Shown: positions 1 through 58,429, counted from the whole stretch's first letter. The stretch: 58,429 nt of DNA, filler included, from Basidiobolus meristosporus CBS 931.73 (GCA_002104905.1; 3 parts of 3 records of this genome joined end to end with filler, not necessarily neighbours in it); one strand, 5' to 3'. Notes: generated from the sequence alone by a model not told the origin. Made by a program: numbers and translations.

Positions 1-147
1 CATAATCTGGGTACCTGATAATTTGGTGAAAATATTCCAAGTAAATCCCAACAAGAAATTTGGTCAGGACAGAATGCTAATCAAAGAATAGGATCTATGT
101 GACTAAGTTAGCATGAATATTTAGGTGACAACTTAATAATTACAACA
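1..147 (-). mobile_element. Partial, diverged LTR of the local Ty1/Copia family
   Basis: Matches the right part of the LTRs at 12530-12878 and 48806-49154 (tggtgaaaatattccaagtaaatcccaacaag...gactaagttag...tacaaca); cut by the window edge. Confidence 0.75.
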
Positions 148-162
148 CTTTTCACCATAAAG

Positions 163-303
163 GCAGCCTGCAAGGCCACCTAAGAAGCAATGTTGCCATG
201 AATGCTTTTTAAAGATCTAGGTTCATGTCAAAGAACCCCTGTCACTATATCTCAAGATACTCAAAGATGTACACAATTGGGTAGAAATCCAACTTTTCAT
301 GAT
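163..303 (+). pseudogene. Copia RNase H fragment with stops
   Basis: Translates [44 protein letters not shown], homologous to [46 protein letters not shown] in the Copia at 44830-46068. Confidence 0.8.
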
Positions 304-499
304 CACAATTAGGCCTGGTTAATCTGTGTATACAGCTGAGTATGAGTGGTGTGTGTAATACCTGATCACTCAGCTTTCCTATCAACCCCGAGAATTGATG
401 ATCTGATCTCAGATGCAATGAAACGCCTGATCTCTGGGAGAGCCTCAAATATAGTATCGCAATAAACGGGCCGGGCACGTTATTTGCCATGGGTCCAAC

Positions 500-3400
500 G
501 GATCATCTGGCCCAAAATGCTGTCAGGTACAGTTTGGATGCTATTCCAATAAACAGACTCATCCGAGTAAAAGGCAAAATAGGTGGCATCATTATGAAAG
601 GGGCCAAGTTGTAGCGAAGCCATCCCACACTAGCGAGGTCCGATTAGCCCCCAACTTGTCAACGGCCTCGCTCAGAAGGCTTGCCTTGGACTCTGTAAGC
701 TCCGGATGGTTCAGGGCCGGCAATAACCTCAGTCGTGGGTCAGGAGTTGCTTTGGCGTAGGTGTGCAGCTCATATCTCGACTAGCTAAAAGAAAGAAAAG
801 ATGCTGGGTTGCTCCAAGTCCGAACCAACCAGCCAATCAGGTCGAACTCTGGACCAATGTGCAGTACCACTCACCTAGCTGGCTGGCTTTCAGACAACGC
901 AGTGATTTAGACTCCCCTCGAGTCAAAACCAACTCCGGCCAATCAAGAGGCCCGGAAGGGAGGACAATGGGTTGAGCCAAGATTATGACACTGTGTCCTG
1001 TCTCCAAGGCTACTTCAAAGCAAGGCAATCATGGTGGAAACCCCGGATTCAGACCGCATCACAGCACAACATCCGTGGAGCTACCAAAGGTCTATTGTTG
1101 TTATGGTTCAGACCAGAAGGCGCCTGCTTATTTCCCTGGCTAATCACCGCACCCCTAGTTAACGGAATGGAAATCAAGATAGGCAGAGCATGACGCTGCC
1201 AGCGCCGTGATGAACCGCATCCTGGGGCCTCCTTCCTGATCATTGGTACACACTCAACTCATTCATGTTGTGCCATGCCCGTGGTCAGAATAGGACGTAG
1301 ATGGACACATGGTGGCAGCCTTTGGCCAACAACCTAAGCCATTCCCCCATGACCGTGGTTTATTCGTTCACTGTGCAAATGAATTCCCGTCGATTGGCAT
1401 ATGTCGCATCGAATTCCCCTTTACAGTGAAGCGGATTTCCAAATTCCAACCATCAACACCCCAACTCCCCTGAACCTCGACCTGGATCTCGACCTCAACC
1501 CCAAATTCGCCCATTCAGGCCCGTCTCTTGCAACCAAGCAACCAGGACGGAATCCCAATTGGCCACCAAGCTTCGCTGGACACCGTCGATGCTAGACCAT
1601 TCACGAAATCCCCACCGTGCCAGGAGGACGGATCTTTCCTGCACCAAGTCCAATCACCGCGCACCACTAGCCAACAACATAGGTCAGTGGATGATTTTGG
1701 TTGCTCCAAGGGTCACCCCATCGCGGATATTTCATTGACTAGCAGGTACACGATTCAGATCTCATCAAAGCTAACCTTATTTGATACCAGATTGTCAGAC
1801 TTGGCCTGGTCATTCCCCGTCTCACCGCGCTACAAGTTACCCTGGCAGGCACCTTCCAAGCCCAAGAGGGCCCGCCAGTTGCTATCAAGCCGAATCACCC
1901 AGCCCACCTGCGCCTTGGCAACCTTCCAGCGGGGCGTATGCAACTCCTCTTGGTTAGCAACGATCGAATCACCACATCTGGTGCACCAAAGGCCCGTCGA
2001 CCCCAAACTTACCATTTTTATCGGTATGTAAATGAGGTGGAACGACCACTAAAGCACACCACCTTTTTTGCCGAAATCCGCCCCAAAGGGCTGGGTGATG
2101 GGTAGGCAGAATTCAGAGGCTGAGGAGCATTCTTCTGGTTGGCAGAGGACACCCACCCATATCAACGGACATCAAGCCAGAATCGGGCTTATCTACCCTG
2201 GAACAGGATGCTTATCAGGGCTTCATTTGGCCAAATTTCGACCATTCCAACCCTCGCTTTAAGCTATCTGAAGAGTAATATGGAAGCTTATCGAGCACCC
2301 CGGTGGTGTAGCGAATTCTTAATGATCTTTGGAATATCCCGGTCACTGGGAGATCCTTTCTCTTCATCACCAAGTGCACCAGCGTCACTTCCATGCCCAT
2401 GTGAGCCATCACCCATCCAGCGATAGGTACTGCCTAGAACCCGGCAATGGCCAGCATGGTCGCTTGTGTTAAACATTGTTTTAAGCAACCACCTGCGAAC
2501 AGAGCTTGTACAGATCTAGGGGCTGATCTGGCTGCACAAGGTGGAGTGAGCAAGAGATCCGCAGGATCCATCGCGGGATCCAATGTAACACCGGTGGAAT
2601 GGACGTAAGGTTCCATATATATCCATTGTTTTGAAGCCAGGAAAAGATGCCACCTCGATTCTTCGGATCAGTGTACTGCTGCGAGGTGTACAAGACTGCA
2701 CATCAACTCAGCGATCCATTCAGGAATCCAGCTGGGATCCATGACACCAGAAACCATTCTCTTGGCAGCCAGTGTACGTGGAGTCTACCCGTTGTCATGA
2801 CATGGCTATGTCCCATGAGGTGAGACGTGGGTCTTCGGAGGGAACCTGTGTTTTTCCAAAATCCCTCACCGACAAGCCCATGGGATAGAGCGACCAGCCT
2901 CGCCATTCCCTTCCAAAGCCACTCCCAAGGCTCGTTTCACCTCTTGATAGGCCAGTGGTACACAGACTCACATGAGACCATCGGTTGGTGATAGACCTAT
3001 CTCAAACCTTCGAAACAATCTCTTGAACCCTTTCCCACTGGGAAACGAGAGATGACGTTGCCCAAGCTTAACTTTGTGTGTGTGAAGCGCAAATTGAAGC
3101 TCCTACACAAATGGACTAAGAAACCATCATCACCACAACACTAAGGCACATCAAGTGAATCATGCCCAGAGGTAACACCACGATGCATGAACTGGTTGGA
3201 ATACTGTTTCTCCTCAAAAATCACATGTGAGGTCGAACATCACTCACCAGGCTCTCATTGGCGGGTCGGAGAGAGAGGCCCCCTTAATTTAGCCTAATAC
3301 CATATACAGAGACAGGTTATATTTGAAAGATATGACAATATGACCTTTCCAATACCATTCGCTAGTGCAAGTAATGAGTCCCTACAGTGTAAGCTTGAAG

Positions 3401-4550
3401 GCGGGACGGTTGATTGATAGGGATATTGAGCACATCAAGACCATCAGATTGCTTCATAGTGAGTCAAGCCACCCAATACAGTGCTTACAAACGCTGAGGA
3501 GTGAGTCATCGACTCTCGGTGATGTGCAGTGGCAGGTGTTAATGATGTCTCAGATCATTAGATCCACAAGTTCACCTGAACCTAATATTTCCTCGCCCAT
3601 CAGCCTTGGGTAATTTCACCTTGTCTTGGAAAGTGTATGGGGCCGTGATTTATTGCCATCATTTTCCACCAAGCATAAGATTCCCATGAATATTTGTCCG
3701 ACCCACGGATTCCCAATTGACTGCATCCTAGGAGTCGACCAAGCTGCACGCCGGTGTCGATTCGGGGCCACAGGATGACCAACGCAGTCAGTGAATAGTC
3801 CACCACAATCCGGGGATGTCATGCCTACCATGGAACCCAGCTGCAGGTGTAATTAGCCTAGCCTATTCAATTCGGCGGTGAGAGATTTGTTTGCTTGAGA
3901 TGGAGCGACCGACTCCTGTGCTTACATCCCATTAAATCGCAGACCCCTGATTCGTCGAAATCCATGGCAATTATTTTTAGCAAGCAATGATGATTCTCGG
4001 AGTAACCGCAACACTGGCCATGATGTCACTCGCAGCTCATTAAATTCCCTACCCCTTGAACTCTTAAATTAAACTCAATCGGCCACTTCAAAATGAGCTC
4101 ACACGCATCCATGGTAAATGATTCGATCAATTCCTGGATACGATATTGAATAGGATATATATGGCATTCCAGACTTTCACGCTTGCCATTAACAGTAGGA
4201 CTCACGATGACTCAATCCACACCAACATGTATCATCTGCCTAGAATCACTTAGACTAATGCTGACTTTGAGCCAAATTAGGTTGTGTCCATTCGCCCACT
4301 CGGTGGCTAGCCAATGGACGGGTCTGGTTGGATGCTTACCAATGGTTCAGTGGAATTGGATTTACCAAGAATGGGCCTATTGAGCCATCCGTACTTCATT
4401 GGTGCATGGACGAGTCGAATTTTCGCGTTTCTTCATTCCACAAGCACCAAAGTGAATCACCGCCCGATTTGGAGATATCGTCCACTTTTCACTATGAGTC
4501 AAGGTGAAATGTTATGATCACTGAGACAGCGGATGGTCCGGATTGGGCTG
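500..4550 (-). mobile_element. Possible heavily decayed non-LTR retroelement relic; boundaries uncertain
   Basis: No long ORF. Only frameshifted, motif-like traces on the minus strand, in LINE order: QG.PLSP-like ~3267-3290, xGDD ~3125-3140, GLG ~2245-2258, CxxC...E..H ~1920-1990. Confidence 0.25.
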
Positions 4551-4934
4551 CCATCTGGTTATTTCATTTTTTATATATTTGATATATTGTATAGTTCGAT
4601 GAGCCATGCTAAAACCCGGGATGGGGTACCCACAGTCGATTGACGAGAGTACGGTATCGTCGCGAGAGTGTGCAGCATGGAAACCCAAATTCCATGGTAA
4701 AAGGGATTAGAGGTGCTGGGAGCTAGGGAGAGGGAGAAGGGGAAATAAAAATACACTACAAATAAAAAGAGATGGTGGGGAGAAGGGTAGGTCGAGAGGT
4801 GTATGTCACATATATTAAACCAAAGTCAAAGAATGCAAAGGAAAGACGAAACAAGGGAAGGGTGAGATTTTTGGTTCAGTGGGGAGGGGGATATGTGATT
4901 GCAAATTCGGCTTAGATACTGAGATCAATGCGAC

Positions 4935-6071
4935 TTAGGGTGAGGCAGACGGGGAGGGGAGCTGATGTATGTGCTTAGCTTGCTGCTGTTTTAGTCGGGC
5001 CGGAGAGCTCTGGAGGGATTGCATCATCTCGCGATGTTGTTGAGCTTTGATCCGTAATAATGTGATGAATTCTTTGGAGTTGGGGGCGATGCTTTGGTTG
5101 GTGGTCTTGGCAACAGGATAAGGCCCTGACCGAGCGTGAGTGTTATGCGTGTGGCGACGTAAGGATTCGACTGGAGCAATATCAGGACTGTTGTTCTTTG
5201 CTTTTGAGGTTTGGATGAATTTCATACACATGTTGGACCAGCTACTGAACATCGGAAGGGAGACAAATAGGCGATAGTCGATCAAGCGAAGGAATGCGCT
5301 TTCGTTGACGTTGATGTCGGCGACATTCAAGCCAAGCGTTTTGGCCCAGGCTCCGTTGGTGTAATTTCTGTCCTGAAGAAATTTGGAGGCCAAGATCAAG
5401 GCAGCAAGGAACATCCTCCTTGCGCACAATACACGATCCATTGAAGAATTGTCCTCCTCGCCGTCCATGTTTGGTTTTCGAACGGCGAGGTCAATTTTTA
5501 AAGTTGATTTTCGAATTCGTAAAATTTGGCTCTTAATTCGAAATATGTAAAGTAAGGCGGTCAATAATGTGCAGTAACTCGATTGACTACGTTTAATAGT
5601 TTCCTGAACAAATACGTTCAAGGGCAACACCTTCCCCTCAACTTCCGGCTTCCCCCAAATATTCCCAAGAATATCCGCAGTGATATCTACAAAGACATAG
5701 ACAGGTCAGTATTAGCTTCTTCGCACGACTTCTGGGTAGGGCTGCTTACCGATAAGATCTCGTACTAGTTCAATCTTCTTGGGCGTGCTCATCGAGGCAT
5801 AGTTAAGAACATCAAAATTGTCCTCAACTCTTTGGTTGTCAGTAATAGTGGGGGTTGAGGAGGTTGAAGGGGGCCACGAAGGCCAAGAATGAGAGGGGGG
5901 GAGTTGGGCTTCGACAGAAGAATTGATACAGGTTGAGGAGGAGGTGGTGGTGTCGACTGGGACGGGGTTGTTGTTGTTGGTTGTAGGAAGAGCGTTCAAG
6001 GCGCGTACAGGGGAGGCACAAGAATTATTAAAATTAAAAGTAAAGTTATTGACAAAAGCAACTGAAGACAT
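4935..6071 (-). CDS. Pho85-type cyclin (Pcl/Clg1-like), 2 exons (6071-5750, 5686-4935), ~357 aa
   Basis: Cyclin box RRMFLAALILASKFLQDRNYTNGAWAK...INVNESAFLRLIDYRLFV. A 63-nt GTAAGC...CTAATACTGAC...TAG intron (5687-5749) joins ORF 5712-6080 in frame to ORF 4935-5630. Confidence 0.85.
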
Positions 6072-8188
6072 ATTTGACAAGACGATATCAAAACTAATGA
6101 GTAATATTCAAAGAAACGTTGAAATCTTTACCTGAACTACCTACGGGGGCCTTATATACGACTGGCCGGAAAAATAAGGAAGGACTCCCATTGGCCAACA
6201 TCCACGGAATACGTCGTTTTGATTAGAATTTTCTCATTTCTAGGATTGTTCATGAACCTCATTCGGACTCATAATATTTGTAAGGATCATAAGATCAAAA
6301 TACTGATTTTCCGGATTTCCCCTTCCATTAGGCTGTGGGATCATTTCACCAGAAGTGAGCGCAACAATGAATCAAAATGGACCCTACTTTTGTTATGGTT
6401 TGTATTATTTATAATAGCTATCTGACTGCTTCGTATCCTATGCGCGGTTTGTGTTGGGCATGGATTCAATAAATCATCTTATGAAGGCACTTAATAGAGG
6501 CGGTATTTGCAATGGGCATACGCAATGGATGGTACATAAGGACTTTTGTATTACAGCTACGCCTTGATTCCTACACCTGGTGATCCTAGCTGCGCTGAAG
6601 GCCAAAGTGCAAATATCGGTCTGGGTGTAGCGAACAATGTCTGTAGAGATCTGGCTAGACATAGGCGCTGTTTGTTTGTTTGGCCATGTCCTGCTCTGGT
6701 GTTGACAGAAAAGCCCCAACCATCTGATTAGTTGGTAACAACAGATGAGTCAACTGAATAGCCACTCATTTTATTGCACAATTCTTATCATCTATTGCTG
6801 TTGATGAGCAACATTTCGTCAAGATTGGTGACAGTTAAGGGCGGCTGTATAGATTGTTACGGAATTGGATGTACACGTGTGCAAATGTCACTATCCTATA
6901 CGATCAGGTTATGGAGCTTAGTTAGCAATGACTGCCATGACAAAGTTCGATTAATCATGCAGGTAAGGGCTAGGACTAGGGTTAGGGCTAGGTTTGTTAC
7001 TTGTTTAACAGGTTTCAAGCCAACCTCCAGCCCAATAAGGCGCACAATTCCAGTGCTGAGTTTAATGCTGCCAACCTTCTGCATCATATAAGGCAGCTTC
7101 CTCAGAACAAAGCGCCTAGCCTAGACCTTCATGCATGGTGGGTCATAGCCATCTCAATGGAGGCCTGTGAGGGTTAGATACGCGCTGGCAAATCCTGTGC
7201 AACATACTAGAGCAACCAAACCAAGTATACCTTTTCTTCCCAGTCAAGGCTTCTCAGCCCGACACAATGTAGTGGGTGATTGTAGTAGTACATTTCGAGT
7301 TCAATGCCATGGCATCGAAAACAGGCCGCCAAGATGTCAAATTATGGGATTTGCCAGAGCACGGTGGATTATTGCCGAGGCATGCCACGGTGCCTTGTAT
7401 CATCAATCGATGGAAGGCATGTGCCCGTTTTCACTTGTTGTTTCTGCTTGCAGCCAAGACATTATGGAGGGTCATTGTCTCACCTCAAACAACACACACT
7501 ATGCATATCGCTCAGTTGCCAAAGAGGCGATGTAGGCAATGCATTATCAAGCTATTTGCGTGTGCAGCGGCAGCAAATGCCATCTATTTCCACTTCTCAG
7601 AAGGCCAGCCTTTCAGCATCCAGAGTATCCGCTGCTTGATAATTCCCAAGTGCGTGCATGCAGGTAGTCTGATGTGCAGCAAGGAATGGAATCCAATTTG
7701 ATTTGAAACCAAGACGCTCTCCATATATGGGTTGGAAGAAAGAGCCTATGAAATGAGCTACTTTAATGGGGTGTCTGAAGGATGGAATGATTCAGATTGA
7801 TAGGCTCAGGGTGAACAATTTACATTGGTGTCCAAAATAATCAATTTATTTATAGAATCGATACCCGCATGCTCTTATGTATACGCACCCTCTTTCTTAT
7901 TCCCCTAAATTGTACCTTATTAATCCCTTTTTTGACTCTTTTTACTTTTCCTTTGTTCCTGCCACCCTTATTGTATGGTCATCCCAAGGCTGCATTCAGG
8001 AATAGCCTTCTTTCTCTTCTCGTGCTAACAAACAGAACTTGTTGTGCGTAACTGCTCGCCTATTATAAAGTACACTACTCCATCCCCGTCCCCCACATTG
8101 CACTAGCCTAGAAATATCCCCTCCGACAGCTATACAAGATAACTTATTCAATTCCCTCAACACCCCACTTTCCACTATATCCACGATA

Positions 8189-9473
8189 ATGCCACATCAG
8201 TTGCAAATCCGTCGTCGCTTTCGCACCGGATATCTGCTGCGGATATTGGCCATGGTTTTCTTTTGTTTTTGGTTTGCCTTTGTGATATCCGTGATCACAT
8301 ATGCCAACTACTCGCACCGTGTAAATACCGAAGCCACTAATGACTTACTCCTTGCCTCTGAAATGAAGCATTGGCCAAAGGGGAAAGTGCAATTTCTTCC
8401 AATCCTGGTTCCAGTTTCCGACAACCCAGAGTATCTTAAACAGCTGATTGAGGGTTTGTTAAATATGGACCACCTAAATAAGGTTTGTTTCTCGTTTTCC
8501 ATTTCGGTTATTTTCCTTATAGGGACTAACCAGGCGCTTCTACATAAGACTGTGGTGGTATTTTCACAAGAAGGAAACAACAAAGAGGTGGAATCCATTA
8601 TTCAGGAGATTCCCGATAAAATGAGAGTTCTGTATCTACGTCATGTTCGACCGTTCTTCTCTATCTCCTCGTTGTTCGAGACAAAATGGTTTCCGTCAGC
8701 TGGAAATGTAGAGTTTTTGCTCTCATTTGCCTTTGATTCTATGAAGGTGTGTATGGCTGGATGGTCCTATTTCTTTCGTGCTTTACTTATGAATTACGTG
8801 TAGGCGCCTGGAGCGATAGTGCTACAAAGTGATTTACTACCGACATACGACATGTACGACTTCTTTGAATGGTCGTTTCGTACGATACTGAGAAACTCGA
8901 GTTTTCCTAATGTTCTCAACATCAACGGATTCAACAAAGATCCGTACGAGTCCACCGATGCCTATAGTTTGACTCCGGACCGCTTCAAGCCACGCGGCTG
9001 GTGTATTTCTGCTGACAGATGGCCATTGCTTCAAGGTCAATGGACCAAAGCTGGTAATTGGGGCTACAACATCGAGAACAATGTCCGAATCCCTCACCAC
9101 ATGGTTAGCTTGACTCCTATGGTCGCCAGAGTCAAGAACGTACGCAAGCTAGTAAGTGTTTGGGCTTCGCTACCCCCGCCAACCGGCATATCTGACCTCT
9201 CTCTCCAGTTTAATGACATACAAGGCTTCCCAAGCACGAGCAACAACATCACAGCCAAGAACAATGGCGAGGCCAAGCGCAACTCGTACCACCGAAAGAG
9301 GCCTTCCATCGTGATCTCCCGTTACTCGAAGCTCGCTGTACAAGGGTTCCAATATCCAACCAGGTAAGCAAAGGGAACCTCTCTTTGGAAGATTCAGAGA
9401 CTTATAGTCGAATCCTAGAAACGTCAAATTGAACTTCTCAAGCAAGTTCGGGATATTTCCGTACGAACGCTGA
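8189..9473 (+). CDS. Type II membrane GT-A glycosyltransferase, N-acetylglucosaminyltransferase I/II-like (GT13/GT16-like), multi-exon; 3' end tentative
   Basis: N-terminal TM helix; VPVSDNPEYLKQLIEGL..TVVVFSQE resembles MGAT2 VHNRPEYL..VLVIFSHD; AIVLQSD, FKPRGW, RWPLLQGQW...NW, TPMVARVKN resemble GnT-I motifs. Intron 8747-8803 is clear; introns near 8484, 9153-9209 and 9364-9418 are plausible. Confidence 0.7.
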
Positions 9474-12400
9474 GCTCGGGGGTTCCACGTCAATGGCCCC
9501 CAAGAGGCACGGAACCATCGTAAACGACCGCTCTGCCGACAACCTATCACCGCCATATATTTACAGCCTATTCAAGTGTGATTGCGCTCACTTTTCTTTG
9601 TATTATTGAAGCCTACTCACCAACCAACCCATACCTCTGTAATGACTAACCTTAACCCCTTGGCATCATCCGACCATACATTAGAAATGATCTTAACCCT
9701 CCTCGAAATCGCTATTCTCCGACGCTTTAACCATCGTTGTTCATACCACCTTTCTCAAGCCCAATCTTTCTCGACAGACTGGATGTCTTTTCATGTACAT
9801 TTCTTTTCCATATTTTGATCTTCCCCGAGTTTGCATCACCCTTTCAGCATTAACGAGAAAATGTATCCATCCCACCTACAAAATCCTGTCTAACGTATGT
9901 CGATAAGCTAAGTAAATCCTGGATTTTTTGACTACCTGATCCCTCCACCCGCGATCCGTGGACTGCTTTCCCCGGCAGGAATCGCGTTATTGGGCTGATT
10001 CGTTGCAAAAGGATGGAGTATATTAATATCAGCGTGAGCCGCCAACCAATCGACCAGCTCATTCCATTTGCCACCAACGGTTGCCCACGCCCTCCGAGTC
10101 CAAATTTCAATGGAACCAGACGCTGACCGCTAACTCTTGACGACGGCGTGCCATGGAGCCCAGCCCATGCAAGTGCTGGCGCGCGGAGGGAGCGTTAAAT
10201 TGCACCACGATGTGGTTGGAATGAGACTCGGCTTGAATGAAATTTCATTTCCATCTGCCCACACCTGCCCATTCAACAAGCCAGACCTCTATTGCCAGGC
10301 GACTCGATCGTGGACATTTGCGCTGGATAAGGCGATTGGGTCGTATGGCATGCGCCGAGGTTCGAGGTACGCATATCCAGCCAGCCCATGCTTCCATCCG
10401 TGCTTGGACATGGACCTGGCTCCCCACTCCTCATGGCGCTCTTGCAGTACGCAAACATCTACACAATGGTGTTGCGTAACCGTGGCCAGATTAGTCGGAG
10501 GAATCCAGATCCATTGTACTAGGCTGCTTCTAGTGGTTTCGAATGCCCACTTCTGCGTAGCACCAATATGTCTGTAACACGGGTGTAGGCGAATATCAAG
10601 TGGTGTTGTGCATCGCTGAATGCGCGGCCTCTCCGCGCGGAAGCAGGCCGCATTGGATCTGACCCCGTCAGGAAGATTTCTATTTTCCCCTGTGTAAGCA
10701 TTGAGCCAGCTTTCGGAGATACGTCATATGCAGCTATCTTGTGGGCTGTACGAAGTGTGATGTGCCAGGTAAATTTCCCACTAACAGCAAGGACCCATCC
10801 ACACTCACGTGCCAACCCAAGTCCGAAGACCTGCTCTAAACCCATCAGGTAGGATCAACCGACGGTGTTGCTATAAATCGTCCGTCTAATACCTAGCCAT
10901 GCATCTGGGATTGCATTGTGCCCTGGATGTTGAGGCCCCCATGAGGAGGGCTTGCTGATCCTAAGCCAGTTGAGTTCGGGGTCCAGTCTTTGGTGCTGCT
11001 ATGTAGCTCTCCTGTGGGTTATTTCGGCAACCCTGAGTCTACATTATATGGGTGTCAAACCGGTCCCCACTCTATTGTGAACAATTGATTCCCACCCAAT
11101 TATGCTTACGCTGGGCTCTCATATCCAACCAGTTTTCCGTCGTCCCATCGGGTTAAAGTTATGAGAAATTCCCATGAGCGGTCAAGACAATCTTTTCCAA
11201 AAGAACACCTCACGAAATCCTCTCAATCCAAACTGAAATAGGAATTGCTTTGAACTGTGATGTACGTACCCCTACCTCAAAACCACTAAATTCTATGTTG
11301 GTGACATTTGACCCATCTACCAAAATCCCGGCAAGAATGCATTGCGGTATCCAACCTCAAAATCCGCGCTGGTTCATTTTGCGACCAAAATTTGATTACT
11401 AATCTGATGTATGGAAGTGTGGGTGAACATCCGAATTTCATTCCTTCAATTAGTCAGTTCCAAGGCCGTACAAATAATTCTATTGCTGACCCCCATTTTC
11501 CAATTAACACCAAATCACTTCCCTAACCCTAAGTAGAAATCCAGCTTTCAACAGCCCCAACTCCTACGTGCACTGCTCTATATAGTCTTTCGCCAGCAAC
11601 TCCAAAAACCCAAGCTTCGAAGTTCGAATATGTGCACTTGAGTATCCCACCTTTTCATTTGGAATGAATTATATTGGAAGGTTTGCAATTAACCAGCTTT
11701 ATAGTCGAGCAATTTCTTTTGTAGAAGTTTGGAATATAGTGGTACCAAACTTGGAAACATGCTGATCTGGAGTAGATGGTAATATCATGGTTTAAGATGG
11801 CTGATAGGAAAATCTGAAAAGCTTTGCAAGGCCTTATAAAATATCTACAGAGCCATCTTGAAGCAACCCATCAGAAGTTGCGTCCAGAAGTCTTGAACTC
11901 TACTGCAAACTAATTTGCAAGCGAAGATTGTATAGTTTAACAGTTAGCCTTCTGGGTAGCTCAAATAGACAGAGCACTAGTTGAATCTATTCCTATGTTA
12001 TATTCTCATAGCAATGGAGCAACTCCTTCACAATCAGTGCTCATGGAAATTCTATTATCAGAATTGTATAATGCAACTATATTATATATTTTCCAGATGA
12101 AATATGTCACTTTAACTGCTTTTGATCCACTATACTCATGGTGTACAACTACACTTGATTGCTTAATGCTGATATGATGCCTGAGTAAATGTGTTGATAC
12201 TGCTCATATCACTTCTCAGTTGTAAGATGGATTTTTGTAGAAGATATTCCCACTGATATTATAATAGATGACTTATATTGTATTTCACCACTGAATCCAA
12301 GCAGTCTAAATGATAGTGCTTTTGAGTAGATATTGATGACATTGGAGGTGACAGAGAAGGTGAGTAGATTATCTGACTTTTGCCTGTTAGTTGATAGCAT

Positions 12401-12529
12401 GTGTGGTTGACTTCTTCTCTCAAAGGGTCTTAGCAAGAAAAATGGTACCAAAATCCTAAGAGCATTTATGAAAAGTGTGAGGTTGTTTTACCAGCTTCAA
12501 GATATGTCTTGACTTGGATAGTCAACACT

Positions 12530-15500
12530 TGTTGTTAGAGTCTTGGAGATATTTGAAGTGATTTGGGAGAATAAGTAGATTATGTGGTTTTCACTCAATG
12601 ATTTATTGAATGTAAAAGTAGTATTTATACTTTTACATGATCTTGGCATATAGAACATGTAGAATAGGTTATAAAAGTCCCAAGAACATGTGTGCAAAGC
12701 TTAGGGCTGTATGGATAACTTGGAGAATTTTCATGCTATGGGTACCTGGTATTTTGGTGAAAATATTCTGAGTAAACCCCAACAAGGAATTTGGTCAGTA
12801 TTCCCTAGGATTGGAAGGTAATGATCTAAGTTACTAAGTTAGGTGAGCATTCAGGCAGAATTACAAATCTTTACAACACTCCCACTCAGCTAAATGTTTA
12901 TACTGACTAGTCCCAACTTTGACCTAAGATATTCAAACTTGTCTCTAGCTAATGGTTTAGTAAATATGTCTGCAATCATTTCATCTGTAGGACAGTAAAC
13001 TAAGCTAACTAAGTTATTCTCTATAGCTTCATATATGAAATGATGTCTAATATCTATGTGCTTAGTTCTAGCATGAAAAGTTGGATTTCTACCTAATTGT
13101 ATACATCCTTGATTATCTTGAAATAAAGTAATAGGCGTTTTTTGACATAGGCCTAAATCTGTAAACAGCTTTCTTAACCACATTGCTTCTTTTGTAGCTT
13201 CACAGGCTGCCATATACTCTGCCTCTGTGGTGGAAAGTGCTACGGTTGGTTGTTTTCTTGAAATCCATGAAATTGCTCCTTTACAGTAAAGAAAGGTGTA
13301 TCCTGTGGTGGATCTTCAGTCTTCCAAATTTTGTCCCCAATCAGCATCAGAGTATCCCACAAGATCCTGTTCTGAATCCTTATAAGTGTATCTTAAGCAG
13401 ATATCAGCAGTTCCTTTTAGGTATCTAAAAATCCGCTTAACTGCTGCAATATGATCAGATCCATAATTCTGATTATGTTGGCTGACAACTCCCACTGAAT
13501 ATGAGATATCTGGACATGTTCCAAGCATGATATACATCCGACTGCTGACCATAGATTGATAAGGAAAGTCAGGGCTTTCAGATGGTACCAAGCTCTCTTG
13601 ATTTGGTTGAGTTTTGACCAAGTTAAGGTTTGTCTCCATTGGGGTAGCTGCTGGTTTACAGTCTTCCATTTTGTACTTCTTTAGTATATCTTGAATATAC
13701 TTGGATTGGCTTAGGGTAATAGTCTGGGTACTTCTGTCTATGGAGAACTTAATCCCTAAGTAGTAACTAAGTTCTCCTAGATTGGACATCTTGAACTCCT
13801 TAGATAGGCCGGATTTAGTCTCTTCCAATGTTTCTAGGTTATTGGCGGTCATAATAAGATCATCCACATATAGAGCTTATAGAACTGGATTTGCTCTATC
13901 TGGCTTATAGTATATACTATAGTCAGCATTACTTCTTTTGAAACTCAAAGATTCCAAATATGAATCTATCTTGCAATTCCAGGCTCTTGGTGATTGTTTG
14001 AGACCATATAGTGACTTTTTAAGCTTGCAGACCAAATGGGGGTTATCTTGGTCAACAAACCCATCAGGCTGGTCCATATACACATCCTCATCAAGTTCTC
14101 CATTCAAAATGCACTTTTTACATCCATTTGATGAATAGAATACTTATATTTGGCTGCAATAGCCAATATTAATCTGATGGAATTAAACTTGGCTACCGGT
14201 GCAAAGGTCTCAGTATAGTCAGGTCATTTTGTTTGAGAGTATCCTTTGGCAACAAGTCTTGCTTTGTATCTTTCAATTGTACCATCAGCCTTGTATTTTG
14301 TCTTGAAGACCCATCTGCATCCAATTGATTTTTGGTTGATTGGTAATTTGACTAAGTCCCAAGTTTGATTTTCTATCAGTGCCTGATATTCCTCAGTCAT
14401 TGCAGATCTCCAAAACTTTGTCTGAGGGCTATTTAGGGCCTCTTTTACAGTTTGGGGCTCATCAATGTGGACTGAATAGGCATAGGCTACATTTGTACCC
14501 TCATTGACATAGTAATTTGGGCTATTTCTTGTCCAATTGGATCTCCGGGCATTTGATACTGGAATGATCACTTCTGGGATATTCCTGGGCACTGATTCTG
14601 GCTGAACCACGGTTGCAGAGTACTCTGGAGTGAAAATATTTTCATTGTTTTGCTCTGATTCAATCCTGACAATTGGTGGACTTGAGATCAAATTTTTGTC
14701 ATTGTCTGATGTCATTTTTTGTGAGAATTTTGAATTTTCTGAAACAACACATCCCTGGACTTGATCAGCTTCTTTGCTTTGGTATTGTAGAGTCTGTATG
14801 CCTTACTCTCATTGCAGTAGCCCAAAAATATGCATTTTACACTTTTTGGCTCAAATTTTGACTGATTTCCAGCCAGTTTTTTGGCATATGCTGTACACCC
14901 AAATATTCTTTGATGTTCTGCACTTGGTCTGTATCCATACCATGCTTCAAATGGAGTAGAATCACAAAGTATTCTGTTATAACTCCTATTTTTAAGGTAT
15001 AAAGCAGTGGCAACTGATTCTGCCCAAAAATCATAGGATAATTTTTGATCGTGGATCATAGATCTTGCCATATCAATTATTGATCTGTTAGCTTGTTCTG
15101 CTACTCCATTTTGCTGTGGGGAGTATGGTACAGTAGTCTCTTGCTTTATCCCATGAATTTTGCAGAAGTGGATGAAGAGCTTTGAAGTATATTCTCCACC
15201 ATTGTCAGAGCGTATTTTCTTGATTTTTTTCACCAGTTTCTCTCTCCACCATGGCTTTAAACTCCCTGAGCTTAGACAGAGCTTCTTCATTTCTCTCCAT
15301 GAAGTAGACCCATGTGTATCTTGTATAATTATCAATAAAAGTGATTAAATACTTCATCCCGCTCAAGGATAAATTTTGCATAGGTCCACACAGATCTGAG
15401 TGAATTAGATCTAATTTTTTCTTAGTTTTGATTAACCCAGAGCTCTTGAACAGTTGTCTGGCTTGTTTCCCATATATGCAGGCTTCACAGTGCTCCAAAT

Positions 15501-16203
15501 TAGCTGGGGGATCAATTTTCACTCCAGAAATTAGCTAATCTTTGATCATTTTACGCAAATAATCAAAATCAATGTGTCCAAATCTCCTGTGCCAAAGCAT
15601 TGGTGTTTCTTCATTTAAGTTACTTATATTGGCTTCCAGGTATGATGGAATATAAGTCAACTTGTATAGATTCTGATCTCTGATGCCCAAAGCAATATGG
15701 GCACCACTTTGATCAGTGATCCTGCATCCAGAATTGTCAAAACTGAAACTGAGTCCTTCTGCTGTGGCCTTGCTTACAGAGAGTAGGTTCTTGGCTATTT
15801 CTGGTACATAGAGTACTTCTTTAAAGGTCAGTATATGGCTTCCTTCACTGCTTCTTAGGTTTACTTGGATAGTTCCTTCTCCATCTGCATCAAGTGTTCT
15901 ATTGTCACCCATGAAAACCTTCTTAATTGGAATTTCTTGATATTGGGTAAAAAGTTCTTTTTGGTGTGTAAAGTGTTGAGAAGCTCCAGAGTCAATATAC
16001 CACATCTGAGAATCCTTGTATGTGGTCATATTTAGTGCAGATATGAATAGTCTATCTTCAGTTGTTGCAGCATTTCCATATTCAGGCTTCTTTTGCTGAT
16101 TATCTTTCTTTTTGAGACACCAGTCTGATGTGTGTCCTTTCCTTTTGCAGCAGTTACAAAATAGGTTGCTGTTGCCTTTGTAGGGTCTTGGGTACCTCCT
16201 CTG
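12530..16203 (-). mobile_element. Degenerate Ty1/Copia element (3' LTR 12530-12878, PPT, RH-RT-IN-PR, gag zinc knuckle); 5' part interrupted
   Basis: LTR TGTTG...TTACAACA and PPT GAGTGGGAG. Fragmented ORFs carry WYIDSGAS, HSDLCGP, RSDNGGEY, RYKARLVAKGY and [10 protein letters not shown], and are near-identical to 44487-49154. Confidence 0.95.
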
Positions 16204-16579
16204 TGTTGTAAGAGTCTTGGAGATATTGGAAGTGATTGGGAGAACAAGTAGATTATGTGGTTTTCACTTAATGATATATTGAATGTAAAAGTAGTATTTA
16301 TACTGTTACCTGGTCTTGGCATTACAAACACGTAGAATAGGTTAAAGAAGGTCCCAAGAACATGTGTGCAAAGTTTGGGGCTGTTTAGACAGCTTTGAGA
16401 ATTTTCATGTTCTGGGTACCTGGTATTTTGGTGAAAATATTCTAAGTAAATCCTGACAAGGAATTTGGTCAGTATTCTCTAGGATTTGAAGGTGATGATC
16501 TAAGTGACTAAGTTAGGTGAATATTTAGGTGGAATTAAAAATTTTTACAACACTCCCACTCAGCTAAATGTTCATACTG
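16204..16579 (-). mobile_element. 3' LTR (16204-16552), PPT and RNase H end of a second Copia copy
   Basis: 349-bp LTR followed by ctcccactcagctaaatgttcatactg, identical to 44819-44845, which marks it as a 3' LTR. Runs into the contig end. Confidence 0.9.
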
Positions 16580-16679
16580 NNNNNNNNNNNNNNNNNNNNN
16601 NNNNNNNNNNNNNNNNNNNNNNNTTAATTAATTAANNNNNNNNNNNNNNNNNNNNNNNNNNNNNNNNNNNNNNNNNNNN
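16580..16679. other. Artificial contig linker
   Basis: 44 N + TTAATTAATTAA (stops in all six frames) + 44 N. Confidence 0.98.
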
Positions 16680-16761
16680 TTCTGCAAGCAAGGATAGGTA
16701 GTTGGCAAAGTCTTGTGTCTGTGATACTGAAGCTTTGGCTGGCAGGATTGTAAATGGCCAA

Positions 16762-16966
16762 AGGGTTAGGGGGAAGAGGGGAAGACAGTCACCAACAGGT
16801 GAAATCTTTATTTCAGTTGAAACAATGAAGCCTTAGGGTTAGGGGGGGGGAGACAGTCACCAACAGGTGAAATCTTTATTTCAGTTAAACAAAGAAGCCA
16901 GTGCTTAGGGGGAGACAGTCACCAACAGGTGAAATCTTTATTTCAGTTGAAACAAAGAAGCCAGTG
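16762..16966 (-). repeat. Three tandem ~65-70 bp retroelement 3'-end units, each beginning with a TTAGGG seed
   Basis: Units begin at 16762 (AGGGTTAGGGGG), 16833 (TTAGGGTTAGGGGGGGGG) and 16905 (TTAGGGGG); each continues GACAGTCACCAACAGGTGAAATCTTTATTTCAGTT...GAAGCC. Confidence 0.95.
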
Positions 16967-17798
16967 CTACTGTTGTAGCTTTGATACCAGAGTGTGTAGC
17001 TGAGGGGAATTTGTAGGTAAGTTAATATGAAGTGATGATAGTTCTTCAGTGCTCAAGACACTGTTCAGTGGGAAGGGGGGTAGCAAGAGAGGTAAGAATG
17101 ACTTGTGAACAACATTAATGAGGGGAATATGATAAGGATTGATATTCATCATAAGGGAGTGTGCTGCTGCAGATATTGCTGCCAAAGGTCTGTCAAGTAC
17201 TTCAGGTAGGCCAGCTTGGGTTTTTCTGACTGCAGAATAAATTCAGCAAACTTCTTGACTTCAGGATCTCCAAGTATAGTTCTCCAGCAGGAGTCAGGTG
17301 TTGGGTGGTGTGTTCTCTTCCAGGCCTTAATCAGTGGGTTGTTGCAGTTGTGAAGTCTGAGGTATAATCTGGTTCTAAGGTAGAGAAGTCTGATCTTATA
17401 GGGCATAAACCCAAAAGCACCAAGAATAGCATGTCTGTAGGGGCATTCAGGCAAATGAGGCACCAAGGAGGTAATGCACCATACTGCAAACTTGTCAAGC
17501 TTAGTGCAGTCTCTAGAAGTAAGAGAGAGAAGTGGTAAGCCAAATACCAGGACAGGGAAGACAAACTGCTTGAGTAGAAGGAGGCAGCTGGGGGCTGAAG
17601 TTGTAGGAGGAGTAACAGCCAGTAGCTTGTGGAGTGCCTGTCTTGCCAGGATAATTCTCTTCTTCAGGTGTGCTCCAGAGTCTAGTCCAGTAGGAAGGAA
17701 AGGAAAGCCAAGATATGTAGCAGAAACCTGAGCAGGTAGAGTGGAGTTCTCCAAGTTGATGGGAGAGCCCAAAGGTACTGTCTTTGCAATGGAAAGCT
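16905..17798 (-). mobile_element. 5'-truncated copy of the telomeric LINE-type RT element (subfamily A), with a frameshift
   Basis: Near-identical to 39467-40358. Identity ends at ggaaagct, followed by TAGGG. A 1-bp deletion splits ORFs 17149-17772 and 16967-17185. Confidence 0.93.
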
Positions 17799-18944
17799 TA
17801 GGGTATAGGAGTTGTGGTAAGGGCTACAAAGGGTAAGAAAGCAGGGGGTCTGGGGGACGCAGTCACCCAGATAATAAAATAAGCAGGGGGTATGGGGGAT
17901 GCAATCCCCCATACTGCTCTTTCTTTATTAAGATTCCTTTCAATTTCCTCTGTTTTCTTTACTTTAATTTTATCCTAACCCTTCCTAACCCTAAACACTT
18001 TTTTTTCATTTTTCATTTTTTATTCAAATTACCATAAATATTGAAACTTATTCTTTGCTCACTGAGTATTCTTACTATCTCACCGTTGATTGTTATCCTT
18101 TTAGCCCTTTATCAATATTGAAATAAAAAAATTGCAAATCAATTATCCTATAAATTTTAGACCAAATATATAGATTTGAAGAATTATTAACTTTATATCA
18201 TTGCTAAAGTCTAGCTCTTTGCTAATGCATATTTATTTATGTTATAACTTACTTAAGACATGTATCATCATATAGCAAGTAAAATATTTATTAATAAAGT
18301 TATATATATCATGATAAAATTTATTACAAAAATAAGGAACTCTCTGATATTCATAGCCTAATTAACTTTTATACACTCTTCAATATTATTGTTTTTAAAT
18401 ATTTAGAATACAAGCAATTTTTAAACCTCTTAATATATCTACTAATAAAAGTATTTCATATATCAAAACTTGAAAATAAATATATTCACAAGAACAATGT
18501 TTATATATTGAAAATATCATAAAAAGTTATAATAAATCGTACCAATAGTTATTCTGCTCAATAGTGGTCATTATTAGTTTTGGGCAACATATATCACGCA
18601 TGACTAATGTTACTCATGGATTGATGAATCAAGTTAAATCCCAGTAGCCCAATTTAAAAATATTTCCTATGATTTTATTGTGAAAAATGACCGCATAATA
18701 TAAAGTAATTATGATATTTTTGATATCCAGAGTATGATAATATAAGTTGGTAGAATTACATACCTGTAACACATTTAACCTGCGCATCATACACAGCCTG
18801 GAGAATATCATTTGATTTTTTATAGATATACCAGCTACACAAAACACATGTTGCAGAGTAACAACTGTGTGGCATTCAAGTGTACAAGAAATCTTGCACC
18901 ATGAACAAACAGAAAATTGAGAGCACATCTAATCTGCATTGCAT
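17799..18944. repeat. Module B, copy 1: G-rich telomere-like start, double GCA hairpin, C-strand telomere-like tract, AT-rich body
   Basis: 1146-bp near-identical duplicate of 38321-39466. This copy continues into unique sequence. Confidence 0.93.
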
Positions 18945-19525
18945 AGGTAACTCCAGAGTCAACCAACAAATTAGTTTGGTGATTATGCCTCTTTGACAGC
19001 TAAATCAAATGATTGGGTGTTATAAGAGTTGAAAAAAAACAAGTGTGCAGTGCTAAACTGCTTCAGAAAATCATAACCATGTTCAACATTTATGAATGGA
19101 GTGATTTATATATAACAGAGTGGTTGATAAAGTATTTATTATACTTCTGGGTGGCAGAGGGATAGCTAAAATAATAAATATTATATTGTAGATACATCAG
19201 ATAGTTTGCAGATAGATGAATCAGCAATTGACATTGAAAAATTTACAATTGAATGTGGAGTATTATATTAAGAATAAAGTTGGTTTAAAGTAGTGGTGAT
19301 AATAGTTCAGATTAAAACAAATATTTGAAATTGTTGGAGTATCAGTCATAGTTGACTAGAAAATAAAGAAATATCTATAATAAGCAGGGTTAGCCAGATT
19401 CATATGAGGCAAAGTAGACTTTGACGTTATTCAGTGATTAAAAGCTTAGTAAAGTAGTATAAACAAGGTTCATAGTAAAATTCTGAAGATAGAAAACAAT
19501 CAGCCAAGATAATACATATCAAGAT

Positions 19526-19993
19526 ATGAGCCAAAGAGTACAAGATTGTTATGCAAATCTCCCTACACATAGAGGAGATTTGCTCTTTAAGAATAGTATT
19601 ACATGGAAATCAGCCTCTAGTGGTAAAGCACCTGAAAAGAAATCAAATAGCGCTTGTAGTGATGTAACTACAAATGAAGAAACAGATACTACTACTGCAA
19701 AATTAACCTTTGGAAGTATAACGCACTTACAAGAGGTCCAGAGAAGAGGGGCAGAGCAATTGGTTCATCTTCAAAGACAGAGGACAATAGCAATTGAAAA
19801 GTTTTGTTCTCATCTACAACTGGATCAAACCATGCCACATTACCAAGTTCTTCAGGTTGCCTACTTAGATTATGAACAGATGAAGAACAATGAGGCAGAG
19901 GCTGATAAATTAACAGCTGATCAGTTGAATGATTTGATTAAGCAGGCAGAAGAAATGTCTTGCAATTGCAATGATAGTCCTTCCACAGGTTAG
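19526..19993 (+). CDS. Hypothetical protein (155 aa)
   Basis: ATG-initiated ORF in AT-rich context; no recognisable motif. Confidence 0.3.
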   Translation: MSQRVQDCYANLPTHRGDLLFKNSITWKSASSGKAPEKKSNSACSDVTTNEETDTTTAKLTFGSITHLQEVQRRGAEQLVHLQRQRTIAIEKFCSHLQLDQTMPHYQVLQVAYLDYEQMKNNEAEADKLTADQLNDLIKQAEEMSCNCNDSPSTG

Positions 19994-20253
19994 TATTTAG
20001 TGTCAGTTGTCATTACATATAGGTATTTATATATGTTGTTTATTTTAAAATAAAGAGAGTTAGCTCATCCAATCATAAACTAATTCTACAATATTGATAT
20101 AAAATAAATGTTTCACCAAAGCTTTAGTGTAAACCAAAATTAAACTTGTAGTGATAAATAATTAAAGAGTAAAACTCATGCTCTATTACATTTATAAAAA
20201 ATAAGTAGTGGTCAAGCAAAAGGAAGGATGGAAATTACTTGTTTCCATAAAAT

Positions 20254-20676
20254 ATGGATAAAAGATCATCAGAAGCAGAAAATACTGTTACGGCTGATTT
20301 AACTCAATGTAGGAGACAAAGAAGAACCAACAGAAGGCAGAGGCCTGAAGAAAGAGGAGAAGATCAAGCAGACAATTCCTGGGAAGTAAATGAAGAAGTA
20401 GTGAAAGTTACCCCTAAACAGTGTTGGAGTAATCCAGTTGTGGAGGCTTTGGCTATGGTGCAAACAGAGCTTCCTGAATACTCATCCACTTCACACCACA
20501 AAATATTGCAAAGTATGTGCCAAAAGATTATTACAATGCAACATACAATAGACAATCTGAAAAAAAAGAATGATGGACTCCAAATGCAAATCAAATATAA
20601 TTTCCACCACTCAACACAAGCATTAATAGCAGAAATGTTATTGAGTCTTTTAAGGAGCAGTACTCTGCAGGGGTGA
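20254..20676 (+). CDS. Hypothetical protein (140 aa, coiled-coil-like)
   Basis: ATG-initiated ORF; heptad-like QKIITMQHTIDNLKKKNDGLQMQI. Confidence 0.3.
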   Translation: MDKRSSEAENTVTADLTQCRRQRRTNRRQRPEERGEDQADNSWEVNEEVVKVTPKQCWSNPVVEALAMVQTELPEYSSTSHHKILQSMCQKIITMQHTIDNLKKKNDGLQMQIKYNFHHSTQALIAEMLLSLLRSSTLQG

Positions 20677-21279
20677 TTGATGTCAAAACCCTCAGTTGAA
20701 GGCGTTTTACTGATACAACTGCACCAGTTACACCATCTACAAGCAGTCAAGCAGAGAGACCATCAACCACCAATGAAGATGAAGAACAGAGTGTTACTTG
20801 TGGTGTGCATCCAGATGAAGATATTGTAGATAGTATCAGTGAATCACACTCTTCAATTACTTCATGTAAAAGGCCACAATTACAGCCCCACCTACAGAAA
20901 TACCAGTTTCAGGTACATCAATGCCACCATTGCTGCCACCACTACCACTACCACCGCCATCAACAATATCTTGAAGAAGTCAGATAAATAAAATCAATGA
21001 TTCCTTTGTGTATTATGCAGAGTTTAATTGATATATTAATAAAGTATGCTTAGTGCATTATCTACTTGACTAATATTTAACTAGCCAGTTGTAGACTATA
21101 ATGGATAAACTTGAGGCAAGCCACAAAGATGGTTACCCTGTTCATCATGACAACAATAGATATGATGACCGGAGAAAATGATTACACACCGTATCAACAA
21201 TGTCTTGGTTTATATCTGGCAGGAGTAATATCCGTTACTAGGCGCAGTTATTCTTTGGTGATGTCACACCTTCACTAAG

Positions 21280-22131
21280 AGACATCTTTTTATATGGTGG
21301 ATATCTTGTAGAGCACTTGAGAGATTTATAATTGGAGGGTCACCATAGTAATAGTGGTAGGAGAAGTACCAGTGCCAGTAGCCAAAATTTCTCTATAACA
21401 GGAATTTTTGGCAAACTTGACTCTGGCATTTTGAGAATTAGAATGACTGATTTTAGAATACTGAAGATGCTAGAACCAGTACCCTAATGGACAGCAAAAT
21501 AGTCAACCTATTTTTTCTGCAGGATACTATTACTAGAATGAGAGTCACAGGAAGACTTCTTCTTGGTAATAGTTGCGCAAGTGATCACAAGAATCTTTAT
21601 GTATTTGGTGGCTTTGAGGTAGAGAACAAAATTTCCAACCCAACAACTAACAAAAGTGTAGATGGAGAAAATATCAAAGCAGCAGCAACTATTCATTGTA
21701 AAGATAATTTCAATTGTAAATATCCAAGTAAGCTACAAGTTATTTGTTACATGGATGCTGATCAGAATTGGAGAATGTGTAGTAGTAGTACCCTTCAAAC
21801 TAAACCATTCATGGGGAACCCCAAAAACATGCCAACCCAACAAGCCTGGGCAATTCTAACATATGCATACAATTGCTTATTTCTACTTGGTGGATATGCC
21901 ATTTCCAACACAAAAATACCTTTATTCCCACCAGAGGATACCCCCTTTTTAAATGAGTTTTATTGCTTGAGGCTATGCACTGGGACTTACAAGGAACTCT
22001 ATATTCACTCCACAATTCAAAAGGAGTTACTAGGGGATGCTACTTTGGTTGTCAATGAATCTGGAAATCTAATTCATTACATCAACAAGGAAAACGTTGC
22101 TTTTATGTATGACATTGATAATAGAATATGA
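21280..22131 (+). pseudogene. Kelch-repeat protein remnant
   Basis: Three Kelch-type GG motifs: DIFLYGGY (~21281), NLYVFGGF and CLFLLGGY (in ORF 21487-22131); frame breaks upstream. Confidence 0.6.
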
Positions 22132-22215
22132 ATTTATCCACCTGACCCAGCACAACATATTACTACCTAGCAACTTCTGGGACAAATAATCAATTAGTCA
22201 GCTGGAGTACCACTC

Positions 22216-23927
22216 ATGAGTATGGATGGAAGAAACAATAATTTACTTAGACAGAGTGCTGAGATTCTCAAAGTTCCTTTTAAGAATCATCAAATCTTTG
22301 GTGTGCATTGGCTTAAATACACAGAAATACTTCATAATGGAGTGCTGCCTGCAGATTCCATGGGGTTGGGGAAAACTCTAGAGATATTGAGCTTGATTGT
22401 GGAAACACCTATGCAACAACCAAATCTCATTATTGTTCTATTATCATTACTATTGAATTGGCTAGAAGAAATCAAGAGCAAAGCACAAATATCAATTCAT
22501 GAGATACATGTGTTCCATGGGAAATATTGAGCCATATGTATGGTTGATATGAAGGCCAAATGGATTGTCCTCACTACCTATCATACGCTTTGTATAGAAG
22601 CAAAGAACACTGGATCACCTATCTGGAAGCTGGAATTTGGTTGAGTGTAGCTGATGAAGCAGATATACTGAAGTACTATTCTGGTGGAAGCACAAACACA
22701 ATAGCCAAGGTGAATGAAAAGTCCTTGATTCTTATCACTGTGACCCCTTCTCAAAATGATCTTATGGATATATACTTGTACTTTATTCTCTTTGGTCTAT
22801 GGGAAGGCACTCCAGAGAATTTTCAATGACTATTGAGTGAGGAGAAGAATGCTAATAGGCTTGTTGACTGGGTGGTGAAAAGATTAGGCCATATAGTTTT
22901 GAGACAAGTACCAGAGTCTCAACTTTTTGGAGAGAGAGCAGTATAAATGATTGATATACAAGAGCGGATTATTCTGTGTCAATTTTCCCTGGAAGAACAA
23001 AAGAAATATACTGCACTACTAGGAGAACTGCCAAATGACATTGGTAAGATGGGAGCTAATACATATTTGCACCTATTTTCATGTCACCCATTGATGTATA
23101 CCTGGAGCAGAGAGAAGAATATTAATTTGCAATGAATGAATACTATTGACAGGGAAGAGGATGATGTAGAAGCTGTTTCTGCTGGTATTCTTGATGAGAT
23201 AAGTACATTACTAGGTAGTGGAGAAGAAGAAGAAGAAGAAGCAGTAGCAAGTACATCTAATTCTAACCCCTCTTCATTGTTGCCCAAAATGACTTCTGAG
23301 CAAGTGGAAATAGATCACGCCGTTGATAACAATAATGCCACTCCCAATGAAGGTATACTTATAACAAACACCCAGCAAAGAGGCAATACTACAGAGGGGT
23401 TAGATTTGGAACAAGTCTTTATGGAGGATTTTATTTCTGGTGTTGCTAATAACACAGTTAACAAACATAGTGTAAAGACACAGTAAGTGATTGATATCCT
23501 GCAAAAGGAGATACTTGCTAATGGGGAGCACAATTGGGTTGTCATATTTGCCTCTTTTAATCTGATGCTTGATTTAATTGCATATTATTTGATGAGAAAT
23601 TCAATCCCTTTCCTTACTATAACTGGATATACTCCAGTACAAGCTCAAAAAAGCAATCTCAAACAATTTGCACCACCAGTTCCAGAGAATGGAATCCAGG
23701 TTTTATTAATGAACCTTAAATGTGATGCATTTGGGTTGAATTTACAGATGGTGTCAGTGGCAATCTTCACTGATAACTGGCAGAATCTATTTGTTGAAGC
23801 CCAAGCAAAAGCTTGTGTATGGAGAATGAATCAGCCAAAGGATGTAGTCAGTTACCAGCTGATAAAGCAGGATTCAATTGAGTCCCAAGGACTTATTGAC
23901 AGTCAAACCCAAAAGCTTAACTTATAG
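22216..23927 (+). pseudogene. SNF2-family (SF2) helicase/ATPase, disrupted
   Basis: GVLPADSMGLGKTLEILSLI (motif I), LLLNWLEEI (Ia), VADEADIL (DEAH-like), VVIFASF..MLDLI (IV), VLLMNLKCDAFGLNL (V), EAQAKACVWRMNQ (VI), split over several ORFs. Confidence 0.85.
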
Positions 23928-25637
23928 ACTAGAATGAGCAATACAATTGTTGATGAATCTTCCAAAGTTCCTATTTCTTTGAACCTTCAACAGCAAGATG
24001 ACATGTATGTAAGTCAATTATGTGGAGTACAGGATAAAGATGAAGACAAGGATACTGCAGCAGCTACTAGCACACCCTGTGACAATATTATAGATGATGA
24101 TGATGATGATTTGAAGAAGAAAAGAAAAGGAAAGGGAAAGGAGAAGGTTGTTGAATTGGATAGCAGTGCAGTAATAATAGTGTCTATATTGGGTTTCCTA
24201 TATGGAATGTGCTAAATATTACTAGTTGCTTGATTGAACTTGTATTAAGACTGCGTAATATAAATAAAGTAACTGAGTTGATTGCAATGTATACATGAAT
24301 ATAATATTTTTATTATGTGCAATAGTAACAAACAATTTAATATTTACAGATTACAGTCTTAATGATAGTTGAAATGATACTCGTGAAAATCTGTTGTGTT
24401 AGATGCCATGCAGGCTCAGAGTAAATAGGTTTGTCATGAATACTTATTTAGGGGAAATTGAAGCAAAATCAATCTTAGTATTAGGTGTTGTCAATATGAT
24501 TTGATGGGCAAATAAATACACTTGAAACCAAACGGAGTTGATTCATTATAAAATTTCATTGAATCAAATTTACTCCTGATCACCATGCTGTATTATGGCA
24601 ACAGACTTTAGACTTGGATAGAGTACTCTAAATCTTCAAGATATTACCAAGATATATATCCCATTAAACTTGTTTTAGGTTTTAATCCTTTACCTGTCCA
24701 AAGAACCTAGTGGTTATTACACTGAATAGTTTTACACATACAAACAATAATGAACTGCCAAAAAGAAATAGGTAAGAATCTATATTCATGATTTCAACAA
24801 TAAATACAAACAGAAGAAATTGGGAGAAATTCGCATGTTTTATTAATCTAATACTATTGTAGCTAATGTAACTAAGAATTCAAGAAAAATAAGGAGAAAA
24901 GGCAAAAAAAAGGTGCGTAGAGGTAGAGGGTGCAGAGGAGGAGGAGGAGGAGAAGGAAGGCATACAAAACCCCAGAAGAATCTCACAAAATTGGCAGAGG
25001 CGCCAGAGGAAGTACATAACAGAATCAACGAGAGTGAAAGCAATCAAGTAATCCTTATTCAAGCAGTCAACAGCTTTGCCTTGGCATTAGAACAAGCCAG
25101 TATTGGTGTTAGTAGATCAGCAGGGAATTTTGTGCAAGACAGGGATGCTAAGTGTAAAGTAATCCAATCGCAGCGTAATCTACCTTCCTCTTATCCGTTG
25201 AATAACCAACCGAAGAAGAGGATGAGCAATATAGAAGATAATGGAGAACAAAATACTTCATCAGTTTCTAAAGGTAAAGTAGCATCTATTACATTAATCT
25301 ACAAAGTTGCCAAGAATGCTAATTACGTAACAAATTGCTAATTGATATATCCTTAGTTGCTACATATGCTACCACTGCTACAATATCAAATGAGAAGACT
25401 GCTGCTGCTACCGGTATTTTTCAAAAAACTATTCTTTTGATTGTAAAACCAAAATGCTCATTCTAATGAGATAATTTTCAAAAAGCAATTGATATTTATG
25501 AGACTCTGAGCAGCGAGAGTGATGAAGATAATGATACTCATTGCTTAACAAGGAAGGAAGGAACTGGTCATGATGATAGTTTCCATACTACTGCCGATTG
25601 TGATGAAAGTGACGGTGTTTGCAATAATCAGAGCTCT

Positions 25638-27521
25638 GTGAAAACTAACAAAGTGGTAGAGGTTGAGATTGTGGTTAATAGTGTAGGAACATCATCGGAT
25701 AATTTCACACCTGGTTCAGATTTACCAGAACAACAAATCTCACCTTCAAGCTCCCCCAGAGAATCAACAAACAAAGTTTATCCAACTTGTGAAGAATTTG
25801 ATGCAGCAATACAAGATTTGTTACTCTCGTCGTCAAGCTCACAAAAGAACAAAGATCTTACTAGAGGAGTATCTATATCAGAAATCGAAAGTATTGCCAA
25901 TGAAGTTATGTTTAATGAGGCATCCCGCACAACTTCTTTGGTAGCAGTAGTGACTGGTAACAAAGAAGCCATTGAACAAGGCGGACTTCTTTGCCATTAC
26001 GATACTCCTATGAGCGCAGCTGAGTTAAAGTTACTTGTCTCAATGCATCAGGAGTTCCTAGCATTTTGGTTAGAGGTATTCTACCAGGAGCCTGGAAGGA
26101 TGACACGCATTCTACATGGGAATCGAGGCCTTAAAGGGATTTCATCCACTCAGGCAAATGTCTATTGGAATGCAACAATCAAACAGTTCTTGCTGTTGTC
26201 TATAAGGATCTCTAATGCAAATCTCCAAAATCAAGACAAATGTTGGGCTGTGGTTGCTAAAAAGGAAAATGTAAAGTCATATTTACTGGTGAGAAGGTTT
26301 AAACATGGTTCAGCCCCGCTTAGCCCATCCACAATGAATAATGTCTTACATCATTTATTGAAAGCGGTGTATTTATATAATATCTGCTATAATCCCCAAA
26401 CAAAAAATGCACCAAATGTGCGCTGCAAAGTTGAGATGTACCTACATGCACTAGGAAGCTTTGCTGGACAAATGAAAAATCAAAATATCTTACTTTGTCG
26501 ACAACAAAAGCAAATTGAGTGTAGAGTGGAAGAAGCAGGGCCAACTGATAGAGAAATAAGCATATTATTCTCAGGGCTTTTGAGGAATATGCAGACTATC
26601 CTAGAGACAGTTTTGCCCTTGGATGAGTTGTCATATGCAGTATTGGAGAACACCGAACTGAACCAGCAGCAACAGAGTACTTTGGGGAAATGGAGTTTTG
26701 TAACAGCTAAAAGTGGGAGAATGATTACCTACCTGACTGAAACCACTCACAGCAAGGAGTCACCTCATTGTCTGCTTCGTCAGTTATCAGTAAGGTTCCA
26801 ACAGTTACTTTATACTGCTATTCAAATTTCAGCACCAAGTAGGAGATGTAAGCCACTGGCTTATATGTTATTACATTCGTCATATCAGCATTCTGCAAGA
26901 GATATCCGGTATTCAGGGGAGCGGAATGTAATGTATGATCCCAAGAATGAACAGTTTATTTTTAATCTCAACAAAGATAAGCGTCCAGGCGGTACTTTAT
27001 TGTCGATGCCAGTAGAGTTGACCAAGTACATCATCTACTGGATTTCTTTGCTTCGCCCAACATGGGTACTGAATCAAGGCCAAGGTCACCCATATTTCTT
27101 TACTCGGTTATGTGGGAAGGGGAGTCTTGATCCGCAACGTACTGGCACTCTATTCCTAGCTGCAATTTGGCAGGTGTTTTCTGATTCAAACAGATCATTT
27201 GATCAGAGAGAATTTTGCCGCTGGTGTTCTGGTTATGGAATATCATATGGCTTAGTTGATGAATATGCTGCTGCTATGAATCATCATCCATCCACGGCCA
27301 GACAGATCTACGCCCCTGAAACCCAGGAATCATTATCTGCTACTGCTATTAACTATTACCAGTGCAATGTGCTACGTAGAAGACTTGGTGGGGCTGAGGT
27401 TAATGATGACGATGATAATGATGATGACAATGATAACAATGATGGTACTTATTTGAAGTGTGGTCGTTTGCAGAAGCAGCGTCGAATAGTGTATACAACC
27501 TCTGAGGATGATGAACAATGA
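25638..27521 (+). CDS. Putative tyrosine recombinase/integrase (627-aa open frame; true start uncertain)
   Basis: Catalytic-type motifs in the expected order and spacing: APSRR (R), FIFNLNKDK (K), PVELTKYIIYWI, PYFF, FDQR (HxxR-like), AAAMNHHPSTARQIY (H...Y). Intronless, with acidic low-complexity ends. Confidence 0.7.
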   Translation: MKTNKVVEVEIVVNSVGTSSDNFTPGSDLPEQQISPSSSPRESTNKVYPTCEEFDAAIQDLLLSSSSSQKNKDLTRGVSISEIESIANEVMFNEASRTTSLVAVVTGNKEAIEQGGLLCHYDTPMSAAELKLLVSMHQEFLAFWLEVFYQEPGRMTRILHGNRGLKGISSTQANVYWNATIKQFLLLSIRISNANLQNQDKCWAVVAKKENVKSYLLVRRFKHGSAPLSPSTMNNVLHHLLKAVYLYNICYNPQTKNAPNVRCKVEMYLHALGSFAGQMKNQNILLCRQQKQIECRVEEAGPTDREISILFSGLLRNMQTILETVLPLDELSYAVLENTELNQQQQSTLGKWSFVTAKSGRMITYLTETTHSKESPHCLLRQLSVRFQQLLYTAIQISAPSRRCKPLAYMLLHSSYQHSARDIRYSGERNVMYDPKNEQFIFNLNKDKRPGGTLLSMPVELTKYIIYWISLLRPTWVLNQGQGHPYFFTRLCGKGSLDPQRTGTLFLAAIWQVFSDSNRSFDQREFCRWCSGYGISYGLVDEYAAAMNHHPSTARQIYAPETQESLSATAINYYQCNVLRRRLGGAEVNDDDDNDDDNDNNDGTYLKCGRLQKQRRIVYTTSEDDEQ

Positions 27522-28499
27522 GATTCTTCTGGATAATTAATCTTGAAGAATACCTTCCAATTTTCCTTACAAAGTGTTATTATTTGTAAATTTTAGTAAA
27601 CATCAAACCCAAAAGTTGTCTATCATTTAGTCAAGTCAAGTTAGTAGCTCCTCTATATCAATTGGCAATAGTGCAGTGGTATCTGCTACTTTTAAGATAT
27701 AGTGTGAAACTTGGTGTATGAGTAGTGATTGATGATTGGAGCGCTAGTATGAATGATGAATACTAGTCATGATTTATATATACGTCTATTTTGTATCTCC
27801 TTCTTTATTCCTTTCCTTCTACTGAGAAATTTGATATTTGGTAGTTGTAGCGCAAAGCAGTCATTTGCTCAATGGCAAAATGCAATAGGTCCTTTGTGAC
27901 CTAGAGGCATGTGTGGTTATTGGAATCCCATGTACTCTGACTGTGAGACTCCTTTGAGGAAGTGCTCCCACTTATTATTATTTCTCAAGTGATCCACCTA
28001 GCTATTGAGTGGTAGGGGTGAGGGTTAGAGTATTTTGCATAATATTTGCCAGCCCTGATTCTGACCTCCGCCTTGCTCTAGTCTAGTGTACTACAGTTTG
28101 AGATGTGGTTTTCAACACGATGTGGTCATTTGTCACTTTTTTTTGCTTCTTGACAATAGGTTCTTTTGTTCTGAACCTAGAGGCACCCTTTGCCTAAAGT
28201 AGAGGTGTACTCTGACTATGTCCTTGGCATTTCCCGAGTTGAATGTGTTGCCACATTTCCTGAACTGTAGACGTGTTGATCCCTCTTGGCTGAAACCTAT
28301 GTTGGGAGTAATATATAGCTTCCTATAGCCTTGGGTTTTAAGCAATAATTAGTAGCATCCATCTTTGGTTTGGCACCACGCAATCATCCTCTAACCTCCT
28401 CTACCTTTCTTTTAAGGTGAGTTGAGCTGTGAAAGAGGCAGGTTTTCTTGAAATTTGGCTGCAATAAACAGACGTTGTTTGTTGGTTGCACTGATTGCA

Positions 28500-29065
28500 G
28501 CTCATTTGAGTGAGTGCGGCTATCTTGCTGTTTGCTTAAGGAAGAGAAGAAATCTTAGTCATGTGCGCCCACCTTTAGTATCTTGCGAGTTACAATAATG
28601 GGCTTGCACTAGGCTCCCTTAAGCCTATGAGCGGCAATATCACTTGCATTGTCTGTCTCTGACTAAGTTTTGGGGTTGTTTTATCACTTGACATAGCTGT
28701 TTGCTGGTAAGGGTCTGGCAATAGGGACTTTGTTCTCTAGATGCACAAGGTGAGGGAGTGACCTTTGTGCTCTGGCTGTGCTCCTCATTTGAGTGAGTGT
28801 ACACTTCAAAGCATTTCTTGAACGCATTTGCTGCAATATAAGGAATGGAGAGGTGTTGTTGTGTTGGTCATGTGCGCCTACAATATCTTGTAAATTGCAA
28901 GAAAGGCTTGCACTGGGCTCCCTCACGCCCATGAGCGTTGATACTTCTAGTATTCTTTGTCTCTGACTGCATTACTATATCTATTCAACTCTCCTAAATA
29001 TTGCTGTTTGCTTGTAAAAGCCAGGCAATAGCAGCAGCGCACTTTGCATCCTAGATGCACAATTT
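28500..29065. repeat. Diverged tandem duplication, period ~285-305 bp
   Basis: ctcatttgagtgagtg at 28501 and 28784; gtcatgtgcgcc, ggcttgcact.ggctccct, tgtctctgact and ctagatgcacaa each occur twice. Confidence 0.7.
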
Positions 29066-29282
29066 TATATATTTCAGAAATATTTTACACCTGTCATGTT
29101 AATAACGGCTGGTATAGTTGTACATTAATAAACTTGTGAAATAGCACACCATTTATTAGGCAACATCTCTCCCGCGCAATACAGCTCACCCATGGATAGC
29201 AATGAACTCTTCACTGTAGATATATATTTCCCAATTATGAAATTAGTTGTATTATGGATAAAATAAGTCTTAAGAAATCGGG

Positions 29283-31852
29283 CTATATATTATTTAAGAA
29301 AATGAATTTTTTGTTGATATCTGGATCGCACAGCATAGGTTGCCATTGCTGAAAGAAATTGGTTGACCCTCTGATCATTCCCGGCGACATAGTGTTTTTG
29401 CACCCATACGGGGTGTGCATTTCATATGGATCCTCATTGTCATGCAGCCTAATGAATTTGCTTGAATAGACAACCTTCTCTTGATTGTAGTTCTGGTTCA
29501 TTATGCGCAAGAAGACATCCTGTAAGGATGCTCCCAAGATCCCATAGTTGGCAATTCCCATTGCTCTACCGTTCAATTTCAGAAAGCGTAGCAAGGCCGG
29601 GATTTCACGGTTACAGTTGGTTGGAATCATAATCACGCTTTCAGCACCCAAATCGGAGGTACTGACGGCTTTGGGAATGAGGCGCCAAACTCAAGTTAGG
29701 ATCTCAACGTTGGTTATATGTGTGGTTGCATTTGTCTTGACAACAGTGAGAGTATAGCCTACCCCATAGTTAGCCTTGAAGAACAATGAGCTTCCAATAC
29801 ACTGGAGCCTGCTGTAACACACAATAGCGATCCAATCCCCAAGCAGGTTGGCCTTCTCCATGAAATGGGTGGTTAGCACAATTATACGGCCTGCTCAATT
29901 ATGGTTGATGACATCCCAGGTGGATCTCCTGGAATAAGGATCCATACCGCTAGTTGGCTCATCAAGGAATACAACCTTGGAGTCCCCAATAAAAGCGATG
30001 GCTACGGATAGCTTTTGCTTTTGCCCTCCAGATAAGGTCTGCACATAGCTATCTGCCTTTTCCAGTAGGCCAGTCTGAGCAATGAATTTCTCCACGTTGC
30101 CAGATATTTTTGAATTTGGCACTCCCTTCAGGCCGGCGTACAGAGTAAGTGTCTGCCTGACGGTCAGCCTGTCCCACAGTATATCATGTTGAGGACAGAC
30201 GCCTAGCCGCTGACAAACCTGCTGCAAATCCCAACGTACACTATAGCCATTGTTGATAGCATCTCCTGAAGTGATGGGAATCATCCCAGTGAGCATTGAG
30301 ATAGTCGTAGATTTCCCACATCCATTATGGCCCAGGAATGAAACCACCTGACCCTCATACATATTGATGCTAAGTAGGTCAACTGCAGGAGTTTGGGAAT
30401 TCCCGTAAACCTTGGTCAAACCCTTCAGAGACAACCCTACTTTTTGCTTGCTGGATACTGGCTCAACAAGGTGCTCCAAATCTTCCTGGTTGTTGGCGTA
30501 GAATAGAAGATTTGATGGCGTCCCTTTCCAGTATGACATCTTGAATGGAAACAATATCGGTTTGGGCGTCCCATATTTGCTAGGGATCACCTGGCTGAGA
30601 TACCAAGCCAGAACAAGGTACAAGAAAGTGTCCAAGACCAACATCATATAGGTCCCCAGCAAGCTCAAGTTGTTTTCCAAAGATTCCAAGATATCACTGG
30701 CTCCCAGCCCTGCCCCGCTCTGCTCCGCTCTTTCAAGACAAAGGCCATATTCCCATAAAGAAAAGCAGCTGGGGAAAATATCAACGCCAGGCCTTGAACC
30801 AATGCCCCTGCAGATGATCTTGAGGCTATTTGGCCCAAGGCTGACATGCAGCAAACAACCAGCATGGAGACAAGCCCCGAGAATTTAGATTTCAAGAAGA
30901 ATGAGAATAGCGTAAATGACAAGGCGGTGATCGACATGCCAGTAAGCAGGTACAGCATCAGCACCAGAAATAAGCTAGACCTGGGAAAGATCACATAATG
31001 AACTACAGTGGAACACAGCACCCATGGAATGCTATGGGTCAGAAGTCCAGTGATCAGCCAGCTGCAATAATACAACTGCTCACTAAGGCCCATCATCAAC
31101 ATCCCTTCCTTGATCTTGCTTTCTTTTTCTAGCGTCATTTGCCCAGTCAAATCCAAGATGGTTACTGTGAAGACAAGGATGAAAAATGTGCACCCAACAT
31201 CCCGGAGAATATCATGAAACTTGCAAAGATACTCAGCCTTGAGGCCGTCTTGATTTGACTCAGTGAACTGGATCTTCATTGGTTGCCAGTCACTGGCAAT
31301 AGGCGCATTCCCCAATACCTGGGAGATGATGGCCCAGTCTACTAGTAACTGTAATGGAAGCGCATCATTGGACTTGAAATTCTCAATGTTGGAGTCAACA
31401 TTGGTCATGCCATCCCGCTTGATTATTGGAATGGCGCAAATTGTGTAATTCCATGAATCACCGGCCTGAGTAAAAAGCAGCAAAGCCCAACATGGATATG
31501 TGTTGCTGCTGCAGAAGGAGTTCAAAGCATCAGTGGTGGGGAACTCTTGCAAGTGATCTGCTGCTATGCTGGGACTTAATTTGGATAGAATCTGCAACAC
31601 GCTACTTTGATCTCCAGATTGATCAGCCCATCCAAGCTTCTGGGTGGCAAAATTGCTAACTGTAAGCTTGATTGGAGTGGCCTCTATTGCATAGCCGTAG
31701 GTTTGGTTGTTGGCAAATTTGGTGACACTGCCACGGATGCTGGCAAAGAGCCCAATGATTAACAATGGAACAAGGACATTCCTACATGTGCTGCGGATCC
31801 AGCTTGCCTTGTACAATAGGAAATTCTTATACAATAAATACTTAAGAGTCAT
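29283..31852 (-). pseudogene. ABCA-subfamily ABC transporter, N-terminal half, disrupted
   Basis: LLYKNFLL start typical of ABCA; TM region; NBD with GHNGCGKST, LSGGQKQKL, VFLDEPTSGMDP. Frame changes near 30700, 29890 and 29650; no second TMD/NBD. Confidence 0.85.
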
Positions 31853-32820
31853 TTGAAAGTTGGTCTAACGTTGTTGAGGTACATGGTGCGGGATTTGTTT
31901 GCTTTTATTGCTAAGCGTGTTGCCAAGAAAATAAGTTGTGTAGCCCTTTGATTTTCTTGGCTATTTATGCTTGTACTAACTAGCCCCATATTCCTTCCGT
32001 GTTGGTTGAACACCAGATATACAAAGCCAGTCTTGTGCAATCAATCTTGGCTCCAACAACGTGGATCAAATCATCATGCCAAGATGTATTATGACTATCC
32101 AGATTGAAAGTAATCACAATGTATGTAACTGGGTATTGGGCTTATGGAGTAGTGGCCTGGAAACCATTGCTTTAGCTGAATGTTCCATGAGTCAGATAGC
32201 AATTGATAGAGTACAGTTAGAGTTATTGGTATTTAGCATTCTGTGTATCATTTTGCCCATAGTTTTGTTATTGATCATATTATATATAAATACAAGAAAA
32301 ATAGCCATGATCTTGTTTGCAAGCCATACATGAATCAACACCTGGAACACAATATTTGAATCTACACAATAACCAGTGATACATTAAGTATGCTGCTATA
32401 TTTGCACTGTTGCTTAACTTGCCATAGCTCCCAACATTTCACAACTGAAGATATTGGTGGTGTTGAAGCATGTAGAGATACAAAATAAGGAAGACAACTA
32501 TGCTCCAAATATGTCACTACATCACATGCAGCTGTTTGTGGCCACAGAACCCATTCACATAAATGAGACAAAACACAGTAAGCACAGCTTTGGACCATAC
32601 CGTCTCTCAAACAATGGAGCACAATAGAGTAATATCCTGTCACTTGGGAGAATGTTTTGTACGGAGGGAGTCATGTTTGTTGACAAAATAAGCATGGCGG
32701 CAAAATGGTTGACAAATAAGGAGAGTACTAGAGTGGGTCTGAAGCGTGGAGATAGTCACATGTCAGTAAGTGAAGTGCCATACCTCCACAATTCAGTGAC
32801 ACAAATATTAACTTGACGCT

Positions 32821-33784
32821 TGGATTTTCAGAGGCATACCAACATTAGTGCTTGCTTTCGTATCATACTTCTATCTTCCAGACTTCCCAGAGACCGCATC
32901 ATTCCTCATGGAAGATGAACGTCAATTGCTGATGGCACGGCTCAAGCATGATGCAGGTGCTGCATCAGCGACTGAATTCAAAGAATTCAAAGATGGCTTT
33001 ATCGACTGGAAGATTTACTTGCATATGGTTGTCTACATATGCGGATCAACTCCATTGTATAGCTTGAGCTTATTCTTGCCAAGTATCGTAAGCGGGATGG
33101 GATTCACCAGCCTTACAGCCCAGCTCATGTCTTCTCCTCCTTGTGCCATTGCCTGTGCCTTCACTATTCTCGTATCCCTCCATGCTGATCAGAAGAAGGA
33201 GCGTGGGTTCCATATTGCACTTTGGATGTTTATCGGGATGATAGGTTACCTGTTGCTCATTGTACTTAGACATCATGGATCAACAGCACTATATATTTTG
33301 GCAATTATTACGACCACCGGAGTATTTGCAAATATTCCTAGTATGCTGTTGTGGTTCACCAACAATATTGGTGGCCATACCAAGAGGGCAGTAGCATCTG
33401 CTCTCATCATCTTCTTCGGTAACATTGGCGGAGCGTTAGGAGGCCAGGTAAATTATATTTAGCCAATTCAATCCTTGGAATCCCGAGCTCACAGTCCTGT
33501 TGTTGAAAGATCTACAGAGCCAATGATGGTCCATATTACCCACGTGGCCATGCTATTTGCTTGAGTTGCATGGCTCTTGGCTGGGTAACCGCATTGGTGT
33601 TCAAATGGCTATTGATTTGTGAAGACAAGCAACGTGATAATTTGACCATTGAACAGTATGAAAAGGAAAGTAATGTTATTGAGCCAGGCAATTGGGTACG
33701 TCTCTTAAGAATCCCTTGTCACTAGAATCATCATTAAGATATCTCTTATATATATAGCATCCAGATTTCCGTTACATCTCATAA
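32821..33784 (+). pseudogene. MFS transporter (Dal5/Tna1 anion:cation symporter family), C-terminal half only
   Basis: WIFRGIPTLVLAF..YLPDFPETASFL, NNIGGHTKRAVA, then spliced IYRANDGPYYPRGH and HPDFRYIS*. No N-terminal coding sequence upstream. Confidence 0.75.
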
Positions 33785-34814
33785 TTCCATCCCAAGTTTT
33801 GTCAATCTTTGGACACTCTGCATAACGAACTTGTCCATTAATTTTTATTCATATGTTGTATTAGTGATTGAATGGGTCGGTTTTCAGAACAAAGATCAAG
33901 TGCCTAATGGATTCAGAATGTGCATCACAGTATCAGTTGTATAATGGGTTGTAAGCAACTGTACCAGGGCTTATCCGGATAATGTGACAATTTCATGTAT
34001 AGTATATACTTATCGCATTTTTGATAACATCGCTACTTTATATATAAGTGATGTAAATAAATCAGGCTATGCTTGGAGCTGATCTGCAGTAGTGATCAAG
34101 TTAATTTGTTTGAGTTAGTATGTTGCAACCAAGAAGCAAAACTGGACTTTCTCCAATTATATTTGTGTATGCATTACGTGGATGACTTAGATTTACTGGA
34201 CTTGATTTGTACTGTGAATGCCTATACATATTTGGTCATGGTGAACTACCTGCATGTGATTCATATGGACTAATTAGGCTATGCATACCTCTGATTGCAC
34301 AACTTGCAGCCTCATAGTTACTTGCAAAACTCTAGTATTGTGCATTGTTCTAAGGTATTTCAGAATCAAATAATTGTTCAACCATGAATCAGATGCAAAT
34401 GTACTCCCAATTGCATGTATTTATCTCAAGTAAGTCTCTGAACTATATTGTGCTGCCATATACACATTACTGTAGTGAATTTTGTAATTACACCTGAATA
34501 TTCACATGGTCACTTGGATCATAGCCTTCCAATCTTAGAGAATTCTGCCTAAATCTTTGGTTAGAACTTGGAGATTTTTTGTATGCAGTGTACAAGTTGC
34601 ATTTGGTGAAATAATTTGGGTGATCTAAAGAGCCCTAAAATTTGCATACATGCTCTTGAAACCTTTTCCAACATATTCTATAGGCTTGTTTTGCCAATAC
34701 CATGTAAAAGTAGAGATCCAACTTTGAGATTCAATAAACATGAAGTGAGAACCAGAATATCTACTTATACTCCCATTCACTACCAATATCTCTAAGAGCC
34801 TTACACAGAGAAAG

Positions 34815-35110
34815 AGTCACTGTTGTATTGAAATCTTTATTCAGCTAAGCAGTTACATAAAGCTACTAAAGCTAATAATTAAAGAAGCCAACCAATAGTT
34901 GCAACTCTCTTAGGTAAATAATAATAATAAAACTTAGAATCTTGGGTGAAATTGCACTAAGCTAAATGAAGCACTTTTGGCAAGAAGAGAAAGTTGAGGG
35001 CTTTTGGGGAAATTACAAACTGTAAATGGTGCTTGTCTATATAATGAATATTGCAGCAAAAGCCTGGAATCATGTTGTCATGGAAACAGGTATAGACTTT
35101 GAGATAACTC
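34815..35110 (-). mobile_element. Old 3' fragment of telomeric RT element, subfamily B
   Basis: Diverged end motif GTCAC..TGAAATCTTTATT..AAAGAAGCCA (34815-34890). Minus frame IPGFCCNIHYIDKHHLQFVISPKALNFLFLP is homologous to 36122-36292. Confidence 0.7.
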
Positions 35111-35115
35111 TGGTC

Positions 35116-35966
35116 TGTTGTAAAAGTTTATAATTCCACCTAAGTGTTTACCAAAGCTAGCCACTTGGATCATTCCCTTCTAATCCTAGAGAACACTAGC
35201 CAAATTACTTGTTGGGATCTACTCAGAATATTTTCACCAATTTAACAGGTAACCAGAACATGAGAAATCTCAAAGTTGTCCAAACAGTCCCAAACTTTGC
35301 ACACATGTTCTTGGGACCTTCCTACACCTATTCTATGTGCCTTTATGCCAAGACCATGTAAAAGTATAAATACTACTTTTACATTCAATAAATCATTAAG
35401 TGAAAGCCACATAATCTACTTGTTCTCCCAATCACAGTCAAAATGTTTGAGACTCTTACAGCAGGTTATGAGCCCCAAGCTGTCACTCTCAGAAATGTCT
35501 ACTGCTGCTAGTACTGGAATTTTTCCCTCTGCTGGAAAGTTGAATGGATCAACCTGTTGTAAGAGTCTTGGAGATATTGGAAGTGATTGGGAGAACAAGT
35601 AGATTATGTGGTTTTCACTTAATGATTTATTGAATGTAAAAGTAGTATTTATACTTTTACCTGGTCTTGGCATTACAAACACATAGAATAGGTTAAGGAA
35701 GGTCCCAAGAACATGTGTGCAAAGTTTGGGGCTGTTTGGACAACTTTGAGAATTTTCATGTTCTGGGTACCTGGTATTTTGGTGAAAATATTCTAAGTAA
35801 ATCCCGACAAGGAATTTGGTCAGTATTTTCTAGGATTTGAAGGTAATGATCTAAGTGACTAAGTTAGGTGAATATTTAGGTGGAAATACAAATTTTTACA
35901 ACACAACCTACCCAGTGCAAAAGGTAAAGATGAAGATGTGGCTACAAGAAAGAGGCCTTTGGGATA
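35116..35966 (+). mobile_element. Copia 5' LTR (35116-35463), PBS and gag start, interrupted by a solo LTR and truncated at 35966
   Basis: LTR followed by GGTTATGAGCCC; gag MSPKLSLSEMST...GS|solo LTR|..KVKMKMWLQERGLWDI, then TTAGGGG. Confidence 0.9.
35555..35903 (-). mobile_element. Copia solo LTR with 5-bp TSD CAACC
   Basis: TGTTGTAA...TTACAACA, 349 bp; CAACC at 35550-35554 and 35904-35908. Confidence 0.93.
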
Positions 35967-36292
35967 TTAGGGGAGGGAAAGTCACCAAGTTGATGAAATC
36001 TTTATTTGAGTTAACAACTAATCTAAGTACAAATAAAGGGGAGGGAAAGTCACCAAGTTGGTGAAATCTTTATTTGAGTTAAGAACTAATCTAAGTACAA
36101 ATAAAAAGCCAATTAAGAGGTCTAGAACCTCTCTAATAAGTAATCTAATCTATGTTTTGTTTCATCTCTAATGTGTGTTTCAATAAAGTAAAGCTCATCA
36201 GGGGTAAATATAAAATTCAGGGGTTTTGGGGGAAGTACAAATTGTAGATGTTTCTGATCAATATAATCCAAGACTGGAACCCAGCCTGGGAT
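35967..36292 (-). mobile_element. Telomeric RT subfamily B: two tandem 3'-end units plus the last 57 codons of an RT ORF (36122-36292)
   Basis: (TT)AGGGGAGGGAAAGTCACCAAGTTG(A/G)TGAAATCTTTATTTGAG occurs twice. ORF end IPGWVPVLDYIDQKHLQFVLPPKPLNFIFTPDEL aligns to subfamily A PYHIPLINVVHKSFLPLLLPPFPLNSVLSTEEL. Confidence 0.8.
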
Positions 36293-36550
36293 TAGGTGTA
36301 GTAGGAAAGGGTTAGGGTGTAGGTGTTATAGTAAGGGCTAGGAAAAGGTTAGAAGAGCAGGGGGTCTGGGGGATGCAGTCCCCTAGAGAATAAAAAAGCA
36401 GGGGGTTTGGGGGATGCAATCCCCCATACTGCTCCCATACTCTTTAAATTCCTGTGGGATTACTTTTCTCTCATTCTTGGTTCTGGTCCCTTAGGGTTAG
36501 AATTCCTCCTCCTAACCCTTATCACCCTAACCATAAATATTTTTACCCTA
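36292..36550. repeat. Diverged relative of the module B terminus (double GCA hairpin)
   Basis: Degenerate TTAGGG run, then AGAGCAGGGGGTCTGGGGGATGCAGTCCCCTAGA...AGCAGGGGGTTTGGGGGATGCAATCCCCCATACTGCTC, then CCTAACCC/CCCTAACC tract. Confidence 0.85.
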
Positions 36551-36959
36551 CAATTGGCACATTGTCTGCTCATATAGTGGGCATGTCTGGGCCAATATTT
36601 GTCTCCCTATACTGTCCATACGCTCTGTATAAGTCTTGATGACTATTTAATTAATAAATTGTTATTTTTAATGTATATCTAATAATTAATGGGAATCATC
36701 CCAAGCTAGCCACAATCCCATATTTTGATAAGCTTTGGGCACCATAAATTGCGCGGCCCTAATATGATAAAAAAATTCATGGCCAATACAAATTTTCTGT
36801 AACCTGATTGCTTTTACCAAATATAAAGTGTATCCAAAAGTTCAATATATATTATGACTATAATAGAAACTTTATTTGACACCATTGCAACTACTACTTA
36901 TGTTCTATGCGCACATGTATCCCGCGGGAATTGTAAAACTTAGCCACGTGGTACAAAAG

Positions 36960-37202
36960 TGCTTTTATTTTTCATCATGATAGTTTTACATGAGTTCCTA
37001 ACGCACTTCGAAAGTACACAGTAGCCATACCCCAACAGGTTTTAAGGATGTCCACTAGCTACGTCTACTTGTGTCTAGCGGGAGCCATCAATCATCAGCC
37101 GCGAAATACTGAAATGCTTTTATTTTTCATCATGCCAGATTTGTATGAATCCCTAACGCACTTTCATAGTGCGCGGTAACCATACCCCAACAGGTTTTAA
37201 GG
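36960..37202. repeat. Two 88-bp diverged direct repeats (36960-37047, 37115-37202)
   Basis: tgcttttatttttcatcatg...cctaacgcactt...ccataccccaacaggttttaagg occurs twice. Confidence 0.85.
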
Positions 37203-37298
37203 GTTAGGGGGGATGATCATCACCAAAGGGTGAAATCTTTATTTAAATAATAAATAAAGAAGCCAAGTTTGAATATGAATATCTGAGATGCAGGAAGC

Positions 37299-38099
37299 CT
37301 ACAAGATAAACTTGGACTTTGCTGTATCCCAAATATCCTCAATATCAAAGTCTAGAGGAGAGTGTAGCAAGACTGCTTGTTCACTGTAGTATTTCTTGAG
37401 GAAGTTTGTGACTTGAAGGGAAGGAGAGTTTTTCAATAAGCTGGTAAATCTTTTGAGGAGTTCTTTTTCCAGAGAGAATGGCACAAAGAGTGGAATGTCC
37501 AAATGATGTTTGAATATATGCTCTGAGAGCTCCCAATCCAGCAAATTTTTGACTTCTTCTGTAAAATCTTCAACAATATCTTTGTCAAGAATAACTTCCA
37601 AGAGATCCCTGGCAATGTACTGAATGTTAATAATCTTAGGCATATGAATACCTAGGTCCTTGAGGTAGTTTCTTTGTTCTGATATTGGGAGATATCCTGC
37701 ATTTCTGAAATAGCAAACAGCCCAGTTGGCAGTAGGAGGAGTATCAGGGCTGACAGGGAATCTTCTTCTGGCTTTAGAGTGCACTGGCTTAGGAGACTGT
37801 CTTGATGGAAGGGCAGCTGGTTTTGGATGAGCTTGAAGTGCTTGAGAGTAGGTCTGAGTACAAGTAGTAGAAGTTCCTGGTTGCTGAGAATTTTCAGATT
37901 GACTGGATGAAGAGCTAATTGAGGGGTTGCAAGGTAAGGAAGAAGCTGAAAGAGCAGTGGAGAGGGCTGGGTGAAGTTCAGAAAGAGTTTTGAAAAGAAT
38001 TTGGATCTGAGATTTCAACATTGAGTTTTCAGCTTCAAGAAGAGAAACTCTTTGTTCAAGGTAAGAAGTCTGTAAAGAGTGAAAGTTGGGTAAAGACAT
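37299..38099 (-). CDS. LINE ORF1/Gag-like protein (266 aa) in an ORF1-only telomeric element (37201-38273)
   Basis: N-terminal coiled coil (LEQRVSLLEAENSMLKSQIQIL), S/P-rich linker with TYSQAL, then an RRM-like VCYFRN...RNYLKDLGIH..KIINIQYIARDLLEVIL. The stop is followed within ~95 nt by the shared 3'-end motif and a telomeric seed. ORF1 assignment rests on architecture. Confidence 0.7.
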   Translation of the reverse strand: MSLPNFHSLQTSYLEQRVSLLEAENSMLKSQIQILFKTLSELHPALSTALSASSLPCNPSISSSSSQSENSQQPGTSTTCTQTYSQALQAHPKPAALPSRQSPKPVHSKARRRFPVSPDTPPTANWAVCYFRNAGYLPISEQRNYLKDLGIHMPKIINIQYIARDLLEVILDKDIVEDFTEEVKNLLDWELSEHIFKHHLDIPLFVPFSLEKELLKRFTSLLKNSPSLQVTNFLKKYYSEQAVLLHSPLDFDIEDIWDTAKSKFIL

Positions 38100-38271
38100 G
38101 GAAGTAATAAATCAGAAGAATGGAGTAGTTGGGGTGGGAGGGTGGCAAAATAGGTAAGAAGAAAAGAGAGGAAAGATCTGAAATTGAAAATCTCAGAATT
38201 TATAGATGGATGGACAAGGGTAGAGGATTGATTAATCCAGGGCCAGGGAAAAATAGATAAGAAGAAAAGAG

Positions 38272-38316
38272 AGGGTTAGGGGGGAGGAAAGTCAACAAGT
38301 GGTGAAATCTTTATTT
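38272..38316 (-). repeat. Minimal ~45-bp 3'-end unit between two telomeric seeds
   Basis: AGGGTTAGGGGGGAGGAAAGTCAACAAGTGGTGAAATCTTTATT, immediately followed by TAGGGTAGGG. Confidence 0.85.
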
Positions 38317-38320
38317 AGGG

Positions 38321-39466
38321 TAGGGTATAGGAGTTGTGGTAAGGGCTACAAAGGGTAAGAGAGCAGGGGGTCTGGGGGACGCAGTCACCCAGATAATAAA
38401 ATAAGCAGGGGGTATGGGGGATGCAATCCCCCATACTGCTCTTTCTTTATTAAGATTCCTTTCAATTTCCTCTGTTTTCTTTACTTTAATTTTATCCTAA
38501 CCCTTCCTAACCCTAAACACTTTTTTTTCATTTTTCATTTTTTATTCAAATTACCATAAATATTGAAACTTATTCTTTGCTCACTGAGTATTCTTACTAT
38601 CTCACCGTTGATTGTTATCCTTTTAGCCCTTTATCAATATTGAAATAAAAAAATTGCAAATCAATTATCCTATAAATTTTAGACCAATTATATAGATTTG
38701 AAGAATTATTAACTTTATATCATTGCTAAAGTCTAGCTCTTTGCTAATGCATATTTATTTATGTTATAACTTACTTAAGACATGTATCATCATATAGCAA
38801 GTAAAATATTTATTAATAAAGTTATATATATCATGATAAAATTTATTACAAAAATAAGGAACTCTCTGATATTCATAGCCTAATTAACTTTTATACACTC
38901 TTCAATATTATTTTTTTTAAATATTTAGAATACAAGCAATTTTTAAACCTCTTAATATATCTACTAATAAAAGTATTTCATATCTGAAAACTTGAAAATA
39001 AATATATTCACAAGAACAATGTTTATATATTGAAAATATCATAAAAAGTTATAATAAATCGTACCAATAGTTATTCTGCTCAATAGTGGTCATTATTAGT
39101 TTTGGGCAACATATATCACGCATGACTAATGTTACTCATGGATTGATGAATCAAGTTAAATCCCAGTAGCCCAATTTAAAAATATTTCCTATGATTTTAT
39201 TGTGAAAAATGACCGCATAGTATAATGTAATTTTGATATTTTAGATATCCAGAGTATGATAATATAAGTTGGTAGAATTACATACCTGTAACACATTTAA
39301 CCTGCGCATCATACACAGCCTGGAGAATATCATTTGATTTTTTATAGATATACCAGCTACACAAAACACATGTTGCAGAGTAACAACTGTGTGGCATTCA
39401 AGTGTACAAGAAATCTTGCACCATGAACAAACAGAAAATTGAGAGCACATCTAATCTGCATTGCAT
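38321..39466. repeat. Module B, copy 2, truncated and capped by TTAGGG
   Basis: Duplicate of 17799-18944. Diverges after attgcat into TTAGGGCTAGGGGGG. Confidence 0.93.
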
Positions 39467-39535
39467 TTAGGGCTAGGGGGGAGACAGTCACCAACAGGTG
39501 AAATCTTTATTTCAGTTGAAACAAAGAAGCCAGCG

Positions 39536-41508
39536 CTACTGTTGTAGCTTTGATACAAGAGTGTGTAGCTGAGGGGAATTAGTAGGTAAGTTAATAAGAA
39601 GTGATGATAGTTCTTCAGTGCTCAACACACTGTTCAGTGGGAAGGGGGGTAGCAAGAGAGGTAAGAATGACTTGTGAACAACATTAATGAGGGGAATGTG
39701 ATAAGGATTGATATTCATCATAAAGGGAGTGTGCTGCTGCAGATATTGCTGCCAAAGGTCTGTCAAGTACTTCAGGTAGGCCAGCTTGGGTTTTTCTGAC
39801 TGCAGAATAAATTCAGCAAACTTCTTGACTTCAGGATCTCCAAGTATGGTTCTCCAGCAGGAGCCAGGTGTTGTGTGGTGTGTTCTCTTCCAGGCCTTAA
39901 TCAGTGGGTTGTTGCAGTTGTGAAGTCTGAGGTATAATCTGGTTCTTAGGTAGAGAAGTCTGATCTTATAGGGCATAAACCCAAAAGCACCAAGAATAGC
40001 ATGTCTGTAGGGGCATTCAGGCAAATGAGGCACCAAGGAGGTAATGCACCATACTGCAAACTTGTCAAGCTTAGTGCAGTCTCTAGAAGTAAGAGAGAGA
40101 AGTGGTAAGCCAAATTCCAGGACAGGGAAGACAAACTGCTTGAGTAGAAGGAGGCAGCTGGGAGCTGAAGTTGTAGGAGGAGTAACAGCCAGTAGCTTGT
40201 GGAGTGCCTGTCTTGCTAGGATAATTCTCTTCTTCAGGTGTGCTCCAGAGTCTAGTCCAGTAGGAAGGAAAGGAAAGCCAAGATATGTAGCAGAAACCTG
40301 AGCAGGTAGAGTGGAGTTCTCCAAGTTGATGGGAGTGCCCAAAGGTACTGTCTTTGCAATGGAAAGCTGGAGATTATTCTTCTGCAGATACTGGTGGATG
40401 GTCTGGGAGTCTTGTTGCACATTGGAGGAGGATATTCTGATGTCATCAGCAAAGAGAGTAACCAGGCAGTCAGCTGAGAGTCTTGGGAAATCATTCAGGA
40501 AGATGGCAAACAGTATAGGACCAAGCACAGAGCCTTGAACCACTCCATTAGGAACTGAGAACACAGCTGATTGCTCACTTGGGTGCAGAATTCTTGCTTG
40601 TGGATCCAGAAACAGAGATCTGACAAGGAGGGTGAGAGAGGTACTGGAGAAGCATTGCAACTTGGACCAAAGCAGATTTCTGTCAACAGAATCAAAGGCC
40701 TTAGTAATATCAAACAGAACAGAGGGATACTTGCACTGGAGAGAGTGATCTTGGCTAAGTATGACTGCATATTCCAAGGAGAGGCCAGGAACAAAGCCAA
40801 ACTGTGCAGGATGAAACTTGAGGGAGTCAGAGTAGAGCTCCTGAGCAAGCAGAAGCTCAAACACCTTTCTGCAGGTGGGCAGCAGAGATATTGGTCTGTA
40901 GGAGCTAGGATCCAGGTGCTTTCCTTTACCCTTGTACAGTGGCAGAACATTTGCAAAGGACCATTCCTCAGGAGTAGAAAGCTGGGCTGAGCATTGCTGA
41001 AACAGTGGAAGCAGAAGTGCAGACATGGCCTTGGTACTAGTCTTCAGAAGCTCATAGGAGATTGTGTCCACACCTGGAGCAGTAGAGTTGGGAAGCCTCT
41101 TGAGCACATTATGGATTCTCCCTTGATCAAGTGCAAGTGGGATGGGCAGAGTCTTGAAGTCAGGATGAAAGCCAGGAGTTGGGTACTGCTTTGTAGAGAA
41201 GAAGATGTTAGCCAGCTGTTCTGTTGAAGGTAACTTCCTGGAAGAGGGCCTCATTGCCCTGTAGAGTCTTGATACTGTTCTTGTTATAGAGTTGGAAGAT
41301 TGCAGAGGCAAGGAACTCATAATATGATCCCAGAGCTGAGTATGCAGAGTGTGGTGAATTGCCTTGGAGTGGTGTATTGCTGTCAGGAGGAGTTTCTCTG
41401 TTTTTGGGTTAGGGAAACTCAGGTAGCTTTGTTGCAGGGCTGAAACAATGGATTCCCATTTTCTTGAGGTAACAGCAGTAGTCTTGCATGGCAGTGAGAG
41501 GGAGGCAG
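39536..41508 (-). CDS. Non-LTR (LINE-type) reverse transcriptase of telomeric element A (39467-41508); frame open up to the telomere junction
   Basis: APGVD, YRPISLL..RKVFE, QFGF, FDITKAFDSV, GVVQGSVLGPILF, LFADD, YLG. ATG ORF 39536-41320 plus about 63 stop-free codons upstream to 41508. No APE, REL, RNase H or CCHC recognisable in what is present. Confidence 0.93.
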
Positions 41509-41730
41509 TTAGGGTTAGGGTTAGGGTTAGGGTTAGGGTTAGGGTTAGGGTTAGGGTTAGGGTTAGGGTTAGGGTTAGGGTTAGGGTTAGGGTTAGGGTT
41601 AGGGTTAGGGTTAGGGTTAGGGTTAGGGTTAGGGTTAGGGTTAGGGTTAGGGTTAGGGTTAGGGTTAGGGTTAGGGTTAGGGTTAGGGTTAGGGTTAGGG
41701 TTAGGGTTAGGGTTAGGGTTAGGGTTAGGG
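41509..41730 (+). repeat. Telomeric repeat array (TTAGGG)37
   Basis: 222 nt of perfect TTAGGG at the contig end, G-strand pointing outward. Confidence 0.98.
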
Positions 41731-41830
41731 NNNNNNNNNNNNNNNNNNNNNNNNNNNNNNNNNNNNNNNNNNNNTTAATTAATTAANNNNNNNNNNNNNN
41801 NNNNNNNNNNNNNNNNNNNNNNNNNNNNNN
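41731..41830. other. Artificial contig linker
   Basis: 44 N + TTAATTAATTAA + 44 N. Confidence 0.98.
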
Positions 41831-43838
41831 CGGCTTCCTTCTTGCCCTTCTTGCCCTTGCCCTTCTTCTTCTCCTTCTTGATGATGTCCTTCATGTTGAA
41901 GTGCTTTCTTCCGTCCTCGGCGTCCATGACCAACAGTTCAAGCTCAGCTTGCTTCTTGGCCTCTTCGGCCTTCTCTTGGGCAGTCAACTTCTTGTTTTTC
42001 TTGCTCTTGGTTGTAGCTACAGGACCCGTTGATTAGACAAAGTAGATCAAGATTGGTCGACGCCGTACGTACATGACTTTGGATTCTTGGGAGCAAACTC
42101 TTCGCCCATCTCGCTCTGGAAGAATGGATCACTTGCATCGATATCAACTTCGTCGTCAGAGAAGAGTTGGCCCTGCTCTTCGCCTTCAGAGTTGTCTTGG
42201 TTCTTCTTGGCTTGCTTCTTCTTCTGTTTTCTCTCCTTCTGCTTTCGGACATATGTTTCCAGAGAGGTTTCATTCTCCTGTTCCTGGTGATATCCAAAGC
42301 GTGAGTATGGCTGGGGAGCTGGAATGCACACCATCAAGTACCTCTTTCTTCTTCTTCTGCTCCAACAGCTCTGCCGCTGCCTCGCTCAATCCTGGGGCAA
42401 ACGTAATCTCCATCTCTTGGTCGACATCATCCTTTTCCTCCTCGGCCTTCGCCAGCAGGTTCTTGTATTTCTGCTTGATCGCCTCGACGTCCTCTTCGTC
42501 CGAGTCAGAGTCGGATGAAGAAGCAATGTAGGCCTTGAAGTCCATCTCGTCTAGGTCTTGCTTGGAGAATTTCTGTCTGGTCACGCGGATACGGTCGACA
42601 TCATCATCGTCCCATGTAAGCTTCACCTTCGAGTGTTGCAGCGCCTACGAAAGAGATTAGTTCAGCTGTTTCCTAATGCCAATGTAGGGGGTAGGGGTAC
42701 CTGGGTGGTGAATTCCAAAGGCTTGTAGCCGGCTGGTGCGTTGTAGGCTTCGTCTCTTGGCTCATCTTCAAACTTCATATCGTCGGGAATGAATCGCAAG
42801 TCGAAGAAATTGGCCGAGCTCTCGTACTCGGTGCCATCACATTGCTTGTAGATGGAGCGAGCAGTCTGGACACTGTCGCACTCAACGACGGCATAATAGT
42901 ACTTGAGGCGCTCAAGCTGGTACTTTCTCAGTTGGTTCATGTCGAACTCCTCGCCGCTATCTGCCTGCACCAATGGCTCGTCCTCATCGACTTGCTCAAC
43001 ATCGGACTCTTCGTGGTCGCTGGTTAGGGGCTTGAAGATCTCTGATGGTGGGCCTTCACGAGCTTCCTTCTCAAGTCGCTCCTTTCCGAATTCCGATGGA
43101 TAGATCTTGACCGACTTGATGGCCCCGCCCTCGGGCATGAATCCGTTGAACACCTTGAACAGATCCACCGACTTGACATTATCCCAGTCAAGATTGATGA
43201 CTGCGAAGCGACATGTCTCATCTCCAGTGGGCACATCCTCATCCTCGTCGCTTTCTGAGTCGTCGTTTTCGGAGTCATCTTCCGAGGAGGAGGACACTCC
43301 CTCTCCTCTCATTGGATCATAACCAGGTTCCTCCTCTGACTCCTCCTCCTCCGACTGTGCGCTCTCAATCTCTGGCTGCTGCTCTTCTTCCGACTCTTCC
43401 TCCGACTCCTCCTCAGAATCTTCTTGTTCCGAGGAATCCAAGTCCTCACCAGAATCGGTACCCTCTTCCAAATCCTCATCCTCAAGATCATAGAATCTCT
43501 TCAGATCATCCTTTACAACCGCCTCCTTCAGCTTTCTACCGTACTTGTCGACCGAAGCTACAAAGATCAACGCCAACACCGATTAACACGTGCAACCAAC
43601 AAATTGGTGAAGGGGGGGCGAGGGGGCGCCCGACGCAACCGAAACAATACTTACGAGCATCACTGAACTCCTTGTTCTTCAGCATGGCCGAGAAACGTTG
43701 GTCGATCTTCACCTTGGTATCCCGCTTTTTGGGTCGGACAAAGCGAGGATCGGAGTGGACGTGTTTGAAACGAGCATCCTGAACGATGGCTCCTTCTTTC
43801 GCTTTGGACCGAGGGGGTTGGCTCTTCTTGGGTGGCAT
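41831..43838 (-). CDS. ESF1: Pre-rRNA processing protein Esf1 (3' end cut by contig edge)
   Basis: DARFKHVHSDPRF, VDKYGRK, RFAVINLDWD, IYPSEFGKER, LRKYQLERLKYYYAVVEC, DLRFIPDD, ALQHSKVKLTWD. Introns 43558-43654, 42645-42700, 42284-42341 and one near 42030-42085. Confidence 0.95.
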
Positions 43839-44829
43839 GGTTGGGTGGTTGGCTCGTAGACACGTAAACCCGATTCGATGGTGATGAAGTATGTTTGGGC
43901 GGGGATCCATCTGTCGGCGGGATGGAAAAAAAATTGAAAAAAACCCGTGGCCCTTCCTTCGAAGAAAAGCAGTCCGGTTGATCAGAAATCTCCCGAAATC
44001 ACTCGACTACGGCTGGTCAATCACTCCTGATGATCGCAGTGGTTGGGAATCCATGGAAAACGGTGTATTGGTGAGTACCGGAGAACAGTAGAAGTGATGT
44101 GGAGGGATCAAAATTCATCCGCACGTGGTAAATTGCTGTGTATCATGATCTAGTATTTGTGACTTGGTCACTTTCGTCTAAACTTATCTAAAGCCCCCAA
44201 GCTTTGCACACCGCTTCTGGGAACCTTATTTATATCATTCCAATCATTGACTTTGCCAAGTTCTTGTAAAAGCCTAAATATTCTATTCAAACTCGGCCCA
44301 ATAAAACAATTAGTGGGTATCATGCAATTCTTCTGGTACTTCAAATCACTTCCAATATTCCTCAGAATCTTGCAACCACTGTTACCACTGTTCTGGTGTG
44401 GTTTAAAGCATAAAACACTGCAAACTATAGCTTTTTTTGGATGCTTCACTGCTACTCTTACTAATGCACTTTGCTTGCTTTGGATTTGTTGTAAGAGTCT
44501 TGGAGATATTGGAAGTGATTGGGAGAACAAGTAGATTATGTGGTTTTCACTTAATGATTTATTGAATGTAAAAGTAGTATTTATACTTTTACATGGTCTT
44601 GGCATTACAAACACGTAGAATAGGTTAAGGAAGGTCCCAAGAACATGTGTGCAAAGTTTGGGGCTGTTTGGACAACTTTGAGAATTTTCATGTTCTGGGT
44701 AAATATTCTAAGTAAATCCCAACAAGGAACTTGGTCAGTATTCTCTAGGATTTGAAGGTGATGATCTAAGTGACTAAGTTAGGTGAATATTTAGGTGGAA
44801 TTAAGAATTTTTACAACACTCCCACTCAG

Positions 44830-47800
44830 CTAAATGTTCATACTGACTAGTCCTAATTTTGACCTAAGATATTCAAACTTGTCTCTAGCTAATGGTTTGG
44901 TAAATATGTCTGCAATCATTTCATCTGTAGGACAGTAAACTAAGCTAACTAAGTTATTCTCTATAGCTTCACATATGAAATGATGTCTAATATCTATGTG
45001 CTTGGTTCTAGCATGAAAAGTTGGATTTCTACCTAATTGTATACATCCTTGATTATCTTGAAATAAAGTAATAGGTGTTTTTTGACATAGGCCTAAATCT
45101 GTAAAGAGCTTTCTTAACCACATTGCTTCTTTTGTAGCTTCACAGGCTGCCATATACTCTGCCTCTGTAGTAGAAAGTGCTACGGTTGGTTGCTTTCTTG
45201 AATTCCATGAAATTGCTCCTTTACAGTAAAGAAAGGTGTATCCTGTGGTGGATCTTCTGTCTTCCAAATTTTGTCCCCAATCAGCATCAGAGTATCCCAC
45301 AAGATCTTGTTCTGAGTCCTTATAAGTGTATCTTAAGCAAATATCAGCAGTTCCTTTTAGGTATCTAAAAATCCGCTTAACTGCTGCAATATGATCAGAT
45401 CCATAGTTCTGATTATGTTGGCTGACAACTCCCACTGAATATGAGATATCTGGACGTGTTCCAAGCATGATATACATCAGACTGCTGACCATAGATTGAT
45501 AAGGAAAGTCAGGGCTTTCAGATGGCACCAAGCTCTCTTGATTTGGTTGAGTTTTGACCAAGTTAAGGTTTGTCTCCATTGGGGTAGCTGCCGGTTTACA
45601 GTCTTCCATTTTGTACTTCTTTAGTATATCTTGAATATACTTGGATTGGCTTAGGGTAATAGTCTGGGTACTTCTGTCTATGGAGAACTTAATCCCTAAG
45701 TAGTAACTAAGTTCTCCTAGATTGGACATCTTGAACTCCTTAGATAGGCTGGATTTAGTCTCTTCCAATGTTTCTAGATTATTGGCAGCTATAATAAGAT
45801 CATCCACATATAGAGCTAATAGAACTGGATTTGCTCTATCTGGCTTATAGTATACACTATAGTCAGCATTACTTCTTTTGAAACTCAAAGATTCCAAATA
45901 AGAATCTATGTTGCAATTCCAGGCTCTTGGTGATTGTTTGAGACCATATAGTGACTTTTTAAGCTTGCAGACCAAATGGGGGTTATCTTGGTCAACAAAC
46001 CCATCAGGCTGGTCCATATACACGTCCTCATCAAGTTCTCCATTCAAAAATGCAGTTTTTACATCCATTTGATGAATAAAAAACTTATATTTGGCTGCAA
46101 TAGCCTAAATTAATCTGATGGAATTAAACTTGGCTACCGGTGCAAAGGTCTCAGGATAGTCAAGTCCTTTTGTTTGAGAGTATCCTTTGGCTACAAGTCT
46201 TGCTTTGTATCTTTCAATTGTGCCATCAGCCTTGTATTTTGTCTTGAAGACCCATCTGCATCCAATTGATTTTTGGTTGATTGGTAATTTGACTAAGTCC
46301 CAAGTTTGATTTTCCATCAGGGCCTGATATTCCTCAGTCATTGCAGATCTCCAAAACTTTGTCTGAGGGCTATTTAGGGCCTCTTTTACAGTCTGGGGTT
46401 CATCAATATCGACTGAATAGGCATAGGCTAAGTTTGTACCCTCATTGATATAGTAGTTTGGGCTATTTTGTGTCTGATTTGATCTCCAGGCATTTGATAC
46501 TGGAATGATCACTTCTGGGATATTCCTGGGCACTGATTCTGGCTGAACCACGGTTGTAGAGTCCTCTGGAGTGAAAAATATTTCATTGTTTTGCTCTGAT
46601 TCAATCCTGACAATTGGTGGACTTGAGATCAAATTTTTGTCATCATCTGATGTCATTTTTTGTGAAAATTTTGAATTTTCATCAAACAACACATCCCTGG
46701 ACTTGATCAGCTTCTTTGCTTTGGTATTGTAGAGTTTGTATGCCTTACTCTCATTGCAGTAGCCCAAAAATATGCATTTTACACTTTTTGGCTCAAATTT
46801 TGACTGATTTCCGGCCAGTTTTTTGGCATATGCTGTACACCCAAATATTCTTAGATGTTCTGCACTTGATCTGTATCCATACCATGCTTCAAATGGAGTA
46901 GAATCACAAAGTATTCTGTTATAACTCCTATTTTTAAGATATACAGCAGTGGCAACTGATTCCGCCCAAAAATCATAGGATAGTTTTTGATCATGGATCA
47001 TAGATCTTGCCATATCAATTATTGAACTGTTAGCTCGTTCTGCTACTCCATTTTGCTGTGGGGAGTATGGTACAGTAGTCTCTTGCTTTATCCCATGAAT
47101 TTTGCAGAAGTGGATGAAGAGTTTTGAGGTATATTCTCCACCATTGTCAGAGCGTATTTTCTTGATTTTTTCACCAGTTTCTCTCTCCACCATGGCTTTA
47201 AACTCCCTGAACTTAGACAGAGCTTCTTCCTTTCTCTCCATGAAGTAGACCCATGTGTATCTTGTATAATCATCAATAAAAGCGATTAAATACTTCATCC
47301 TGCCTAAGGATAAATTTTGCATAGGTCCACACAGATCTGAGTGAATTAGATCAAATTTTCTCTTAGTTTTGATTAGCCCAGAGCTCTTGAATGGTTGTCT
47401 GGCTTGTTTCCCATATATGCAAGCTTCACAGTGCTCCAAATTAGCTGGGGGATCAATTTTCACTCCAGAAATTAGCTGATCTTTGATCATTTTACGCAAA
47501 TAATCAAAATTGATGTGTCCAAATCTCCTGTGCCAAAGCATTGGTGTTTCTTCATTTAAGTTACTTATATTGGCTTCCAAATATGATGGAATATAAGTCA
47601 ACTTGTATAGATTCTGATCTCTGATGCCCAAAGCAATATGGGCACCCTTTTGATCAGTGATCCTGCATCCAGAATTGTCAAAACTGAAACTGAGTCCTTC
47701 TGCTGTGGCCTTGCTTACAGAGAGTAGGTTCTTGGCTATTTCTGGTACATAGAGTACTTCTTTAAAGGTCAATGTATGGCTTCCTTCACTGCTTCTAAGG

Positions 47801-48801
47801 TTTACTTGGATAGTTCCTTCTCCCACTGCATCAAGTGTTCTATTGTCACCCATGAAAACCTTCTTAATTGTAATTTCTTGATATTGGGTAAAAAGTTCTT
47901 TTTGGTGTGTAAAGTGTTGAGAAGCTCCAGAGTCAATATACCACGTCTGAGAATCCTTGTTTGTGGTCATATTTAGTGCAGATATGAATAGTCTATCTTC
48001 AGTTGTTGCAGCATTTCCATATTCAGGCTTCTTTTGCTGATAATCTCTCTTTTTGAAACACCGGTCTGATGTGTGTCCTTTCCTTTTGCAGTAGTTGCAA
48101 AATAGGTTGCTGTTGCCTTTGTAGGGTCTTGGGTACCTCCTTTGTTGGTTATCATTGCTTATTAAAGCATTTTCTTCTTCCTTCTTATTGGCGCTTGATT
48201 TTCTTAATTCTTCATCCAGGAGCCTTCCATATACGTAATTTAAGGTCAAATCTCCAGTTCTGGACTCTAGGGCTGATACAAGGCCCTGAAACTTGTCTGT
48301 CAGGCTATTCAGGATGGTAACTATCACATCCTCATCAGTAGTTGGTACACCCACAGATTCCATCTCATCTACCAGCAGGGTAATTCTGTTAATTAGATTT
48401 TTCATTTCTTCTCCTGGCAGCATCTTTGTAGTAAAGAATTTTCTTCTCAGATACATTTTCTTGGCAGCTGAACATGATTGGTAGGTGTCTTCTAATGCCT
48501 TCCAGGCATTCTTTGCTGTTTTTGCTCTTGAGCATTGAATTAGCAATTTGTCCTTGACATTAAGGCAAGTGCAGTTAAAGGCACTTTGTTCTTTCTTCTG
48601 GTACTTCAAGGCTTACTCTCCCACGTTTTTAGGAGGGCATTCTTCTCCCATGACAATATCCCAAAGGCCTCTTTCTTGTAGCCGCATCTTCATCTTCACC
48701 TTCCACACTTGGTAGTTAGATCCATCCAGCTTTTCAGCAGAGGGAAAAATTCCAGTAATAGCAGTAGTAGACATTGCAGAGAGTGACAGCTCAGGGCTCA
48801 T
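44830..48801 (-). pseudogene. Copia gag-pol, single frame of 1324 codons with two in-frame nonsense codons
   Basis: ORFs 48613-48801, 46105-48609 and 44830-46068 are in one frame. TAA at 48613-15 is GAA in copy 50126-50320; TAG at 46105-07 is TTG in the 14.1 kb copy. Domain order gag-CCHC-PR(DSGA)-IN-RT(YVDD)-RH. Confidence 0.95.
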
Positions 48802-48805
48802 AACC
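48792..48805 (-). promoter_or_regulatory. Primer-binding site for the anticodon-arm half of initiator tRNA-Met
   Basis: Plus strand CAGGGCTCATAACC equals the anticodon arm of fungal tRNAiMet, as in Ty5 and Drosophila copia. Same PBS at 35464 and ~50313-50324. Confidence 0.85.
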
Positions 48806-49936
48806 TGTTGTCAGAGTCTTGGAGATATTGGAAGTGATTGGGAGGACAAGTAAATCATGTGGCTTTCACTTAATGATTTATGGAATGTAAAAGTAGTATT
48901 TATACTTTTACATGGTCTTGGCATTACAAGCACATAGAATAGGTTAAGGAAGGTCCCAAGAACATGTGTGCAAAGTTTGGGGCTGTTTGGACAACTTTGA
49001 GAATTCTCATGTTCTGGGTACCTGGTATTTTGGTGAAAATATTCCAAGTAAATCCCAACAAGGAATTTGGTCAGTATTCTCTAGGATTTGAAGGTGATGA
49101 TCTAAGTGACTAAGTTAGGTGAATATTTAGGTGGAATTAAGAATTTTTACAACAGGATTTACTACTGATACAGCCATTGCATTTGATTGAAAACAACAAG
49201 CACAGAGGTGCACTCAGAAACACATATGTCAATGGTATTATGAAGCTAAGCAGCCCAAATGCTTGAATAATACCTACAGCAAGCAAAGATAGGGTTTGTT
49301 GCAGCAAGCCACCAGTTTATTCTTGAAAAACCTCTGCCAAAGTATGCCAGGTATCTATCCCTATTAAAACAATTTGGTCCTGTGGATCCAATTCAGATCA
49401 GCCATCAAGATCCTGCAATAAGGCCATCAAAATGCCAGCAGCTTGAAATTCTTGACCCTCTTTACAGTTGTATGATGGTATTGTGACAGTGTTTTACTGT
49501 CTTTACTGCTAAATGCACTAATAAACTTGATGGTGTTTTGATGGTCTTTCTGTGGGGTTTGCATGGCATTACAGCAGTCCTAATGCAGGCTACATTTATT
49601 TGAGAAGATCTAACTAGCTGATACATGCAGTTGCCTTGTATAGTAAAAAATGTGATGGTATTTTGGTGGCCTTTATGCAGCCCTCTGTTGGTATTATCAT
49701 GAAAGTACAGTGGCCTACCACTACTCTGCATAATGGCACCATACCAACTAACCAAATGGTATATTATTTCTATACCTCCCCTTGTGCCATTGACATATTC
49801 CACTGTTAAATCGAACCTCTGTTTTTGCTAACCCACTAATACCATGGGTATTTCACATGTAGTTAAATAAAAAAACTATGGCCTCCTGCTTGCTAATGTC
49901 TACATATATGCACACCTACTGCAATTGACACACTAA

Positions 49937-50673
49937 TGTTATTGTAAGAGCTTGGAGATATCAGAAGTGATTGGGAGAACAAGTAAATTATGTGGTTCTT
50001 GTTGTAAGAGTCTAATGCCTTCCAGGCATTCTTTGCCATTTTTGCTTGTGAGCATTGAATTAGCAATTTGTTCTTAACATTAAGGCAAACGCAGTTAAAG
50101 GCACTTTGTTCTTTCTTTTGGTACTTTAAGGCTTCTTCTCCCAAGTTTTTAGGAGGGCATTCTTCTCCCATGACAATATCCCAAATGCCTCTTTCTTGTA
50201 GCGCATCTTCATCTTCACCTTCCACACTTGGTAGTTAGATCCATCCAGCTTTTCAGCAGAGGGAAAAATTCCAGTAATAGCAGTAGTTGACATTGCAGAG
50301 AGTGACAGCTTGGGGCTCATAACCTGTTGTCAGAGTCTTGGAGATATTGGAAGTGATTGGGAGGACAAGTAAATCATGTGGCTTTCACTTAATGATTTAT
50401 GGAATGTAAAAGTAGTATTTATACTCTTACATGGTCTTGGCTTTACAAACACATAAAATAGGTTAAGAAAGATCCCAAGAACATGTGTGCAAGGTTGGGG
50501 GCTGTCTGGACAACTTTGGGAATTTTCATGTTCTGGGTACCTGGTATTTTGGTGAAAATATTCCAAGTAAATCCCAACAAGGAATTTGGTCAGTATTCTC
50601 TAGGATTTGAAGGTAATGATCTAAGTGACTTAGTTAGGTGAATATTTAGGTGGAATTACAAGTTTTTATAACA
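49937..50673 (-). mobile_element. Internally deleted Copia remnant: 5' LTR 50325-50673, PBS, ~300 nt gag, two LTR-start fragments
   Basis: LTR start tgttgtaagagtct is fused to gag aatgcc through TCT microhomology at ~50010; extra LTR-start fragment at 49937-49998. Confidence 0.85.
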
Positions 50674-51400
50674 GATTCAACCGGCCAGAACATCTAATTG
50701 TTTTATATGGCAAGAAACTTAACAGTATTTCAATGGGCTCACAGCAAGACTCTGATGGCATTATATTGGCAGTATGGTGGCCTACAGCTGGTTCTGTATA
50801 ATGCCACTGTATCAATTTACCAAATGGTATTTCCTTTTTCTACCTTCCCCTGTGCAATTCATATATTCCACGGTAGAATCACCCCTCTTTATTTGCGTAC
50901 CCACTACTACCTTGGGTATTCCACATATAGTTTGAGTCAAAAAAAACTATGGCCTCCTGCTTACTAACCTCTACAAACATGCACACCTGCTGCAATTGAC
51001 ATGCTTCTATCACCACAACTTTATGGCTGTTTAGTGTGATACTTGCAAACTTGCCATATACCTTGTACTGCTGGTAACATATACATCTTGCAAACATATA
51101 CTTGGTTGTTGCCACTTCTGCTATGAATACCTCCTGAATATCCACTGTGGTAGGGCAAACATACCTCCCACAGACAAGTTTATTCATATAGTCATTATGA
51201 TATACTTATCCATATTTTATCTTATCAGTATTATCCCATTCTTCTTTTGCCCATATTATCAGTATTATCCCCATATGATGTCTACCCTGATTAGTTATTA
51301 GCATTAGTTATCCCAGATGTTATTCAGCTTTGTGATCAGTATATGTATCTACATAAGGCAAGTACCCGCATCAGTACCCGTGACACATGACCTAGGTCTC

Positions 51401-54400
51401 TGTTACCATCCCTACCATTTCAATACCATATATAGTACTTCTATGTTGCACAGGTTTCAGACTACTGATCCCTGATTGGTTGAATGTACTGTGCCTGTTA
51501 GAACCTTCCAGGACATTCTTGGTATATTTTTAGCTCATAGTGATGCCATCAAGAATTCCACTGATACCTAGAATCTTCTAGAACCTTGTCATTAGTAATC
51601 ACTTGGCAATCAGGAAAAGTATTTAAGGGAAAGCAATCCCTCATCAATAAATCATCCCTTCTATCAGTAACACTTCTACCTTATTGATTAGCAGTTGATC
51701 ACTGCACCTGCCTTCAACAGTACATCTCAGACCTGCCATCAAGGAGCTTTTCAGGGTAGTACACAAGACACACAGAGGCCTTTGGAGACACTTGGAGCAC
51801 CTAGGAAGCTAGAGAAGCAGGAGCTTTTACCATAGTGACATATTGACAAAGACACCAGCAGTTTAGACACAGAGGTTATCGCACCCATCAGACACCTCAC
51901 ACACCTTGAGTTGTGTAGCTTCTCCCAGGAGTACCTCTACACCACCACACCGCAAAGAACTTATTGGTATTTAGCCAATATATTCCTTCTCTCTGCTGGA
52001 TTCTAGTCCCCCTTATAGATATGCTCTGGCTCTTGTTTGTGTAAATTCTGTGTTGAAAGGTGTAGAAGTTGGCTTGTGACCAAGAGAAATCTAGTATACC
52101 TTGGTAGAGTTTTCCTAATAAAAATTAGTTGCTTGTTGCACCCAACCCAACTTTGCATTACTTAACTGGTTACTGTTGTGCATCAACATTTAAAACTTAG
52201 CCAATTTTAATCCGTTTGAAAATCTAGTACCCTAACTGATTTTCCCTAACCCAAACATAACAAATCCCAGTTACAGTTTATTTTATCCCACCTCAGAATC
52301 TATTTTTAGCTATCACACCTGATCTATTTTCAAATGGTCATTACGTTATCAACCTATCTGCCAAGCCTTCCCAGGTGATTAGTCATCTGAGATCTATTCA
52401 ACCACGGTGCAGTTGCCAAGACATCAGTTGATTGATGATGTAATTTTCATTTATCTTATGCACCTATGAACACCCAAATTGATTTCAATCAATCCAGTCC
52501 CTTGGCGCTTACTAATTCAACTTGATCAGAAAAGTATAAATAAAGTTTACTGAACCTTTTGGTTTAGTGTGTGTCTCAACAAAATTAAGATTCTGTCTCA
52601 GCAAAAATAAGAATCCAACAATTCCGTTCTAGTTTCTATCCAAGCCTAGTATATCTAGCACTCCAAAGAACACCAAGCCTAGCCTGCCTGGCAAACAAAT
52701 ATCATTGTCTTTATAGCCAACCCAGCTATATCCAAGACCAATATTAGATCAGAATCTTTCTGCTAATATTTCCGCCACTCTCTGACAATTCTAAGATTCT
52801 GCACTTAATTGTCCCTTTGGTTCAGTTAAACCATTCAAGAAGTTTTATTACACTTTCTCTTGGATACAACATTTTTTTTGTTGAATTCCATTACATTCAG
52901 CCAATTAGAAGATGTCCTCAGCAGCAAGCAATCCAAACCTTTCCATGTTGGAAGAGGCCTGAAGAAATCAGGAAGAACTTACTGAACAGCTTGAAAACAT
53001 CATGCTTGAAAGAAATACCATGATGCTTGAGCACTCAAAGCTTGCCAAAACAAGATCTGATAATCACCGTAGAGATGAACTCCTTGAAGTTATATCTGGT
53101 TACCAAGATGAAATTGGAATAATTAAGGAAGCACTGGAGAATATTGCCATAGTAATTGACAGCATTGAAAATCCACCAAGCCTTGCTCTGCATCAGCCAC
53201 CAAGAAGTCATGCCTTTGAGTCCTCCAGATCTACATCTCCTTCTAGACCTGCCCCGGTGGTTGTCCCAAGATCCTTGCCTGTTTATGCTGAAGGCACCAA
53301 TGCCATCAAGAATCTAACTGAGTTTCTTTACAAGTTTAGTCACGTCTTAGCTGCACACCAGCTAGACCCTGACACCAACTGGGCTAGACTCCTGCCTCTC
53401 TGTCTCACAATGCAAGATGCTGACTGGGTTGAAGTGAACATTCCTTCCAATAGTACGTGGAAAATTGCCCAAAACCTCTTTTGCAGCCATTTTGAAGATC
53501 CTCTCAAGAAAGCACATCTGAACTGCAACTTATGGAAAACTAAGATGCAAAAAGGTGAATCTGTGCAACACTTCTGTGATAGATTCCAAAGACAAATGAG
53601 ATTAGCTGGAGTTAGTGATGATAATCCATTGCTTACTGCTCATTTTCTTTCAAACTTTTCACACCAGCTACAGAGCAAATTGCTATTGTCAAAGCATGTA
53701 ACCCTGCACGTACCTATGACCAGATCTCAGAGATATGTACACTGGCAATCACCTTGACTGCAGCTGTTAGCCAGACTTCAGGCAACTCAACCCAATATCC
53801 CACAACAGCCGGAAAAGAGACCAGTCATGTGACCAAGAAGCAATCAACCGCTACCAAGCACTGTGAGCTTCATGGAAAATGCTATCATTCTACCAGTGAA
53901 TGCAAAGGCATCACCAAGCAGTCAAACAAGTCAGGAAACACCGCAGAAAAGCAGCAAAACACCAAAACCAATAATCCATATGCTGATGACAAGTGCTTTA
54001 AATGTGGAAATATGGGACATAGATCACCTGCCTGTCCTGAGAAGAACTCCACACCATCAGCCAAAATTACCCAGATCCTTGATGATCATTCAGCCAATGA
54101 TACAATGAGGTATGAAGAAGCATATGAAGAACTTACAGTTCAAGATTATCACAACCTCTTTGAGTTTCCAGCTAAAATTGCAACTGTTCAAGAAAAGAAG
54201 CAACCAATCACACAGCTCAAAGCCATAGAAGTGCCACTCACCCTCAATGGCCAATCATATGTAGCACTACTGGATACTGGATCATCCAACTCTATTGTAT
54301 CACCCAATGTAGTCAGAGAACTCAATTTGGAGATAGAAAAACAACCAGGAAAAATCATTCTTGCAGCTAAGGATCTCTCAGCCCCAAGAATTGGCATTAC

Positions 54401-55979
54401 CAACCCAATCAACATACATTGTGGCTCAGTAACCATAATCCATCAGATGGAAGTGATTGACATACCAGATGGACCTCAGGTAGTCATTGGTCTGGACACC
54501 TTCAGCAAACTTGGCTTTCACATAGGCGGACTACCAGTTTCCTATCCAGGAATCACTAAATCTCAGCCACTCATAATGGATCAAATCCCAGAGATTATCT
54601 CATCCCAACCAGAAGAAGAAGAGTTAACCCCAACTTTTCAAGAATATTCTCAATCAGTCAAATTGGATATTCAGCCGGCCATAGAGAAAAATCAGGCCAT
54701 TCCAAGGAACAGCTTCTGCACCATCCCAGAATCAATTGTTACACTAGAGACCCCACCTGGTGAGTCAACATGGAGGAGGCAATACCCAATTCCGCATTCA
54801 TGTCAACACTTAGTTGATGAGATAGTCCAAAAATGGGCTGACAATGGAATTATCACTCAAGCCCCTGTCAACACAACATTCAACAGCCCTTTGACGCTTG
54901 CACCAAAGAAAGATGCTGATGGAAATCTAACCTTGAAGTGATCCTGTTTGGACCCCAGACCTCTGAACAAGCTTCTCCAAGATGACAAGTTTCCAATTCC
55001 AAGAATCCAAGATATCTTTTCCGCACTATCAGGAGCAAAAGTATTCTCCAAGTTGGACTTGAAGGATGCATATCACCGATTCCAGATCCATCCTGATCAC
55101 CAGCATAAGACTGCCTTCACTTGGAATAATATGCAATGGATGTTTCAGGGAGCTCCCTTTGGCCTAAAGACACTTACCAGCAAGTTTCAGAGAGTCATGA
55201 CTATAATACTCAAGAATGCACCATACGCATTGGTATTTGTTGATGATGTCATCATATTTTCCACTAACCGTGATGATCATGCAACCCATGTCACTGATGT
55301 AATTAACAGACTGACAACTGCTGGACTGATTCTCAATGCTGAAAAGTGCAGTTTTGCCCGCCTCAAAATCAATCTACTTGGATTTATAGTCACACCAGCT
55401 GGCCACCAATTAGATCCTTTCAAACTGGTCAATATCCCAGAATGGCCAAAACCCACTAGTGCCAAGCAACTTCAACATTATCTTGGAGTATTCAACTATT
55501 TCAGGGAACACATACCACTCATGTCCTCATTGAGTGCCCCTTTAGATGCATTACACCATAGCCCTGATCTCACCTCAGCCTGGAACAAGACTCATGACCA
55601 AGCCTTTGAGTCACTCTGCCAACTGCTTCCACAAGCACCCACCTTATCCTACCCAGACTTTACTAAGCCCTTTGTTGTTGCTACGGATGCATCTAATGTT
55701 GGGTTAGGGGCAGTCCTCTATCAAGATGAAGACCAAAATCCGCCTCACTGGATCTCTTTCCAAGCCAGGTCCCTACAACCTGCTGAGAGAAACTACTCTG
55801 CTACCAAGAAGGAGCTACTTGCCATAGTCTTTGCCTTGAAGAAGTTTCATCAGTATCTATGGGGTAATCCTTTTACCTTGTACACTGACCACCAAGCCCT
55901 TGTCTATATCCACACTCAGAAGACTCTGACTCCAAATGCTTACCAGACATGGCTTGATACTCTACTTGATTATGATATA
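51401..55979 (+). mobile_element. Ty3/Gypsy element (candidate 5' LTR 51401-52188, gag-PR-RT-RH), ending before the integrase
   Basis: TGTT...AACA candidate LTR with TATA-like and AATAAA signals; CCHC KCFKCGNMGHRSPAC, LLDTGSS, DLKDAYHRF, FVDDVII, TDASNVG. Frameshift ~53680 and TGA at 54939. Confidence 0.9.
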
Positions 55980-56038
55980 GTAATTTAAATTCAATAATTC
56001 TCAATGAATGAAAATCACATGAGAAATAGACATGATAA

Positions 56039-58429
56039 TATATCATAATCAAGTAGAGTATCAAGCCAGTTGGTAAGCATTGGAGTCAGAGTCTTCTGAG
56101 TGTGGATATAGACAAGGCTTGGTGGTCAGTGTACAAGGTAAAAGGATTACCCCATAGATACTGATGAAACTTCTTCAAGGCAAAGACTATGGCAAGTAGC
56201 TCCTTCTTGGTAGCAGAGTAGTTTCTCTCAGCAGGTTGTAGGGACCTGGCTTGGAAAGAGATCCAGTGAGGCGGATTTTGGTCTTCATCTTGATAGAGGA
56301 CTGCCCCTAACCCAACATTAGATGCATCCGTAGCAACAACAAAGGGCTTAGTAAAGTCTGGGTAGGATAAGGTGGGTGCTTGTGGAAGCAGTTGGCAGAG
56401 TGACTCAAAGGCTTGGTCATGAGTCTTGTTCCAGGCTGAGGTGAGATCAGGGCTATGGCGTAATGCATCTAAAGGGGCACTCAATGAGGACATGAGTGGT
56501 ATGTGTTCCCTGAAATAGTTGAATACTCCAAGATAATGTTGAAGTTGCTTGGCGCTAGTGGGTTTTGGCCATTCTGGGATATTGACCAGTTTGAAAGGAT
56601 CTAATTGGTGGCCAGCTGGTGTGACTATAAATCCAAGTAGATTGATTTTGAGGCGGGCAAAACTGCACTTTTCAGCATTGAGAATCAGTCCAGCAGTTGT
56701 CAGTCTGTTGATTACATCAGTGACATGGGTTGCATGATCATCACGGTTAGTGGAAAATATGATGACATCATCAACAAATACCAATGCGTATGGTGCATTC
56801 TTGAGTATTATAGTCATGACTCTCTGAAACTTGCTGGTAAGTGTCTTTAGGCCAAAGGGAGCTCCCTGAAACATCCATTGCATATTATTCCAAGTAAAGG
56901 CAGTCTTATGCTGATGATCAGGATGGATCTGGAATCGGTGATATGCATCCTTCAAGTCCAACTTGGAGAATACTTTTGCTCCTGATAGTGCGGAAAAGAT
57001 ATCTTGGATTCTTGGAATTGGAAACTTGTCATCTTGGAGAAGCTTGTTCAGAGGTCTGGGGTCCAAACAGGGTCTCTTCAGGGTTAGATTTCCATCAGCA
57101 TCTTTCTTTGGTGCAAGCGTCAAAGGGCTGTTGAATGTTGTGTTGACAGGGGCTTGAGTGATAATTCCATTGTCAGCCCATTTTTGGACTATCTCATCAA
57201 CTAAGTGTTGACATGAATGCGGAATTGGGTATTGCCTCCTCCATGTTGACTCACCAGGTGGGGTCTCTAGTGTAACAATGGATTCTGGGATGGTGCAGAA
57301 GCTGTTCCTTGGAATGGCCTGATTTCTCTCTATGGCCGGCTGAATATCCAATTTGACTGATTGAGAATATTCTTGAAAAGTTGGGGTTAACTCTTCTTCT
57401 TCCGGTTGGGATGAGATAATCTCTGGGATTTGATCCATTATGAGCGGCTGAGATTTAGTGATTCCTGGATAGGAAACCGGTAGTCCGCCTATGTGAAAGC
57501 CAAGTTTGGTGAAGGTGTCCAGACCAATGACTACCTGAGGTCCATCTGGTATGTCAATCACTTCCATCTGATGGATTATGGTTACTGAGCCACAATGTAT
57601 GTTGATTGGGTTGGTAATGCCAATTCTTGGGGCTGAGAGATCCTTAGCTGCAAGAATGATTTTTCCTGGTCGTTTTTCTATCTCCAAATTGAGTTCTCTG
57701 ACTACATTGGGTGATACAATAGAGTTGGATGATCCAGTATCCAGTAGTGCTACGTATGATTGGCCATTGAGGGTGAGTGGCACTTCTATGGCTTTGAGCT
57801 GTGTGATTGGTTGCTTCTTTTCTTGAACAGTTGCAATTTTAGCCGGAAACTCAAAGAGGTTGTGATAATCTTGAACTGTAAGTTCTTCATATGCTTCTTC
57901 ATACCCCATTGTATCATTGGCTGAATGATCATCAAGGATCTGGGTAATTTTGGCTGATGGTGTGGAGTTCTTCTCAGGACAGGCAGGTGATCTATGTCCC
58001 ATATTTCCACATTTAAAGCACTTGTCATCAGCATATGGATTATCAGTTTTGGTGTTTTGCTGCTTTTCTGCGGTGTTTCCTGACTTGTTTGACTGCTTGG
58101 TGATGCCTTTGCATTCACTGGTAGAATGATAGCATTTTCCATGAAGCTCACAGTGCTTAGTAGCGGTTGACTGCTTCTTGGTCACATGACTGGTCTCTTT
58201 TCCGGCTGTTGTGGGATATTGGGTTGAGTTGCCTGAAGTCTGGCTAACAGCTGCAGTCAAGGTGATTGCCAGTGTACATATCTCTGAGATCTGGTCATAG
58301 GTACGTGCAGGGTTGCATGCTTTGACAATAGCAATATTGCTCTGTAGCTGGTGTGAAAAGTTTGAAAGAAAATGAGCAGTAAGCGATGGATTATCATCAC
58401 TAACTCCAGCTAATCTCATTTGTCTTTGG
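56039..58429 (-). mobile_element. Second copy of the same Gypsy, inverted; continuous gag-PR-RT-RH ORF 56086-58419
   Basis: Reverse complement of ~53590-55979 at roughly 99% identity; 777-aa ORF; extends past the window end. Confidence 0.95.

Follow-up and report, generated by a model that had tools for sequence, protein, structure and literature searches.

The 10 kb of DNA at positions 17799-28030 of the window (the whole stretch analysed here, 58,429 nt from Basidiobolus meristosporus CBS 931.73) raises the question of whether a repeat seeded on telomeric sequence and the genes that follow it, among them those of a SNF2-family ATPase and of a putative tyrosine recombinase (YR), represent one mobile element or sequences of separate origin. 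The block proved to be mostly real, yet decayed and only partly bounded. Its best explanation, which we put forward tentatively and rate as slightly short of probable, is the defunct remnant of a hitherto undescribed DNA element that targets telomeres by means of its YR and resembles the fungal telomere-linked helicase (TLH) units, with SNF2 rather than RecQ.

Chromosome-end setting and the repeated head

The contig piece that carries the block (16680-41730) has a true (TTAGGG)n telomere at one end (41508..41730, plus strand, 37 repeats, next to an N spacer) and carries a LINE array there. The array includes a minus-strand reverse-transcriptase element at 39469..41507 (RVT_1, E 1.4e-25), 5'-truncated and telomere-capped. 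Another 5'-truncated minus-strand copy of this LINE at 16900..17798 (98% to 39469-40368) forms the left flank of the unit and is preceded by three tandem LINE-tail stubs at 16777-16968. The 17799 copy of the unit is internal, 13 kb from the telomere. Beyond it lies a host-derived block at 29283..33700 with a fragmented ABC transporter (minus strand) and an MFS transporter (plus strand; Pfam ABC_tran, ABC2_membrane_3 and MFS_1), which is probably outside the unit, and for whose ABC gene variant contigs occur among the reads.

The unit begins at a TTAGGG seed at the junction between LINE and head (17798..17803, plus strand). As described in the first-pass annotation, hairpins follow: the head of ~200 nt (17799..17995, plus strand), common to the heads at 36310 and 38321, starts with ~45 nt of degenerate telomere repeats, contains twin GC hairpins at 17841-17919 (z -5.4 relative to 300 base-shuffled sequences) and inverted telomere motifs CCTAACC at 17974 and 17984, and is predicted to fold back on itself. 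Together with an AT-rich, non-coding body it forms module B (17799..18944, plus strand), and the reported recurrence of the first 1146 bp at 38321 was borne out (99.2% over 1146 nt, 9 differences). This distally truncated copy (38321..39466, plus strand) has a LINE-tail stub on one side and TTTAGGG plus LINE on the other. A third head, 87% alike over 132 nt and likewise with the CCTAACC pair, precedes a body unrelated to module B (36310..37200, plus strand for head and body), behind which come a TTAGGG remnant and a LINE-type tail. A TTAGGG remnant directly precedes all three heads of the window, which share one orientation. The inverted CCTAACC pair is conserved in the heads despite their unrelated bodies, and all 6 CCTAACC motifs found outside the terminal array of the contig piece lie within heads, against 0.7 expected. 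The scan of viral contigs confirmed no relative of the head motif.

These features could also be read without any role of the YR in telomere targeting, if the LINE reverse transcriptase copied the unit from a minus-strand RNA ending in the hairpin head, in a Terminon-like manner, with the genes of the unit as antisense cargo. Indeed, the heads match LINE additions in orientation, in their TTAGGG seeds and in variable distal truncation (the 38321 copy being cut off at TTTAGGG and a LINE tail), and head stubs have just the appearance of truncated LINE additions, which need no YR. Among the read contigs, LINE junctions with GGGTTA-type inserts are numerous, and one joint connects 17919 to the LINE tail at 16909 (runs X1 and X2, one sample); introns of antisense genes would be kept, and Terminons attach to telomeres and carry extra ORFs, according to the accessible part of PMC6431247. 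Such a passenger would nevertheless require a 10-kb antisense template and leaves the multicopy YR family described below unexplained; moreover, the GGTGAAATCTTTATT tail motif occurs at 9 plus-strand sites across the window and at none within any head, and an Rfam scan of 16680-41730 gave neither a ribozyme nor any other match at E 1. We consider this origin distinctly unlikely.

Genes of the unit

All genes of the unit lie on the plus strand, as had been claimed, and the small orphan ORFs reported after the AT-rich DNA were found at 19493..19993 (166 codons between stops, without a Pfam or PHROG match below E 0.05) and at 20251..20676 (141 codons, best matches at E 0.015-0.03), the latter with a low-complexity frame behind it at 20700-20984. 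The weak Pfam and PHROG hits to these ORFs (E 0.015-0.26) were taken to be chance.

Further downstream, the described Kelch repeats and SNF2 ATPase were recovered in part. A broken Kelch-like region (21101..22131, plus strand; Pfam Kelch E 0.0011) shares its frame with the SNF2 start across three stops, although its scores remain below Pfam cut-offs (18.8 bits versus 50, and 15.5 versus 25.3). The SNF2-family gene (22198..24215, plus strand) encodes both expected Pfam domains, an N-terminal SNF2-rel_dom (PF00176, E 6.6e-12) and Helicase_C (PF00271, E 1.2e-07), and its best matches are SNF2-family proteins, but it is a pseudogene: 11 internal stops and two frame changes interrupt 21101-24215, and some of these breaks could fall within unrecognised introns. 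The shared frame suggests that both parts possibly belonged to one Kelch-SNF2 fusion gene. No close cellular relative of the SNF2 part was found (best match 43% over 64% of a 110-aa piece), and a scan of viral contigs with its second copy, P0006, confirmed none. The acidic ORFs listed separately at first are in fact an acidic insert (23136-23483) and an acidic tail of the SNF2 pseudogene, together with an acidic N-terminal extension of the YR.

The predicted YR gene (24750..27521, plus strand) corresponds to an 846-aa public gene model, P0009, whose sequence maps letter for letter to four exons (about 24750-24770, 24862-25272, 25356-25412 and 25470-27521). Its three predicted introns contradict the earlier view that the block has no clear introns. 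The longest exon is a long ORF with YR-type motifs, namely Arg (about 26844), Lys (26979), His (27282) and Tyr (27309), at positions presumed to be catalytic from the spacing in lambda Int, Cre and XerD. The predicted second catalytic Arg is replaced by Cys at 27216 in this copy, whereas the R-K-R-H-Y motifs are invariant in P0002 and P0007. With its SNF2 gene disrupted and a predicted catalytic arginine of the YR missing, the 17799 copy is probably inactive.

Assignment as a tyrosine recombinase is based on these motifs, on language-model look-alikes and on a database label, and the initial identification holds to that extent, with no Pfam match or confident fold. Pfam searches of the YR ORF and P0002 returned no family (PF00589 being absent even at E 10), and those of P0007 only two unrelated weak families. 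In the Atlas, YR features match phage-integrase clusters at 0.95-0.96, with an integrase family on 15-73% of members, as well as a cluster named 'EsV-1-213-like' (0.96) and a Preplasmiviricota cluster (0.95). The two structure predictions are of low confidence (pLDDT 33 and 40); for the pLDDT 40 model, Foldseek ranked Cre first at E 0.85, and superposition on Cre gave Z 4.1 and rmsd 4.3 over 88 aligned residues. Fold searches yielded no significant match, the wide search listing helical bundles only, and profile searches of YR alignments against solved structures returned nothing relevant.

One unit or a composite

Sequence relatives of the YR were restricted to Basidiobolus in the searches run: a second SNF2-YR locus, a subfamily with 55% identity that is represented at four loci, and a single locus in B. 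ranarum. At the second SNF2-YR locus, the C-terminal part of SNF2 (P0006) and the N- and C-terminal parts of the YR (P0004 and P0005) bear consecutive tags on one 345-kb contig, so that the SNF2-YR junction appears to have been copied as a block. P0006 differs from the window's SNF2 at 22 of 280 aligned positions, and the two copies decayed at different positions, the pattern expected of two descendants of an intact unit. The second locus may stem from duplication by ploidy; the accessible text of PMC7466969 contains no statement on genome duplication in B. meristosporus. The four loci of the second subfamily, 87-100% alike, are on contigs of 14-265 kb; three of their four YR models are partial or end early, and word-based searches found no SNF2 for any of them. 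The only metagenome locus (1 of 88 pattern matches, 29%) proved to sit in a spurious frame, surrounded by bacterial housekeeping genes, and was discarded.

Composition along the 10 kb is uneven. The observed/expected CpG ratio rises from 0.11 at 18945-24400, a value resembling those of the LINE (0.01) and of copia (0.13), to 0.41 at 24401-27900, close to the 0.37 of the adjacent host block (p about 1e-7 for the step). This step suggests different histories for the SNF2 and YR halves, and the 10 kb may therefore be composite. Summed contig depth, which is not a copy number, is mostly higher in module B (450-850) and Kelch-SNF2 (260-860) than in the YR (118-177), with a dip to about 118 at 19731-20448, and one read contig matches 20153-20789 and then continues into other sequence.

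A patchwork would account for such discontinuities, with the head as a small subtelomeric repeat, Kelch-SNF2 as an old repeat behind it and the YR as a separate Crypton-like element. End joining or break-induced replication would have combined them at an unstable end, with a single later duplication of the junction. The CpG step at about 24250, the uneven depth with a contig leaving the unit, the third head with its unrelated body, the second-subfamily YRs for which no SNF2 was found and the total of only two known SNF2-YR loci all argue for it, and the CpG step, the depth with the departing contig and the second-subfamily YRs also count against a YR element; truncated MoTeR telomeric retroelements also capture internal sequence, according to the portion of PMC7367193 available. 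It fits less well with the single orientation of all genes, with an SNF2 not recognisable as a host gene, and with a telomere-like tract just past the YR, as expected of a single unit; CpG retention, for its part, could mean recent selection on the still-open YR frame. Overall, we regard a patchwork as unlikely.

The tract in question (28011..28028, plus strand, GGTAGGGGTGAGGGTTAG), 490 nt past the YR stop, is the candidate right boundary. The degenerate telomere-like motif reported there is present, with a 16/20 match to the telomere repeat, the best in 18 kb. Of 500 dinucleotide-shuffled versions of 18020-35900, 10 score as high, as does 1 of 300 when only the 1080 nt downstream of the YR are shuffled, a stretch chosen post hoc. 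Host DNA in another piece of the window includes a 17/20 match at 6966, which makes the motif no more than suggestive. Between the first 600 nt and 18401-36290, no terminal repeat above 16 nt, inverted or direct, was found. One unbranched read contig (27950-28536) spans the candidate boundary. A joint of right end to head was absent from the 15 of 26 read-contig joints listed in a comparison that covered the head, in contigs that drop rare forms; the sole joint of a second comparison (1/1), which listed 6 of 21 loose ends and did not cover the head, was not of this type either.

An integrated fragment of a DNA virus of Polinton-like or giant-virus type, entering telomeres by means of its YR as in some nimaviruses, was also considered. 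The virus clusters among the Atlas look-alikes point in this direction, and a viral origin would, given the gene repertoires of such viruses, also accommodate orphan ORFs of one orientation, a divergent SNF2 and a Kelch-like region. The virus-like character first suggested was not substantiated: no capsid, packaging ATPase or polymerase was matched in the scanned ORFs (Pfam, PHROGs), alignment scans of viral contigs confirmed no relative of YR, head or SNF2, tblastn of P0007 against 50,697 phage records found none, the YR model has introns, and only 10 kb separate the head from the candidate right end. A viral origin is in our view very improbable.

The Y'-like character proposed at the outset fared better. 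The YR-element reading can be credited with a head behind TTAGGG in three instances, telomere-facing genes, SNF2-YR at two loci, a multicopy YR family and the 28011 tract. The genes are not single-copy with conserved synteny, yet the head does occur without them. Counting against this reading, the analysis of the window, its read contigs and the related gene models brought to light neither a circle junction nor an empty site, nor a further full-length copy whose ends are defined.

Proposed mechanism and relation to known systems

In the YR-element reading, the predicted YR would direct the element into the TTAGGG repeats of chromosome ends, a circle being the probable inserting form. Head and right end, once joined, would form the attachment site of the circle with a telomere-like core. 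A YR tetramer would recombine this core with telomeric repeats, remnants of which would persist on either side. The role of the SNF2 ATPase, together with a Kelch-like adaptor, would be to free the telomere of chromatin or to shift the recombination intermediate. On breaking, terminal copies would be repaired by telomerase or a LINE, giving head-only stubs such as 38321-39466 and 36310, and the 17799 copy would have been internalised later, with the host-derived block added beyond. The active enzyme would be that of a naturally intact relative, for example P0007. A more specific version seems doubtful, in which Basidiobolus has telomere-homing DNA circles of its own that a lineage-specific YR integrates into TTAGGG repeats while a Kelch-SNF2 remodeller opens up telomeric chromatin, an independent origin of the design of recombinase plus helicase at the telomere that TLH and Y' units may share. 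Such circles would coexist with a telomere-stacking LINE.

Literature searches with partial coverage of subscription papers (most of which, like Repbase, were outside the search) found no report joining tyrosine recombinase, SNF2 and telomeric-repeat mobile elements in fungi, none joining Basidiobolus, telomere and tyrosine recombinase, none joining SNF2, tyrosine recombinase, kelch and transposon, and none joining telomere-linked helicase with tyrosine recombinase. A eukaryotic recombinase aimed at TTAGGG repeats, if confirmed, would be of interest as a tool, and even a patchwork would include a YR family with no relative outside Basidiobolus in the searches run.

Among known YR elements, DIRS and Ngaro retrotransposons carry reverse transcriptase and RNase H inside the element, and no reverse-transcriptase match was found among the 12 ORFs and fragments of the unit that were scanned. 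Starships have a DUF3435 captain YR as first gene, whereas in this unit the YR comes last and is without a Pfam match. Cryptons (CryptonF, CryptonS) have a YR but no reverse transcriptase, are multicopy and in many cases show short end direct repeats, as stated in the accessible part of PMC3212892. The TTAGGG-like remnants at both proposed unit ends are compatible with their 5-6 bp terminal direct repeats. Unlike CryptonF, with its YR fused to GCR1_C, the Basidiobolus YR has neither GCR1_C nor another Crypton Pfam match, and the unit adds SNF2, orphan genes and a telomere-like head.

Viral precedents exist for two features. Telomere-specific, YR-associated insertion, with repeats on both flanks and possible episomes, is described for nimaviruses (majaniviruses, pemoniviruses) in the available portion of PMC10871703; these are viruses of about 280-400 kb in crustaceans, and neither viral core genes nor a sequence link to them were found in the Basidiobolus unit. 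Phaeoviral insertions in Ectocarpus have the YR gene near one end, an inverted repeat at one terminus and a proposed circular intermediate, according to the part of PMC13236599 at hand, but phaeoviruses are giant viruses inserting at CC dinucleotides, and no alignment-level similarity to the unit was found. Terminons and MoTeRs, with head-to-tail arrays, short telomere remnants, 5' truncation and captured genes between units (accessible sections of PMC6431247 and PMC7367193), describe the neighbouring LINE array well; a Terminon, however, has a Penelope-type reverse transcriptase and a 3' hammerhead ribozyme, whereas the unit has no reverse transcriptase, no detected hammerhead, and genes that would be antisense to the template.

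The closest parallel is with TLH (Magnaporthe region I) and Y' units, in which a helicase-superfamily gene likewise faces the telomere behind a sharp boundary block. In the available text of PMC1635262, Magnaporthe TLH regions have CCTAACC, TTAGGG and a palindrome upstream of the helicase, are truncated distally and include many dead copies disrupted by stops and frameshifts; variable distal truncation and dead copies are common to both systems. TLH and Y' encode RecQ-type helicases, in contrast to the SNF2 with its Kelch-like part; the YR is a separate downstream gene with no TLH protein among its matches, the host is a zoopagomycote, and the copy is internal. How TLH and Y' units spread between chromosome ends is a long-standing open question. 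If the YR-element reading is correct, the Basidiobolus unit would provide a second, independent case, from an early-diverging fungus and with the same layout but a different ATPase family and a stand-alone recombinase, for units of this type being recombinase-driven.

A repeated head at a telomeric LINE array

The block running from 17799 to a candidate end near 28030 is a real, decayed, telomere-associated unit. It lies in the contig piece 16680-41730, set apart from the other contigs of the window by N spacers (16580-16679 and 41731-41830) and ending in 37 telomere repeats. A minus-strand LINE in this piece (RVT_1, E 1.4e-25, Pfam), truncated at its 5′ end, abuts the terminal telomere, and a TTAGGG remnant lies ahead of each LINE tail stub and partial LINE copy. 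The telomeric array (16777-16968, 35969-36105, 37202-38318 and 39469-41730) comprises LINE tails, a unit with only a gag-like ORF (37299-38111) and an RT unit; all members share a hairpin-plus-AATAAA tail, with short TTAGGG remnants between them, and many truncation points are visible in reads.

The unit starts at the TTAGGG at 17798, immediately after a 5′-truncated LINE. As the first-pass annotation had claimed, its first 1146 nt (module B, 17799-18944, i.e. the head of about 200 nt and an AT-rich body) are present again at 38321, with 9 differences, in a copy terminating in TTTAGGG and a LINE tail. The resemblance of a third head, at 36310, to that at 17799 is confined to its initial ~130 nt (87%) and one short stretch about 200 nt in, and the body behind it is unrelated to that of the unit. 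Conserved in the head are degenerate telomere repeats, a pair of GC hairpins (300 base shuffles give them a z of -5.4) and two CCTAACC motifs in inverted form; a fold-back structure of the head is predicted. Outside the terminal array, CCTAACC is found six times in the piece, all six inside heads, with 0.7 expected. Read contigs include one joint between 17919 and a LINE tail (sequencing runs X1 and X2, one sample), head-to-tail repeats of the hairpin unit (run X3) and head-like pieces (run X4, from a different sample than X1 and X2). Given the copies at 38321 and 36310, the conserved motifs and the read contigs, the head is a repeated, defined end. That the unit is a passenger of the LINE beside which it starts is unlikely; the LINE tail motif is absent from the head in comparisons within the window.

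In run X3, which lacks the predicted recombinase, the single hairpin unit (17883-17914) stands head to tail at high depth with 7-10 letters between copies, possibly a satellite built from the head.

Decayed genes and a predicted Basidiobolus recombinase family

The two orphan ORFs of the unit have no credible family match in Pfam or PHROGs. Behind them, Kelch repeats directly followed by a SNF2 ATPase had been described; the SNF2 domains are indeed clear (Pfam), but the Kelch signal falls below Pfam cut-offs and the region (21101-24215) is interrupted by 11 stops and changes frame twice. Since the Kelch-like frame continues into the start of SNF2 across three stops, the two may represent one fusion gene. 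A single close SNF2 relative was found among 76 candidates (P0006, from Basidiobolus); otherwise, the best of 18 hits among 649 candidates reaches 43% across 64% of the query sequence, and the hits that carry an organism name come from bacteria or a protist. Loose contig ends of run X1 at 23079-23120 resemble a SNF2 paralog that has diverged further, mainly by silent substitutions, hinting at more SNF2 subfamilies. Run X3, containing almost none of the unit's words, shows an isolated high-depth bin over the SNF2 C-terminal part (23412-23972).

The long ORF of the unit is part of an 846-aa gene model (P0009) mapping exactly to four predicted exons, contrary to the earlier statement that there were no clear introns. 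It has no Pfam match and is predicted to be a tyrosine recombinase (YR) on several grounds: the R-K-R-H-Y motif set is invariant in its relatives P0002 and P0007; look-alikes by protein features (Atlas), all together one source of evidence, fall among integrase clusters; the relative P0002 carries a UniRef label of tyrosine recombinase; and its predicted structure, itself a poor model, matches Cre weakly. The catalytic positions were placed by the spacing in lambda Int, Cre and XerD. At 27216, 22 residues before the conserved His, the unit's YR has Cys where P0002, P0005 (second locus) and P0007 (second subfamily) have Arg; P0001, which ends out of frame, has Gln. A read contig with zero differences covers 26924-27396, so that the Cys codon is not an assembly error. 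An enzyme from this copy is predicted to be catalytically inactive.

A sequence search with the YR found four proteins among 7997 scored candidates, and a second search three among 1.84 billion representatives, all from Basidiobolus. With cluster members, the loci are that of the window, a second locus, four second-subfamily loci (P0001, P0003, the naturally intact P0007, and P0008; 87-100% alike, and 55% identical to the window YR over 559 aa) and a single protein of B. ranarum. At the second locus, SNF2-C, YR-N and YR-C carry consecutive gene tags on a contig of 345 kb, its YR being two separate models with the middle absent. This locus differs from the unit at 22/280, 38/274 and 5/142 aligned residues (the first two counts including poorly aligned ends), is without two of the unit's SNF2 stops and retains the arginine replaced at 27216. 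This locus may be a duplicate from ploidy. By sequence, the copies are multicopy, truncated and decaying independently, a pattern that looks like that of a transposon family, and the YR family is undescribed and, in these searches, restricted to the genus.

Candidate right end and cohesion of the unit

The tract at 28011-28030, proposed earlier as the far boundary, is telomere-like (16/20, the best match in 18020-35900), but no second copy marks a right boundary near 28011 in the window or the read contigs, and host DNA of another window piece holds a better match (17/20). Its score was reached by 10 of 500 dinucleotide shuffles of 18020-35900 and, when the kilobase that follows the YR was shuffled 300 times, once; its gapped score exceeded all 30 shuffles. 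AT skew is negative from about 27000 onward. The junction is real DNA, because one difference-free contig, the sole read contig over 27988-28346, spans 27950-28536. Distal to 28011 come genes for ABC and MFS transporters, in fragments, with another telomeric array after them. A direct repeat of ~110 nt (28555-28664 and 28864-28968, 75% alike), with no clear reading frame, lies just past the candidate end. Another piece holds telomere-like motifs between host genes (6966-6985 and 11522-11532), to which a telomere-repeat factor may bind.

CpG observed/expected is 0.11 at 18945-24400 versus 0.41 at 24401-27900, and the change is placed best close to 24250 (p about 1e-7); this step may reflect selection or a separate origin. 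Summed contig depth is mostly higher over module B and Kelch-SNF2 than over YR, depth here not being a copy number, with many window alleles absent from contigs (63% of sampled words present). One read contig departs from the unit at 20153. The CpG step, the depth and the departing contig are evidence for a composite. A patchwork assembled by end repair is somewhat unlikely. The sole perfect plus-strand TTAGGG between 17804 and 35966, at 24448, some 200 nt away from where CpG changes between SNF2 and YR, is probably meaningless, 3.8 being expected by chance in 17 kb.

Elsewhere in the window, two copia-type elements (12529-16204 and 44486-48145) are 95% alike, and several LTR-like copies stand alone, e.g. 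an inverted pair at 35116-35903. In the last piece (53586-58429), a gypsy-type retroelement forms a near-perfect palindrome of 4.8 kb, its arms 99% complementary, which may be a fold-back or an artefact of assembly.

Possible mobilisation and known systems

The favoured reading, at a little short of even confidence, is that the unit is a YR-mobilised, telomere-targeting DNA element. Its anatomy and family structure are observed, and from them we infer every step of mobilisation: a circle would arise by the right end joining the head, and would integrate into TTAGGG repeats with SNF2 as helper, while head-only stubs would result from distal breakage and subsequent healing.

The combination of YR, SNF2, telomere and mobile element had no report in the literature searched. 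Nimaviral insertion into telomere repeats is linked to a YR (PMC10871703). That the unit is itself a viral fragment is quite improbable. Cryptons (PMC3212892), phaeoviral elements (PMC13236599), Polinton-like viruses (PMC10120064), Terminons (PMC6431247) and MoTeRs (PMC7367193) each have one trait in common with the unit and a defining trait unmatched or undecided. Its layout resembles Magnaporthe telomere-linked helicase (TLH) region I (PMC1635262); the ATPase of the unit is SNF2 instead, and the unit is therefore not a member of the TLH region class.
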